Assembly: GCA_973895155.1 (NCBI GenBank)
Contig: OZ316893.1
Location: 5,904,171-5,968,170 of the forward strand
Origin: Marsupella aquatica
Taxonomy: Eukaryota; Plantae; Marchantiophyta
Length of the DNA: 64,000 nt
Reading direction: 5' to 3'
Every line of letters begins with the position of its first letter. Position 1 is the stretch's first letter. The position numbers and the translations under genes were made by a program. Of the stretch, positions 1 through 64,000 are shown piece after piece. The notes below the pieces were generated by a model, which saw only the letters and a program-made list of their open reading frames with translations, was not told the DNA's origin and ran no database searches.

Positions 1-322
1 TGAGCATGTCGCGTCCGCTGAAATGCATATCCCATTTTGATTGCTTCGGACTTTCCCATTCTCCTAGCATCGGACTTTCCCATTCTCTCACCATCGGACT
101 TTCCCATTCTCCTAGCATCGGACTTTCCAATTCTCCCACCATCGGACTTTCCCATTCTCCCACCATCGGACTTTCCGATAGAAGTCCGATTGTCGATATC
201 CGATACTATTAAAATGGCATGTTGCGATGCTAGTAGTATCGGATATATGGTTTTTCAAATTTTATTTTACAAAGGCGTCCGATGTGGAGAGAATCGGAAA
301 AAGGAGGTAAAATGTACTAGTG
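1..322. mobile_element. Right end of a CACTA (En/Spm) DNA transposon
   Basis: Ends in ...AAATGTACTAGTG at 322 (reverse complement CACTAGTACATTT), preceded by subterminal repeats with core TCGGA/TCCGA in both orientations. Confidence 0.75.
46..178. repeat. 24-bp tandem repeat (CACTA subterminal repeat), ~5.5 copies
   Basis: Unit catcggactttcccattctc(ctag/tcac/ccac) is directly visible. Confidence 0.95.
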
Positions 323-2440
323 ACCCCCCTACGATCGGGCCCTTTTCCTGTTTACCCCTTGTCATTTCCATTTTACTATTAAAAGTTCCGTTATAATTAC
401 CGGTAATAATTATAATTATTAGTTAAAAATGAATAAAAATTACCCTTCGAGAGTTCGCACGTCCTCCACGTATTAGTTAAGACTGAGGGCCCAGGGCGAG
501 AAAGTTATGGGCGTTGCCAGTTGGTGGCGCACCTAGACATGTGGGATAGGATCCGGGTTGTGGCCCAAAAAGTTGAGGACCAAAGGTGGTCTGGGGGTGG
601 CAGGTCTCCAGAAGCATATATGAGGGGAGTGGTGTCTCCCTGGGGGCTAAGGGCGGTTGCGCCACTAACTAAGAGAAAACTTCAAACGGAAACGGTGATA
701 ACTTCCCAATAAGAAGTCTTGGGTGCATTGGAAAGCTCTCAAGAAGGAATATAATATTCTCCTGATCTCAGCTGGGTCTAAGGGCGTCATAGGTTCTTGA
801 GGTTTGCGGCACGGTGTTATCACGCCCGCTTGCCAAATCCTGCCGAAACAGCAGCCAAGTCGCGTTCAGTCTCTCAAGGGAGCTTGCGTTGGGGAGGCAA
901 GGCCAAGTAGGCATGGAGGTTGAGTTCCAAGGGCACTTGGCCCCTAGACCATCAGCGGGGTGAGAACCGGGAGTTGGTTGCTAGAGTCGGGGTCATTCTG
1001 GTCCCAACGTGTCGGGATAAGCTTTAGGACAAGCTACGCTATTTGGGCCATGAGCATGTCCTAGGGGTAGGGAGGTTAGTTGGTGATGGATAGGTACAAG
1101 GGGGAACCCAGGCTGCGCCCAAGGAAGGAGTTATTCTGGACAAATAGTGGGTGTGGGTTCTGGTTCCGGCTTATGGCATCGGGAGGACCTATCGCTGACC
1201 TATTTACTAATGTCTGTTGATCGAGCTTGACTTAGGATTCTAAATTTGGGGAGATCTAGATCCTGGAGGGTTACTTACCGAGATGCTTGGTTGCTTTTTG
1301 TGGTGCGTCCCATGGCTCCCCAAACCCAAGAAACCCCCTCGCACAAGCCGATTCCCGCAGGTTTTGTCCTCGGCGAGGCCATTTCCGCGGCTTAGCGGCA
1401 TGGGACGCTGCTAACCTCTCCTTCTCCTACTATTAACATTTTACACACATATACTGGACAGATCCTTCATCGGGTCATGAGATACTTAGCCGGCCTATTC
1501 TAGGCCTTCCCTTGTATTCCTCTCCTGGTCTTCCATTAGGTATGTTTGGATTCCGCCGCCGGAATGATCCCCAATTGGCTTGGTTAAGCCACTAAGACCT
1601 CTCTCAGCTCGACACATCCAATTCTCACTCCCTTGCTACTTCCCTTCATTGATGTGGGCACTCTTCACACAAGTTAATGCGACACACAAATAGCAAAATG
1701 ACTCCTTCTGACTGAGTTATACCATGCTATTAAACGCCTACTTTGACCTTGCGATTAATGGCCGTTTAACTACCTTCTCCTCAGTAATCTCGTTTAAACG
1801 ATTAACCGACCTTCGAGAGGCGGCACTCCGTCTATCTCGACACAGTCCCCGTAAGTGAATCCGACCAAGTGCTCTTGAATGTCGAGTTCCGTCTTCCACT
1901 TCTTAGGCACTTCAGCCTCGGCCAACACTAACCCCTCTCTATACACAATCTCAATGAACCCACACCACTCGCGGTAAGTGATCAAGCAAATCAGAACGTT
2001 CTCGTATAGTAACTGACGGGAAATAAGATGGGTGCCGATAGAACAGATCCACAGTTCCAGTGATCTTAAGGTAATCAAGGAGCAAGACTTGTCGTCACTG
2101 CTGTCTGCGTTCATGGTTTTTAGTAGCCGTGACCTGATTAAGTCCGACTGTCCTTTGAATCAGCCTGCCTGGCAATTGATTTCCGGATTGTGTGGGTGAC
2201 TATGACAGGGTTACCCTAAGCAAGTACCCCAGTATCACGTTTACCCTTGTATGATGGAGGTGTATGACGACCAGTGTATCGCCTTCAAAACACACTATCT
2301 CCAACCAGACACCGCTTCTCACTAGCTGTCTGTTCAACCTATACCTTGAGGCGCTGGCCCGTAAGGTTCTGGTTCGCAATGAGACGATATTCATTCATCG
2401 TTGCGATTAATGAGTAATGACTTGCTGCATAAGGCAAATT

Positions 2441-2443
<3 letters not shown>

Positions 2444-2472
<29 letters not shown>
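2444..2472. repeat. (CT)n microsatellite
   Basis: Direct read. Confidence 0.95.
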
Positions 2473-2475
<3 letters not shown>

Positions 2476-2869
2476 TTGACGGTCTCATTCACTGCTCAAG
2501 TGCGTACTTCACTCTGTTGCATTCATTCCAAACTCTCTCTTTGTACTCAAAGACTACTCAACTGAGTAGGGACACTATTACAAAATTGCTGGCATTCCTA
2601 AGGTGAGCGGAGCCCTACCTTGCCCCAGACTTCTAGCAAAAAGTGACAGAGCGCCTAGCGCTCCACAGCCTCTAAATACCTATGCCTTGCGTCCGTCTTT
2701 GCCCGAGGCCTCTACTACTTCTTGGGGTGCGCCGATTACAGTTGACGACTCGCGCCTCCTCTTTGATCTCCTTCGCTCATTCATCAAGAACGCTAACTAA
2801 TGCCTACCAGAACGATGAGTGGAAGCCAAGAACTGCTGATTACTATGTCAAGAAGTTATGTCTTCCTGG

Positions 2870-3481
2870 TTACTGAACTGTGCAACGGCCTCCTCGATTC
2901 CCTTCGGTTGCGCCTGATCCGGAAGCTTCCGGACTCCCGATTGTTAATCTTGCCATATGTGCCTCGACCTCCTGACTTCTGTCATCTTCCTTGGGGTTGC
3001 TCGGTTCGCCGGCCACGATTACTTGTTTGGCGGTGATTAATCGCCACGTAATCCGCTGATCGTGGCTGTTATTCCGTCTTAGCAGCAGATTCCATTTCTT
3101 CCGCATGACCTTTCTACAGAGTTCTTCGATGGCCTCGCCGGTGGTGAATCGTTGGCGGAACTCTTCGCCCTTCATTCCGAACAATTGTTGCCCCGCCGCA
3201 TCCCATACACGACAGCTTCCTTCTTTGATCCGAATAGTGAACATGAACATAGGCACTCCTTCTCCTAGCGACTTACACTCATGAGCTAACCGATTCCTGC
3301 TAACGGGGGTTCCTATATTCGCCCCCCCTTGCCTTCTCTGTCGAGCTCTTGTGCCTAAGGCACATACTCTGCCATCTGCTAGTAGGCCATCGCAGCCTTC
3401 ATAGCAGAACTCGACTCCTACACGACCGTTAATCGAGATGATCGTCGCCTCCCCTACTTCCAGCCTTTCTGTCATCTCCAC
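2870..3481 (-). CDS. RPA70 C-terminal (DBD-C)-like OB-fold protein, intronless, TE-borne
   Basis: Pattern ATIISI...FCYEGC...VC...HEC...FMFTIRI...VWDAAGQQLFGMKGEEF resembles Rep_fac-A_C (ATI...YxAC...C...C...Y..xD..AEqllGxxAxEL). Confidence 0.6.
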   Translation of the reverse strand: MEMTERLEVGEATIISINGRVGVEFCYEGCDGLLADGRVCALGTRARQRRQGGANIGTPVSRNRLAHECKSLGEGVPMFMFTIRIKEGSCRVWDAAGQQLFGMKGEEFRQRFTTGEAIEELCRKVMRKKWNLLLRRNNSHDQRITWRLITAKQVIVAGEPSNPKEDDRSQEVEAHMARLTIGSPEASGSGATEGNRGGRCTVQ

Positions 3482-4092
3482 AAAATGAATAACCGCTGGT
3501 CCTTGCTTACTACTTCCTAAATACTCTTGGTTGACCTCTAGTTGACACTTCTAAACCTAAAAAAAAACTATAATATCGCCGGTGTAATTTTTATCATTTA
3601 CACATGCACTTGCCATACAAATAGTACATCTCATACACAAGCTCTGCGAACTAAGCCGTGAGGCCAACTCTATTCAGTTCTTAGGCATGAGGAAACATGA
3701 ATATACACAAGGGTCATTGTATAACTAACCGAGAGCTTCTCTTACTACTTGATCCCAGCCCTGCTGGTGCAACTAAAAACTTGCTAAAGAAGAGGCCCTG
3801 AACTCCCCGCAGCCCAGGTACTTATCCTGGTTGCGGATCCGCCTGATTCCTTGCAGCGTAAGCCTAATCTACTTATCTGTAATCTACCTAACCATAATCT
3901 ACCTATGTACAGCGAGGCAGGAGCACAAGTGTCGCCCTTACTCGTGGATCCACAATCCCACTAATCTAAGTGTCAGGGCCGTCGCCTGGTCCTGATCCTT
4001 AGTCTAAACTTGGAGATCAGCGCCCGCCCTGCCCACTCACGCCTCCTACCTCCACGTCCGCCCTCCCTAAAAGGGATGGCGCCCTTGCACCG

Positions 4093-7000
4093 TCACGACA
4101 CCGGTGGCGGATCCTCAATGGACGCCCCCAATGCTTCCCCCGCAGCCACTGCCGTCGGTCCGTCCTCTGAAAAATTACCTGCCCCGGACCGAGTCAACTC
4201 TTCATCGGCTTGACTGGGTCCACCCTCGGCTTTGGCCTCAGCATCGGCCACAGCCTCCCCGACATGTTCTAGTGGAGGATCTGGTACCTCGGGTTCACTA
4301 CTGGTTGTCCCGGCCTCGGCCTTGCCATCCCCACTTCCTAGGACTGGTGGATCCACCGCCATGTCGATGCCGGAGGTTGGTGCCGGGTTTATCTTCTCGG
4401 TCACAACGGCTTGAGAAGCCGTATAACTCCTAGACCCAGAAGGTTTCCGCTTCTTCTTCTTCCCTATTTTGACAGCTGGTCCCTTCCCCTTGCTACCTAC
4501 CTCCGGCACCGGGGCGTGTGTCTCGGCTTGTCTTTCGGCCAGTACTCCTCCTGGTAACGGAGTTCCCACAATTGGAGTTGGACCAGATGAAGCTAAGCAC
4601 TTAAATACTGCGGCCTGTTTCTTCAGCCGCTCCGTTTGGTTGTCGGCCCGCCGCTGTAAGTTCTCCATCTTCCTGGTGGTTTCCTCCAACTCCTCCTGGG
4701 CTTCCTCTAGGTCCTTCCGTCCCTCTTGCAGCTCCTTTCTGGCTTCTTGAGTTCCAATTCCAATTTTAAGGTAGCCCTCTCCTCCTGGGTTGTTCTTAGC
4801 TCCTTGTCGAGCTCTGCTATGACCACAGACTCCATTTTATTCGTCTTGGCATAAGTCTGGTCAAGCTGGTCGTCCTTTTCATGCAGGTCGGCCTTGAAGC
4901 TGGCCGTCAGGGATGCAAGCTCCTGCTGCAGCGCAATAATCCCTTGATAGGATTTCCCTAACTCGGCTTCCTTCTGCTCAAGGGCTCCGCGGATATCTTC
5001 GAGCTCTCCTTTCAACGCCCTCTCCCTTCTCTGAGTCTCCACCATGGCCCGGTTGTTGGCGGTTAAGTGGGCCTCCTCTGCGTCCCTCAGCTCCTACTTC
5101 CACTTTTCCTTGTCCTTGACCGCGCTGGCCAACTCTCCTTGGGTCCGAGTCACTTTATCCTTGATAATCTGATTGCCAGACTGAGCGGCATCCAATTGTC
5201 CTTGCATGATGTTTAGCTCATGCCGCTTAATTCGCAGCTCATCTTGGGCTTTCTTGGCCGCCTGCAGGACTTCCACCTCGGCTTCCTTCTCCCTAAGCCG
5301 CCGGATGACCTTGTCCTTCTTGCTTCTCTCCAAAGCCACCGCTTCTTCTAATCGGTGCTTCTCCAACCTCTCCCTCTGGAAGAAAGGTCCCTGTTCCAAC
5401 TCCTCCCCAAAGATGTTGAGCGCCAGATCCCCACACATCTTCCCGTACTCCATGGCTCTATCTTTAGCATAGGTGGAGTAAGTAGAAGTCATCGGCATCA
5501 ACCACCTCGACCTCTGTTCCCAAGCCGCCTTGCGGATTTCTTCTACGGTGGCAAGTGGGTTGCTTATTTTTTTGGTAAGCCGCCTGATGTCCTCCGGCCA
5601 ATCTCCTCCTGGTAAATCTTTCTCCCTAGCCAGGGCTGCTTTCTCTTCCTCCCTAAGTCGCTCCTGAAATTCTTGTGCCGTCTGCTTTATGCCATCAAAG
5701 CTCGAGGGAGCAACCTCTGGTGGGGGAGACTCGGGGCTACTCTGCTGGGTGGGGTCCCCTTGAACTACTCTTGGAAGCGTGGGGATAAATCGGCCACAGG
5801 TCCTTACTCCTGGAACATGATGATCCGACCCATAGCCGGAGTTATCATTGCTGTAGTCCTCCACCACCTCCTCCACTGCTTGGACTCCCGGCTTCCCCCT
5901 CCGTTCTCCTGGTCCTGCCGAGAAAATGGCCTCAGAGATCACGGGCTCTTGTTCCTCCTCTGGGTTCCAGGCTGTCCTCTCCCTCTGCTCTCCGCGGGAA
6001 GGAGCCTTAGGCTGCTCTGCCTCCGATTCGGGGCTTGAGGCTCCCACATACATTTGCACTCCCGGCTTGTGTTCCGGCCTCCTTCTCTCCTTGGCTCCGG
6101 TAAAGGGGTTTTCCCTCTTGAGTCGGCTTAGGCCGGCCTCTGGGGCAGTGTCCTGTACCGGTGCCGTTGCTGGTGCCGTTCTCTCCTTCTCCAGCATTTT
6201 CAGCAGATTCTGCATGCCTAATTGCCGCATCAGCAAGTCTTCTTTCCTTGGCCAAAACACCTGCTCGATCGTAGGACTGGTAGGCTGGTTGGGCTCTTCT
6301 GTTGCCGGCCGCTGATCCGGAACCTCCTCCGGTGCCCTTGCCGAAAGGGGAAGTACTAGGGCAAAGATTTGACTTCTGGCATACCGGCACAACAGCGGCA
6401 TGTGATAGCCAAGCCGGGACACGCTTCCCATGCCGATCGCCTACTGTTCCTCCTTCAAGATCTTCTTCAGTTGGTGGAGGAGGTACCCGTTGTAATCCCG
6501 GCTTGGGTCTGGCCTTTCTACCAGGTAGACCTGAGCCTTGCCGATCTCTGCCCTCGGCAAGTTACAATGCATGGTCATCCACAAGAAATTGATCATCTCT
6601 CCGATGTGCGGGTTGGTGCAGGTGTTCCGGAAGAAGCCATTCTTCGTTGATGGTCCTGGGAACGACCGGAACTCCTTGTCAGGTAAGGTCTTCCTGGTAT
6701 CAACCTTGGTCTTATTACCCATCGGCAAGCCAAACACCTCGGCAATCACTCGGGGAGTGAGATATATAGAAATCCTTCCCATACACCCTCGTGGAATTGG
6801 TCTCGGGTTCCCATGATCCCACGAATTCTAATAAGTCTAAGTCCAGCACCTCCGGCTTCAGCCATGGTAATCTTACGAAGGCTTCCAAGCCGGATCCGGC
6901 CATGAAGCCCTGGTACTTCTTGGTCTGCATGGCCATAAAGCATGCATCCTCCTCCCGTGCAAAATGTAATTGCACTTCCTCTGGTAGGGTCGCCGCCCAG

Positions 7001-7851
7001 CCTTTCCAGGTGTCATCCTTTGTTGGAATGGCATTGATGGGATCATCCTCCTCCTCTTCGGTTTCTCCCTGCCTCCTGTTCTGCTGCTCTGCTGGCTTCC
7101 TTGGTGCCGCCGACCTCGTTCTTTTTGCCGGGGTGGCCTCTTCGTTGTTGTTTCCTTTCCTCTTCATCTCGGCTGCCGTGGATGTTTCTCCTAGCACAGT
7201 TGCCTTTGTCCACCCCTCCGTGCTACCCTTCAACTCCCAGTGCACGTCGTTGCAGCGGTTGATGGCTTCCCTAATGCCAACGATTTTGTCTTCGCAAAAC
7301 AGAAGGTCATCGAGCTGATTGGCAGTAGGAGTCCACAAGAACTCAGCCTTGATGAGTTCTCCTCCTAAGAAGGCAGACTTCTACAGCTCCCACAGTCGAG
7401 CGAGCTCCTGCCGTTCTTGAGCTGCTCTCTCCGATTCTTCATCCTTGTAAGTCCCAATGTACTCAGTTGCCCGTTCGAACAAGCATCCCCAAAAATGTGC
7501 CGCTTGATTGATGTTTCTCATACCCTCCTTGACTCGATCATTGGTATATGTTCCCACCCAGAGTGCTTGCCTATGCAGCTGACAGTATTTGGCCTCCCGT
7601 AGTCGTCTGCCCAGTTCATGCTTGCAAATGAGCCACCATTCCTCGCGAGCGGTCCTTACCCCTCTCCTCCTCTGGTCTTCCCTCCCGTTGGTCACCCCTA
7701 GCCGCCCACGCTTAGCGCGCCCTAACCCTAATCGTGTTCTCTCCCCCGGCGTCCTTACTTCCGGCCTCGGCCCGGGTTCCATAGTCACCCTTAATTGTTT
7801 ATATTTTCCTTGTCTTGTTACTATACTAAGGTGTTTCCAGGCTACACTCAT
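4093..7851 (-). pseudogene. Disrupted long ORF of the LTR-borne protein family (putative plant-transposon/PMD-like domain plus acidic and coiled-coil C-terminus)
   Basis: Consecutive minus ORFs 7381-7851, 6715-7338, 6441-6782, 5094-6431, 4707-5045 and 4093-4689 broken by stops/frameshifts. Motifs GLEAFVRLPW..LLEF..TRVYG../LTPRVIAEVFGLP..NGFFRNTCTNP..INFL. Confidence 0.65.
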
Positions 7852-7898
7852 GCTTTTACCATGTAAACTGGCCTAGTGATTCCTAGCTAGGCATCATA

Positions 7899-9653
7899 GA
7901 TGTATTGGTTGGAAAGGTATATGGTTGTGTTAAAGGCTTATGTACGGAATCATGCACAAGTGGAGGGGAGCATGGCAACAGGATACTTGGCAGCTGAGAG
8001 TATGTTTTATTGCAGCAACATCTTAGCTACCATTGATCCTAGTTGTCCACGCACATGGATGGAAGAGAGAGAAATGGAGGAGGATCGTTTAACAGGAGCC
8101 AAAAAAACACGCTTACTGACCGGAGTGGAGTTGACACAGATGACTACTTTCATGTTGAGTAATAGTACTCTGATGGAAGAACATTTGGAGAGAGTTTTAT
8201 GAGGATACAAAGAGGGAGAGTCGTCGCCAAGGATTTTTCCAAAGTTCCTTGAGTATATGAGGGAGAAAGTACTTCAGTTGGATGCTATGGTGGCCCAAGG
8301 TGAGAGTGTATCACATTTTCCAGATATGACTCCTGAGGTTCGAACAATTGTTCATGGCCCTTTGAGACTTGTTTAGACCAGAACAGCAATGTGGACACAA
8401 GGGAGACATTTCAGGATTTCTAACCTTGATGAGAAGAGGGGTAGAACTTTTGACTGTGGAGTTCAAGGGCAGTTCATGCAGGATTCACAAAGTAGCCGCC
8501 ATGACACCAATGTCATCCGAGATGTGGTGCCTCACTATGGGAAGATAGAGGAGATCTTGATTGTATCCTATGATGCGGATACAAAATTTGAAGAGTATTC
8601 TTCAAGTGTAAGTGGTTCAAAATTCACTTGGTTGGTGAGAATCGCACGGTACTTCTTGATGATAGTGGGTTTACTCGACTCAAGACATCAGCAACTAGCT
8701 TTCAACCATCTCATTGGCAAATATCTGAACCATTTACATTCCCAAGTCACCTTGAGCAGTGTTTCTATATTCCGTACCCACCAGACCCAGAGGAGTGGTC
8801 AGTTGTTATACCGTATGTGCCACGATCTCGTTCCATTATCTCAGAAAAACCTGAAGTTATTATTGTGTCAAATGGAGGAGAGGATGAAGACCAAGTTTGA
8901 TGCATCACTAGTAGTAAAACTTGTTGTGAGCGTATAATTGTGATTATATTAACTATCATGGTTTTATTTATATTTACCTATTTATTTTCTTCTTTTGTCT
9001 TACAAACACTTGGACTTTGAAATTTCATTTTACTGCTATACATGCAACCCTAGCCACTAGAAAAGTTATCCTCATGCATGCCACCTTTTTGAAATCCCTA
9101 GCTTATAACCTAAACACATGCATTCTCCATCTTCTAAAGTATTCTCTCAAAAATTTACATTCTGAGAACTTTGCAAACAACTCTCTTTGCGAAACAGTTT
9201 TTGAACCAGACAGGAAAGAATTTCTGAACCTCTTGTGAATCCAATTCCATCTGTACTTGTCATACAAATACGTTCTCAAACTTGCGGCCAAATTGGCTTT
9301 GGTACTTTGCGACCCAACGTTCTTCACAACACTTTCCAAACATAATAGGTTCACAAACCATTTGTGATCGTATTAGTCTCGCTAAATTATGAACCAAAAT
9401 GTATCCGAATACGGTTGCGATGGTCGCGGACTCACAAAGTCGTTGTGAGATAACTAGTATCTAAACGTGTTGCGAAGTCAATAACATCAAAAATTAATTG
9501 CAATGTATGTAGCTTCGCAACGTGAATGTGCGATGGTAAGAGCATGGGATATTGTGATGCGTGTTGCATCACAAAACATCTGAAGGTTCTAACATCGCAA
9601 GGCCTTCCCGACGTCAAAAAACACCTTCGCAAAAGGGGCGATATGTAGTAGTG
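7899..9653 (+). mobile_element. CACTA element, 3' portion with right TIR
   Basis: TnpD remnant, TGCGA/TCGCA subterminal motifs at 9370-9635, terminus ATATGTAGTAGTG at 9653 (rc CACTACTACATAT). Confidence 0.85.
7900..8900 (+). pseudogene. CACTA TnpD transposase C-terminal part (DUF4218/DUF4216-like), disrupted
   Basis: MYWLERYMVVLKAYVRNHAQVEGSMATGY and EPFTFPSHLEQCFY match En/Spm transposase motifs; frameshifts and stops present. Confidence 0.9.
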
Positions 9654-10699
9654 AATACCCCACCATCATCGTTGCTGAAATTGTTTTCTCCATCTTACCA
9701 CTCCAGTACTCAATAGCTTATCTCCAAACTGCACCGGGAAGCTGCACCTGCTGAACCAATACCGCTATATTTCTGTGGTTGGCGTTCCCCATCAGCAACA
9801 ATTGGACTGGCACACCATGACACAAGAGCCGAACCTGCTATGTCTTTGATGATAGCATGTCCCCGAGAGGAGAAACTGTGAAAATGGATGGCCACCCGTG
9901 CTTCTAATATGAGGGAGCCCAAAAGCAGAACCATTGGGATGGCATGTTGAAGAGCCATTCAATTGGTCAAACACCCATATCCATTGGAGGAACAACAGAG
10001 AGGGTACTTCGAGAGGGTACAACAACTTTAGTGGAAGCATCCCAACTGCTGAATCTGCCAGATCCTCCATGTTAATTGGCAAGTGGGAAGAAAAGTTGGG
10101 TCAACGTTTTGTAGGGCCACCATAAATGAAAAGAGGGTCACCGAAAATGTGAACCTTCCAGCAAATTCATAAATAAGGGAAAAATAAAGTACAATAAAAG
10201 GAAAGAAAAAGAGGAAGTTAAAAGAATTCCAAAGGGAACAAACATCTAACTAGAAAAAGAAAAGCAAGTGTAAATCTAAAAGGGTGGAAAAAAAGAGAAA
10301 AGTGTCCAAATGTACGTACATGATTGAATGTAAACTCAAGGACTAGTGTGTACATTATTTGGAAAATGTGACAATATTTAATGGGCCCATCCAATGTCCT
10401 AACGAAATCAGCAAGTGGGACCCAAAAATACTAGCAGTGAGAAGAGTGCACAAGTCACCCAAAAATCAATGCTTTACTTTAAGCTTTAATGTGGTTCAGA
10501 AAACGTTCATCTGGAAATAAAAAATTCTTCTTCTTAAGATTGGAATTAACACTGACAACAAGTTGACGCTCGGATTGGAAAGGACAGAACTATGGATGGC
10601 GATGCCCCAATCGGACCTGGGTCAATTGTGATCTTCCAAAGACTCAAGATGTCACCAAGCTTAACTTACAGATGTTGGGGGACAATTGAACCCACCTGG

Positions 10700-11575
10700 C
10701 TGTTGGGAAACCAGCGTGGAAGAAACTATGGGGAGGCTCGAACTCACCTAAGGTGAGGTTTGTTCTCTGGTGCTTACTTAACCACGTATTCTACACAAAC
10801 AGGAGGGGCAGCCATTGGAAGGTATCTAATGGACTATGCACTAGATGTAAATTGAGCTTTGAGCATATATACTGAGCATCTTTTCTTCAGCTGGTGCACT
10901 GTCACTGACAGGTGGAAGGAGATTCAACAGTTGCTGCCTGGTTCCCTTTCCCTCCAGATCAATATGGGTATGCTATTAATTTGCTGCCATTAATTGTGCC
11001 ATTCTTAAGCACAACCGGAAACCAGGACCCTTGATTATCCTGATGGAACTCTGCAATAGCATTTGGACCAAAAGGAACAAAGCTATTTACTCTCAGTTTC
11101 TGGGACATCTTCCTGGATGGGTTGGACTCCCTAACATCAACCTGCACGTGAATTCCATGGTGAATATCTGCCACTCTCCAAAAAAAAGGAAACAGTTCCG
11201 GGCTGCCATTGAGCAACTTCAAGCCATGCTTAAACCGTGGGAGCAGACTGACAGTCCCGTTTCTCTAGGGGTTGATGATGAGGAAAATAGTTAAGTTTTT
11301 GCTTTGGTTTAGTGTTGATTGTACCATTCTTCTAGGTCATTGTATTAAAGTCTGGCTCCCCGCTTACTAGGATCCGTTTAATGCCAACAAGTGGCGGTCT
11401 ACTTGGTTCACTTGGCACATTTAGTTTTTGGGGGTTCTTTGTCTGGTTTGGCTGTTTCCTCCCTAACTGGTGCTCTTCGCCCTGGGGTTGGTTTTGTGTT
11501 CGGGCTTCGCCCCTCTTCCCTTCCCCCTGTCTTTTGGGGGTGTGGGTTTTTTGGAAAAAAACTATAAAAAAAAAA
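10700..11575 (+). mobile_element. 5'-truncated L1-like LINE: degenerate zf-RVT/ORF2 C-terminus, 3'UTR and A-rich tail
   Basis: WKKLWG..PKVRFVLWCLL and IWTKRNKAIY motifs; GT-rich UTR ending in an A-tract at 11555-11575. Left boundary approximate. Confidence 0.75.
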
Positions 11576-12309
11576 CTCTGAATACAAGTTACTAGATATT
11601 CGTTTTAGAAATACTCACAACTTTAATTTAGTTAGCATAAAGAAAAATATTTTCGTGATTTATTTAAATAGGATAATCCGAACAGTTTTTTAGTCCCTTT
11701 TGAGTAAGGTTGCTTAAAGTTGGAGCACCCTTCATCAAGAGTCATGGGACAGTTACTTATTCTGGGGTCATCAAAAACAGATGAGCTGAAGTATCACGCA
11801 TGATCTCCTACATGTGTATTCCGTACAAGCCGGGCACACACGTAATAAATTGCTTTTTTACTTCAGATACTAATTTAATTTGTAAGCCGCCACCATGGAT
11901 CAATCTTAGCCTCAGTCCAACCATTTGAGTTATTTATGACCGCCCGATTCCCTCAGCAAGGGGGTAAATATAATTATTAAACTGGTAATGTGAATATTTT
12001 GGGAGTGACCTCGTTAAAAAATGGATATAATAAACTATGCTTGAATGATGACAAATGGATACAATAAACTATGCTTTAATGGCAATAAATAATCGCACGC
12101 GTCTCACAAAGAGGTGTGATTTGTGAAAGTCAATTTTTTTTCAAACTTGAAGGACCAGCCTAGAGCATCCCCTCAGCTTAGACTCCCAAGCTTGGTCTCG
12201 CCAGAATTCGACGACATATCTGGTCACAAATTTCCCGCTCCAGCTTCCTGAGCCGTGGTCAAGAGATCGCAGCAGAGCACACCGAGACAGACGAAGTGTG
12301 TCGCTAGCT

Positions 12310-15300
12310 ATGGATTCCAACCACAAAGATGAAGTTATCGAAAAAGATGGGGTTACTGCTAGCTTGTCATGGAAAGACTTGACAGTCGTGGTGAACAATC
12401 AAAAAACGGTTCTCCATGGACTGTCTGGCGTCGCGGAGCCCGGACGCCTTGTGGCCGTCATGGGACCATCTGGGAGTGGGAAGAGTACTCTACTCGATGC
12501 CCTTGCAGGTGAGTTGACACGAACGTGAAAGTGCCAGTCGGTTATTAGGAAGTAAGCAATCAATCTGCTGGAAAAATATCCATTGACCTTGTAGAGATAA
12601 GTTTCTTAATAACTTTTGGGCTGTTTTTTATGTACTCGAATACAATTGTATATTTGGTGATCGAGTGTTCAAATAGGGAGGCTTTCACGAGGTTCGACTG
12701 TATTTGGTGAAATTATGCTCAACGGACGAAGGGCACAACTTTCCTACGGCACAGCTGTAAGTATTTCTTGGCAGAGACCTTTCTAGCAACATGTGTGGAC
12801 TTCAGCAATACTTTGTAGTGTCTGATCGCGAAATGGGATTCATACCCAGTGTTTTAATTGTGCACATAGTCTGAACCCTCGGTAGACAATAAGCCTCTTG
12901 AGATCATTGGTAGCTGAAGATTTGCACTGGAATTGCTCTTTCCAGGCATACCTTGCACAAGAAGTTCCACTGCTGGGAACCCTGACGGTCTATGAGACTG
13001 TGTACTACTCCGCAATGCTGCGTTTCCCAGCCCTTATGCCACGCGAAACTGTGAAGAGAATCGTCGAGGCGACCATTGCCGAAGTGGGGCTCACGCGCTG
13101 TATTAACACTCTCATTGGTAACTGGCAAAGAAGAGGGTTAAGCGGAGGTGAAAAGAGACGTGTGAGCATTGCCATTGAATTGCTAACCGGCCCTCAGTTG
13201 CTCTTTTTGGACGAACCAACGAGTGGACTGGACAGGTAACAAGCTTCCTGGAAACTAATTCCAAAAATCTACATCGATCTAGTATGTATCCCACTAGACA
13301 TTTCAGCGACCACTGCCACATCAAAGGACTTCGGCAGTTGTGTTGTAAGCTCGTCAGTTATTGAAGACCTCTCTCGATTTTCTATATGTTGGATGCGTTT
13401 AGGAAATCTTAACCCAATGTTGAACAATTATGCATCTCAGTGCTTCAGCATACAACGTCGTCAGCACTCTCAAGAAACTGGCACGCGCTGGGAGGACTGT
13501 GGTTACTTCCATTCATCAACCCAGCAGTGAAGTTTTCAATATTTTTGACGATCTTTGCCTCCTTTCTACCGGCAACCAGGTGTTCTTCGGACCTCTTCAG
13601 AGCGCCCTTCAGGTACTTTCCGATTGCACTCTCGGTGGACTGAAGTCAGATTATCGTCTTGATGTGCTACTAGTTTTTTTGTGCTACTAGTTTTTTTTAG
13701 TGAAGGAGATTGAAGAACTGATCGAGAAAGACAAATAACTTGTACTCGTGGACCTGGCTTCCATGAATAAGAAGCTGAACAGGTGGGAATTAGTTGCGAG
13801 AGTTCTCTCCCTCCACAAATAATAGAATTTGTATGTTTACTTGAATCTGTATTAGAATGTTATTTTTCTCTCTGAGTCACTTTCTGCATCAATACAAAGT
13901 TAAGAACCACATTGAATTTCTTTCATTGTCCTTTTGTTGTTTGTGATTTATTGCTTAAGGTGTCCACTTATAATTGCCCATTTCACTTATTTGCTATTCA
14001 CTCTTTACAGAAATTGTTTTTTGTCCTTTTGGACTAAAGAAATAGGTTTTTTTTTGTTGGCCTTTTTTTATCTTTTGTTTTGTCTTTTATCTTTTGTTTT
14101 GTCTTGAACAGAAATGGGGAGGAAATACAATTAGACTCTTTTCACCCCAATGTGACACTTTTTCTGTAGGGAACCCAGACCAGAGTGAGCCCCAGAATCA
14201 GACAGGACCGCAAGTGGAAGGTAAGAGTATTAAATTAGGGCCACAAAGTAGGCAACCTGGGCCCCAACAAATAATCAGAATTCCAATCCACAATCAGACA
14301 GGGACCCCAAGTGGAAGGTAAGAGTATTAAATTAGGGCCACAAAGTAGGCAACCTGGGCCCCAACAAATAATCAGAATTCCAATCCACTACTCACAACCT
14401 GTGACAGCTCAGTTATGGGCAATCCTCTTAACAATCTCTTCTGACCAATTGGCCTAAGTTCCAGGCAAATCCCCTAGCCAATTCACCTAAACCACCTGTT
14501 AACGAAATAGGTTTTCATGCTTTATCCGAGGGAGGCTTTAAGTCAAACCTATTGAAGTTGTTATTTTTTGGCTAACAATCAAAACATCTAAAAGCAGATT
14601 CCTTTTGGGGGCGTATATTTTGCTACGGTAATATTAAAGTAGTTCACACATCGCCTACCTACCATACTCTTCCAGTACAGTCTACGTAACCAAGCTGTCC
14701 TAGGATTGAGGTTGTTCGGACAAAAGTTTGTTTAATTACTTTGTGCATTCTAGTCGAAGTTTTGCACTCAACTATTGTAGACCTCAAATCCAACTAGCTT
14801 AGGTCACTTGGCCAGGGGATTAACCTAGAAGAGCGAGGTACTAGGTTCAATGGCACTTCCTAAACAAGCGATGCGGAGGGTATTTGTCTGTCAATCGAGT
14901 ATACTGGTGGGAGTCTTTGTTACTCTGAGGCCCCTGGCTGCTCCACATATATTAGGGCCCACTCTGAGGCCCCTGGCTGCTCCACATATATTAGGGCCCT
15001 AGTTTATTAAGTAATTCTCTCTCCCTCCTCGTGTGGTTCTTACACAATTTACTCTATTGGTAATCAAAATCAAAATGTGCTAATATATGGTGTGTTTGGT
15101 AATCACACATCATGCTAATATATGCCTGGTGTGAAAGTCCTGAACTTTATCATGGTGTGGAGACATATATTGTACACCATATATATTACAGCAACTACCC
15201 TAATATATAATCTCAAGCTCCGGAGCAGAATATCTAGTATCTGCATTACTACCCTTCAGAATTGCATGCTTCGATGTGTCTATGAATTGGATGGGCCTAC

Positions 15301-18125
15301 TTGAGCTGTTCAAAGCCAAAAATAAGAATAGATCTTCAACGATAACTGGTTCGTTCTCATGCTATCCTTGCCCTGCAGTTCTTTTTGAATGCAGGCTTCC
15401 CCTGCCCACCTTTGCGGAATCCATCTGACCACTATCTCCTATCTATCAACTCCGACTTTGACGACCTGTACAATCCGTTCGGCGACCCTACGGCTGCGGA
15501 AGATGATCTCGAAAGTTCCAGGAATCTTCTCCCACGGATTACGGCAGCTCAAGTTGTCAAGACTTTGACGGAAGCATTTGCGGCGTCCAAAGAAAAACAG
15601 GACTTGGATTACAGCATCCAAGTGATGGAAACACTAGTAAGTACATATACATAAAACATACTTTATAGTGTTCTGTCAGTACGACGTCAGAAAATCTTGG
15701 AAATACTTCACGGAGACAAACCATGGTACTTCCTGAGAAAACCACGCTTTGTTCCAAAATGGTTAGTGCCAATTCAGGTCTTTAACTTACAGATGTCAAT
15801 TTGGTGTGCAATTTTCTAGGGCGGCCCTGATCTGCCTTCAAACGGGAGCAAGGCAGGCTTCCTCAAACAATCTTACATTCTCACAAAGAGGTCGTTTGTC
15901 AACATGAGCCGAGATTTGGGGTACTACTGGCTAAGACTCGTGATGTACATCATCTTGTCCCTTGCTGTTGGTACAATCTACTTCAAAGTCGGCTTCGAAT
16001 ACAGCGCAATCCAGGTAATTTATGAGCACGACGAGCCTAGCTTCAAATGTTTCTTAGCTTGAATTCCGTTATGCAGGTAGAGTCTTGTCGATGCACTATT
16101 TAAGTTCGATTCTCATTCATAGTATCATCTCAGACAGGTTTTAATGCACATATATATCACTTTGCGTTCTTCTACTTTCCGTGTTGCCTGTCACGTGAAA
16201 TTTGATCGGACAGCCTTGGTTGAAATTACTAGACTTAGCCTAGCTGTGCCAGCCTTCGACCTCAGCCTCAATCAACCAACCAACCATCGAGGTAGAGCAC
16301 TCCGGACACTCCTATAAGTCACATTCTCAACATTAGAGATCCCTGAAGAAAGTGTACGACAAATTCGTTGAATGAGAGAAGACGAATCATTGGTCACTTT
16401 ACGTACAGTCGATAGCACGTATATATGGGCCCAGGTCGCTAAAGCATCTGGACGAGATATGCTGACATTGCAGGCACGAGGAGGATGCGTGTCCTTCATT
16501 GTCGCCTTTTTGACTTTCATGGCAGTTGGAGGCTTTCCTTCTTTCATCGAAGATATGAAGGTACCGATTGGCGAAACTGCGCCCCATTATTGCATCCATT
16601 ATGAGATTCATAATTTGGCTACTGATCAAATTCCGGAAAGCCAATCCGAAAATGAGGATATCTGGTCTCGGTGCATATGATTTGAGGAATGATCTACATT
16701 TCTAGCGTTTTGTTTGCGAAGTCGAGTTTTGAGCTGTTATTTGTGATCTCCGACCTTTGTTTCTTACATATTTAGTATCTCGTTTGTTTTTTATTTTTGG
16801 GATCCCAGGTGTTCGGCATGGAAAGGTTTGTTGGCCACTACGGAGTGTTAGCCTTCGTGTTTGGAAACACTTTCTCGTCTATTCCGTTTCTGTTGCTAAT
16901 ATCTCTCATCTCCTCTATGATCGTCTACCTTTTGGCTGACCTCCACCATGGTTATCAGCATTTCTTCTATTTCGCACTCTCGCTGTTCGCATGCCTGTTA
17001 GTAGCAGAGAGCCTGATGATGGCAATTGCGAGCCTGGTGCCCAATTTTCTCATGGGAATCATCGTTGGAGCTGGAATACAGGTAATGTAATATTCTCGTT
17101 GTTTTCCAGTGTTTCTGGTCCAGAATAGTAATTACTGACCGTCGAATGTTGATGCACGTGTGTATCGTGTATCAATTCTACAGAGCCTGAAGAAATTGGA
17201 TCATTGTGATCTCAACGATCGCTTTTGAATTTACACTTGGAAATTAATGATTGCATCAATCTTGGACGAAAGGTAGCCAATGCGTAGCATTTTCATGCAA
17301 GTTGCATCCTTCACAAAAAAGAAGCGGCTTCAAATTGAATATAACGGCTGGCTGTCAACCTGGTGCGTCAACAAATGAATATGAGTGTTCAATGGTCAAC
17401 TGGTCGATCAATATATCCGACAGACTCGTGACGTGAGCATATGCTAACATTTTGATCAAGAGTTTTTGGATGTCGATCAGGGAATGTTCATCCTCGTGTC
17501 GGGTTTTTACCGACTACCCAATGACTTACCCAAACCCGTCTGGCGGTACCCATTGTCCTACATTGCCTTCCATCCTTACGCTTTTCAGGCAAGTACCTTA
17601 ATTACTAAATTCCGGATCTATTTTAAGTTTGCAAGTCCTAGAGCAGTGATTCCTCGACCAGCATCTAAGCTACTAATCTCTTGTTTTATGGAATTTGGAC
17701 ATCCTACAGCATTGATTGCTAGATTATAACGATTCCATTTCTTTTTAACCTACAGCTCAATGAAGGTTGTGTTTCAGTTTTCTGAACAACGAACTTGCAA
17801 ATATATGCTCGGCATGATTTATATGCAGGGTATGTTAGCGAACGATTTGAAGGGCCTGACCTTCCGGAACCAGAACCTGAGTGGGCGCGACCTCACAGGC
17901 GAGTCGCTCTTGCGCGCTGTTTTTGAAGTGGAGACGAGCCGGAGCAAGTGGGAGAATGTGATCATTCTGTTTGTGATGGCCATCGGGTACCGACTTGTGT
18001 TCTACATTCTCATCAGGGCTTCCGAGACTCTGATACCAACAGCTCGTTCATACGTGGCTAGGAAAATTCATCTCGAACGCTCACGTTCACAGGTTGAAGC
18101 ACGGGAAGGTCTTCTCACCGTTTAG
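12310..18125 (+). CDS. ABC transporter G family half-transporter, ABCG11/WBC11-like. Exons 12310-12508, 12677-12756, 12946-13235, 13441-13612, 15379-15636, 15820-16014, 16474-16560, 16809-17081, 17481-17588, 17829-18125
   Basis: Walker [10 protein letters not shown], signature [74 protein letters not shown]. Canonical splice sites plus one GC-AG intron; frame appears open. Confidence 0.95.
14196..14388. repeat. ~97-bp tandem duplication inside ABCG intron 4
   Basis: aatcagacagg...gaattccaatccac occurs twice, head to tail. Confidence 0.9.
14922..14999. repeat. 39-bp perfect tandem duplication inside ABCG intron 4
   Basis: actctgaggcccctggctgctccacatatattagggccc x2. Confidence 0.9.
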
Positions 18126-19038
18126 CGTCTTGCTGAAGATGGAGCTCCAGGACCTTACAGTTTAACATGCTGTTAAACAGAAGGAATTTAGGGCACCGAA
18201 TTTAGGGCACCTAAAAATTATGAAATGATATCATTCCTCAAATTAGCCTCCATTACCACTTCTTTGAAGGTGAATAGGAGGAAGAATAATAAAAATATCA
18301 CCAAAATATATTATTTATTTACATGTTTTAAAAGTTAATAAAATAATAAAAAAATTATCAGACATATCATTATTTTAATAATCATACATAACACATTTCT
18401 ATGCACATCTCACTTTGGGTTTTTTTATCCCACATCCCAATTATACACACATAATATGGTAGAGCCAAAAAGATCAATTTTTAATATAAATAGAAATTAT
18501 AATAAAAAAATAGTCATGATTATCATTTAACATGAGATATATCATAGATATTAGTTTTCTCATCCACATGATGAACCATGGAGTTACATTCTAGAGGTTT
18601 CACTCTAGAAATCTAGGCCCCAACTCTAGCATGTAGTTGGAGATTTATAAATAAGATTATGTCCATAGTTGTACTCTGATGGCATGTCAATCTTCACGCA
18701 TGGAGCAATGCAGTTCATGAGCAAATAAATCAAGTCTCATCTTGAATAAACCAGGCCAGTGACCAAACCCACTTGGTGATAATAGCTCGGATAATAGGCT
18801 AAACAATAAAGAATTGACAAAATGGTGTACAATTCTTTGACTATAGGACCGTAAAGCCCTGAATACTACACTGTTCTAACTAGTGTTATGTAAGAATTGG
18901 TGTGAGTAAAAATTAATATTATTAACATTACTTTTGGTAAAAATGATTTTGAGTTCAAGTAACATTAATTTTTACAAATTAAATAATAATAATTCATTTT
19001 AATTTAAATTACTTATAAAAGTGGGAAAATTAACACTA

Positions 19039-19097
19039 ATTAAACTGATAAGAACAGATACTACACTTGATCTTAGCCAAGAGACCGAGAAAAGTAT
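19039..19097 (-). pseudogene. U2: U2 snRNA 5' fragment (3'-truncated pseudogene)
   Basis: Reverse complement reads ATACTTTTCTCGGTCTCTTGGCTAAGATCAAGTGTAGTATCTGTTCTTATCAGTTTAA, i.e. the plant U2 5' end including the branch-site recognition GTAGTA. Similarity stops before the Sm site. Confidence 0.92.
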
Positions 19098-19494
19098 GCG
19101 AATTAACATTAATTATTGTGTATTTTTCAAAATAATTTTTTCCATCTAATTTTTCACTCTTAAGATCACAACAACATTTATTCATAGACTAATTCATGTG
19201 TGTAAAAATAGAGTAACTTAGAATTAGTGTGACTAACACTAATTCACAAGTAAACCCTGAAAATGTATATTCTTAAAAATTAATGTTAATGACACACTAA
19301 TTAATTAGGTGAGAACAGTCTAGTTACAATAAATTATGAGGCCATTTTAGGGCCCTCTCACTTCAATTGAGCTTTAACCACGGTCACAGACAAAAGCTAT
19401 GTGATTTGTGACAATAAAATTGACTTATTGTTGCACAACTTCAATAGGGTCTCTGACCAAAGCTATGGATTATAAAGAATGTTTGGGCTCTTAG

Positions 19495-19790
19495 GGGTCT
19501 CACTATATGGGGACCTCCCTATCGCCTGCGACGTTTTTAGGCCTCGAACCCCCTAAAATGTAAGAAAAAAATTTTATTTTTTAACCCCTATAAAGTTGGA
19601 ATATTCTTGGAATATTCTAAAAAATGGATTAAAAAGACCCTAATGTTCTTATAAGTCTCAAAATTGAATTTAAAAGACCCTATTGTTCTTCTACAAAAAT
19701 TCTTAAGTCTTCCCTTAGAACCAATAAAATGACCCTATCCTTCGTCGCACGTGATATGCCATTTTTGTGGAAGTGAAACCCCCGAGTTTG
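19495..19790. repeat. Dispersed TE-terminal repeat; inverted homolog of 51820-52076
   Basis: tcactatatgg..cctccc..ccctaaaatgtaaga..aaaagacccta..ccaataaaatgaccctatc aligns with the reverse complement of 51820-52076. Confidence 0.8.
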
Positions 19791-19859
19791 GGTTGGGGTT
19801 CTAGTATGAAATGTATTCCCACACAAAGGTCAGAAAAGCTGAAAAGTTTCCTGTTGCTG

Positions 19860-20040
19860 CGGGTCCGTCGATGCTCGTCCGCCAAAGCAGCGCGACTGTG
19901 CTCCCTTAACATGCAAGGCACAGCGACTCCCATCACTTCCTGGAGTTTCTTTATTGCTGCGGTAGATCCGGACCCACAAAACAGAAAGGCATCGTCTTCT
20001 GTCCCACCCAGTGACCCAAACATGCTTTCACGTACTTTTG
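19860..20040 (-). pseudogene. Fragment of a PLP-dependent class V aminotransferase / cysteine desulfurase-like gene
   Basis: LGGTEDDAFLFCGSGSTAAIKKLQEVMGVAVP matches the plant 'probable cysteine desulfurase' segment; no neighbouring exons found. Confidence 0.7.
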
Positions 20041-21249
20041 AGCTTCTTCCATGATATTCCCGTGACGCTTCCCATAAAACTACCTTATGTGTGAGTGTTT
20101 CCTGCATTCAATCCCGCATTCAATCAAACGGGACGAATAGCATTCAATTTTACCGAGCAACAACGGAGAGATATACTTAGTGGACCTCCAAATGCAACTT
20201 TCTCTCTTAATGGACCAAAAGTTTTCCACGCGCTCCCAGTGGACCTCCGGGCCCACCAGAGGTACCATTTTGTGTGATATGTTCTTTAACACATTGTGCA
20301 GTTCTTATAACGCGAGATTGTCACTGTAAAATGCAGCATGTTCTACTGTTCTTCAGTGTCCGACCGTGTCGCCAAATGCGGTCGACTACGATCGCAATTC
20401 TAAATGAATCAATGTATCCCGCAATGTAGACATTGACAACAATGCGTACAAACATGAACCGTGATGTCAAACAAACCTTATGTTGTGCGGCCGCACGATG
20501 AAATAGAGCCTCACAGTTAGATCATGTATACATTGACATCACTGTATACAAGGACCACAATGTTGGATGAACCAAGCATAGTGCAACCACAACATATACA
20601 AAGCGGTGTAGACATTTACAGCCATGTATAAAAAATGTATTAGATTATATATAGTTAAACAAATTAGGGTTTGGAGTAACCGTTGGCTTAGGCGCAGAAA
20701 AGCTAAACATGCTTATATCTTGACTAGAATACAGGGTGGATAATGTGTTCAGAGGATGACCCGCCAAATCACTGACATGTTACAGAACTTTTGCACGTTC
20801 CTGTCATTTCACACGACACTTTTTTTGTGCACATGCTTTGCGCATGAGCTCGCACGGCAGGGTCGTGAGTGTTTCCACTCCCCTAATGTGTACAGTACGC
20901 TTAGAGGGACAGTGTCAGGCATGGAGGACAATGACTCAATGCATTTGTGGACCAGAGGTGATGTTTGGGAAGTCAATGTCCCCTATCATGAGAGGGCACG
21001 AACGCAGGACACACAAGAACGTCAGAGGGCTCAAAAGAATGTTGAGAACCCCCCGAGGATATTGGATGGCAGAACTGCTGAAGAAGGTGCCATCAGATTG
21101 TCTGGACATTTCTTATTTTCATACAATGTGTGTCAGTCCAATGTGATTTGAAAGTATGACACCGTTTGAGTTCCCATCCAAGCATGTAGCTTCCGCACAT
21201 AAACATTGATGTCATTGTATACATATTGTAACGTGATGACATGTCTTCC

Positions 21250-24200
21250 TCTGTTACAATGGCAGCAGAGGCTGCTCGAATCAAGTTGGGAGAGCACTTC
21301 AATAGCTTTGAAGAGTTTGATCGGTGCCTAGATTCTCTGGCTGTGATGAATGGTCGAGCCATGTCCAGATACAAGACGTTTGCAAATTGATGTATTCGTG
21401 TATGCAGGTTTGGAAAGATTGCTAGATCGAAACAAGTAGTCGATGATGAGGCAGCTTGTGATGACCATGGTGACAATGACAGCATTGGTTCACGTGCTAC
21501 GGAGGAACCAAACCAGTGGCAGCTTCAATTTGAGGAAGATGATGAAGAGTCAGAAGGTGAGCATGAGTTTCATAGCAGATATGGCCATTGGAGTGGAAGA
21601 TGATTGAAAGGACCAAGGTCTCAGACATTGCAGCAAACTACACAACAAGAGAATAGATATTGCAGTCAAGCAGAGGTGTGTGCTACCGCTACCACTACCA
21701 CCAATGCCACCACCTTTTTTATTTTGGGACATCCTACAATCACTTGCTCAAATTCTTGGTGTGTACAATCATGGGGTTTTGCAGATTGAAGATCGTCAAT
21801 TTCATAATGCCATTAATCAGATCACTCTTGCTCGTCAGCAACCTCGTGCACCGCTTTCAGCAATTCAAGCAAACACCATGCAGACAAATGTGTCATTCTC
21901 TACACAACAATCCGTGTACCAAAATGCACCTATATCTGTACAACAAACTATGCACAGAAATACTGTTTTGTCTACACAAGGAAGAGTTGTGCACAACAGA
22001 CCAAAGTCCATAGTCCAACCCACTAGCATTTGGTTACCTGGTTCGCAACACCCACGTAAACCTGGTCAACAGAAAGCTAGGAAGCCATCTGCAACTGGAG
22101 CTTGTGGACAGTTGTCCAGATCTAAGCCCTCTCAACCAGGGCCAGAAGACTTGCTTTACTCAGAGGAGGAATGTCCTTTCAGAGTATGTTGCAGTAGAGT
22201 GAAGGGTGGGGGTCATATTATCACTGTCTGTGAACTAACACATACTTGTGCTGCTCACATTCACAAGCCCGGGTATGCAACTCCCCTTTTTATAAGGCAA
22301 GTTTTTAATTCCTTATAATGGCCTTATATTCAATTGACCATCTTAGATTTCATTTTAGTGTACTAAAGTCTTGTACCTCTCAACTCAAGGAATCCAAAAA
22401 TGTAACTTTAAATAAAAACCAAGCATGTTTTGATGTACAAATAGTTGATCAAAACCAAATTATATGGGTTTTTTTTAATACAGGGGTCTACAGCCAAACT
22501 AGCCAGCTTTTTAGGATTTTTATTAAAATTTTAAAAATCTTTTAATAAAAATTAAAACATGTATAGGAATATTTTTTAATTTCATATGGAAAAATAAGAA
22601 AACCAAACCTTTTATATGACTTGAAAATTTTTAAAAGTGGAAAACCCAGGTTTTTTCAAATTTTAATTATTTTGTATAGCCAACTTTTTAGTCCATATAA
22701 AAATGTAGACCCCTGTCTATTATATAAGAGTTGCGTACCCGGGTTCACAAGTGGAGAGCTCCTACTCACAAGTCTGCATGGTTGGGGGTAACATTGGCTC
22801 CAAGAATCATCTGAAATCTGAAAATGCCTGTGAAGGAATTGTTGTCTGGTTTCCAAGGTGACTACAAGCGAGGAAGTAACTACCAGAAAATGTGGCGGGG
22901 CAAAGATCTTGTAGGGCATTGGACCGCTGGCTCACAGAAATCATCTTTTCAGATGATCCCAGTATTGATTGACAGGATTCGGGAGACAGGCCCTGGCTGT
23001 GTTGCACATTGGTGCACTATGGAGGACTCCACCATTTTTTGTAGAGCATTCATATGTCCATCTGCCACCAGGAAAACACTTAACTATACTCAGCCGATGG
23101 TTAGTTTAGTTGCTTGTCACACCAAGAATAGAAAATATCCAACTCAACTGTTTTTAGCTACATGCCTGGATGGGAACTCAAACGGTGTCATACTTTGCTA
23201 TGGAGTAGCACCAGTTGAAAACACAGAGAACTGGCTTTGGTTTCTAGAATTAATGGACACAGCTGTATATGACATTGGTAGTCAAGACATTGTCATCATG
23301 TCAGATCGTCGGGTACGTCTCACTGCTGCTGTAAGTCAGATTTGGCCAGGTAACACCCTTCCACACTTAGATTGCTTAATTCTATCAAATTTGAGAGTTT
23401 TGATGATACAGTGCTACTTGGAGTACAAAATCTAATTTTTTATTTTTGGACGGTAGGAAAGATCCATGCACAGTGCGCAAATCATTTGAGGGCAAACGTG
23501 AAGACCAGGCATGGTAGAACAACAAGTGAATTCTTCTACGGATGTGTCTATGCCAATGATGTGCACTAGTAAGTAAATACACTCACTAGGACCAATATGA
23601 AAGCAATTTGCCTATTCAGACATTGTAATTGATGTATTCTATATATTTTGACATTGTGCTTGATGTATCTTGTCTTTGTAAACAGTGTCACTCATGTATA
23701 CTGTCTCTTTCAATTCAGATATGAGTCTGTGCTAGATTGACTGTCTGGTTCATTGCTAGCCGGCAAGGGAGTTGATGCAGCACATTACATCCGCGGTCTG
23801 GATGTGAAATGTTATGCCAGGCATGCATTCCCACTCCCTTGCATGGGTAAGGTCACAAGTAATCCAGCCGAGCAAGCAAATTCTGGATTATTACCATTCC
23901 GTCTGCTAGCACCTGGAAAGTTGTTGGTGGCTCTTTGGGTGTACATTCAACAAAAGTTTAAAGACAGGAGAATAGAGGTTGCATGCAGACAAGAACCACT
24001 GTCAAAACCAGCACAACTACGATACAATACCAACTTGCAGAACTTCCAACAATTCCAGGTGCAAATTGGCTTTTTCTTTTCCTTTTGTAACGAACATTTT
24101 GACCACATGTGGAGGATGGATTGTCTCACGCTTCATTTTTCATACTTTCATGCTACAGGTATTCAGTAATAGTCAATCCAGTGCCAAAATTCAGACTACA

Positions 24201-25086
24201 ACAGGGAGTGAGGAGTATCTTGTCACTTTGTCACCAAAACCAAAGTGCACCTGCATGGAGCTGCAGGAGATGGGTTGGCCATGCCAACATATGCTGGCAT
24301 GGGATGATGAAACAAGAAAGAATCCGGCTAGGCATTTTCATAAATGTTGGCGGACACAGTCTTTGGTTTTACTTTATGATGGTGTATTACCTAGATTTGT
24401 TTCCACTCACCTTCCATTGAGCTTAAGTTGTCATGCTCCAGAGCCTGCTGTAGTGAATGGGCGACATCGAATGGTAAGAATTCATGGGGAAACTTGTTCC
24501 AGGGCTTTAGGGAATGGGGAGGACCTCCATCTTGATCCAACAGGAAGGCTGTGTCTCAGATATCCAATGGATGATGACAATGAGAGAGGCATTCCGTTTC
24601 CAGGTGCAAACTCTGCGAGTGGCCTCCCAATGGTTGAGATCCTACCTAAGAAAAGGAAGCAGGGTAACGTAAAGTGTACGTGTAGCAGGTGCGGAAAGGT
24701 TGGCCACAACAAACGATCTTGCAAAGAAGTTTCAGTTGCCCAAGCAACTGAAGATGATGAGCAGGTACCAAATGTTATAATGTTGCAAGCCAGAGAAGGT
24801 CCATATAAAAGTCCTAGTTTCATAAGAATTTGTTTACTTATTCTAGTGTTATTGTAATGCGCAGGTGGAAGGGGAAGAGCATGACAATGTGAACAATGCT
24901 GGAGAAAGTGAGTGGCTTGTCACCGTTGGAGCACCAACAATAGGCAGTGGTACTATGCCTTCCAATCCACGCATTCAAAACTCCTTGGATTATGAGTGGG
25001 CCCGGTGCATCACTGAACTTGCTGAAGAAGCTGCTGATAATTGCCCTTATTTTGGGCTACCTCATGAAGTAGATATCACAGAATAG
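21250..25086 (+). pseudogene. MULE/MuDRA-like transposase with introns, SWIM and CCHC zinc fingers, disrupted
   Basis: CPFRV..HTC; FCRAFI..ATCLDGN..ENTENWLWFL..IMSDR; HAQCANHL; TSNPAEQANS; CTCMELQEMGWPCQH; CSRCGKVGHNKRSC. Stops, a MITE insertion, and the first catalytic Asp position reads V (SLVAC). 5' boundary approximate. Confidence 0.9.
22268..22743. mobile_element. hAT-type MITE (476 bp) inserted in the MULE transposase
   Basis: TIRs CCCGGGTATGCAACTC / GAGTTGCGTACCCGGG; exact 8-bp TSD TTCACAAG (22260-22267, 22744-22751). Confidence 0.92.
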
Positions 25087-25365
25087 ACATATACATCACA
25101 GTCTACTATTCACTATATTGGGAAGTTAGATGGTAGTAGGGCTCATTTGTGCATGGACCTAAACACTACCTTGAATGAGTTCAAATTGTTACAAAGTGGA
25201 TGTTGTATTCCATCCAATGAGGAGTGAAGCCTTTTATTTGCAATTGTTAGGTCTGAGTACGCCTTCCATGGTGCATGTGCTGTATGATTATTAAAGTGTT
25301 GAATATGGCATGCTCTTTTCCATTTAGTCCCGACTGTCTTTGTAAAGTTCAAGTGAAACATTTTT

Positions 25366-25676
25366 TTTCCAAGTGTGAAATCTGAATACAACGTCCAAAG
25401 TGTATACATGAAAAAGGTATTTCTATGTTGAAACTCCATAGGTTTTGTCCATTTGGGCAGGCTTCGGTGGAGGCCGTGTTCGTAAAGTCGGAGGGACAAT
25501 TGTTTTTCCAAGTGTGAAATCTGAATACAACGTCCAAATCGTATACATGGAAAAGGGTTTTCTGTGTTCAAATTCCGTAGGTTTTGTCCATTTGGGCAGG
25601 CTTCGGCGGAGGCCGTGTTCGTAAAGTCGGAGGGGAGGGACAATTGTTTTTCCAAGTGTGAAATCTGAATACAACG
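25366..25676. repeat. 144/139-bp tandem array, left part
   Basis: tccaagtgtgaaatc.gaatacaacgtcc... recurs at 25368, 25507 and 25651; the third unit is cut by the TG...CA element. Confidence 0.95.
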
Positions 25677-28600
25677 TGTAGTTTGCTATGAAGAACCAAA
25701 AACACACTTAAAGGTCTTCAAACTCGGTATTCGTTCCCGTAAGGAACAAGATGGGGTTGGTTTGATAGATTTAAACAATAATAAAGAACTAAAAATGTTT
25801 TTCACACATAGTAATCAAGTTTGATTACTTCACTAAGGTATTTTGAAGATCGCTCCACAGCGGTGAGTAGTTTTCAATGATAACTCAGCATCAGGTAACC
25901 ATAAATTAATGAAAAGGAAATGATTAACAAAACACAAGAGAAAATAATCTCAAAGTACGCTAAGGGAGTTTGGAATAGACCAAGGTTACTCCTTAGACAT
26001 AAGTCAAAATGAAAAGACTTAAGGATACAAATCCATATTGTTTTTCAGATCTAAACTGTTTACTAGAGTACCTTTTAAAATGCCGTCAACATGTCTTATC
26101 CTTTCTTTCTAAGTGGTACTCAGATAAGATCTAAAAGGTAGCTACTTCAACATTTAGATGGTACTAAGCAACATGAAAGAAAATCCATCAATTTCAAATA
26201 AGACTTAAACTCAGTGAGTTAACTTCAAGAACTCAAGAGATTGTAATGAATCACCAAAAAGGAATCTATCATTACAACTCAAAAGATTTGCACAAAAGGA
26301 ATTTTACTTCCTATGATTTATTCAAAGGATTAAACCACAAGAAGGAGGAAAAGTCTTCTCCTGGTGTCAAGCTTGATCTCAAACTCTTAACATTCATGAT
26401 CAACTGGCAGAACACCAAGGAAAGGCAAAAATTGCTAGACTTTACCATAAACTACACTAGTGGTGGAGGGGTCTTATAGTAAAAATCTACAGAGTAAGAG
26501 GTCATAGGGTCGAAGAGACATGCCTCTTCATACTCCTCAAAAAGTCAAAATAGCAATTCAGTAAGTGAAAAGCTCGGAAATGGCTAAGTAAGAACCCGTA
26601 AACCCTTAAAAGCGTAAAAGCGTAAAAACGTATAAGCGTAAAAGCGTAAAGGCGTAATCCGGTAAATGCGGTAGACTTAAAGACTTAGCAAATTCAACTA
26701 TTTTTAACTTTCTACTCCTGGCTCGGAAAATTCTGAAATTTTGCCAGCAGGTTTTCCTAGGTACAGACTTCCTATTGAAGAAGTCTCATAGCTTTTAAAG
26801 CTCTATAACACATTTTGAAAAATAGGGAAAAATGCACTATTCTTAAAACTTAACTAAAAAGACTTAGACTACTCCTCAAGCTTGTTGTCGGATGTCTTCT
26901 GGTTCGAGTAGCTCCACGAGGGTAACAGTCCGAGCTTGAGTAACTTCCATCAGCTCAGCCTGGCATGGGGATCCTTGAGAGTAGGGTAGGCATCTCAATT
27001 GCCTTTCAGGATACATCAGGGGCATTCTTCTCCTTAGATAACATATGTCTATTCGAAGAGCTTCTCTATATATCCCAATCACGTCATAATTATTGCAAGT
27101 AGCAGCATATACTTGGGGATAATGGTATAGAAATTCATCAGAGTTCAGCATCCTGGAATAGAAAGGGTGAAGCCTCCATTTGACATCTCTGAAATACCGG
27201 TTGAAGTTGGCCAGAGTTTGAGAGGTGACATTGTTCCAGATCCTCTGTTTCTTAGCAAATGAGCTGGTTGAAACAAGGGTAACCTTGGGCTCTCGAGGAA
27301 GGTAAGCGTTCTTGGGAGAAGTAGATTTCTTACTCTGCATGAGAAAAGAAACCACAAAATCTAGGGCATAAGCTGCCAAATTTCCAAAATATGCCAGAAC
27401 TAAATCCTCCACCTCCACCTCCACATCTCCTTGAAGTAGCATCACAGCAAGAATGGGTCGGAAATAGAGAGAGTCAGTCCAGAACTCATCGAATTGTGCC
27501 ATCTCCAGTCTGGAAGTTCCAAAACACCTGAGGTCGAAGATATAACTGGCTTCTGTCTTCTTGAGATAGTAGTATTTCCAGAACTCTCCAACCGGTGGTC
27601 TATTGGCTTGCATTATCTTACAGGTCTCCACATACCTGTGCACTTGGGACTCTGGATGTCTCGGGTATCTACTCTCGATGGTGGCATTCCGAGGTGTCTG
27701 AGTAGATGAGGTGACAATTGCTACTAAGTTTGGATTGGATCTTAAGGCAATATCAACATCTTCAAATCCCTGCCTTGGGGATGACTCAAGAGAATTATCA
27801 TAAGATCTATAAGTTTCACCATCTGAGGGTGGATCAGAGTCTTCAGGTAGATCTTCTCTATCATAAGGGTGGTCATATTGTGACCGATTGTAGGTGGGTC
27901 CTTCTGTGGGTTCGTAGTTGGAATCAAGGCTGTAAGGTTGCGAACCTGGGCTAGGAGTAGGACTAGCAGTTGGACATTGTTGGATCAAGTTGCGGACCAC
28001 AGATGCTATCTGTCGAGGGTCACACTGTGGTATTTCTAACAAGTCATCCACAATGGCCACACAACTGGTACTATCTGCTTGTGGAACAGATTCACTTGTT
28101 TCTAGGGGAGGGGGCTGTATAGTGACAGGAGTGCAGATCACAAACTCCATTGGTGCTGGTTCTCTTGGGGAAGAGGTCATTCTGACAGGACTTAGCTGGT
28201 CATGAAATGGTGATCTCAAACTAACAGCCTCCATTCTCAAATTATTAACAGCATCATATAGTCCATCATCACTGCAACTGAGGAGAGATGTCAACTTATC
28301 AATAAGCTGCTGATTCAACTCTGCCTTCGAAGGAGTGGACCTGGTGGTCTGATGGGGAGTAGCATCAGTTGGTGTAGCAACATTGTCTTGTTGATGAATG
28401 CTCCTTACTTCTTCAGCTTCTAGTGGATCTGCATCCATAGTCCGGCTAGGGAAATTCTCATTACTTATTGGATGACAAACAACTTCCCTGTTATGCATAG
28501 GAGAATGTGTAGGAACTTCTAATGAAGCATCCTCCATAGGAACATCAGCATTCTCCTCAACGTTCTGATCATTCGAATTCAAAGGGGTGACATGTACAAT

Positions 28601-29704
28601 GTCATCCATAGGAATTTCTTCTTCAATACCCAGGTCAATTAGGAGTAACCCCCTCTCTGTCTCTTCCTCCAGATATAAACAGTCATGGGTATAATAGAGC
28701 TGAGAGAGATAATTCTGTAAGCAAGTGGTCCTCCCCGCTTCCAAGCTCTTTACTTGATCCTTCATTACATTAAACATAAGTAGGGCCCAATTTACTTTTA
28801 TAGCTCCACTGTGAGCAGCTACAATGGTGTTAGCCAAGGCCATAGGACAGAGAGTTGGCTTTTTCGGATGAAGAATGGGTACCAGGAATTCCATGAGCAC
28901 TCTCAATTCAGGATAAGTACACTGGGACAAGTTCCAGCCATTTTTGAGATTTCGAGTTCCTGAAAAGTATGGAGTAGATAAGTCCTGCTTCTTGGAATAT
29001 AACGCCTCTCCTTCTGACGGGCATCCAAAGGCGTAAGCAATTTGCTCAACAGTCCACAGGCTGGGGCAAGCTCGAATCGTTCACCTGAATTCAATTGGAA
29101 TGATAGTCCCCTTTACAAAATCCTGTAAGTATGAGTCGAGCTCGATATTCCAGGGAATCTTGAGTAAGCGTTCCAATCATAAGTGCTGTAAAGAGTCTTG
29201 TAAATTAGAAAGACTATCAGGCGCTCGTGGTATACGAGCTGCCACTACTTTTGAGACTGCTGGAGCTTTAATTTGATACTGTTTCTCAGCACCCAGGTTC
29301 GCCATAGCTGCGACGGTGATTTGCGTGCTGCAAAGGTTGCTTTTGAACAGAAAGAGCTAGTGAATAGGGGTGGTGAAAATACAGGAGTGAGCGCCTGAAC
29401 TCTCTGCTTGATTCCTATCAAGGTATGAAGTCCCCAATCCGTTTCTAAGTCCCGTTGCGAAGTTAGCCGTAGCGCCGTAACGTACACTTTCCTTAAACGC
29501 ATAAGGTGTAGGCCGTAACCCCGTATCGGCGTAAACCCATAAACCCGTAAACCCATAACGCTTATACGCGTAAATGCGTAATTCCGTTATAAAGTATACC
29601 CGTAGTTTACACTTGGCATTTTAACAGCAACAGCAGGCTTAAACACTGTAAAAAGTTTAAATTTTTCAGTAATTTCAGGTTTTGGGTATTACCCAATACT
29701 CACA
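25677..29704 (-). mobile_element. 4.0-kb TG...CA element (giant solo-LTR-like) with internal ORF
   Basis: Termini TGTAG...CTCACA; exact 5-bp TSD CAACG (25672-25676, 29705-29709); removal restores a satellite unit; no gag/pol and no internal LTR pair. Confidence 0.9.
26876..29305 (-). pseudogene. LTR-borne protein family ORF (684-aa open part 26876-28930, N-terminus disrupted)
   Basis: LERLLKIPW ... NGWNLSQCTYPELRVLMEFLVPILHPKKPT..VNWALL..YLSQLY; homologous to 48672-50332. Confidence 0.75.
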
Positions 29705-30595
29705 CAACGTCCACATTGTATACATGAAAAAGGGTTTTATGTGTTCAAATTCCGTAGGTTTTGTCCATTTGGGCAGGCTTCGGCGGAGGCCGTGTTCGTA
29801 AAGTCGGAGGGGAGGGACAATTGTTATTCCAAGTGTGAAATCGGAATACAACGTCCACATTGTATACATGAAAAAGGGTTTTCTGTGTTCAAATTCTGCA
29901 GGTTTTGTCCATTTGGGCAGGCTTCGGCGGAGGCCGTGTTCGTAAAGTCGGAGGGGAGGGACAATTGTTTTTCCAAGTGTGAAATCGGAATACAACGTCC
30001 ACATTGTATACATGAAAAAGGGTTTTCTTTGTTCAAATTCCGCAGGTTTTGTCCATTTGGGTAGGCTTCGGCGGAGGCCGTGTTCGTAAAGTCGGAGGGG
30101 AGGGATAATTGTTTTTCCAAGTGTGAAATTGGAATACAACGTCCACATTGTATACATGAAAAAGGGTTTTCTTTGTTCAAATTCCGTAGGTTTTGTCCAT
30201 TTGGGCAGGCTTCGGCGGAGGCCGTGTTCGTAAAGTCAGAGGGGAGGGACAATTGTTTTTCCAATTGTGAAATCGGAATACAACGTCCACATTGTATACA
30301 TGAAAAAGGGTTTTTGTGTTCAAATTTTGTAGGTTTTGTCCATTTGGGCAGGCTTCGGCGGAGGCCGTGTTCATAAAGTCGGAGGGGAGGGACAATATTT
30401 TTTTCCAAGTGTGAAATCTGAATACAATGTCCAAAGTGTATACATGAAAAAGGTATTTCTATGTTGAAACTCCATAGGTTTTGTCCATTTGGGTAGGCTT
30501 CAGCGGAGGGCATGTTTGTAAAGTCGGAGGGACAATTTTTTTTCCAAGTGTGAAATCTGAATACAACGTCCAAATCGTATACATGAAAAAGGGTC
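29705..30595. repeat. 144-bp tandem array, right part (~6 units)
   Basis: Unit starts at 29828, 29972, 30116, 30260, 30404 and 30543. Confidence 0.95.
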
Positions 30596-30689
30596 CCTGT
30601 CATTGCAAACTAAGGTGATTGCATGTTTAAATCAAATAAGTACACATAGAATACATTTTTACCACTGGAATGTTCCTCCTTGGCCTATT

Positions 30690-32900
30690 GAAAACACGCT
30701 TACCTCAGGCGCGGGCTTCTGTGGTTGTACAGATTTCTTGGTTCTCTTTGATTTCCTCTTAGATTGTTCAGGTGTAGGTCCCTCATGGGATTCAGAAACC
30801 TAAAATGCAGTACTCCGAGTACAAGCACATTCAAACAGTAAGTATACATTAACATCATGGTATACAACATAACCTTGGTGTCCTACTCTTGAACTTGTAG
30901 TGTTGATAAAATAGGAAACGTTCTCCACACTATTTACAGATGTTGCAAAGAACTTTCATCTGTAAACGTTACCTGGTCAGCTTGCTGAGAATCTACGGGA
31001 AGGGTGGTGTTGCCGTTCGGAGGTGGCTCTACATATTGTTCGGGTGTAGGTCCTTCATGGGATTCAGGAACCTAAAATGCAGTACTCGGAGTACAGGCAC
31101 ATTCAAACAGTAAGTATACATTAACATCATGGTATACAACATAACATTGGTGTCCTACTCTTGAACTTGCAGTGCTGATAAAACAGGAAACGTTCTCCAC
31201 ACTATTTACAGATGTTGCAAAGAACTTTCATCTGTAAACGTTACCTAGCTGGTCAGCTTGCTGAGAATCTACGGGAAGGGTGGTGTTGCCGTTTGGTGGT
31301 GGCTCTACAGATTTCTTGGTTCTTTTTTTTCCGCTTTGATTGGTTGGCTTCGGCTCCTTTGTTGGGAGGAACCTGAAAAAGCAATACTCTGGCTAAGAAC
31401 ACTAAACCATCGTGCATACACTTGTGCATACATTGATATCATGGTATACAAATGGGATACTTACATTGGAAGTGCAAATTTTACCTCATCGGCTTCCTGA
31501 GTGTCAACAGGAAACGTAATTTTCTGTGGAGGCTGCTTCTTGGGTTTGTTTGGCTTTCTGCATGGCTTTCCTTTCTTCCTTGATTCTTTGGCTTCAGCTT
31601 CGTCATTCAAAGGAACCTGAAGTTTTGTAGACATTCCGGTCAATGTTGTCAAACTTTGCAGATTCAAAACAAATCATTGGCAGAAGGGGAAGAGGAACTA
31701 TACCTCTGCTGCGTCTTCTTCATCAGAGGACTCATGATAATCTAATCCCCACTTGTCAGGGGTGGGCTCGTACCTCTCCTCATCTGAGGTATCAACCCAC
31801 ACTTCGTGAACTCCAGCCTGCAATATGAAAACTGGTGTAAACATTGTGCGCGAAGTATACACAATGTCAATGCAAAGGCAAGTAAAATGATTGTGTTACG
31901 TACCGCTGCCTCTGCTTCTTCTTGTGACATGCCATCACCTGTGTAATCTTTCACACAATTCTGACCGGCTGTGGCAATTGACAGATGCTTCTGCTCCTTT
32001 TTCCACTTCACATAGTCTGGATAGGCATGGTCAAAATTGATTTCTTTTGCTCCAACTTTCCACAACAGACTTTCCCTTTTCTTCCTCAAAAACTCCAAGG
32101 AGTCTGCAACAATGAGTTCTCTACTCTCCTCACCTGCTGAAGGTTGGACAGACTGGGCAGGGACATCTCTCAGCGGAAAAAGTACCTGTAATAGTCGACA
32201 ATCAACCTGCAAAGCATGCAACTTTCAATCCACAGGCAACTGAGCAGGCAATTGCTGCACATGCTCGACCCAGTGATACACAACATTGGTGATAGGAGCA
32301 GAGCTGACATGCTCCTGCAACATCTCAAAGAAACTGTCGTCTACCAAGTAGCCCCAGCCACTCTTCTCCTTTGGACGAATGTGGTAGACCTTAATGAGAT
32401 GAACAAGCACCGATTTTGATGGAACCGATGGCTCCCTCTTCCCCAGAACTGAAATGCAATAGTCCACCTTCAGTTGATTCTTTTTGCGCTGCTTCATCAT
32501 TTGCCATCTTAGCTTGGCAGTCGACCGCAATCGAATCCATGACGCACCTTCCGTCTTCTTACCACTGCTGTTGCTGCATTTCCGTGGTTTCTTGGCGGGA
32601 TGAGAGGTGTTGAGTTTTGAACTCAACCAAGGCAAGCCTGGCTCCAACAAATCAGCAAGGAGTTTTTGGCCATGCTTGGTGCTCAAGTGAGTCTGAAACG
32701 AGTTGAACGAAGAGAAACCGCGAGGAGCATGACCGGCGCATATACACTTGAATACGTGGTTCCCTTGCTCGCCTACACGGTATCAAAAATGTTGTCCCTC
32801 CTTTGCCAATGTTAGTTTCTTGGCATGGGGCACCATGACTACCTTGGTTGGGTTCAAAACCCAACCGACCTGCCCAACGTTCACTCCTTGATCTCCCTGA
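30690..32900 (-). pseudogene. Intron-containing gene of unknown function convergent with the MULE transposase (possible second MULE gene), disrupted
   Basis: Minus ORFs 32225-32686, 31742-32221 and 31461-31667 with stops; minus-strand GT..AG introns (plus-strand ttacct ... cct(a/g)aaa); K/E/P-rich C-terminal exons. Confidence 0.45.
30770..31315. repeat. ~270-bp tandem duplication of an intron+exon unit
   Basis: ggtgtaggtcc.tcatgggattcag.aacctaaaatgcagtactc... at ~30771 and ~31043. Confidence 0.9.
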
Positions 32901-32954
32901 ATCGCTTGACACTCACTCCAATCACCCGATAGGCAATCCCAAGTGATTTCATAG

Positions 32955-33205
32955 TCCCCCTTCACCAGCACCAGCTCCCTGAATCGCTCTATACTCACTC
33001 ACTCCTAATCGCGCGCTCCCTTCACCAGCTCCCAATCGATTGCTCCCAATCGCTCCTAATCGCTTGCAATCCCCCTTCACCAGCTCCCAATCGTGCGCCC
33101 GACAGGCAATCCCCCACCAGCTCCCTAAATTGATCGCTCCCAATCGCTCCCAATCGCCCACAATCCCCCTTCACCAGCTCCCAATTGCGCGCCCGACAGG
33201 CAATC
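32955..33205. repeat. Degenerate short repeats (cccttcaccagctcccaatcgc)
   Basis: About 5 copies of the cccttcaccagc / ctcccaatcg motifs. Confidence 0.75.
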
Positions 33206-33936
33206 CCTCCCTAAAACAATCCTCCTCGCTCATCGGCCGCCATCTCTCTAAAATCCTAAATCCTTGCCAAAGATAAGGCATACGCGCAACTGATCATGCA
33301 CCCTAAACCCTAGCAATGAAGTAGCAAAGCAGGCGCAACCTAGACGTGTTACGTGAAATAGAATTCAAAGAATACATAAACCATGTAGTATTCCGTGTTG
33401 TATTCTCAACATACAAAAGAATGTTGCAACGTGTTACATAACAGATAGATCAGAGAATACATAAACAATGTTGTATTCTATTCATACCGCAAGAGAAAAT
33501 ACCCATTACACAATACAGGTTTTCAAAATTATGCAACTGAAGGTCTCCCCCAATACTCATCTGAAATGCGAATTGTTCATCATTGAAGCTACGGAGAATG
33601 CTAAATGACACTAAATCATCTTACCAAACCACCAATCTCTTCAAGAAATAACAAGAATACAACAACCAAAACGTATTCTGCATGACACAACATCCCTATC
33701 ATTTGCCTTTCGAGTCTTCGGCGGATTCGATGGTGGACAAACGAAACTTTGAAATCATTGCTGCAGTCACCTCCAATTGCTGCATAAGGACATCAGCATC
33801 CACAAGATTGCTTCTGCTGATCACTTCTCAACTCTTGTTCTCACAGGGGCACGACTAGGAGGGCATCGCCACATCTCAACAACGAGCTTATTCACAACAG
33901 CAGAGTGTCATTCTACCTTAATCCACACTAGACAGT

Positions 33937-35733
33937 ATGGGATCTGAGAAATTTGCTGGTGCATTGTTTCAAGTTGGCGAATGGTACCATACTCTGCAAA
34001 TTCATCGTCGTTTGTACTGTTCCACCTGCACGATCGTGCAGCGGGAAATCTCGGATTGTGGCTCAATCATGTGTAGGGTAGTCCATATGAAGTTAAGCCG
34101 CTCCATACAGGTTAAGTTGGTGCATGCCCCCTGCTTGTATCCGTTGTCCGTCTTACCCTCGGGTTTGAAATGCCGTGGCGTATACTCCTTATCCCGAATT
34201 CAGATTTCCACCGGCACTGGCCCGGTTGGTAGGCAGAAGATTTGCGTTAACCGATGCTCCGTGAGTGATAAGGCCTGCCCCGAAACCTTGGTGGTCGACG
34301 CGTCAGTGTCAAAATTGGAGATGAACTCACAAATCTCCTTCGGCCCCGCGGCGCACGGCCTCCAAAGCAAGTGAGCGAACTGCTCCAACTGATGCTCCTT
34401 TAGATAGTCCGCATGTTCGAGTTTCTTGATCGCGATCCAGACTACTTTGGGGACGCCGATTACCTGTAATAAGTTGGACTTTGGGTTATCCGGGGGCCGT
34501 CGGGTCTGGTTGGTCGGGGGGTTTATCGGGGCCAGTGCAGGCGCGGCGTTGGTCCGCGTTGTTGATTCGGGGGCCGTCGTAGTCCTTGGCCGCTTACGAG
34601 GACGCTGTTTGAGTTGCGGACTAGCTCACTCGGAACCCGAAGAACACTCTATGTTGATTACTGGACGGACTTGGGACCGGTTTGGCGGTACGCCGGTGGT
34701 CATCAGCTGAGGCACTGGTGGTATCGGGGTAGCCATATCCCAGTTGAAGGCGTTGGAGCTTTCCCCGAGAAACGTAAGATTACGCACCGCTTCCCGTTGT
34801 CTGCTGATGTCTTCCTGGCGCTTTTTGGCTGCGATCTGCTGGTCTAGGTACCCCGGAATCTTGTCGAACTCCGCTTGAGTAAGCCGCTGGCTGCCCTTCA
34901 GCTTAAAGAACTTTGCTGGAACCTCAAGAATCGCCTCAGCTACCGTTCTAAGCCCTTCCTCGCTGAGATATAGTTCGGTGATGTAGTCTCGCAGCTCGTT
35001 GTAGCTGGAATCCCTGGTGATGGCTGTCTTTTCACAATTAACCAGTGCTACCTTGGTTACCAGCTTCGCGTATCTTCGTTCGTAAGCGGCTTTCTCGGGA
35101 CAAGAGTACCAGTAAGTCTCGGAGAACTTAGCACCTACCTCGCCAAACAAGGTCCAAAATCCCAAGGCTGTGAGGGTCATACTAACCTCGTAGTCTGGTT
35201 CGTTGAGTCCACGTTCCCACCCGGCTGGTCTTTTTCCTCGTGGAGGCCTCGATCGTCCTGACTAAATCTCGCCACATTCCGCTCCTCTCCCTCGATAATC
35301 TCCTTGTAAGGGTTGACTTGATTCGATCAGAAAGGCGAGTGGATGGCAACGTCCGCGAATTCCAAAAAGGTAGACATGAGCAAATGGCCCGCAGCGCCAT
35401 CGGCTCCTCTCTTATGGAGGTGCCAGGATGAGCCCGAGCGTGAGAAGGCTAGGCCGTTTTGGTCATTGATAATGAGCTGAAGTCGGTGCCTCTGTCCAAG
35501 CGGGATTCTTCTAACTGATTTTTACTCCGCTACCGCCACCGTACCTCGGTCGCACGTAATAATCCCTTTCCTGAACTCGTAATTATTCGGTCATCTTAAC
35601 CTACTCCTAATCTAATCATAATGGCAACCGACGGCTATACGTGCTATTCTACGCTATGGCTACGGCCCTAATGCCCGTATAAGGCCTAATCTATGACCTA
35701 GGTTCGGTTAAGTGACACGTTACCCGTGTCACA
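33937..35733 (-). mobile_element. Truncated member of the ORF-bearing LTR-like family
   Basis: Terminus ...CGTGTCACA at 35733 (rc TGTGACACG) cuts the PHD ORF. Minus ORFs FWTLF..TY..EKAAYER..EAIL..LKGS and EFISNF..KVSG..LTQIFCLPTG..NGYKQGACTN..LNFIW are homologous to 6441-7851. Left end not defined. Confidence 0.7.
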
Positions 35734-35976
35734 CCAATCATGCCCTCTAGAAATGGCAACGGGTGTGCACTCAGGCCCATGGCCATCAGGCTCCTGAGGA
35801 GCTTGCTGGCCATGAACTAAGTAATGGAAATGACGACTGCAAGGCCCATCGCAGAACAAAACAGTACCTCCCTCATCACATTCAAAACAACAAGGGGGAT
35901 CCAAGCGAAGGTGTTCTTTATGGGCAAACTTTGGATCCAGCCAGGCAGCAGCAGCTCGTGCCATGCCCGATGTCAT
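35734..35976 (-). pseudogene. PHD-type zinc finger exon (EDM2/NSD-like), truncated by the adjacent insertion
   Basis: CCFECDEGGTVLFCDGPCSRHFH..C..WC fits the CxxCxxGGxLxxCDGxCxRxFH pattern. Confidence 0.65.
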
Positions 35977-38539
35977 GCATGGATCTGCACAATTACCTTG
36001 AATATTACAAGAAGTGTATGGAGAAGGGCAACCGACAAGTACAAAGATGGTATGTGGACATAGTGTACTTACCGTAAGAGGTCTTAGTACAAATCAGGAG
36101 ATGTCCTACCCACCTCGATCTCACGGAGTACAAGCAATGTCAAAAATAACTTGGCTTTTGCTTAAGGGTGCTCTGCACAGAGAGCAAGCAGTTCAGGGTT
36201 TAGTGTCAGGCAGACTTGGAAAAAACGTTCAGAAGAGTCAAAGAGAAGTTTATTAAAAAAGGCAACCACTGTGAAGACCATAGAGCACACAAATTAAATA
36301 TTGTTCATTGAAATTGTACTCATTCAATACTTGTTGGAGCAGGTAGAATTCAGTAGCGACTGGGGATAGTATAGACAGGGCTGTCGCTCTTCTTGGGGGG
36401 GGGCTAACTACATCGGATTAAAACCTCTATCCTTTTAAAAACTCATTTAAACATTCACAGGTCTTACTTGCACAAAGAAAGGAACTGGTATATTGGCCAC
36501 TGCACACAAGTCATTATCTGAGTACAGTGGACTGGGCCCCCCTTCACTGAGAAACAAGCTCACCTCCACATCAAGTCACCACTATAGAAAGTCACCACAA
36601 CTCTTAAAATGATGTTCTTTCAAGGATTTAGGGATTTTATTCAGAGTCTCTTGGGGCCGCCTTGTTACTTAGTGAAGAAAAAACAGTCAAGACGACTCAA
36701 TTAAGCATTTTTCTAAATTCAAGAAAAATAAATCTCAACAGCAACCCAATCGATCACAACAACAAACACACAACATGGATGCAAGCAAGCCCACCTCCAC
36801 TGGAGCCTTCTTGTGTAGCAGCACCACCAAACAAGGGTCCAATCTTCCTTAGAATCCCTGGATGCTGCAGCCTGTGGGAATGCAGCTTTAGGGTTATCCA
36901 ATACTAACCGCACCGGTGTAGCAACAAGTCTCTTCAGATATGCAGGTCCAATGTCAGTCCAACACAATCATGTAAGAAATGGAACGTAAAATTTGATGGC
37001 CCAATATCCAGATGGCATGAAAGATGCCTTTGTGACTTATGGCAATTTGCGTAGCTTAAATTCACTAGGATGTTCCACAAAAAATAAGTACCAGCAACAG
37101 GAAGAACACAAAGAATGGGCAACCAATTCAATAGTCCAACAATCTAGACACCTCTGACAGCATCGCAAAAAATTTGTAAGACTGCTCTGTAAGCACAAGA
37201 TACTTACAGATGGCGCAAATTGTAAAACATAGCTCCAATCCTCCTTAGAATCTTTGGATGATGCAGGCAGGAATGCAGCTCCAATGCAGATCCAATCGCA
37301 CCTCAGCAACGACTAGTCTCTTTAGATATGCACGTATGTCCAACACAGGTAAGAAACGAGAATACAGTCAGAAATTATTGCATGCAGGAGGAGTAGGATA
37401 GAACGGGGGATACAAGGAAAAAACAGCTTTTCTTTCCCTAAGCTTGAGGATGCAATCCTCTGGGACTCTCCTTGCTGGTCGTCGCAACTCCAATGCCCAC
37501 CTCCAATCAGCTCCACATTCAATCTATAGTAAATGAGTATACTGCATGACAGAGCACAGTAAGCAGAGTATGAGAAAAGACAAAAATTGAGGTATGGCCA
37601 GACAAAGACAGAAACTGAACAAAAATGAATAGAAAATGAATAGGAATATAGTCAGGAACGCAAACTTCTGGAGAGCAACAGAGAGCATTGAAGAGGAATC
37701 GATCATTAAATTTTTTTAAGACTCAGAGCAATGTTGGTAGAAATAGGAAGCTTGAAATAAGAGACGAGAGTCTGCGGAACACTTGATGTGATGAAGCCGC
37801 TGTGTGTGGCATCAAGCAACTTCAAGGACAGACAAAGCAAAGTAGGCCACAGTCTATTCTAGTGCTTGGGACACACAGGTTATCTCTAATGCATGTCCAC
37901 CTTCATCGCAGCTCGAAGCACAACATCGAAGCACAACATTGCAGCACAGCCAGATACTTACTTGGGGGACGTAGTGCCACATAAATTGGACAGAGAATGC
38001 GCAACTATCCACTGACTCCAATCATCCAGGTCATACCTTTGAGGTGGAAGTCGCAAGAGGTTGCGCTCTGTAGCAGCTTGCGAGCAATGGCGTTGCAGCA
38101 GAGTTGCAGGTTGGAGGCAGCTACAACATTGAAGGTCCTGGGTCTCAACTTGCACATACAGGAGCTTGCGCTCTGTAGATAGTCCGAGGGAGCAACAGTG
38201 TTGCGGAGTCCTTTCTCCACCAAGCTCGCTCTGTAAGCAGCCAACCTTAGTGACAAGAAGCTGCAAGTTTCCACTGAGCAAGCTGAGTTCCACTGAGTTG
38301 GTTCGATCTCAAAAACCTTTGCAGTCAAAATAAGGCAATCCTCCAATGAAGAGCTTGGTCTCAACCTCCAAGCGCAAACCTCCCCATGGTGAAACCCGCA
38401 CCTCCCACACAACAACTCATCACTCTCCCATTTTGCAAGCAGGTTGCCCTCGACGATGGTAGCAGCTGTCGTCCTACCTGCCTCGACCCGGGGCCTCGAC
38501 AATGGCAGTCAAGCGCAGCGGCCCTCCTTCAATGTCTAC

Positions 38540-38692
38540 CCACGAATGCAGCACCAAGGTCGATCGACTCCCCGTAGTTTAGTCCGTCAACTCCCCGCAG
38601 TACCAAGGTCGCACCTTGACTCCCCGCAGCACCAAGGTTGCGCACTCACTCCCCACATCACCAACTGAAGGTCGCACCTCGACTCCCCGCTT
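38540..38692. repeat. Short degenerate tandem repeats (gcagcaccaaggtcgcacctcgactcccc)
   Basis: 4-5 copies of the ccaaggtcgcac...actcccc motif. Confidence 0.7.
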
Positions 38693-39379
38693 ATCGCTAC
38701 GAGGAAACTCACAGCCCTAATGTTGTCGGGTGACAATGTGAGAGCACTCTACCTGAGCACGCACTGCCTTGCAACGGTAAACCCTACAAGTAAACCTGCA
38801 CCGACTGGGACACAAAACGCAACATTTGATATGTTGTTCTCGATGTTTGACCGGACTAAGGAAGGCATCCAATGCAAGGTAGTGTAAAATAACATTCCTG
38901 TGCAAAGGGCCACGATTGCATGAGGGGATGATTATAGATGCTACATAGACGGTCCAGATGTTGTGATCCTATCCCTCATCAAAAGACTTGGGAGACCCTT
39001 AGGAAAGGGGGGGGCATGTGCACCCTAAACCATTACTCATTATGACCCCCAAAACATATAAATACATACAAGGGGGAGCTTATTGATTGATGAGGTCTTG
39101 GGGGCGAGCTTGGGGGTATGTTTAGAAGGATTTCATTCAAACATAATTGTGGACTGACTTAGTCTAATTTTAACACTTCACCCTAAACCCTGCCCCTTTA
39201 TGAACATAATTATGCATGTTCCGTCGTACACCCTAAATATATATATCATTGTTTTGTGTATGTAACTCATGGTCGGCTCCTACCATCAATATGGCGGAAT
39301 ACGTCATCAAGGGGTGTAATGAGTCATATTGTGTGTGGCTTACATGATTGTTGCATTGACATCAATGACCATTTTTGTA

Positions 39380-42300
39380 AGTCGTACAACTTGGGAGTGT
39401 TTTGCCCAAAGTTGAGTGATGCCCTTCCATGATGCAGAATGTGCGTGTTAAAAAGTGTTGTGGAAGCCAACTGGCATAACTAGTGGCCGAGGGTTGTCAA
39501 ATACCCCATTCCGCACCATGTGGAGTGGGTAGCATCCCTAATGGCCGGCTACAATCACGGATATTGCAAATTAGCCCCCGAAACTCCCAACGGGTCATAT
39601 TGTCCATGGCATGCTTGACTGCCGCATTGACATCATCCTATGACTCTATAAATGACGAAAATATTCAATCACTTGCATAAATGAAGCAAAATCCCTTGAA
39701 AATGACAAAATATGAGTGGTTTGCACCCCTTTGGGCAAATGACTTGAAAGTCGTACAACTTGGGAGTGTTTTGCCCAAAGTTGGGTGATGCCCTATCATT
39801 GTGCAAAAGTTTGGTCATAAAACTATTGCTTTGCCAATTAGTGATAACTAGTGGCCCAGGATTGAGGGGCACCCTATCCCACACCATGTGGAGTGGGTAG
39901 CATGCTCAATGACGGGCCCCTATCACCAACAATGGCCGATCAGCGGCCTGAGTTCCAGAAGAGTCATATTGTCCATGGCATGCATGACTGCTACATTGAC
40001 ATGAACAATGACTTGTTTCCGTGTCATTTGAATAAATGACATATCCTAGCACTCATAAAATGACCAACACAATGACTCACAGGCACAATTGACTGAAAAT
40101 GGCTTGGGAATGACCATATGGGAGTGATTTGGACCCCTTTGGACAAATGACTCCAAAGTCATACAACTTGGGAGAGTTTTGCCCAAAGTTGGGCCATGCC
40201 CTTCCATGATGCAAAATGTGTGTGTTAAAAAGTGTTGTGGAGGCCAAGTGGCATAACTAGTGGCCCAGGGTTGGTGAGGGTAGGGGTTGGTGAGTACCCT
40301 GTGGCACACCATGTGGAGTGGGTAGCATCCCTAATGGCCGGCTACAATCATGGATATGGCCAGTCGACCCCCGGAGGCCCCAAAGAATCATATTGTCCAT
40401 GGCATGCATGACTGCAACAGTGACATCATGAATGACCTATTTTTGTGTCATTTGCATGAATGACGTCTCCCAACACTCCCTAAATGACACAAACCCTTAG
40501 TCACGTGCACAAATGACTCTAGATCCCTTGCCAATGACGAACAATAGTGGTTTGCACCCCTTTGGGCAAATGACTCCAAAGTCATACAACTTGGGAGTGT
40601 TTTGCCCAAAGTTGGGTGATGCCCTTCCGCAATGTAAAATGTGTGTTTTAAAAAGTGTTGTGGAGGCCAAATGGCATAACTAGTGGCTGAGGGTGTACGA
40701 GTACCCCATCCCGCATCATGTGGAGTGGGTAGCATCCCTAATGGCCGGCTACGATCGCGTATATTGCGAATAAGCCCCCAAAGGCCCCAAGGAGTCATAT
40801 TGTCCATGGCATGCTTGACTGCCGCATTGACATCATCAATGACTTATTTTTGTGTCATTTGCTTAAATGACACCCATTGGCACTCCACAAATGACAAAAA
40901 CCTTTAGTCACACACACAAATGACTCAAGATCCCTTGCAAATGACCAAATTAGAATGATTGGCACGCTTTGGGCAAATGACTCCAAAGTCATACAACTTG
41001 GGAGTGTTTTGCCCAAAGTTGGGTGATGCCCTTCCATGATGCAAAATGTGTGTTTTAAAAAGTGTTGTGGAGGCCAAGTGGCATAACTAGTGGCTCAGGG
41101 TGTACAAGTACTCCATCCCGCACCATGTGGAGTGGGTAGCATCCCTAATGGCCGGCTACGATCGCGTATATTGCGAATAAGCCCCCAAAGGCCCCAAGGA
41201 GTCATATTGTCCATGGCATGCTTGACTGCCGCATTGACATCATCAATGACTTATTTTTGTGTCATTTGCTTAAATGACACCCCTCGGCACTCCACAAATG
41301 ACAAAAACCTTTAGTCACACACACAAATGACTCAAGATCCCTTGCAAATGACCAAATTAGAATGATTTGCACCCCTTTGGGCAACTGACTCCAAAGTCAT
41401 ACAACTTGGGAGTGTTTTGCCCAAAGTTGGGTGATGCCCTTCCATGATGCAAAATGTGTGTTTTAAAAAGTGTTGTGGAGGCCAAGTGGCATAACTAGTG
41501 GCTCAGGGTGTACAAGTACTCCATTCCGCACCATGTGGAGTGGGTAGCATCCCTAATGGCCAGCTACGATCGCGTATATTGCGAATAAGCCCCCAAAGGC
41601 CCCAAGGAGTCATATTGTCCATGGCATGCTTGACTGCCGCATTGACATCATCAATGACTTATTTTTGTGTCATTTGCTTAAATGACACCCATTGGCACTC
41701 CACAAATGACAAAAACCTTTAGTCACACACACAAATGACTCAAGATCCCTTGCAAATGACCAAATTAGAATGATTGGCACGCTTTGGGCAAATGACTCCA
41801 AAGTCATACAACTTGGGAGTGTTTTGCCCAAAGTTGGGTGATGCCCTCCATGATGCAAAATGTGTGTTTTAAAAAGTGTTGTGGAGGCCAAGTGGCATAA
41901 CTAGTGGCTCAGGGTGTACAAGTACTCCATCCCGCACCATGTGGAGTGGGTAGCATCCCTAATGGCCGGCTACGATCGCGTATATTGCGAATAAGCCCCC
42001 AAAGGCCCCAAGGAGTCATATTGTCCATGGCATGCTTGACTGCCGCATTGACATCAAAAATGACTTATTTTTGTGTCATTTGCTTAAATGACACCCATTG
42101 GCACTCCACAAATGACAGAAACCTTTAGTCACACACACAAATGACTCAAGATCCCTTGCAAATGACCAAATTAGAATGATTGGCACGCTTTGGGCAAATG
42201 ACTCCAAAGTCATACAACTTGGGAGTGTTTTGCCCAAAGTTGGGTGATGCCCTTCCATGATGCAAAATGTGTGTTTTAAAAAGTGTTGTGGAGGCCAAGT

Positions 42301-42870
42301 GGCATAACTAGTGGCTCAGGGTGTACAAGTACTCCATCCCGCACCATGTGGAGTGGGTAGCATCCCTAATGGCCGGCTACGATCGCGTATATTGCGAATA
42401 AGCCCCCAAAGGCCCCAAGGAGTCATATTGTCCATGGCATGCTTGACTGCCGCATTGACATCATCAATGACTTATTTTTGTGTCATTTGCTTAAATGACA
42501 CCCATTGGCACTCCACAAATGACAAAAACCTTTAGTCACATGCACAAATGACTCAAGATCCCTTGCAAATGACCAAATTAGAATGATTTGCACCCCTTTG
42601 GGCAAATGACTCCAACGTCATACAACTTGGGAGTGTTTTGCCCAAAGTTGGGTGATGCCCTTCCACGATGCAAAATGTGTATTTTAAAAAGTGTTGTGGA
42701 GGCCAAGTGGCATAACTAGTGGCCCAGGGTTGTCAAGTACCCTACCCCGCACCATGTGAAGTGGGTATCATCCTTAATGGCCGGCCCCTATCACCAATGG
42801 GGTCAATCAGCCACCAAAGGCTCTTAAGAGTAATATTCTGCATGGCATACATGACCACAACATTGACATC
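39380..42870. repeat. ~407-bp tandem satellite, ~8.5 units
   Basis: tacaacttgggagtgttttgcccaaagttgg recurs; equivalent ORFs start at 40683, 41090, 41498, 41904 and 42311 (period 406-408). Confidence 0.97.
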
Positions 42871-43419
42871 CCAAATGACATTTGCATAAATGACATCTAG
42901 CGGCACTTGTCAAATGACTAGAAAGTTGAGTGAAAGCAAAAATGATTGGGAATCCTTTGCAAATAACATGAATAATATATTGAAAAAAATGACATGAGAA
43001 AATATAGGCATGTAGTACCTAAATTCTAAACCTTAAACCCTAGACCTATGCTAGAGAGTGTTATTTGGCAACCTTGCATGCCCCCATATATACTCAAACA
43101 TGTGAAATGTGAATACAGCTTAAGGAATGTAAACACTTCAGGAGTCCTTGGCATATATAGGAAAGATGTAATGAATGGGTGCAAGTATATATTTAAATGT
43201 ACATACTTATTAGAGATTATCAAGCCTTTAAGTTGTACATCAATTTAATGATGAGACTCACAACAAAAGAAGGCTTGTTAGGTCTCTAAATGTATTTCAA
43301 ATCTAATATGTGAGTGCCACTAGTCTTTATATATACTACCATACATTTTGGATGACTAATCATACCCTAAACCCTAAAACATATACTAAACCATAAACCT
43401 CAAAATAGTCATATGTTGT

Positions 43420-43809
43420 TTATCATGTCATTTATCACTTTTGGTTTAAATGACTACTAACATTTTTAAACACTGATATTTGCATATTTGATTTATTAGT
43501 CATTAGTCACCGTTGTCTGAAATGACTTCCCATATGTGAAACACTGATATGACAGAGTTTTTGTTAATTGTGTCATTCACAAAGACTGTCCAAAATGACT
43601 ACAACTCATGACTGTTGTCATTATAGCAGTCAAAGTCATTTGGCTCATTGGTTTAAATGACACTATTGCAAGTATTAGTCATTTTTTGCACCCCGTCATT
43701 TTGGATAGTCATTTCAATGTCATTTATGTTATGTCATTTACATATTTTGTCATTTGAGCACATAAGTCATATGTGTCATAGTCATAAAAGGCCCCATTTT
43801 CTACTAGTG
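43420..43809. mobile_element. CACTA right end with ATGAC/GTCAT subterminal repeats
   Basis: Terminus GGCCCCATTTTCTACTAGTG at 43809 (rc CACTAGTAGAAAATGGGGCC); dense aaatgac/gtcatt motifs. Confidence 0.85.
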
Positions 43810-44154
43810 CTTGCTACATCAATAGCTGCAGGTTTGTTCTCGGGGTCAATAGCCTTCTTTATAGTTCGAGACGGGCGGTCGATAATTGTCGCACAATCTC
43901 GAGGTGGAACGGTGATGTCTATCCTTTCAATTTTACGCCACAAGTGGCAGCTTGGATTCATCAAGCTCGTTCGCGACAACTTGGCGACGATCGAATCTCT
44001 CTAGTGCTGGAATTTGAAAGTTTCCACTTCCTGAATCAAACAGTGCTCACTGTCAAGCACAGAATCACGTATCACGTTAAGCTTTGGTGGCATGGCCCTA
44101 AATGAGTACATACTAGCACACTACACACCACTTGCTGAGCAACTGCACGGGAGT

Positions 44155-44417
44155 CAGGGGGCACCTTATGAAATTGTTCTATACCCATGTGCAAACGTCC
44201 CTATTTAATCATTTAATCATTCTCTCAACACAAAAAAAAACCCACCAATCATTTATTGACATGTGGCAAGTAATGAATCATGTGATGACAAGTAGCATTT
44301 TTTTTAATTGTTACCCCCCTTCCTTACTTCCTCGCTACTTCTAAATACTCCCTAAAATGAATAAAATGTTCCTTACTTGGCACATGATGTCCACATTTGT
44401 AAAAGTGAACCCCCCTG
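44155..44417. mobile_element. Possible small MITE
   Basis: Ends CAGGGGG.../...CCCCCTG plus internal inverted repeat catgtggcaagtaa/ttacttggcacatg; no convincing TSD. Confidence 0.35.
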
Positions 44418-45989
44418 GAGGCAGGCAGTGAAGGAGCTAGAGGCCCATGGTACAGTTTCTAGTAAGATTTCTAAGGCAACCGACCCAAGAGTTGAGGACA
44501 GCCCCACATGATGTGCAATTGTCCACATTTGTCAATTGTCAAGAAGTAGATTGTGTGGACAACAGTGTAATTTGTCCCTTTTCTACCAATTATAACGAAG
44601 AGGGAGGTGTATCTGGGGAAGGGTATGATAGAATCTTAGAGTGATATACTTCCAGAAGACGGTAAAGGGAGCCGCACTGGAGTGTTTGTTCATTTGTGAG
44701 CACGGACCTGCTTGTGTATAAAGCAAGTCTTCCTGTGGCAAATTGGCGCCATGGGTTGAGTTTGTTACCCAGATCTACAACAAGGCGTCTCAAACCTGTT
44801 GTTCGGCATTTTCTCTGTCAGCCGCTATGCAATTCCGTCCCCTACATCAAACTCAACCCAGGGGGTATTCAGTTCGAGATGGGTCATAATACTCACCCAC
44901 CTTTATGTTGGAAAACACTTGCTCGTAAGTTACTTAAGGAGATTAAGTCCTACAGTTAGCTAATCTGGCGCCTCCATTCTTACTTAATTACCTGCTGCTC
45001 TTTTCTCTAGTGTCGATCCTAGGTTATTACCTTCCCTCCATTGATTTCCTTTTCTCTGATCCCTACTTATAGTGAGCCCTGCGATCAGTCCTATGTAGCA
45101 ATAGATTATTAGTGGTACCAACACTTTAAACTAACTATCAGCAAATTTTCAGATGATTAGAAGTGTTTTTCCTGTTCAAGGGTGCCAACAATTCTCAAAG
45201 GGGGTGGACACATTGCATGAATCAATGTGCCAATAGTGTAGATGCTGGTCATACCAGGCCTTACATTGCCTATGCCGTGGGCATCGTCAGCCGCTACATG
45301 AGCGCTCCACAATAACAACACTGAGACTCTGTCCAAAACATTCTCAAGTACTTACACAACACATCCAACTACAGGACTACCTTAGTTAGTCAATACCTCT
45401 ACGACCTCCCTTCAAGGATTCACCAACCCTGACTTTCTGGGCTGCCCTGAAGCTCGTCGCTCCCGAGGTGCTTACGCCCCTGGGCCCCCACTCCCAGTAA
45501 AACATCTGACCCTACCACCCTGTGAATGGAACCCCCCCCCCAACACGGTACCCCTGGCTTGTTACTATTTTTGGAACATTAAAAATTGGGCCATAGATTG
45601 ATAGTTGGAGGGCCGGATCTTCCCTATTTTGGATCCAAGGGCAGGGCAGGGCAGGATAAGCCCCATGTGTTTCCTCATAGGGTAGTCTGAAGGGCAGTCT
45701 CAATGGTTCAAAAAATCCACCCTAAACCCCTCAATATACCCTACCCTAAACCCCACAATTTACAAAGGCATACCAAAAGGCATAGACATATGTACCTATT
45801 AGATGATACCACATGTACCGTTAATTAAGATCATGCTGCATGGCAGAGAGGATTATTTAATTACCCCCTTCCCAAAAACAAATGGGAGTGGAATATCAAG
45901 TCTGTGCCCTTCCTTACTTAGAAAGTGACATTTGTATATAATTGCAAGTTGCTTAGTACTTACAAACAAATTGTAAAAATTACCTCGGT

Positions 45990-46674
45990 ATGAATAGAAT
46001 CATTCAACCCTTGAATCGTTCTCACGTCCGACCCGTTTTACCTAAGAGTGGGGGCCCAAGGGCCAAAGAAGCTGTCCACATTGGTAGACTACTTGCCGAA
46101 CTAGATCCACATTCCAAACTTACAGTTCCTCTCACCTCTTCAAATCCATCCATTCATCATATAACCTCTCCCATCCAGGTTGCTCTTGACCAACTCCAGG
46201 ATGTACTTAAGCCATGGGAGACTATCGATATGCCACTTGCCCTTAACACTAATGAACTGAAGATTGACTGCCAGCTCATCATTGCGAGGGATGCCGGGCG
46301 ACAGCAGGGCCCCTGGCTCTGCGCGCACCAACCTCGTGGACTTTAAGGAGGGTAGGAGACTATTTTTTAGGAACCTTAGTTACTAAGGTTGGCAGTAGGC
46401 AAATGATTTCTTTGGACTATAGAGTTAGTATTCATCCACATCATAGGATCAACCCTAGAAGCCAACCGAATAACAAGACTTTCACCTGGATACATGATAT
46501 GGCCCCGGGCAGGGGGGGCTTCAGGCCTCCATGGCCGGATTAGGGCTGGTTTGTGGGGTGTGTGTGGTGTTTTGGCTTGGGTGTTGGGCCCTGTTTGTGT
46601 TTTTGGCCTGGGTGGCTTTCGTCCCCTTGCGTGATATGGACGGGTCTCTGCGCCCCTTTTTGGAAAGAAAAAAA
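45990..46674 (+). mobile_element. LINE 3' fragment related to 10700-11575, nested in the copia pol
   Basis: ALDQLQDVLKPWE vs AIEQLQAMLKPWE; GT-rich UTR ending TTTTTGGAAAGAAAAAAA. Confidence 0.65.
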
Positions 46675-47601
46675 GCACCTCTCCCATCCACACATTTCTA
46701 CCTTCGCTGACATCCACTTACATTGTGACAACTAGGGGTCTATCAAGCTCGCCAACAATCTAGTATTTCACTCACACACCAAACACATCCAAGGGAAGTT
46801 AGCACCATTTCATCCGCAAAAGAGTGCTAGAGGGGGAAATCTTGTTATCTTACATCAACACAAACAAAAATAAAGCCGACATCTTCACCAAGCCACTCTC
46901 AAAACTCAAGTTTCAGAAACACACTACTGAAAAACACTTACTACCTACATTCTGTATTGCAATAGGAAAACTCTGCCTCCCACAATGTACGAAAACTCTG
47001 GTGACAATTTCCCGGATAACCACTTACTTCCTAGTCTGCTTCCTCCCGATTCAGGTAGATTCATGGCCTACGCCTGACTGCCACTGCATTATAACAATGT
47101 CTGTACATTATTGGCATTTCATCAGCTGAAGCCACTTGAAAAACCTGTGCTTTTGAGGCCCTCGGCTCTTGCACTTCTGCTCTCATCAACGACACCATCA
47201 TATGTGTCTCCTGCTGCTCATCAATTTGCATCTGAGGATCTTTCCAATACTCCTCTGTCTTCAGCATACTGACTCACTCCTCCACATCCAGCAAATGAAT
47301 CCATCGAGCGACTCTTCTACATCCCTCCGATATCAAATGGACCAATATTAGTGCACCAACACTTCCAAGCTACCACATATACTGACCACTAGCACATGAT
47401 AGAACCATCACCCTATTCATTAAAAGTGTATTTTATTTTGTTCACTTTTAGGCCTCTAAATGTTCACTTTTTGGTCTCTAAATGTACACTTTTTAAACCC
47501 AAAAGGTACACTATGGAATAATATGCCACACCTAAATGATCAATTGTAAACTTGAGGTGACAAAAATGATTTTGACTAGAAAGAGTCTCATCCTAGTTCA
47601 T

Positions 47602-50600
47602 TGTAGCAAGGTGATAAAGAGATAAATGACTATTTACTCCTTAACAACTCAATTTCGTTCCCGTTAGGAGTGGATAAGATCGAAAAGACTGAATTAACAC
47701 AATTTGAGAAGTTTACACCAACATTCTTAGGTTGGAGAGATTTCTAATGATCTCCTTAACATAAGTGTTTAACCACAAACTCAAGTGGGTAATCCTTAGG
47801 ATTCACAGTGCAATAATAAAGACTAGAATTAACAAAGATTGAAACTAGAGAGAGAGTAGATAGGAGTTTTCAAAGTGCAAGAGAATTGAATTTCTGACCA
47901 TCACCACTCCTTCAATAAGGATTATGGCCTAATTTAAGATTCAGAAATCAACATTTTCTATGCTTTTTGATTTCTCGTAGCAACTCTTCTCCATCTCTTG
48001 AATTTAGAAGACAACAATATAAATCAACCCGAGACACTTTTCTGGTCTTGCTTAAGACAGTACTAGGATACTCGAATTGGTTTACTTCTCCTACAATCCT
48101 TAAGATTGCTTGTTTGAGTTTTGTGTAAATGTTAATTTCCTCTTTGGTGAATCTTCCAAATGTGTTGATCACAAATCTCATTGATCTTTCAATATCATTA
48201 AGGCACACTCTAGCATTCATTGAACACTTCACAACAACTCAAGGGTTGCTAAACTTCTTCCTTTTACTCAACCATGGTAAAAAGAAGGGAAGAAAAGACA
48301 TAGATTCCTTCAAAGGCAATGAGGAAATCAAATGTATATTTTCTCTCTCTCCTCCGGGTTGACTTTGGGTTCTCCTCCTTTTGTACTAAAAGTGGAGATT
48401 ATGAAAAGACATGCCTTTTCAAAACCCAAGTCTAAAGAAGTATGTAAATAAAAGTAAACTATCCTAGTCAAAAATAGAGTAGAGACTACAATGGATATAT
48501 CAACAAAATGCTGGAGTCTACTTACTCATATACTAGTCTACATAGCCATTTCTAGGTTTAAACTAATGTGGCTCTAACTCTCTAAATATAGTTCTATTCA
48601 GGTCCTATCTTCTGGGAAGGATCCTCCTCAGGGTTGGCCATGGCAAGGGGTTCTGGCCGAAGGTAAACTCCCTACTGGCCAGTGGTAAAAGGGATGGACG
48701 GGTCAATATCCATGTTCTCCTGATGGGCACTTGGGTCATGAGAATAGGTGTAAGAATGAGAGTGGAAGTGGGTACTAGGAGTGGGGAAACCAGGAGGGTT
48801 GAGGGGTGATGAGGGGCCAGTGGAATAGACTCCTTCATGAGGACTAGGAGAGAAAGATCTGGTAGTAAAGGGAGGAATCTCAGTATTAGCTAATAGCTCC
48901 TCTGTAGTCAAGTCACTCATCTCCCTTAAGGCTTCACAGGTCTTTGAGAGGCCTGTAAGTGCATCATCCACCTTGGTACTCACATCTACCACTAAATGGT
49001 TAATCTTGGAGAAAAGGATGGGTGTGGTGTTCTTGGCCAAATACTCATCATAAATCTGGCCCTTAAGAAGATCCAGAGAAGCTATCTTAGTCAAAGGTTC
49101 AACCAGATCCAAAGATTGAGTGATACTGAGTTGGAGAGTATGCTCAAGCTCATTCTTCTGCTTACTCCTTTCCAACTGTTGTTTGAGTTCAGATACCTTC
49201 TTCTTGAGAAACTCATTCTCCTTCTCCAACTTCCTCTTATCTGTGGCATCACTCATGGTAGAGATCTTCTCAAGAATCTGCCCTGGTTTCACTCCTAGCT
49301 TCTGTGAAATGTCGGTGATGACCTTCTCCATCACAATGGTCTTCCTCTTCACCTTCTGGAACGTGTCTGAGATGATCTGGAAATCAGCTAGGGTTTCTTG
49401 GGAGGCATGGCCGGGTGCATCCGGAAATTCATCCGGGTCGACGAAGGCCGGGTCGGAAAAGTCCGGGTCGAGGTTCCGGGTAGCAGACCCGGTCTTTCGA
49501 GGATTTGTCTCTGCTGGTTCCTCATCCTCACTGTCATCAGAGGTGGCCTGGGTGATATCTGGATCTGTCTCTCCATACTTGATGAAGTTGTACTTGGCCA
49601 ATAGTAATTTCTTCTCCTCTCTGAACAAAACTCCTTCAAAGCTATATAGATGTACCAGGTAGCAGGATAGGGGAGTAGGACTCTTGTTGGATAGGTTCTG
49701 TACCAACTTCCTTATCAAATCAAAGATAAGCTTAGCCCAGTTGACTTTTCTTTCTCCCTTGTAAGCAGCAACAATGGTAGAGCCAACTCCAACAGTAACT
49801 CTTCTTGGCTTCTCAGGGTACAGCAGGGGTAGCAGAAAGCTGAAGACTCGTCTCAGATCAGGATCCAAACACTTAGAAACATTGAACCCGCCCTTACTGT
49901 TGATGGCTCCTTTGAAGTAAGGGAGGATCAGATTGACAGCTCTCCCCACTGGACCTTCTCCTTCATCTTCCAATACAAAAGCTCCTGCAATCATCATCTG
50001 AGTCCATCGCTCAGGTCGGCCTCTGGAGGTATCCTTAAACTCAACCGGACACTCCTTCGGATCTCTCTGATCATATCTTTGCTTTGATAACTCCAGGGTA
50101 GCTCCATCAGAGACTCACAGCCCATCCTGAGCAAAGACTCCCTCAGTTTGACCTTCTCAGCTTCACTGTTCGGAATAGCTGGCCTCAGAATTTTCATGGC
50201 AATAGGGACCTCCTTTCTCTTCAATCGTCTCACAGGGGCTTTAACCGGAGTAGGTGCAGGTGATGTTGAGGTTGAATGCCCCTTAGAGACGCGAGAAGTG
50301 GACATTCCGGCTGGATCCGTCCTTTGCTCCATAGGACTTATCAAAGCAGCAAATGGATTCCCAATAAATGGCCTGCCTCCTTGTCGGCGAGCTCTACAAT
50401 GTTGCTACTTCGGAATGGTAAATTGTTTCGGTGTCGACCAATGGTAGAAATGTCCGGGTCGACCTGGCTACGGCATTTTTGATCAACTGACAAGCGCTTC
50501 TGGAAACTTTGATCAAGATTTTGTCAACCACAATGCAGGGTCATCTATCGTGGGGAAAATCGGGACTCAATCGGGCCTGCAATGGTGATGTTCGGGTCGA

Positions 50601-51201
50601 CCTGGCCTTCCTTCTCATCATCGATGTATGCACGATCAGAATCTCAAACTTCCTGCCTTCACTCCCAGCGGCGGAGTAGGCATTCCCCTCACAACGAATC
50701 AGTCAGTACCCTCATATCCAGGCTCTCATCAAGAAATTCAAGATTGGTCCTATAATCCGGATCCAAGATCCTCTACCAAAAGGGTAGAGCCTCCTCACTC
50801 TACTGCTTAAACAGCCTAATGCGCTCGGGAACTCAAAACCTACTAAGTTCGGCTTTGAGAGGTGTGAGAGGCCGGATCGACTCTCCTTCCTTATATCCGG
50901 ATTCTGCTGTGGTCGTGCCTATGTTTGACTTATGGTTTTAAAAACTTTGGCAATGGGTAGCTGTTGTTGAGTAGAGTCTCGGTATAAGCTTTATATCTCA
51001 TTCCAGGCTTATAACAAAAAGTTCCGGGTTGATCCTCCTTCTCTAATATCAATCCGGGTTGACCTCAGATGGGCTTGAAAGTCTCATAACACTTCAAAGT
51101 AGTCTTTAGGTCCCTCTTTAGCCTCATTTGAGATCTTAAACTTAAAAATTCGAAAATTTATGGCTAGTTAACCCTTCCTTCATAAACATCCTTATCTCAC
51201 A
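47602..51201 (-). mobile_element. 3.6-kb TG...CA element (giant solo-LTR-like) with internal ORF
   Basis: Termini TGTAG...CTCACA, the same as element 25677-29704; exact TSD TTCAT (47597-47601, 51202-51206); shared subterminal ttcgttcccgt(a/t)agga. Confidence 0.9.
48672..50332 (-). pseudogene. LTR-borne protein family ORF (one apparent frameshift near 50000-50060)
   Basis: MGCESLMELPWS / GGFNVSKCLDPDLRRVFSFLLPLLYPEKPRRVT..VNWAKLI..SCYLVHLY followed by acidic and coiled-coil regions. Confidence 0.8.
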
Positions 51202-51649
51202 TTCATTTACAAAGGATGAACATGGTGTTACATGTGATGGCCATCAACTTTGTTTCTTGCCTAATTGTACACTTTTTGAAGGCCAAATGTACACTTTCTA
51301 TGCCCAAATGTTCATAAATTGAATAATGATTCACTTTTAATGAATAGATTCATAACCCCATTCTTACTTGGAATTTCCCATTTTGCTAATTTTCTTTTTC
51401 TCATCCCGTATTCTCCCTGCAGATCTCCCCTTTTTTCCTCTCTCCTCACTTACTCGAGAGGGGGTGTTGGAAAACACTTGCTTGTAAGTTACTTAAGGAG
51501 ATTAGGTCCTACACTTAGCCAATCCAGCGCCTTCCAATCCACTCTTTTCTCCACTGTCGATCCTTAAGTGGCTGGATTGAAAGATCCCAGAAGAAATTTT
51601 ACCATTCGTGAATTCTGAAAATTTTGAGTTCATTGGGAAGTGTCCTCAG

Positions 51650-52076
51650 TACCTGTTCAACTCCCCTTTTTATAAGTTGGACAAGTTTTTAGGTTCTTAT
51701 TATGGTCTTATATCCAATTGACCATGTTAGGTTTTGTTTTAGTCCATTAAACTCTTGTACCTATCAACTCAAGACAATGATGTGCCCATGGACTAACATT
51801 GGTCTTTTGAAATATGCCTCAGGGGTTTTACTTCCTCAAAATGACACATCACATACGATGAATGATAGGGTCATTTTATTGGCTTTAAAGGAAAACTTAA
51901 GAATTTTTTGAAAATAACATTAGGGTCTTTTAAATCTAAGATTTGATACATAAAATATTCCAATAATACATTAAAATCTTACATAAAATATTCCAAAAAA
52001 TTAAAATCTTACATTTTAGGGATTCTAAGGCCTCAAAAATGTTGCGAGTGATGGGGAGGCCTCCATATAGTGACAC
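51650..52076. mobile_element. Non-autonomous element: left part homologous to the hAT MITE at 22268, right part an inverted homolog of 19495-19790
   Basis: caactccccttttt..caattgaccat..cttgtacct.tcaactcaag shared with 22278-22390. Confidence 0.65.
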
Positions 52077-53039
52077 CTGCAAGAAGGCCACATGGACCAC
52101 ATTTTGAGTTTAATTGTAATGACTTGATGCTCATGAATTCGTGCATCCGGTTCTAGATCCAGACCTTCAAGTTTGGCCAAAAACTTGGTTGATGACTCCA
52201 TTTGCACTTCCAACAATCAACAAAGAGAGTTAAACCATATTTAAATATTTAAGATGATTGAATATTTAGCCAAGGTAAAATTACCTACCACACAATACTT
52301 ACTGTCAACCGCAATAGATCCACCTAGTCAATTAACTTAACCCACGCAAGCACATCTCAAAACTTCCTAGTTTCAAGATGTAACATGCACACAAGATCAG
52401 TACAAGATGGGATCCAGGGATTGCTTTGATATAATCAATGTTGGTATTTATACTTGATCCCAATTTTTTGCCAAGTCCAAAAACAACTGGACTGAACCAA
52501 GGGTGGATCCCATCTGGTATTAATTAAATCACAATGCTAGCGTTATTGCTCCTAAAATTGTTTAGAAATTGATTCTATATCCTATATGGCCTGACCATAG
52601 GGGTTGTAAACCTTTTGCTATTCTTAAAGGTTGCAATATTAGGCACAATGATTACTATTGATTTCATTTGCAAAAGTTGCAATAAACTATATTTGCAAAA
52701 TATTTCTACGTTCCAAAAGCACGCTTATAGCCTAATGGTGTTCAGAATTACGGGGCAAGGAGGCAGACCATTGCAGCCTGGCATGGGGAGGCAACCGGCC
52801 AGGTTTAGGATAGGTCTAGGGCCACTCCAAATATGAAGAAATAATGTGTCCAGCATCAACTGCCAGTATTTTCTCCCCACCTGTAAGTTTTGTAGATAGA
52901 CCAAGGACACTTTTGGCCAGATTGCAGAGTATGGTTCTCGATAAGCCCTCTTAGCCTTGATTGCTAGTTTCACAATTTTTTTCACAATAACACTAATTAG
53001 ATGCTAACACTAAAGCTCTGAAGTGTGTATAAACTTATG

Positions 53040-53125
53040 AAAGTGCCAAGTGGCAAAAGCGTAGTGCAACGGGTGGCACTTTGCAGCATGCAAAATGTAG
53101 TGATCAGAACTTGTGACACGTGTAA
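53040..53125 (+). promoter_or_regulatory. Putative ABA/dehydration-type promoter motifs (ABRE/G-box GACACGTG, RY-like CATGCA)
   Basis: gacacgtg at ~53115 and gcatgca at ~53086, upstream of the LEA-like ORF; short motifs could occur by chance. Confidence 0.35.
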
Positions 53126-53600
53126 TCAGATTGTCAGGTGCCGTCTAATTGCCGAGTGAGAACCTTGATTCAAGTGACTAATTGGATTGTGATTGCCATC
53201 TGATTGTTGGCCGAGTTCGAAGCTTGCCATAACTCTGACCGAGGCTTTTCAATTTGATTTGGGAAAGTTGAGAAGTGTCACTAAGTGCTTGTGAGTTGCC
53301 ACTTGGTTTGGTCGAGTCCGGGGCTTGACGTACTTGATTTCGGAACGACTGACATCTCACCGAGGTTGCCAATTTTGATCTGGTGAAGTGAGGAGCTTGA
53401 GCTTGACAGAATTGTATCAGTTGCCATTCTGTTTGGTCGAGTGCGAAGCTTGACATAACTCGGAGCAAGCGACAGAAGCTTTTACAATTTTGATCACTCA
53501 GGGAAAGCGAGGAGCTTCATAGAATTAAATTCCGAGTAGGCCACAGTTTACAGCACCTTGAGGAGAGAGTCTCTCCGAGCGATTCCCTGTGAAGATTGAT

Positions 53601-54137
53601 ATGGCTTCCGAGCAAGCCCCACTAGGGCACTCCACCGTGGAATCCTCTGAGCTGGGAGCGGCGCCCACCACACCAGAAGCTACAGGAGGCAATCGAGACG
53701 AGCCTACCGCGAAGCTGGACATGGGTTCCGAGCGAGCCCCAGTAGGCCACACCACCGTGGAATCCTCTGAGCCGGGAGCAGCGACCACCGTAGCAGGAGC
53801 TCCAGGAGGCAATCCGTCGAGAAACCCAATCCCTTACGACGATGACGAGTTCAATACAAAGGTGAAGGACACCGAGACGCAGGTTGTTGGGGGCTTTCAG
53901 AAGGCATTTAGTCATCTCCAGCGACCCACAGGAGACACCACCACTCAAGGGACGGGACGCAGGGCATTCAAGAACCGGTTGGATGATGATGACAGCATCG
54001 AGAAGCAAATGAAGGACACAACGGCTCAGGTGGTGGGCACATTCAAGGGGCTGTCTTCTGCGTTTCATCAAGCTGGGCAGAAGTTAGGAGCCGGGGTCAA
54101 AAAAACCGATTCTTCTGAGACAGAGGTGCGGAAATAG
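53601..54137 (+). CDS. Small hydrophilic repeat protein (LEA-like / intrinsically disordered), 178 aa
   Basis: Clean ORF in GC-richer coding-like sequence; two ~39-aa repeats (MASEQAPLGHSTVESSE / MGSERAPVGHTTVESSE) and two DDD..KxKDTxxQVVGxF repeats; no Cys or Trp. Confidence 0.65.
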   Translation: MASEQAPLGHSTVESSELGAAPTTPEATGGNRDEPTAKLDMGSERAPVGHTTVESSEPGAATTVAGAPGGNPSRNPIPYDDDEFNTKVKDTETQVVGGFQKAFSHLQRPTGDTTTQGTGRRAFKNRLDDDDSIEKQMKDTTAQVVGTFKGLSSAFHQAGQKLGAGVKKTDSSETEVRK

Positions 54138-55508
54138 GTCACTCGACATAGCCAATTACATTCTGAGGGAATCCGACATTGCAGAAGTAACGTACTCCAC
54201 AACCACCTACAGCTGCTCAATCTTGATGGCTGCAAGGTTAGTATGTTGAGTGGAGCTTCGAGGTTCAGATCAAGACCTCAAGGTACTTCTGTCTTGGATT
54301 GCGATTCTTTGCAATCGTTGGAAGCAAAACAAAGACCTCAAGGTACTGCCAAGTAACATTCCAGCCGTACCCAATTTGAGTTAGAAATATCAGCGATCTG
54401 TAGCTGCTAGGTATGTTCCTCCTTGCTACAAGTTAGGAAGATATCTAGCGTTAGACCTCTAGCGTCGTCTCTGTACAAATATTGAAGCATTATTTAGCGA
54501 TCATGGGGCTCTGAAAACAGTACCCGAAAGGTGGAGCGGTGTGGAGTGACACCAATTTCCTTTGGCCAAGTGTTTGGACATGAAATATCCAAGTTTTATT
54601 CTAAAATTACGAACTCTAACCTGACGAAACTTTCTGTTCTACCATCGATCTTCAAAAGCAGTTGAACATTGCTTTATTAGTTGGGGACTTGCTCATAAAT
54701 GTTTTGACTATGGTCTCATGCCACTTCAGAATGAGCACTGGTGAAAACAGTCTGGTTGATGAATGTCGTTGACTAATATGCATGTGTGGGATGCTACTAG
54801 TGTTGTCACCAATCTTTCAGACCCTCAAAATTATTTGAATCCACTTCCTTGCTTTCAGAACTGGCTCAAAATTATGTGATAGGATCAAAGGGGACGGTAC
54901 GTCTCACCAAAATGAAGGTGCTGTTCAAACTGGAGCATGATCGATCTGTTTCGAAGAGACATCACATGGGTTGATCGTAAATCCGGGTTAGTGATCCGGT
55001 TACCGTTGGGTGAAGTTTTCCGTCCATGGTCCCAATTACCATAATCTCGCCTCCTGACATAACGGAAAAACATAATGTGCGTACCGAATCTCATAATGGT
55101 TGGACCGAAATTTTGGATACATCCCGTAATGGCTGGATGGAAATACATAATGTGCCTCTGGATTCCTGCAATGGTTGGATGGAAAACTCAAGAAAAGTCT
55201 TTTTGTGTGGATGTTTCGCACTGACTGGATGTCACAAGTATCTTTTCAGTGACGAAAATATATGAATGGCTGGATGGAAATGGTTCTTTCATCAGAGCAA
55301 ATTTCTGAGTGTTCTTGACGAAACTTGGGAGGGCAATTTCTTGTAATAACTATTTGTTGGAACAAGCTTAATGCAACATGGATACACAATTTCGAAACAA
55401 AAGACACAGATCTGTGAAATATTTCCATTTATTCAGAGGGGATCCAAAAACTGATCAACCCGAGAGCTAGTACATTGCCTCAATAGAGCATCAATATCTC
55501 AAAAAGAA

Positions 55509-57212
55509 TTACTCTGGAGCTATACTATTCTCTTCGTCATCCTTGGTACTGGGCTGAACAACCTTTATTGTCACACTACAATTATGGAACGAATTCCCTG
55601 TCAGATTAGTTCCTACAGTCAAACGAGACTTCGGCAACTTCGACATTTTCTGAAACAGCTCTGGATTCTTGGTCATAATCTCATTCTCCCAATCAAAATT
55701 GTCAGTAGACTCCCATCTTGATCTCTTGTTGTTTGAACAGTCGGACACATTGGTCAAAGCTTCAGTGGACTCCAACATCATATCACTGTTCTCCTTCCCA
55801 CGTCCTTCATCTTGTACCTGTCGTTTCAAACCAGAAATGAAGTAAAAAACATACACTATAAACCAGATGAGGAGCAACTGATTACAAATTAGGAAGGAGG
55901 TCTGTTTACCTACCGGCAAGTGATTGGTGATGGCCAATGGCATATTCTCGCCCACCCTGCTGACAAGAGGCTTCAAACCAGAGCACGAGCCAACCAGCTC
56001 CTCTTGGACAAATTGTTTAGAAACATGTGTTAAGGCTTTCTCGTAGCTCAGTTTAGGATGAGCAGACACTAAAGTGGCAGCTTCCATTTTAAGTCTCTGA
56101 GTACGATCATACCTCAAGTAGCCCCCAGTTGAATGGTGTCCGCTGATTAGCATACCTACAACATCAGGAACTCCTCGAGCAGCCATTCGGGTGATAAGAG
56201 TAGCTCTCCCACTACGATTGGTGAACAGTTCAGGTTGCAATCCAACTAACAGAGCCATGTTTTTCAACCACTTATCAGCAGTTTCTCTCCCCACCTTGTG
56301 AGACATGTTGTACCAGTTAATCCTAGCTGGTTTTGTGATGGCCTGCATAAACAAATCAGGTTTGTGTGTTTCTTCTTGAGACGGCAAATGCTGCTTGTAT
56401 TGCTTCACCGTCATGAGAAAGTCCTGGTCATAACTGTGAAAAACATTTCTAAATTGCTCTTCCTGGTATCTCTGGAGTGTGTACGAATTGTTCTTGCTCT
56501 GCCTCTCTTCGAACCTGCCCCATAGAGACCACATAAAACCTGGTCAGTCAAGCAATATAGCAAGAAACTTGATACATTTATTGAATCAAACAAATATGAC
56601 GTACTTACATCACATATTCTCTTCCTGCTTTGTCTAGGCAAGTGGTCAAGTCGTTACAGTGCAAGTTGTACATCTCCCCTCCTCCTCGAAGACCCAGCCT
56701 GACAAGACAAAAGAATGCCAATCGCTTCTGACATCCATGGCTGTAGGTCATCTGATGATCAATGTCTGCTAAGATAGCCTTCTCCATCTCCTCTGTCAAG
56801 ACTTCTACCTGCAAGTTTCAAAACACAATCAAATGTGAACAAACAGCAAATGCAGATCAACTTCGACAGAAAATAAGATCAAGATACATACCTTCTTCCT
56901 CTTTTTGTTTACTCCATCCTTGGCACTCTTCTTGATGGCAGCATTGAGTACCATGCGAGTTCTAGCAAAAGCTGGATGAGCGGTAATGTTAAAATCTTTC
57001 TCCAACAAGTTTACCTCACCTCTCAGTGATCGAATGTCGCTTGCATGCCTCAAGATTCGGTTAAAACCATTCATCATATTCATAAGAGTGGCTGAAGGAT
57101 ATGGAGTACCGTCCACCTTCACAGCTCTCGTAAACAGATTGCTAAGCAGCTCATCAAGCTGCTGTAAAGGGAGATTCCTGAGAGGAATCATCATGTCCCA
57201 GCCTAAACCCAA
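55509..57212 (-). CDS. DUF3504/CryptonA-type tyrosine recombinase. Exons ~57212-56892, 56808-56609, ~56514-55509; further 5' exons interrupted by a solo LTR
   Basis: KVDGTPYPSATL, GLRGGGE, SKN, WY..VG, FTNRSGRAT, ISGHHS, LRY and C-terminal FHNCSVTI; GT-AG introns keep the frame. Confidence 0.85.
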
Positions 57213-57516
57213 TTGGAGGTTTCAGCACGTCTTAATGCCCATCGATCGTTGCTATGTGAGGCCGACTTCTCCTCCCCTCTACTAGTGCAGGGTCGGGAAG
57301 TGCCCGTAACCCTGGCATACTTACCTGCAACTGCTCAACAGGCCCTGCACAGGAAAGAGTAGAGAGAACTTCAACAGACAGCTTCTCTAGCAGTTTCGTC
57401 AAAAACACTGTGTAAATCGATATCTTCAAGCTCAGACGGTTGCTCATTCTGTAGCTCCTCAACATATAGGTAATCAAGATCGCCAGCACTCCACTCCGTT
57501 CTAGCTCCATCTTCGG

Positions 57517-59857
57517 TGTGACGCCAATGACATGGTCCTTATTTTGTAATCTGATTAACTAGGTTGCTGTATGCAAGGAGTAGCTATTGATACCGCATAA
57601 CAATTAGCAAGATGGCAAGAATAAGGGCAATCATGGCGTTAAGAGTAGGGAAATAAAAGCTATGTCGCGGGTGATCGGTGACCATATCTCTTTCAATATG
57701 TCACCAAATCCGGATCTGTAAAGAGCATTGGAAAGATCTGGTCAAGGCGAGTAAAATCAATATAAAACACTCGGGAAACGGAGGTGTATTAAGGAAGATA
57801 CAGCCTGATTAGTGTGATGGGTTAACTTGTGGCCGGAATTAGCGGATTCGGCTTCAGTTTCGGGTTAACCCAAGCTCGACCATGGCTTAGCTTATGTGAG
57901 CACGGCTTCAGCTTAGCTTAGGTAAGCACGGCTTCAGCTTAGCTCAGGTAAGCACGGCTTCAGCTTAGCTCAGGTAAGCATAGGTAAGCTCGGGTTCGGG
58001 CTCAGCTTAGGTTAGCGGTTAGCGGTTAGCGGATAGCGGATAGCGGCCTAACCCGAGACCACGGGTTAGCTCTACTCGGGTTAGATAGGATAGCTAGGTT
58101 AGCCGAACTCGGGTTAGCGCGGCAGTGAGTACCCCCTCTCGGTTGCGGGGGCATAACTCTCTGTGTATTTGACCAAATCGGCTATAATTGACCTCGTTGG
58201 AAAGAGGAGCTCAAGCCGCTTCCAACGCTGCTATCCACGCAGCAAATGGTTGAATAGAGAAATCAGGAGAGGAGGCGCAAGCTCGCAAAAACCATGGAGG
58301 AGGGCCGAATCCGAAGTACATAGCCAATTCGAGATAGAAATAAAGTTGCGAGTTAGGGTTCAGTAGTTAGAGATAGTGGCAGCTCTGTTAGGGCTGGGAT
58401 GGGGCTCCAACAGCGTAGTATCCACCCATTTGGGCTCAGTATGAGAGTATATAGAGCAGCCCCCGATAGAGGCAGGGGGGAACTTCAGTTGTGTGATCTC
58501 ACTTAGACTGAGCAACAGGGAGGAGCTCTGTGCAAGCAAGGCTGGACTTGGACGCTGCGTGTTGGGGAGAGCTTGGTTGTGCTATTACTCAGGGAGTAAT
58601 CAGCCAAGCTTCACAGCAACGGGTTGCTAGGTTTGCGAGCTGGATTGTGGCTCTTTCTAGTGGGTAGCACAACTGGGTTCTTTTCCCCCGATACAGAGCC
58701 TTGGTGATAGGTGATGTATTGGTGATTGTAAACTGTGGGGAGGATGTCAATTTGATTTGTGGTGAGCACATTAGGGAGGATGAGACATTGATTGAGGGGC
58801 AACAGGAGGAGCATTTATAGTTCAGTCTGGCAAGGCTACGTGATCCATGGGGAGTCCCGGCCTTTGTCTGTGGAGAGCACTTAGGGATCTATGGCCAGAG
58901 CTGAGCTTGCAGGGCAAGCGTGAGGCCGGGCCTCATTGTAGTCTGGGGTAGATCGCCGTTAGGCCTGGTACCAGCTTTGAAGTCGAGTCAACTATGCATG
59001 CGTACTTGACATTCTGAATTGGAGATGTGAGATCTGTATGTGCCCCCAAGAATGAAGTGCAGTGAAGGAGGTTGAGTTCAGGATTGAGTTTGCAAGGCAA
59101 GTACGGGATTGGTTCGAGTCCAATCTGCCGTCGCAATCTGGAGTGAGCCGGGTTCAGGTTCAGGATTGAGCTTGCATGGCAAGCACGGGGCTTCCGGGCC
59201 AAGCACGTCGCAATCTGGAGTAGACAGCCTTCGGGACTATTGTTCGAATCAAGTGTTCTCAATGAACTATTGCGCACATCTTTGAATCTAATTGAGTTTT
59301 CCTCTCAGGCCTCATTTCTCTCATGGATGTGTGTGTGAGTGAGGCAATCTGAGTGTATGATGGGACTAGCAGCGCCACTGAGAGGTGTACAGGGTGCATT
59401 GAAGCGGGCTGGGTGAGGACTGTCATAGCTCTGATTGCTGAGAGTGGAATGGCAGAGTGGTGGGGCAATGGCTTAGAAGTCCCTAAGCCGGGAATCAGTC
59501 AGGAGTCACTAGTTTATGGGTACATTCCGGCGGCGGAATAGAAACATACCTATGACAGTAAGCATACGTATAGACCTATGCGCACCGTAGCGCTAGGCCC
59601 TGTGTGTACGGGCCCGATATGAAGACCCATTCTCACCAGAACTATCATGAGCGCAGATCTGATCCCCAACCTTGGTTCCTTGGGATTGAGCTTGGGTGAT
59701 GTGTGAGGGAGTCTTGCTATGATAGTCTGGTGTTAAGGGCATAAACTGGTGTTTACTGGCCTTCACAACATCCCTTCGTGATCCTCAGGTACAAGGAGAT
59801 GGTTTTGGCACCCATAGTGACGTCTTTGGTGTTAAGACCCATGTCAATCGCGTGACA
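57517..59857. mobile_element. 2.3-kb solo LTR inserted in the 5' part of the Crypton gene
   Basis: TGTGAC...GTGACA termini; exact 5-bp TSD TTCGG (57512-57516, 59858-59862); no gag/pol. Confidence 0.9.
57885..58120. repeat. Tandem 27-bp and 7-bp repeats inside the solo LTR
   Basis: gcacggcttcagcttagctcaggtaa x3-4 and (gg(t/a)tagc)n. Confidence 0.9.
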
Positions 59858-60362
59858 TTCGGTCAACTCCTCCATCCTCCCATATCCTTGCAGCACCGAC
59901 TGCACAGATTCAGTAATGGTCAAAAATGAGACAAGTCGATGCTTAGCCACAGCCATTAAACATATAGTAGCAGCAGATTCTACCAGCACTTATTCACATG
60001 CAAAAACGACATTGCAAAAACGCAAAATAGCGGGCAAAACAACAGCAAGCGAGCACAAATAGATTTCAAAATGAGCAGATATCGTCATCCGCCATTCCCC
60101 GCTTCGAGCAACTCGCAACATCTCAACATCCGCCATACCCCGCTCACAGCAACTAGCCTCCATCACTGTGCAACTGGCCCCCATTCCTCTGCACTCCCAG
60201 CGCCACTCTCGACAAGAGGTCTCTCCTATTTTGATACCCTAAACTGAAAACGTTTGAATGTGCTGCAGTTGTCGCTCTTGCCTTGCTTTACCCCTGGAAA
60301 ATTCGATACCCTGCTCTCATTGGTCAAACCGGTAACCGGATCACTAATCCGGATTTACGTTC

Positions 60363-60511
60363 GGTAATGACGATCTGTGCCGTCCGTTACCGGGGAGAAC
60401 CGGTCCCCCCCGGTTCCTCCACAGTCACTCCCGGCTGCGGCCGGTCGTGGCTGTGTCAGAACCTGGTCGGTCCGCTACACCCCGGTAATGGACGACCAGA
60501 TCGTCATTACC
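60363..60511. mobile_element. 149-bp foldback/MITE-like element abutting the Crypton end
   Basis: GGTAATGACGATCTG..CGTCCGTTACCGGG / CCCGGTAATGGACG..CAGATCGTCATTACC, a ~31-bp inverted repeat; no TSD seen. Confidence 0.7.
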
Positions 60512-62141
60512 TTATACATAACGAGGAAGAGGAAACCAAGCGATTAGGCATACAAGTCCATATCTGGCTTGCCCAAGAGTATACAATCGCCCCCGTCCCA
60601 GCCAGATAAATTCTCTTCCAGGAAGACAAGTTTTTAATTTTTAACAGTTGTAGCAACGACATCAAATGGCTATTTCAAAGTTTCGAAAGCAAACACAGCC
60701 CATGGTGTCACCTTTTAGCCCCCTATCTTCAACTTCACCACTCGTCATCATCTTCGTCTATTTCTTCACACTTAGCAATCTGGTAATGTGGGAATCAAAT
60801 CTCACCTAATCGTGCAACTAACTGTATAATTGTGAAGCAAAGCTACTGTAGATTTAGAGTCTAAATGCTTCATTCTGAACATCACTCTGGAAATGTGACT
60901 TGGGGGGTGGTCGGAAGGGTATAAAGCATTGGGGGACAAGAGTACACCAAAGGGCTGGGGGCGACACTATAATTGGTCTAGTGATTGAAGGGGATGAGTG
61001 TTAATGAGGACGATGAATTACTTTTGCTAATTTAAACACTATCCACTCTCATACAAGCTCCTGCCAAATCACTCCCATAGTCTCTTTACAGAATTGAAAA
61101 ATTAGGGAACAATGTTCCACCTGTAGATGTTGTTGAGTGTTATTCAAGACTTTTGGATTGACTGAAATGAGTACCCAAGATTGTACTCTCCCAACTGATG
61201 TTGTCAGGGTTATTTGAGACTCTTGGATTGACTCGAATGGGTATCCAAGATTGTTTTTACAGTTGGGTCCAAGGTATATAATACATACATAACTGTGCTG
61301 GCTATACTATTATGGCATAGGGTGCTTTTTGGCTTAGTTATTGGAGAAATCAATTGACCTAACAAGTTTTTGGCATGGAGCACTAATGGGGAATGAAAGG
61401 TTTTTGGCTGTTTGCTCTTAAGAAGTGAATTTTCATTTTTTGGGGTTAACTTTGTCTTTAATTTTTTCCCAAACTTTTCCTTCAGTTTCTCTTTTTTGAT
61501 GGTGTTGGAGGGAGCAAAAAGGGGGAGGGTGAGGGAGTGAGGAAGGGAGGGCATGGTGGCAGGGAATGAGGAGGCAAAAAATGGTCAAAAAGTTTTCCTC
61601 CATATGTTTTGGTGCATAAAGCATTCTACAACACCACCTGGACCCCATGATGCCCCAGACATTGTTACCCACCTTGTGTCCCCCCTCCTTGCCCTCCACA
61701 ACCTCACCCTCCCCAAAATTATTATTTTTACAACAATAACATGAACTAAAGTGACAACAGTTTTTCATCAACAATCAATAAACCCAAACAATGATACTTA
61801 CTTACTTGTTCACAGAATGGTTGCATAAATGACATAGCCAGAATGACGACATTTCAACATTCAGCTGCCTCACCTGCATGTTTTTGTCACACCTCAACAT
61901 TTATGGAGCATTATCACCACCATTGACAACATGGTTGCAATGATCATTGTGTGCATGGGCATTGGATTAATTATAAATAGAACCATAATTAAACCCTTAG
62001 TTTGCGATTAGAGACGAACCTCAAGATCGAGGCTAATTAATGAGATTATCATTGATTAGCCCCGTACCTTGCTGCCCGCTGCCCAGTATTACGGACATTT
62101 GAATAAGGATAAATACCTGGGGCGAGTCGTTCTGGACACCA

Positions 62142-62216
62142 GCTGCCCCTAGTCTTGGTGGTAGAGGGAGCTCACTGGCACGGGGCAGGTTTCCGGTTCG
62201 AATCCTGCTAGTGGCA
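62142..62216 (+). other. Degenerate tRNA-like sequence (SINE head or tRNA pseudogene)
   Basis: A-box-like TAGTCTTGGTGG and B-box GGTTCGAATCC at tRNA spacing; partial acceptor stem GCTGC/GTGGC. Confidence 0.5.
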
Positions 62217-63504
62217 ATGTGCAACTTTTGTCAATCACCCCACCCAAAAGTGGGGATCATTCACCTTCTACTTACACTTAGAAAAAATATGAACGAGGAG
62301 AAGAAGATGCGGGCAGCGGGTGGTGAAAAGGTGCAGGAGGCTCATTATGAGCCTCGAAGTTGTCTTTCGTCCTGAATTGTATTGAACCTTTGGATCCCAT
62401 CAGCATTGAAGAGCATGTACTCACATTTGTATTGAAATATCCTTACATTCTGTCTTCGGTTCTGGTGATTGATTCTCAAGCTGGTTCTCACACATTAAAT
62501 GTGCACACTTAGTTACAATGACAACATGGTTCCAATTACATATGAGATTTCTCAACAACTTCCTTGTCTCACCTGCATTTCTTTGACTGGCCTCCACATC
62601 TTTTGAGCTGAACCTCTGCCAAATGAGTGGGGGTGTACCAGATAAGTTGTGGCATATCATGTGTGCCATTATTGGCTGGAGTGTATGGAAAGACCGGAGC
62701 TCTTTCCATAGAACACACAAAGTCCAACCCAGATGCACTCAATACAAAAAGCTTGGCACCGGCTTGGAGTTTACCTTCGCATGGTCTGGGCCAGACATCA
62801 TGCAAAGGTAAGGGCAGGGAAGGCCACCACAGCGAAGGCCTACCAGCCATGTGATTATGGGACACACTCCGGACTTTTGGAAGTACATGAGGACATACTT
62901 CATGTTCCCAGGTCCCACCCACCCGCCTTGAATCTGATCGTGTTTCACAAGAATTGATTCTGCACGGCAAGATAGACCAATAGATAAGTAAGCCTATCAC
63001 GGATGCACTGAATGAAACCTTGCCGGAACCTGAGCACTGGCTAGCCTCATGGAGCGAGCTTCTCGTGCTGCAGTAGTTAAATTTTTTGTTTGGCTGCTTA
63101 CCTCCTGGGAGGCTTAGTTTCTTTCCTAGTACCGGCCCCACCGGTTTAGATTACACTTCTGACCTCTGGTTCACCCGTTTGGTTTGCACTTCTGACCTCT
63201 GGTCCACCTTTGGCCTTGTCCTTGTGGTCGCCTCTTTGTATGCTGTTTTAGTGAATTGAATTCAAAAAGATCTTTCAAGTCAAAAGAGTCTACACCTAGC
63301 AAGACTACTAAGACTACCCAAATGAGTACATACGAGGTCAAGAGTGTAAGTAACACAAGGACGTCCCATAGTCCTATAGGTATGACCCTTCAGAAGTACT
63401 TCTCAACTGCTCTAATCAAACGTGGCGAGGGTGCACCTGCGCAAACCGCCCTGCTGATCAAGCAAAGCCGAGGAAATAAGGAAAGGGCCCAGTTGGCAAA
63501 TCCT

Positions 63505-64000
63505 TAGTGCAAGTGGTGGCACATTGATCCGTGCAAAATTGACATTCGCTAGTCAGCAAAACTTGTAACACGGCTATTAAAGCGGAACGTCGACTACCAT
63601 TTGGTTGAGCTGGGTTGAGTGAGAACTTCATTCAAGTGACTGATTGGATTGTGACTTGCCATTTGATTTGGCCGAGTTCGAGTTGCTATAATTACAAGCC
63701 AGCGACATCTGACATATGCTGTTGAGTTTTTACTCAGTGAAGTTGTGAGGACTAAGTGCATTGTGAGTTGCCATTCGGTTTGGTCGATCTAGTCCGAAGG
63801 TTGACGTAATTAATTTCGGAGCGAGCGGCATCTGACCGCCGATGTTGCTAGTGTTAATGTGGTGAAGTGAGGAGCTTGACAGAATTGTACGTATTGTGAG
63901 TCGCCAGTTGGATTGGTTGAGTGCGAGTTGACATCATTCGAAGCAAGCGACATCTGAGTTCTGTCAATTTCAATTTGTTGAAGTGAGGCCGGAGCGTGAC
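63505..64000 (+). repeat. Diverged paralog of the region upstream of the LEA-like gene (53040-53530)
   Basis: gagtgagaac.t..ttcaagtgact.attggattgtga..tgccat, ggtgaagtgaggagcttga and gcaagcgaca are collinear in both places. Confidence 0.85.

Follow-up and report, generated by a model that had tools for sequence, protein, structure and literature searches.

A 4-kb unit in Marsupella aquatica, likely a solo LTR, carrying a gene for a protein with a predicted VANC-like fold

In MMTV-type betaretroviruses the sag gene lies mostly in the U3 region of the LTR and is retained in solo LTRs; any other retroviral gene was reported to be absent from 490 of 527 sag contigs (PMC4667437). Is there a counterpart in plants? 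A literature search with narrow phrases found no plant example of a gene in LTR U3 that is kept in solo LTRs. Plant LTRs are treated as non-coding, and PMC7264820 presents the function of the widespread Athila/Transposase_32-type accessory ORFs as an open question. As far as these sources describe them, plant accessory ORFs are found within the internal part of the element, either upstream or downstream of gag-pol (PMC7264820, PMC6317226). The extra ORFs of non-chromovirus Ty3/gypsy elements (Athila, Ogre, Retand) have been linked to PF03078, PF20167, PF10536 and PF04195 (PMC6317226, PMC7264820, PMC11728184), with an Athila aORF showing partial similarity to PF20167 (PMC11728184), and in the elements themselves the target-site duplications (TSDs) measure 4-5 bp and the LTRs reach up to ~5 kb (PMC6317226). 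A further system of interest is that of the VANC proteins. Work on VANC21 and VANC6 reported that they bind different short motifs, tandemly repeated in the non-coding DNA of their own elements, with family-specific loss of methylation (PMC5735166). VANC is described as structurally homologous to MAIN (PMC13547354), and MAIN/MAIL as opposing Polycomb silencing via DNA motifs (bioRxiv 10.1101/2024.09.27.615353).

The locus described here lies in a 64,000-nucleotide stretch of the Marsupella aquatica assembly GCA_973895155.1 (contig OZ316893.1, positions 5,904,171 to 5,968,170), referred to as the window. Besides the two units discussed below, the window has an intron-split ABC transporter gene, apparently an ABCG host gene (~12150-18100; ABC_tran and ABC2_membrane matches) by which the host is a land plant, a broken MULE transposase with a SWIM domain (22815-24857), and a tandem array of a 407-bp unit in ~7.6-8.8 copies (39375-42967). 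A 344-aa minus-strand frame at 55509-56543 has an R..R...GHHS....RY pattern and no Pfam match at E up to 1; to us the pattern recalls a tyrosine recombinase, presumably Crypton-like. Old dispersed repeats are found at 53039-53474/63481-63952 (69%, direct) and 19496-19786/51818-52077 (71%, inverted).

Boundaries and insertion site of unit 1

Unit 1 covers 25677..29704 (4028 bp, minus strand). On the forward strand it starts with TGTAG and ends with CTCACA, reading TGTGAG...CTACA in the sense of its ORF, and it is flanked by two copies of the 5-bp word CAACG (25672..25676 and 29705..29709, plus strand). The combination that marks a solo LTR, TG...CA ends with a TSD of 4-6 bp, is present in unit 1 and likewise in unit 2. 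But how much can such ends tell? Of 713 candidate TGTAG/CTCACA pairs in the window, two have a 5-bp duplication against ~0.7 expected, and taken alone the ends and duplication of unit 1 could be chance. That unit 1 is a real insertion follows from the split satellite, the multicopy left boundary and the homologous ORF in the second match of the same scan. The satellite is a 144-bp tandem array which unit 1 interrupts, leaving a left part at 25360..25676 (the insertion target) and a right part at 29705..30594, both on the plus strand. Between 25300 and 30650 the empty target site is seen at seven of eight TACAACG sites. Together with the multicopy left boundary, these empty sites confirm the CAACG duplication and the TGTAG...CTCACA ends claimed in the first-pass annotation.

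Four public sequencing runs (X1, X2, X3 and X5) were mapped onto unit 1 and its left end. Depth jumps at 25676/25677 in all of them, from 161 to 63,545 in X1, from 65 to 23,821 in X2, from 0 to 2,972 in X3 and from 0 to 81 in X5. Loose ends with mixed flanks start at this same point, with an agreement of 0.45-0.65 in five multi-contig rows. Unit 1 is multicopy, with the same left terminus at unrelated sites in 4/4 runs, a finding that covers the left end; the rows listed include none with a loose end at 29704. Added together, the depths speak for many copies of unit 1, though they give no copy number. Coverage extends over all 30 bins of the unit in each of the four runs, in which no contig spans the whole of it. 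One X1 contig with a depth of 812 (~14x that of single-locus flank contigs) runs 15 letters beyond the terminus of unit 1, from which it differs at 10 of 64 positions. Such an overrun is what a shared PBS junction would give; a PBS is absent from the loose-end consensus at the left boundary of unit 1.

What is left between the two ends? The first 120 nt of unit 1 share no word longer than 9 nt with the rest, and the same holds for the last 300 nt, so a terminal direct repeat is absent. The sole internal similarity is that between its two short motif arrays (77% over 53 bp); the alignment of the DNA upstream of these arrays is at shuffle level, with 56 of 500 shuffles giving as good a result. 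By-eye inspection found no PBS- or PPT-like sequence next to the ends. The lack of an internal direct repeat, a PBS/PPT pair and RT that had been noted earlier is borne out by the word comparison, this inspection and a Pfam search, and the short direct repeats at both ends that would have spoken for an ordinary deleted element were looked for by the word comparison and not found. A single deletion in a two-LTR element that keeps internal DNA would leave one complete LTR and a portion of the second, and thereby a direct repeat, and the absence of such a repeat in either unit favours a solo LTR.

Other element types were also considered. A TRIM/LARD or internally deleted element was rejected for want of two terminal direct repeats, and a VANDAL/MULE identity because unit 1 is without MULE transposase or TIRs. 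A CACTA identity was rejected because unit 1 has TGTAG/CTCACA ends, a 5-bp TSD and no transposase match, as against CACTA/G termini and a 3-bp TSD.

The gene, its protein and the surrounding motifs

An ORF of 809 codons fills 60% of unit 1 on the minus strand (26876..29305, ATG at 29305 and stop at 26876). It agrees with the single minus-strand ORF, originally of ~800 aa, seen in the first pass. Two TGA stops interrupt the frame, at codon 43 (29177-29179) and codon 75 (29081-29083), and there is no frameshift. With two stops near the start, this copy probably makes no full protein; the proteins P0001, P0154 and P0155 are intact homologs of 808 aa. The 734-aa open part has no Pfam match at E up to 1, hence no RT, integrase or gag. 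Two domains can be recognized. The N-terminal domain (~aa 10-225; 28631..29278, minus strand) is Transposase_32-like (ESM Atlas 0.91) and 76% identical to that of P0001, and one of 88 homologs of the ORF matches PF20167 (E 0.005). Its predicted fold is VANC21-like, the match being moderate. The C-terminal domain (~aa 545-800; 26906..27670, minus strand) is helical and conserved, 74% identical to that of P0001, and gave no matching family or fold. This C-domain family also occurs without the N-domain in 13 proteins (P0006, P0009, P0013, P0021 and others), some of which may be fragments.

The gene is flanked by two TTACG arrays, one before the start (29476..29581, six copies, mostly in an 8-bp register) and one after the stop (26597..26657, six copies in an 8-bp register), both on the minus strand and both made of candidate binding sites. 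Of the 14 TTACG words in unit 1, 12 lie inside these arrays, all on one strand. The longer word TTTACGC occurs six times where 0.23 would be expected, a count that none of 300 shuffles reached. Other elements have their own enriched words, CGGGTTGA and ATCCGG in unit 2, ATCCGG in the metagenome locus L005 and TCGCAA in L006 (13 upstream against 0.64 expected), all of which contain CG; as the words were picked after inspection, the shuffle counts describe the enrichment rather than prove it. A short family-specific motif in tandem arrays within the element's own non-coding DNA, as expected of a VANC-like system, is present in unit 1.

Where would a promoter lie? An 18-bp palindrome with a CATG centre (26512..26529) recurs in unit 2 with a compensatory change (48403..48420), at 853 nt from the putative 3' end (the TGTAG end) in unit 1 and 819 nt in unit 2. 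Diverged relatives in the runs keep a ~64-bp island around it, with loose ends at 26487 in 4/4 runs and at 26550 in 2/4 among the rows listed. Some 35-45 nt past the palindrome, in the ORF sense, unit 1 has a TATA-like box and, after it, a patch of pyrimidines (26468..26479, minus strand), a putative LTR core promoter ~0.8 kb from the putative 3' end; unit 2 has a weaker TATA-like word. We take the box and pyrimidines of unit 1 to resemble a plant LTR core promoter with ~0.8 kb of R-U5 behind it. One run's variant is readable as TATA on the opposite strand, and for this reason the orientation given to unit 1 stays a putative one. A 15-bp motif common to both units (25730..25744 in unit 1, minus strand) lies 68 nt from the putative 3' end in unit 1 and 67 nt in unit 2, and may be a U5 element.

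A second unit and homologs in CACTA elements

The second match of the end-pair scan is unit 2 (47602..51201, 3600 bp, minus strand), which also reads TGTAG...CTCACA and is flanked by a TTCAT duplication (47597-47601 and 51202-51206). It has no terminal repeat. Its ORF of ~550 codons (48672..50332, minus strand; start approximate) has one frameshift near 50051 and matches the unit-1 protein at 42% over 144 aa (tblastn, E 4e-31); the N-domain profile also matches, and PF20167 gives E 0.16. The C-terminal part of the protein differs from that of unit 1 and is partly coiled-coil-like, and the DNA of the two units is otherwise nearly unrelated (24 of 200 shuffles align equally well). Judged from its sequence, unit 2 is another family with the same anatomy. 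The flanks of unit 2 have a 22-bp tandem repeat on both sides and a purine tract followed by TGTTG (~51450-51480). The adjoining ~46700-46930 gave no Pfam match and is, by motif, what we take to be a decayed copia-like RNase H end. Unit 2 has likely inserted into a Ty1/copia element, within its 3' non-coding part.

In which other settings is the N-domain found? Readable contexts came from eight metagenome loci (L001-L008, of which L007 overlaps L006 and L008 is a fragment). Five of the eight, at three distinct insertion sites (L001/L002/L004 at one site, L003, and L006 from about 9175), start with CACTAC ~0.8 kb before the ORF, and the CACTA loci carry a TCGCAA-rich subterminal region. In L006 there is also a convergent piece of a DUF4216 transposase, which falls slightly short of the curated cut-off (E 2e-6). 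By these sequence features L001/L002/L004, L003 and L006 are CACTA elements with the N-domain gene as first ORF, and their N-domain is 34-43% identical to P0001. As it also lies within CACTA DNA transposons, the N-domain alone is no LTR marker. In a quick N-domain tree, in which 119 of 151 domain-bearing rows were kept by length, a 17-row branch (SH-aLRT 100) unites the unit-1 family and the L006 protein and leaves unit 2 outside. From such comparisons the N-domain gene seems to have been exchanged between transposon classes, and a CACTA-derived origin of the unit-1 gene is possible.

Two further loci deserve description. L005, a 2678-bp contig, has an intact 572-aa N-domain frame (538-2256) with ATCCGG-rich DNA on both sides and a TATA-like box after the frame, an order that agrees with unit 1; the contig stops short of any terminus. 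In the window, a CACTA remnant at 2870-9000 has DUF4218 and DUF4216 on the plus strand, with DNA 75% identical to L006/L007, and minus-strand ORFs at 2.9-7.4 kb with a weak N-domain profile match (6582-6758, iE 1.7e-4).

Origin and possible function

It is likely that unit 1 is the solo LTR of a plant retrotransposon, of which a full two-LTR element inserted and then lost gag-pol by LTR-LTR recombination. The first-pass annotation had placed the gene inside the LTR itself. This is partly supported, by the lack of terminal repeats, the second unit and the U3-like position of the ORF; the N-domain turned out not to be LTR-specific, being found in CACTA elements too, and the predicted VANC21-like fold and the two motif arrays are new. 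Could unit 1 instead be a stand-alone, non-autonomous 4-kb mobile piece, moved in trans by an integrase or a DDE transposase and never the LTR of a gag-pol element? Both TSD-flanked units in the window are single, the five P0001-cluster members lie on contigs of 3376-3869 bp, each shorter than unit 1, and the unit-1 N-domain groups with a CACTA-borne homolog and not with unit 2. Short contigs are, however, equally expected of a repeated LTR, the terminal inverted match amounts to only a few bases, and one multicopy contig extends beyond the terminus. The 5-bp TSD and TG...CA ends fit LTR integrases, for which TSDs of 4 or 5 bp are reported (PMC6317226). Adding the promoter-like and U5-like features at what would be LTR-typical places, we regard a stand-alone piece as improbable. 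A rearranged remnant, with the accessory ORF from an internal region and the ends from two LTRs, would agree with the usual internal location of such ORFs (PMC7264820), with the likeness of the two TTACG arrays and with the missing full-length contig. Yet repeats occur only within the arrays, two unrelated units have one build, every bin is covered in all four runs and listed contig pieces run across the stop of the ORF (26683-26953 in both X1 and X2), which makes this very improbable. Slightly less probable again is that unit 1 was left behind, as the A-B part, by a permuted (split-LTR) element, with the CA|TG centre of the palindrome as an LTR-LTR junction. The palindrome and its CATG centre are indeed kept in both units, but contigs of diverged relatives cross it and break ~20-25 nt beyond on each side, neither a loose end at its centre nor a head-to-tail joint is among the rows listed, and such a reading would imply a U3 of less than 100 bp.

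The function of the protein is a separate matter from the nature of the unit. Even with the solo LTR right, the protein might do another job, such as tethering an integration complex or organising the LTR promoter, with TTTACG as sites of a host factor. A common fold shows no function, the VANC match is moderate, and the conserved C-domain is without a counterpart found; moreover, a host protein, MAIN, is reported to have the same fold (PMC13547354), and PMC7264820 describes the roles of plant accessory ORFs as undetermined. Against this, the characterised relatives of the fold, VANC and MAIN/MAIL, are reported to act via short DNA motifs against silencing (PMC5735166; bioRxiv 10.1101/2024.09.27.615353), and an enriched word of its own is seen in every one of the four elements examined. 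Such another job is unlikely. The preferred account, a protein-coding solo LTR whose U3 gene encodes a VANC-like DNA-binding protein that counters silencing of its own family, is the best overall explanation, and taken as a whole we hold it to be evenly balanced between true and false.

How would such a module work? In the protein-coding solo LTR account, a full element with two such LTRs would have inserted in the satellite, and LTR-LTR recombination would then have removed gag-pol. The orientation and the U3 position of the gene would follow from the TATA-like box 0.4 kb past the stop and from the shared motif near the far end. With every round of reverse transcription a U3 gene would end up in both LTRs, and it would need its own upstream promoter. 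The N-domain may bind the arrays of 8-bp TTTACG units that adjoin the two putative promoters, a model with as much for it as against it. It is a more tentative idea, drawn from analogy, that the protein, once bound, would remove or block silencing marks both in cis and on the family's other copies. Intact solo LTRs would then be extra sources of protein. The unit-1 protein might, at a little under even chances and again by analogy, work like VANC while not being a member of the VANC family as defined. The widest version is rather unlikely, namely that a group of plant LTR retrotransposons took up into U3 an anti-silencing gene with a VANC fold, one shared by exchange with CACTA elements, along with its binding arrays, so that every LTR, solo or not, became a self-contained gene-plus-target module keeping the family active in trans, and that protein and motif diverged between families, as in VANDALs.

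With a gene in what is likely an LTR, a VANC-like predicted fold and candidate arrays nearby, the anti-silencing idea is testable with one 4-kb fragment. If true, VANC-type counter-defence would reach from MULEs to LTR elements and CACTAs, solo LTRs would not always be inert, and LTR-LTR recombination, the host's main removal route, would leave a counter-defence gene behind. Such solo units will get annotated as host genes.

Among known systems, MMTV sag offers the likeness of a protein gene in U3 that is retained by solo LTRs (PMC4667437). It belongs to an animal retrovirus and encodes an unrelated superantigen, whereas unit 1 is from a plant, has an 809-codon predicted DNA-binding gene and is an LTR only as we infer it. 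With Athila, Ogre and Retand unit 1 shares an accessory ORF with a Transposase_32-like domain, and 5-bp TSDs and ~5-kb LTRs occur there; in contrast to them, its ORF fills 60% of a TSD-flanked unit, has an extra C-domain and falls below every Pfam cut-off. A self-directed anti-silencing activity of the unit-1 protein is suggested by analogy with VANC and MAIN/MAIL, to which its identity is 9-11%; the host element is not a MULE, and the repeated unit is TTTACG as against YAGTATTAY. Unlike the CACTA loci, with their CACTAC start and the DUF4216 piece of L006, unit 1 is bounded by TG...CA, has a TSD of 5 bp and lacks a transposase; like them, it has a homologous N-domain and an enriched CG-containing word upstream.
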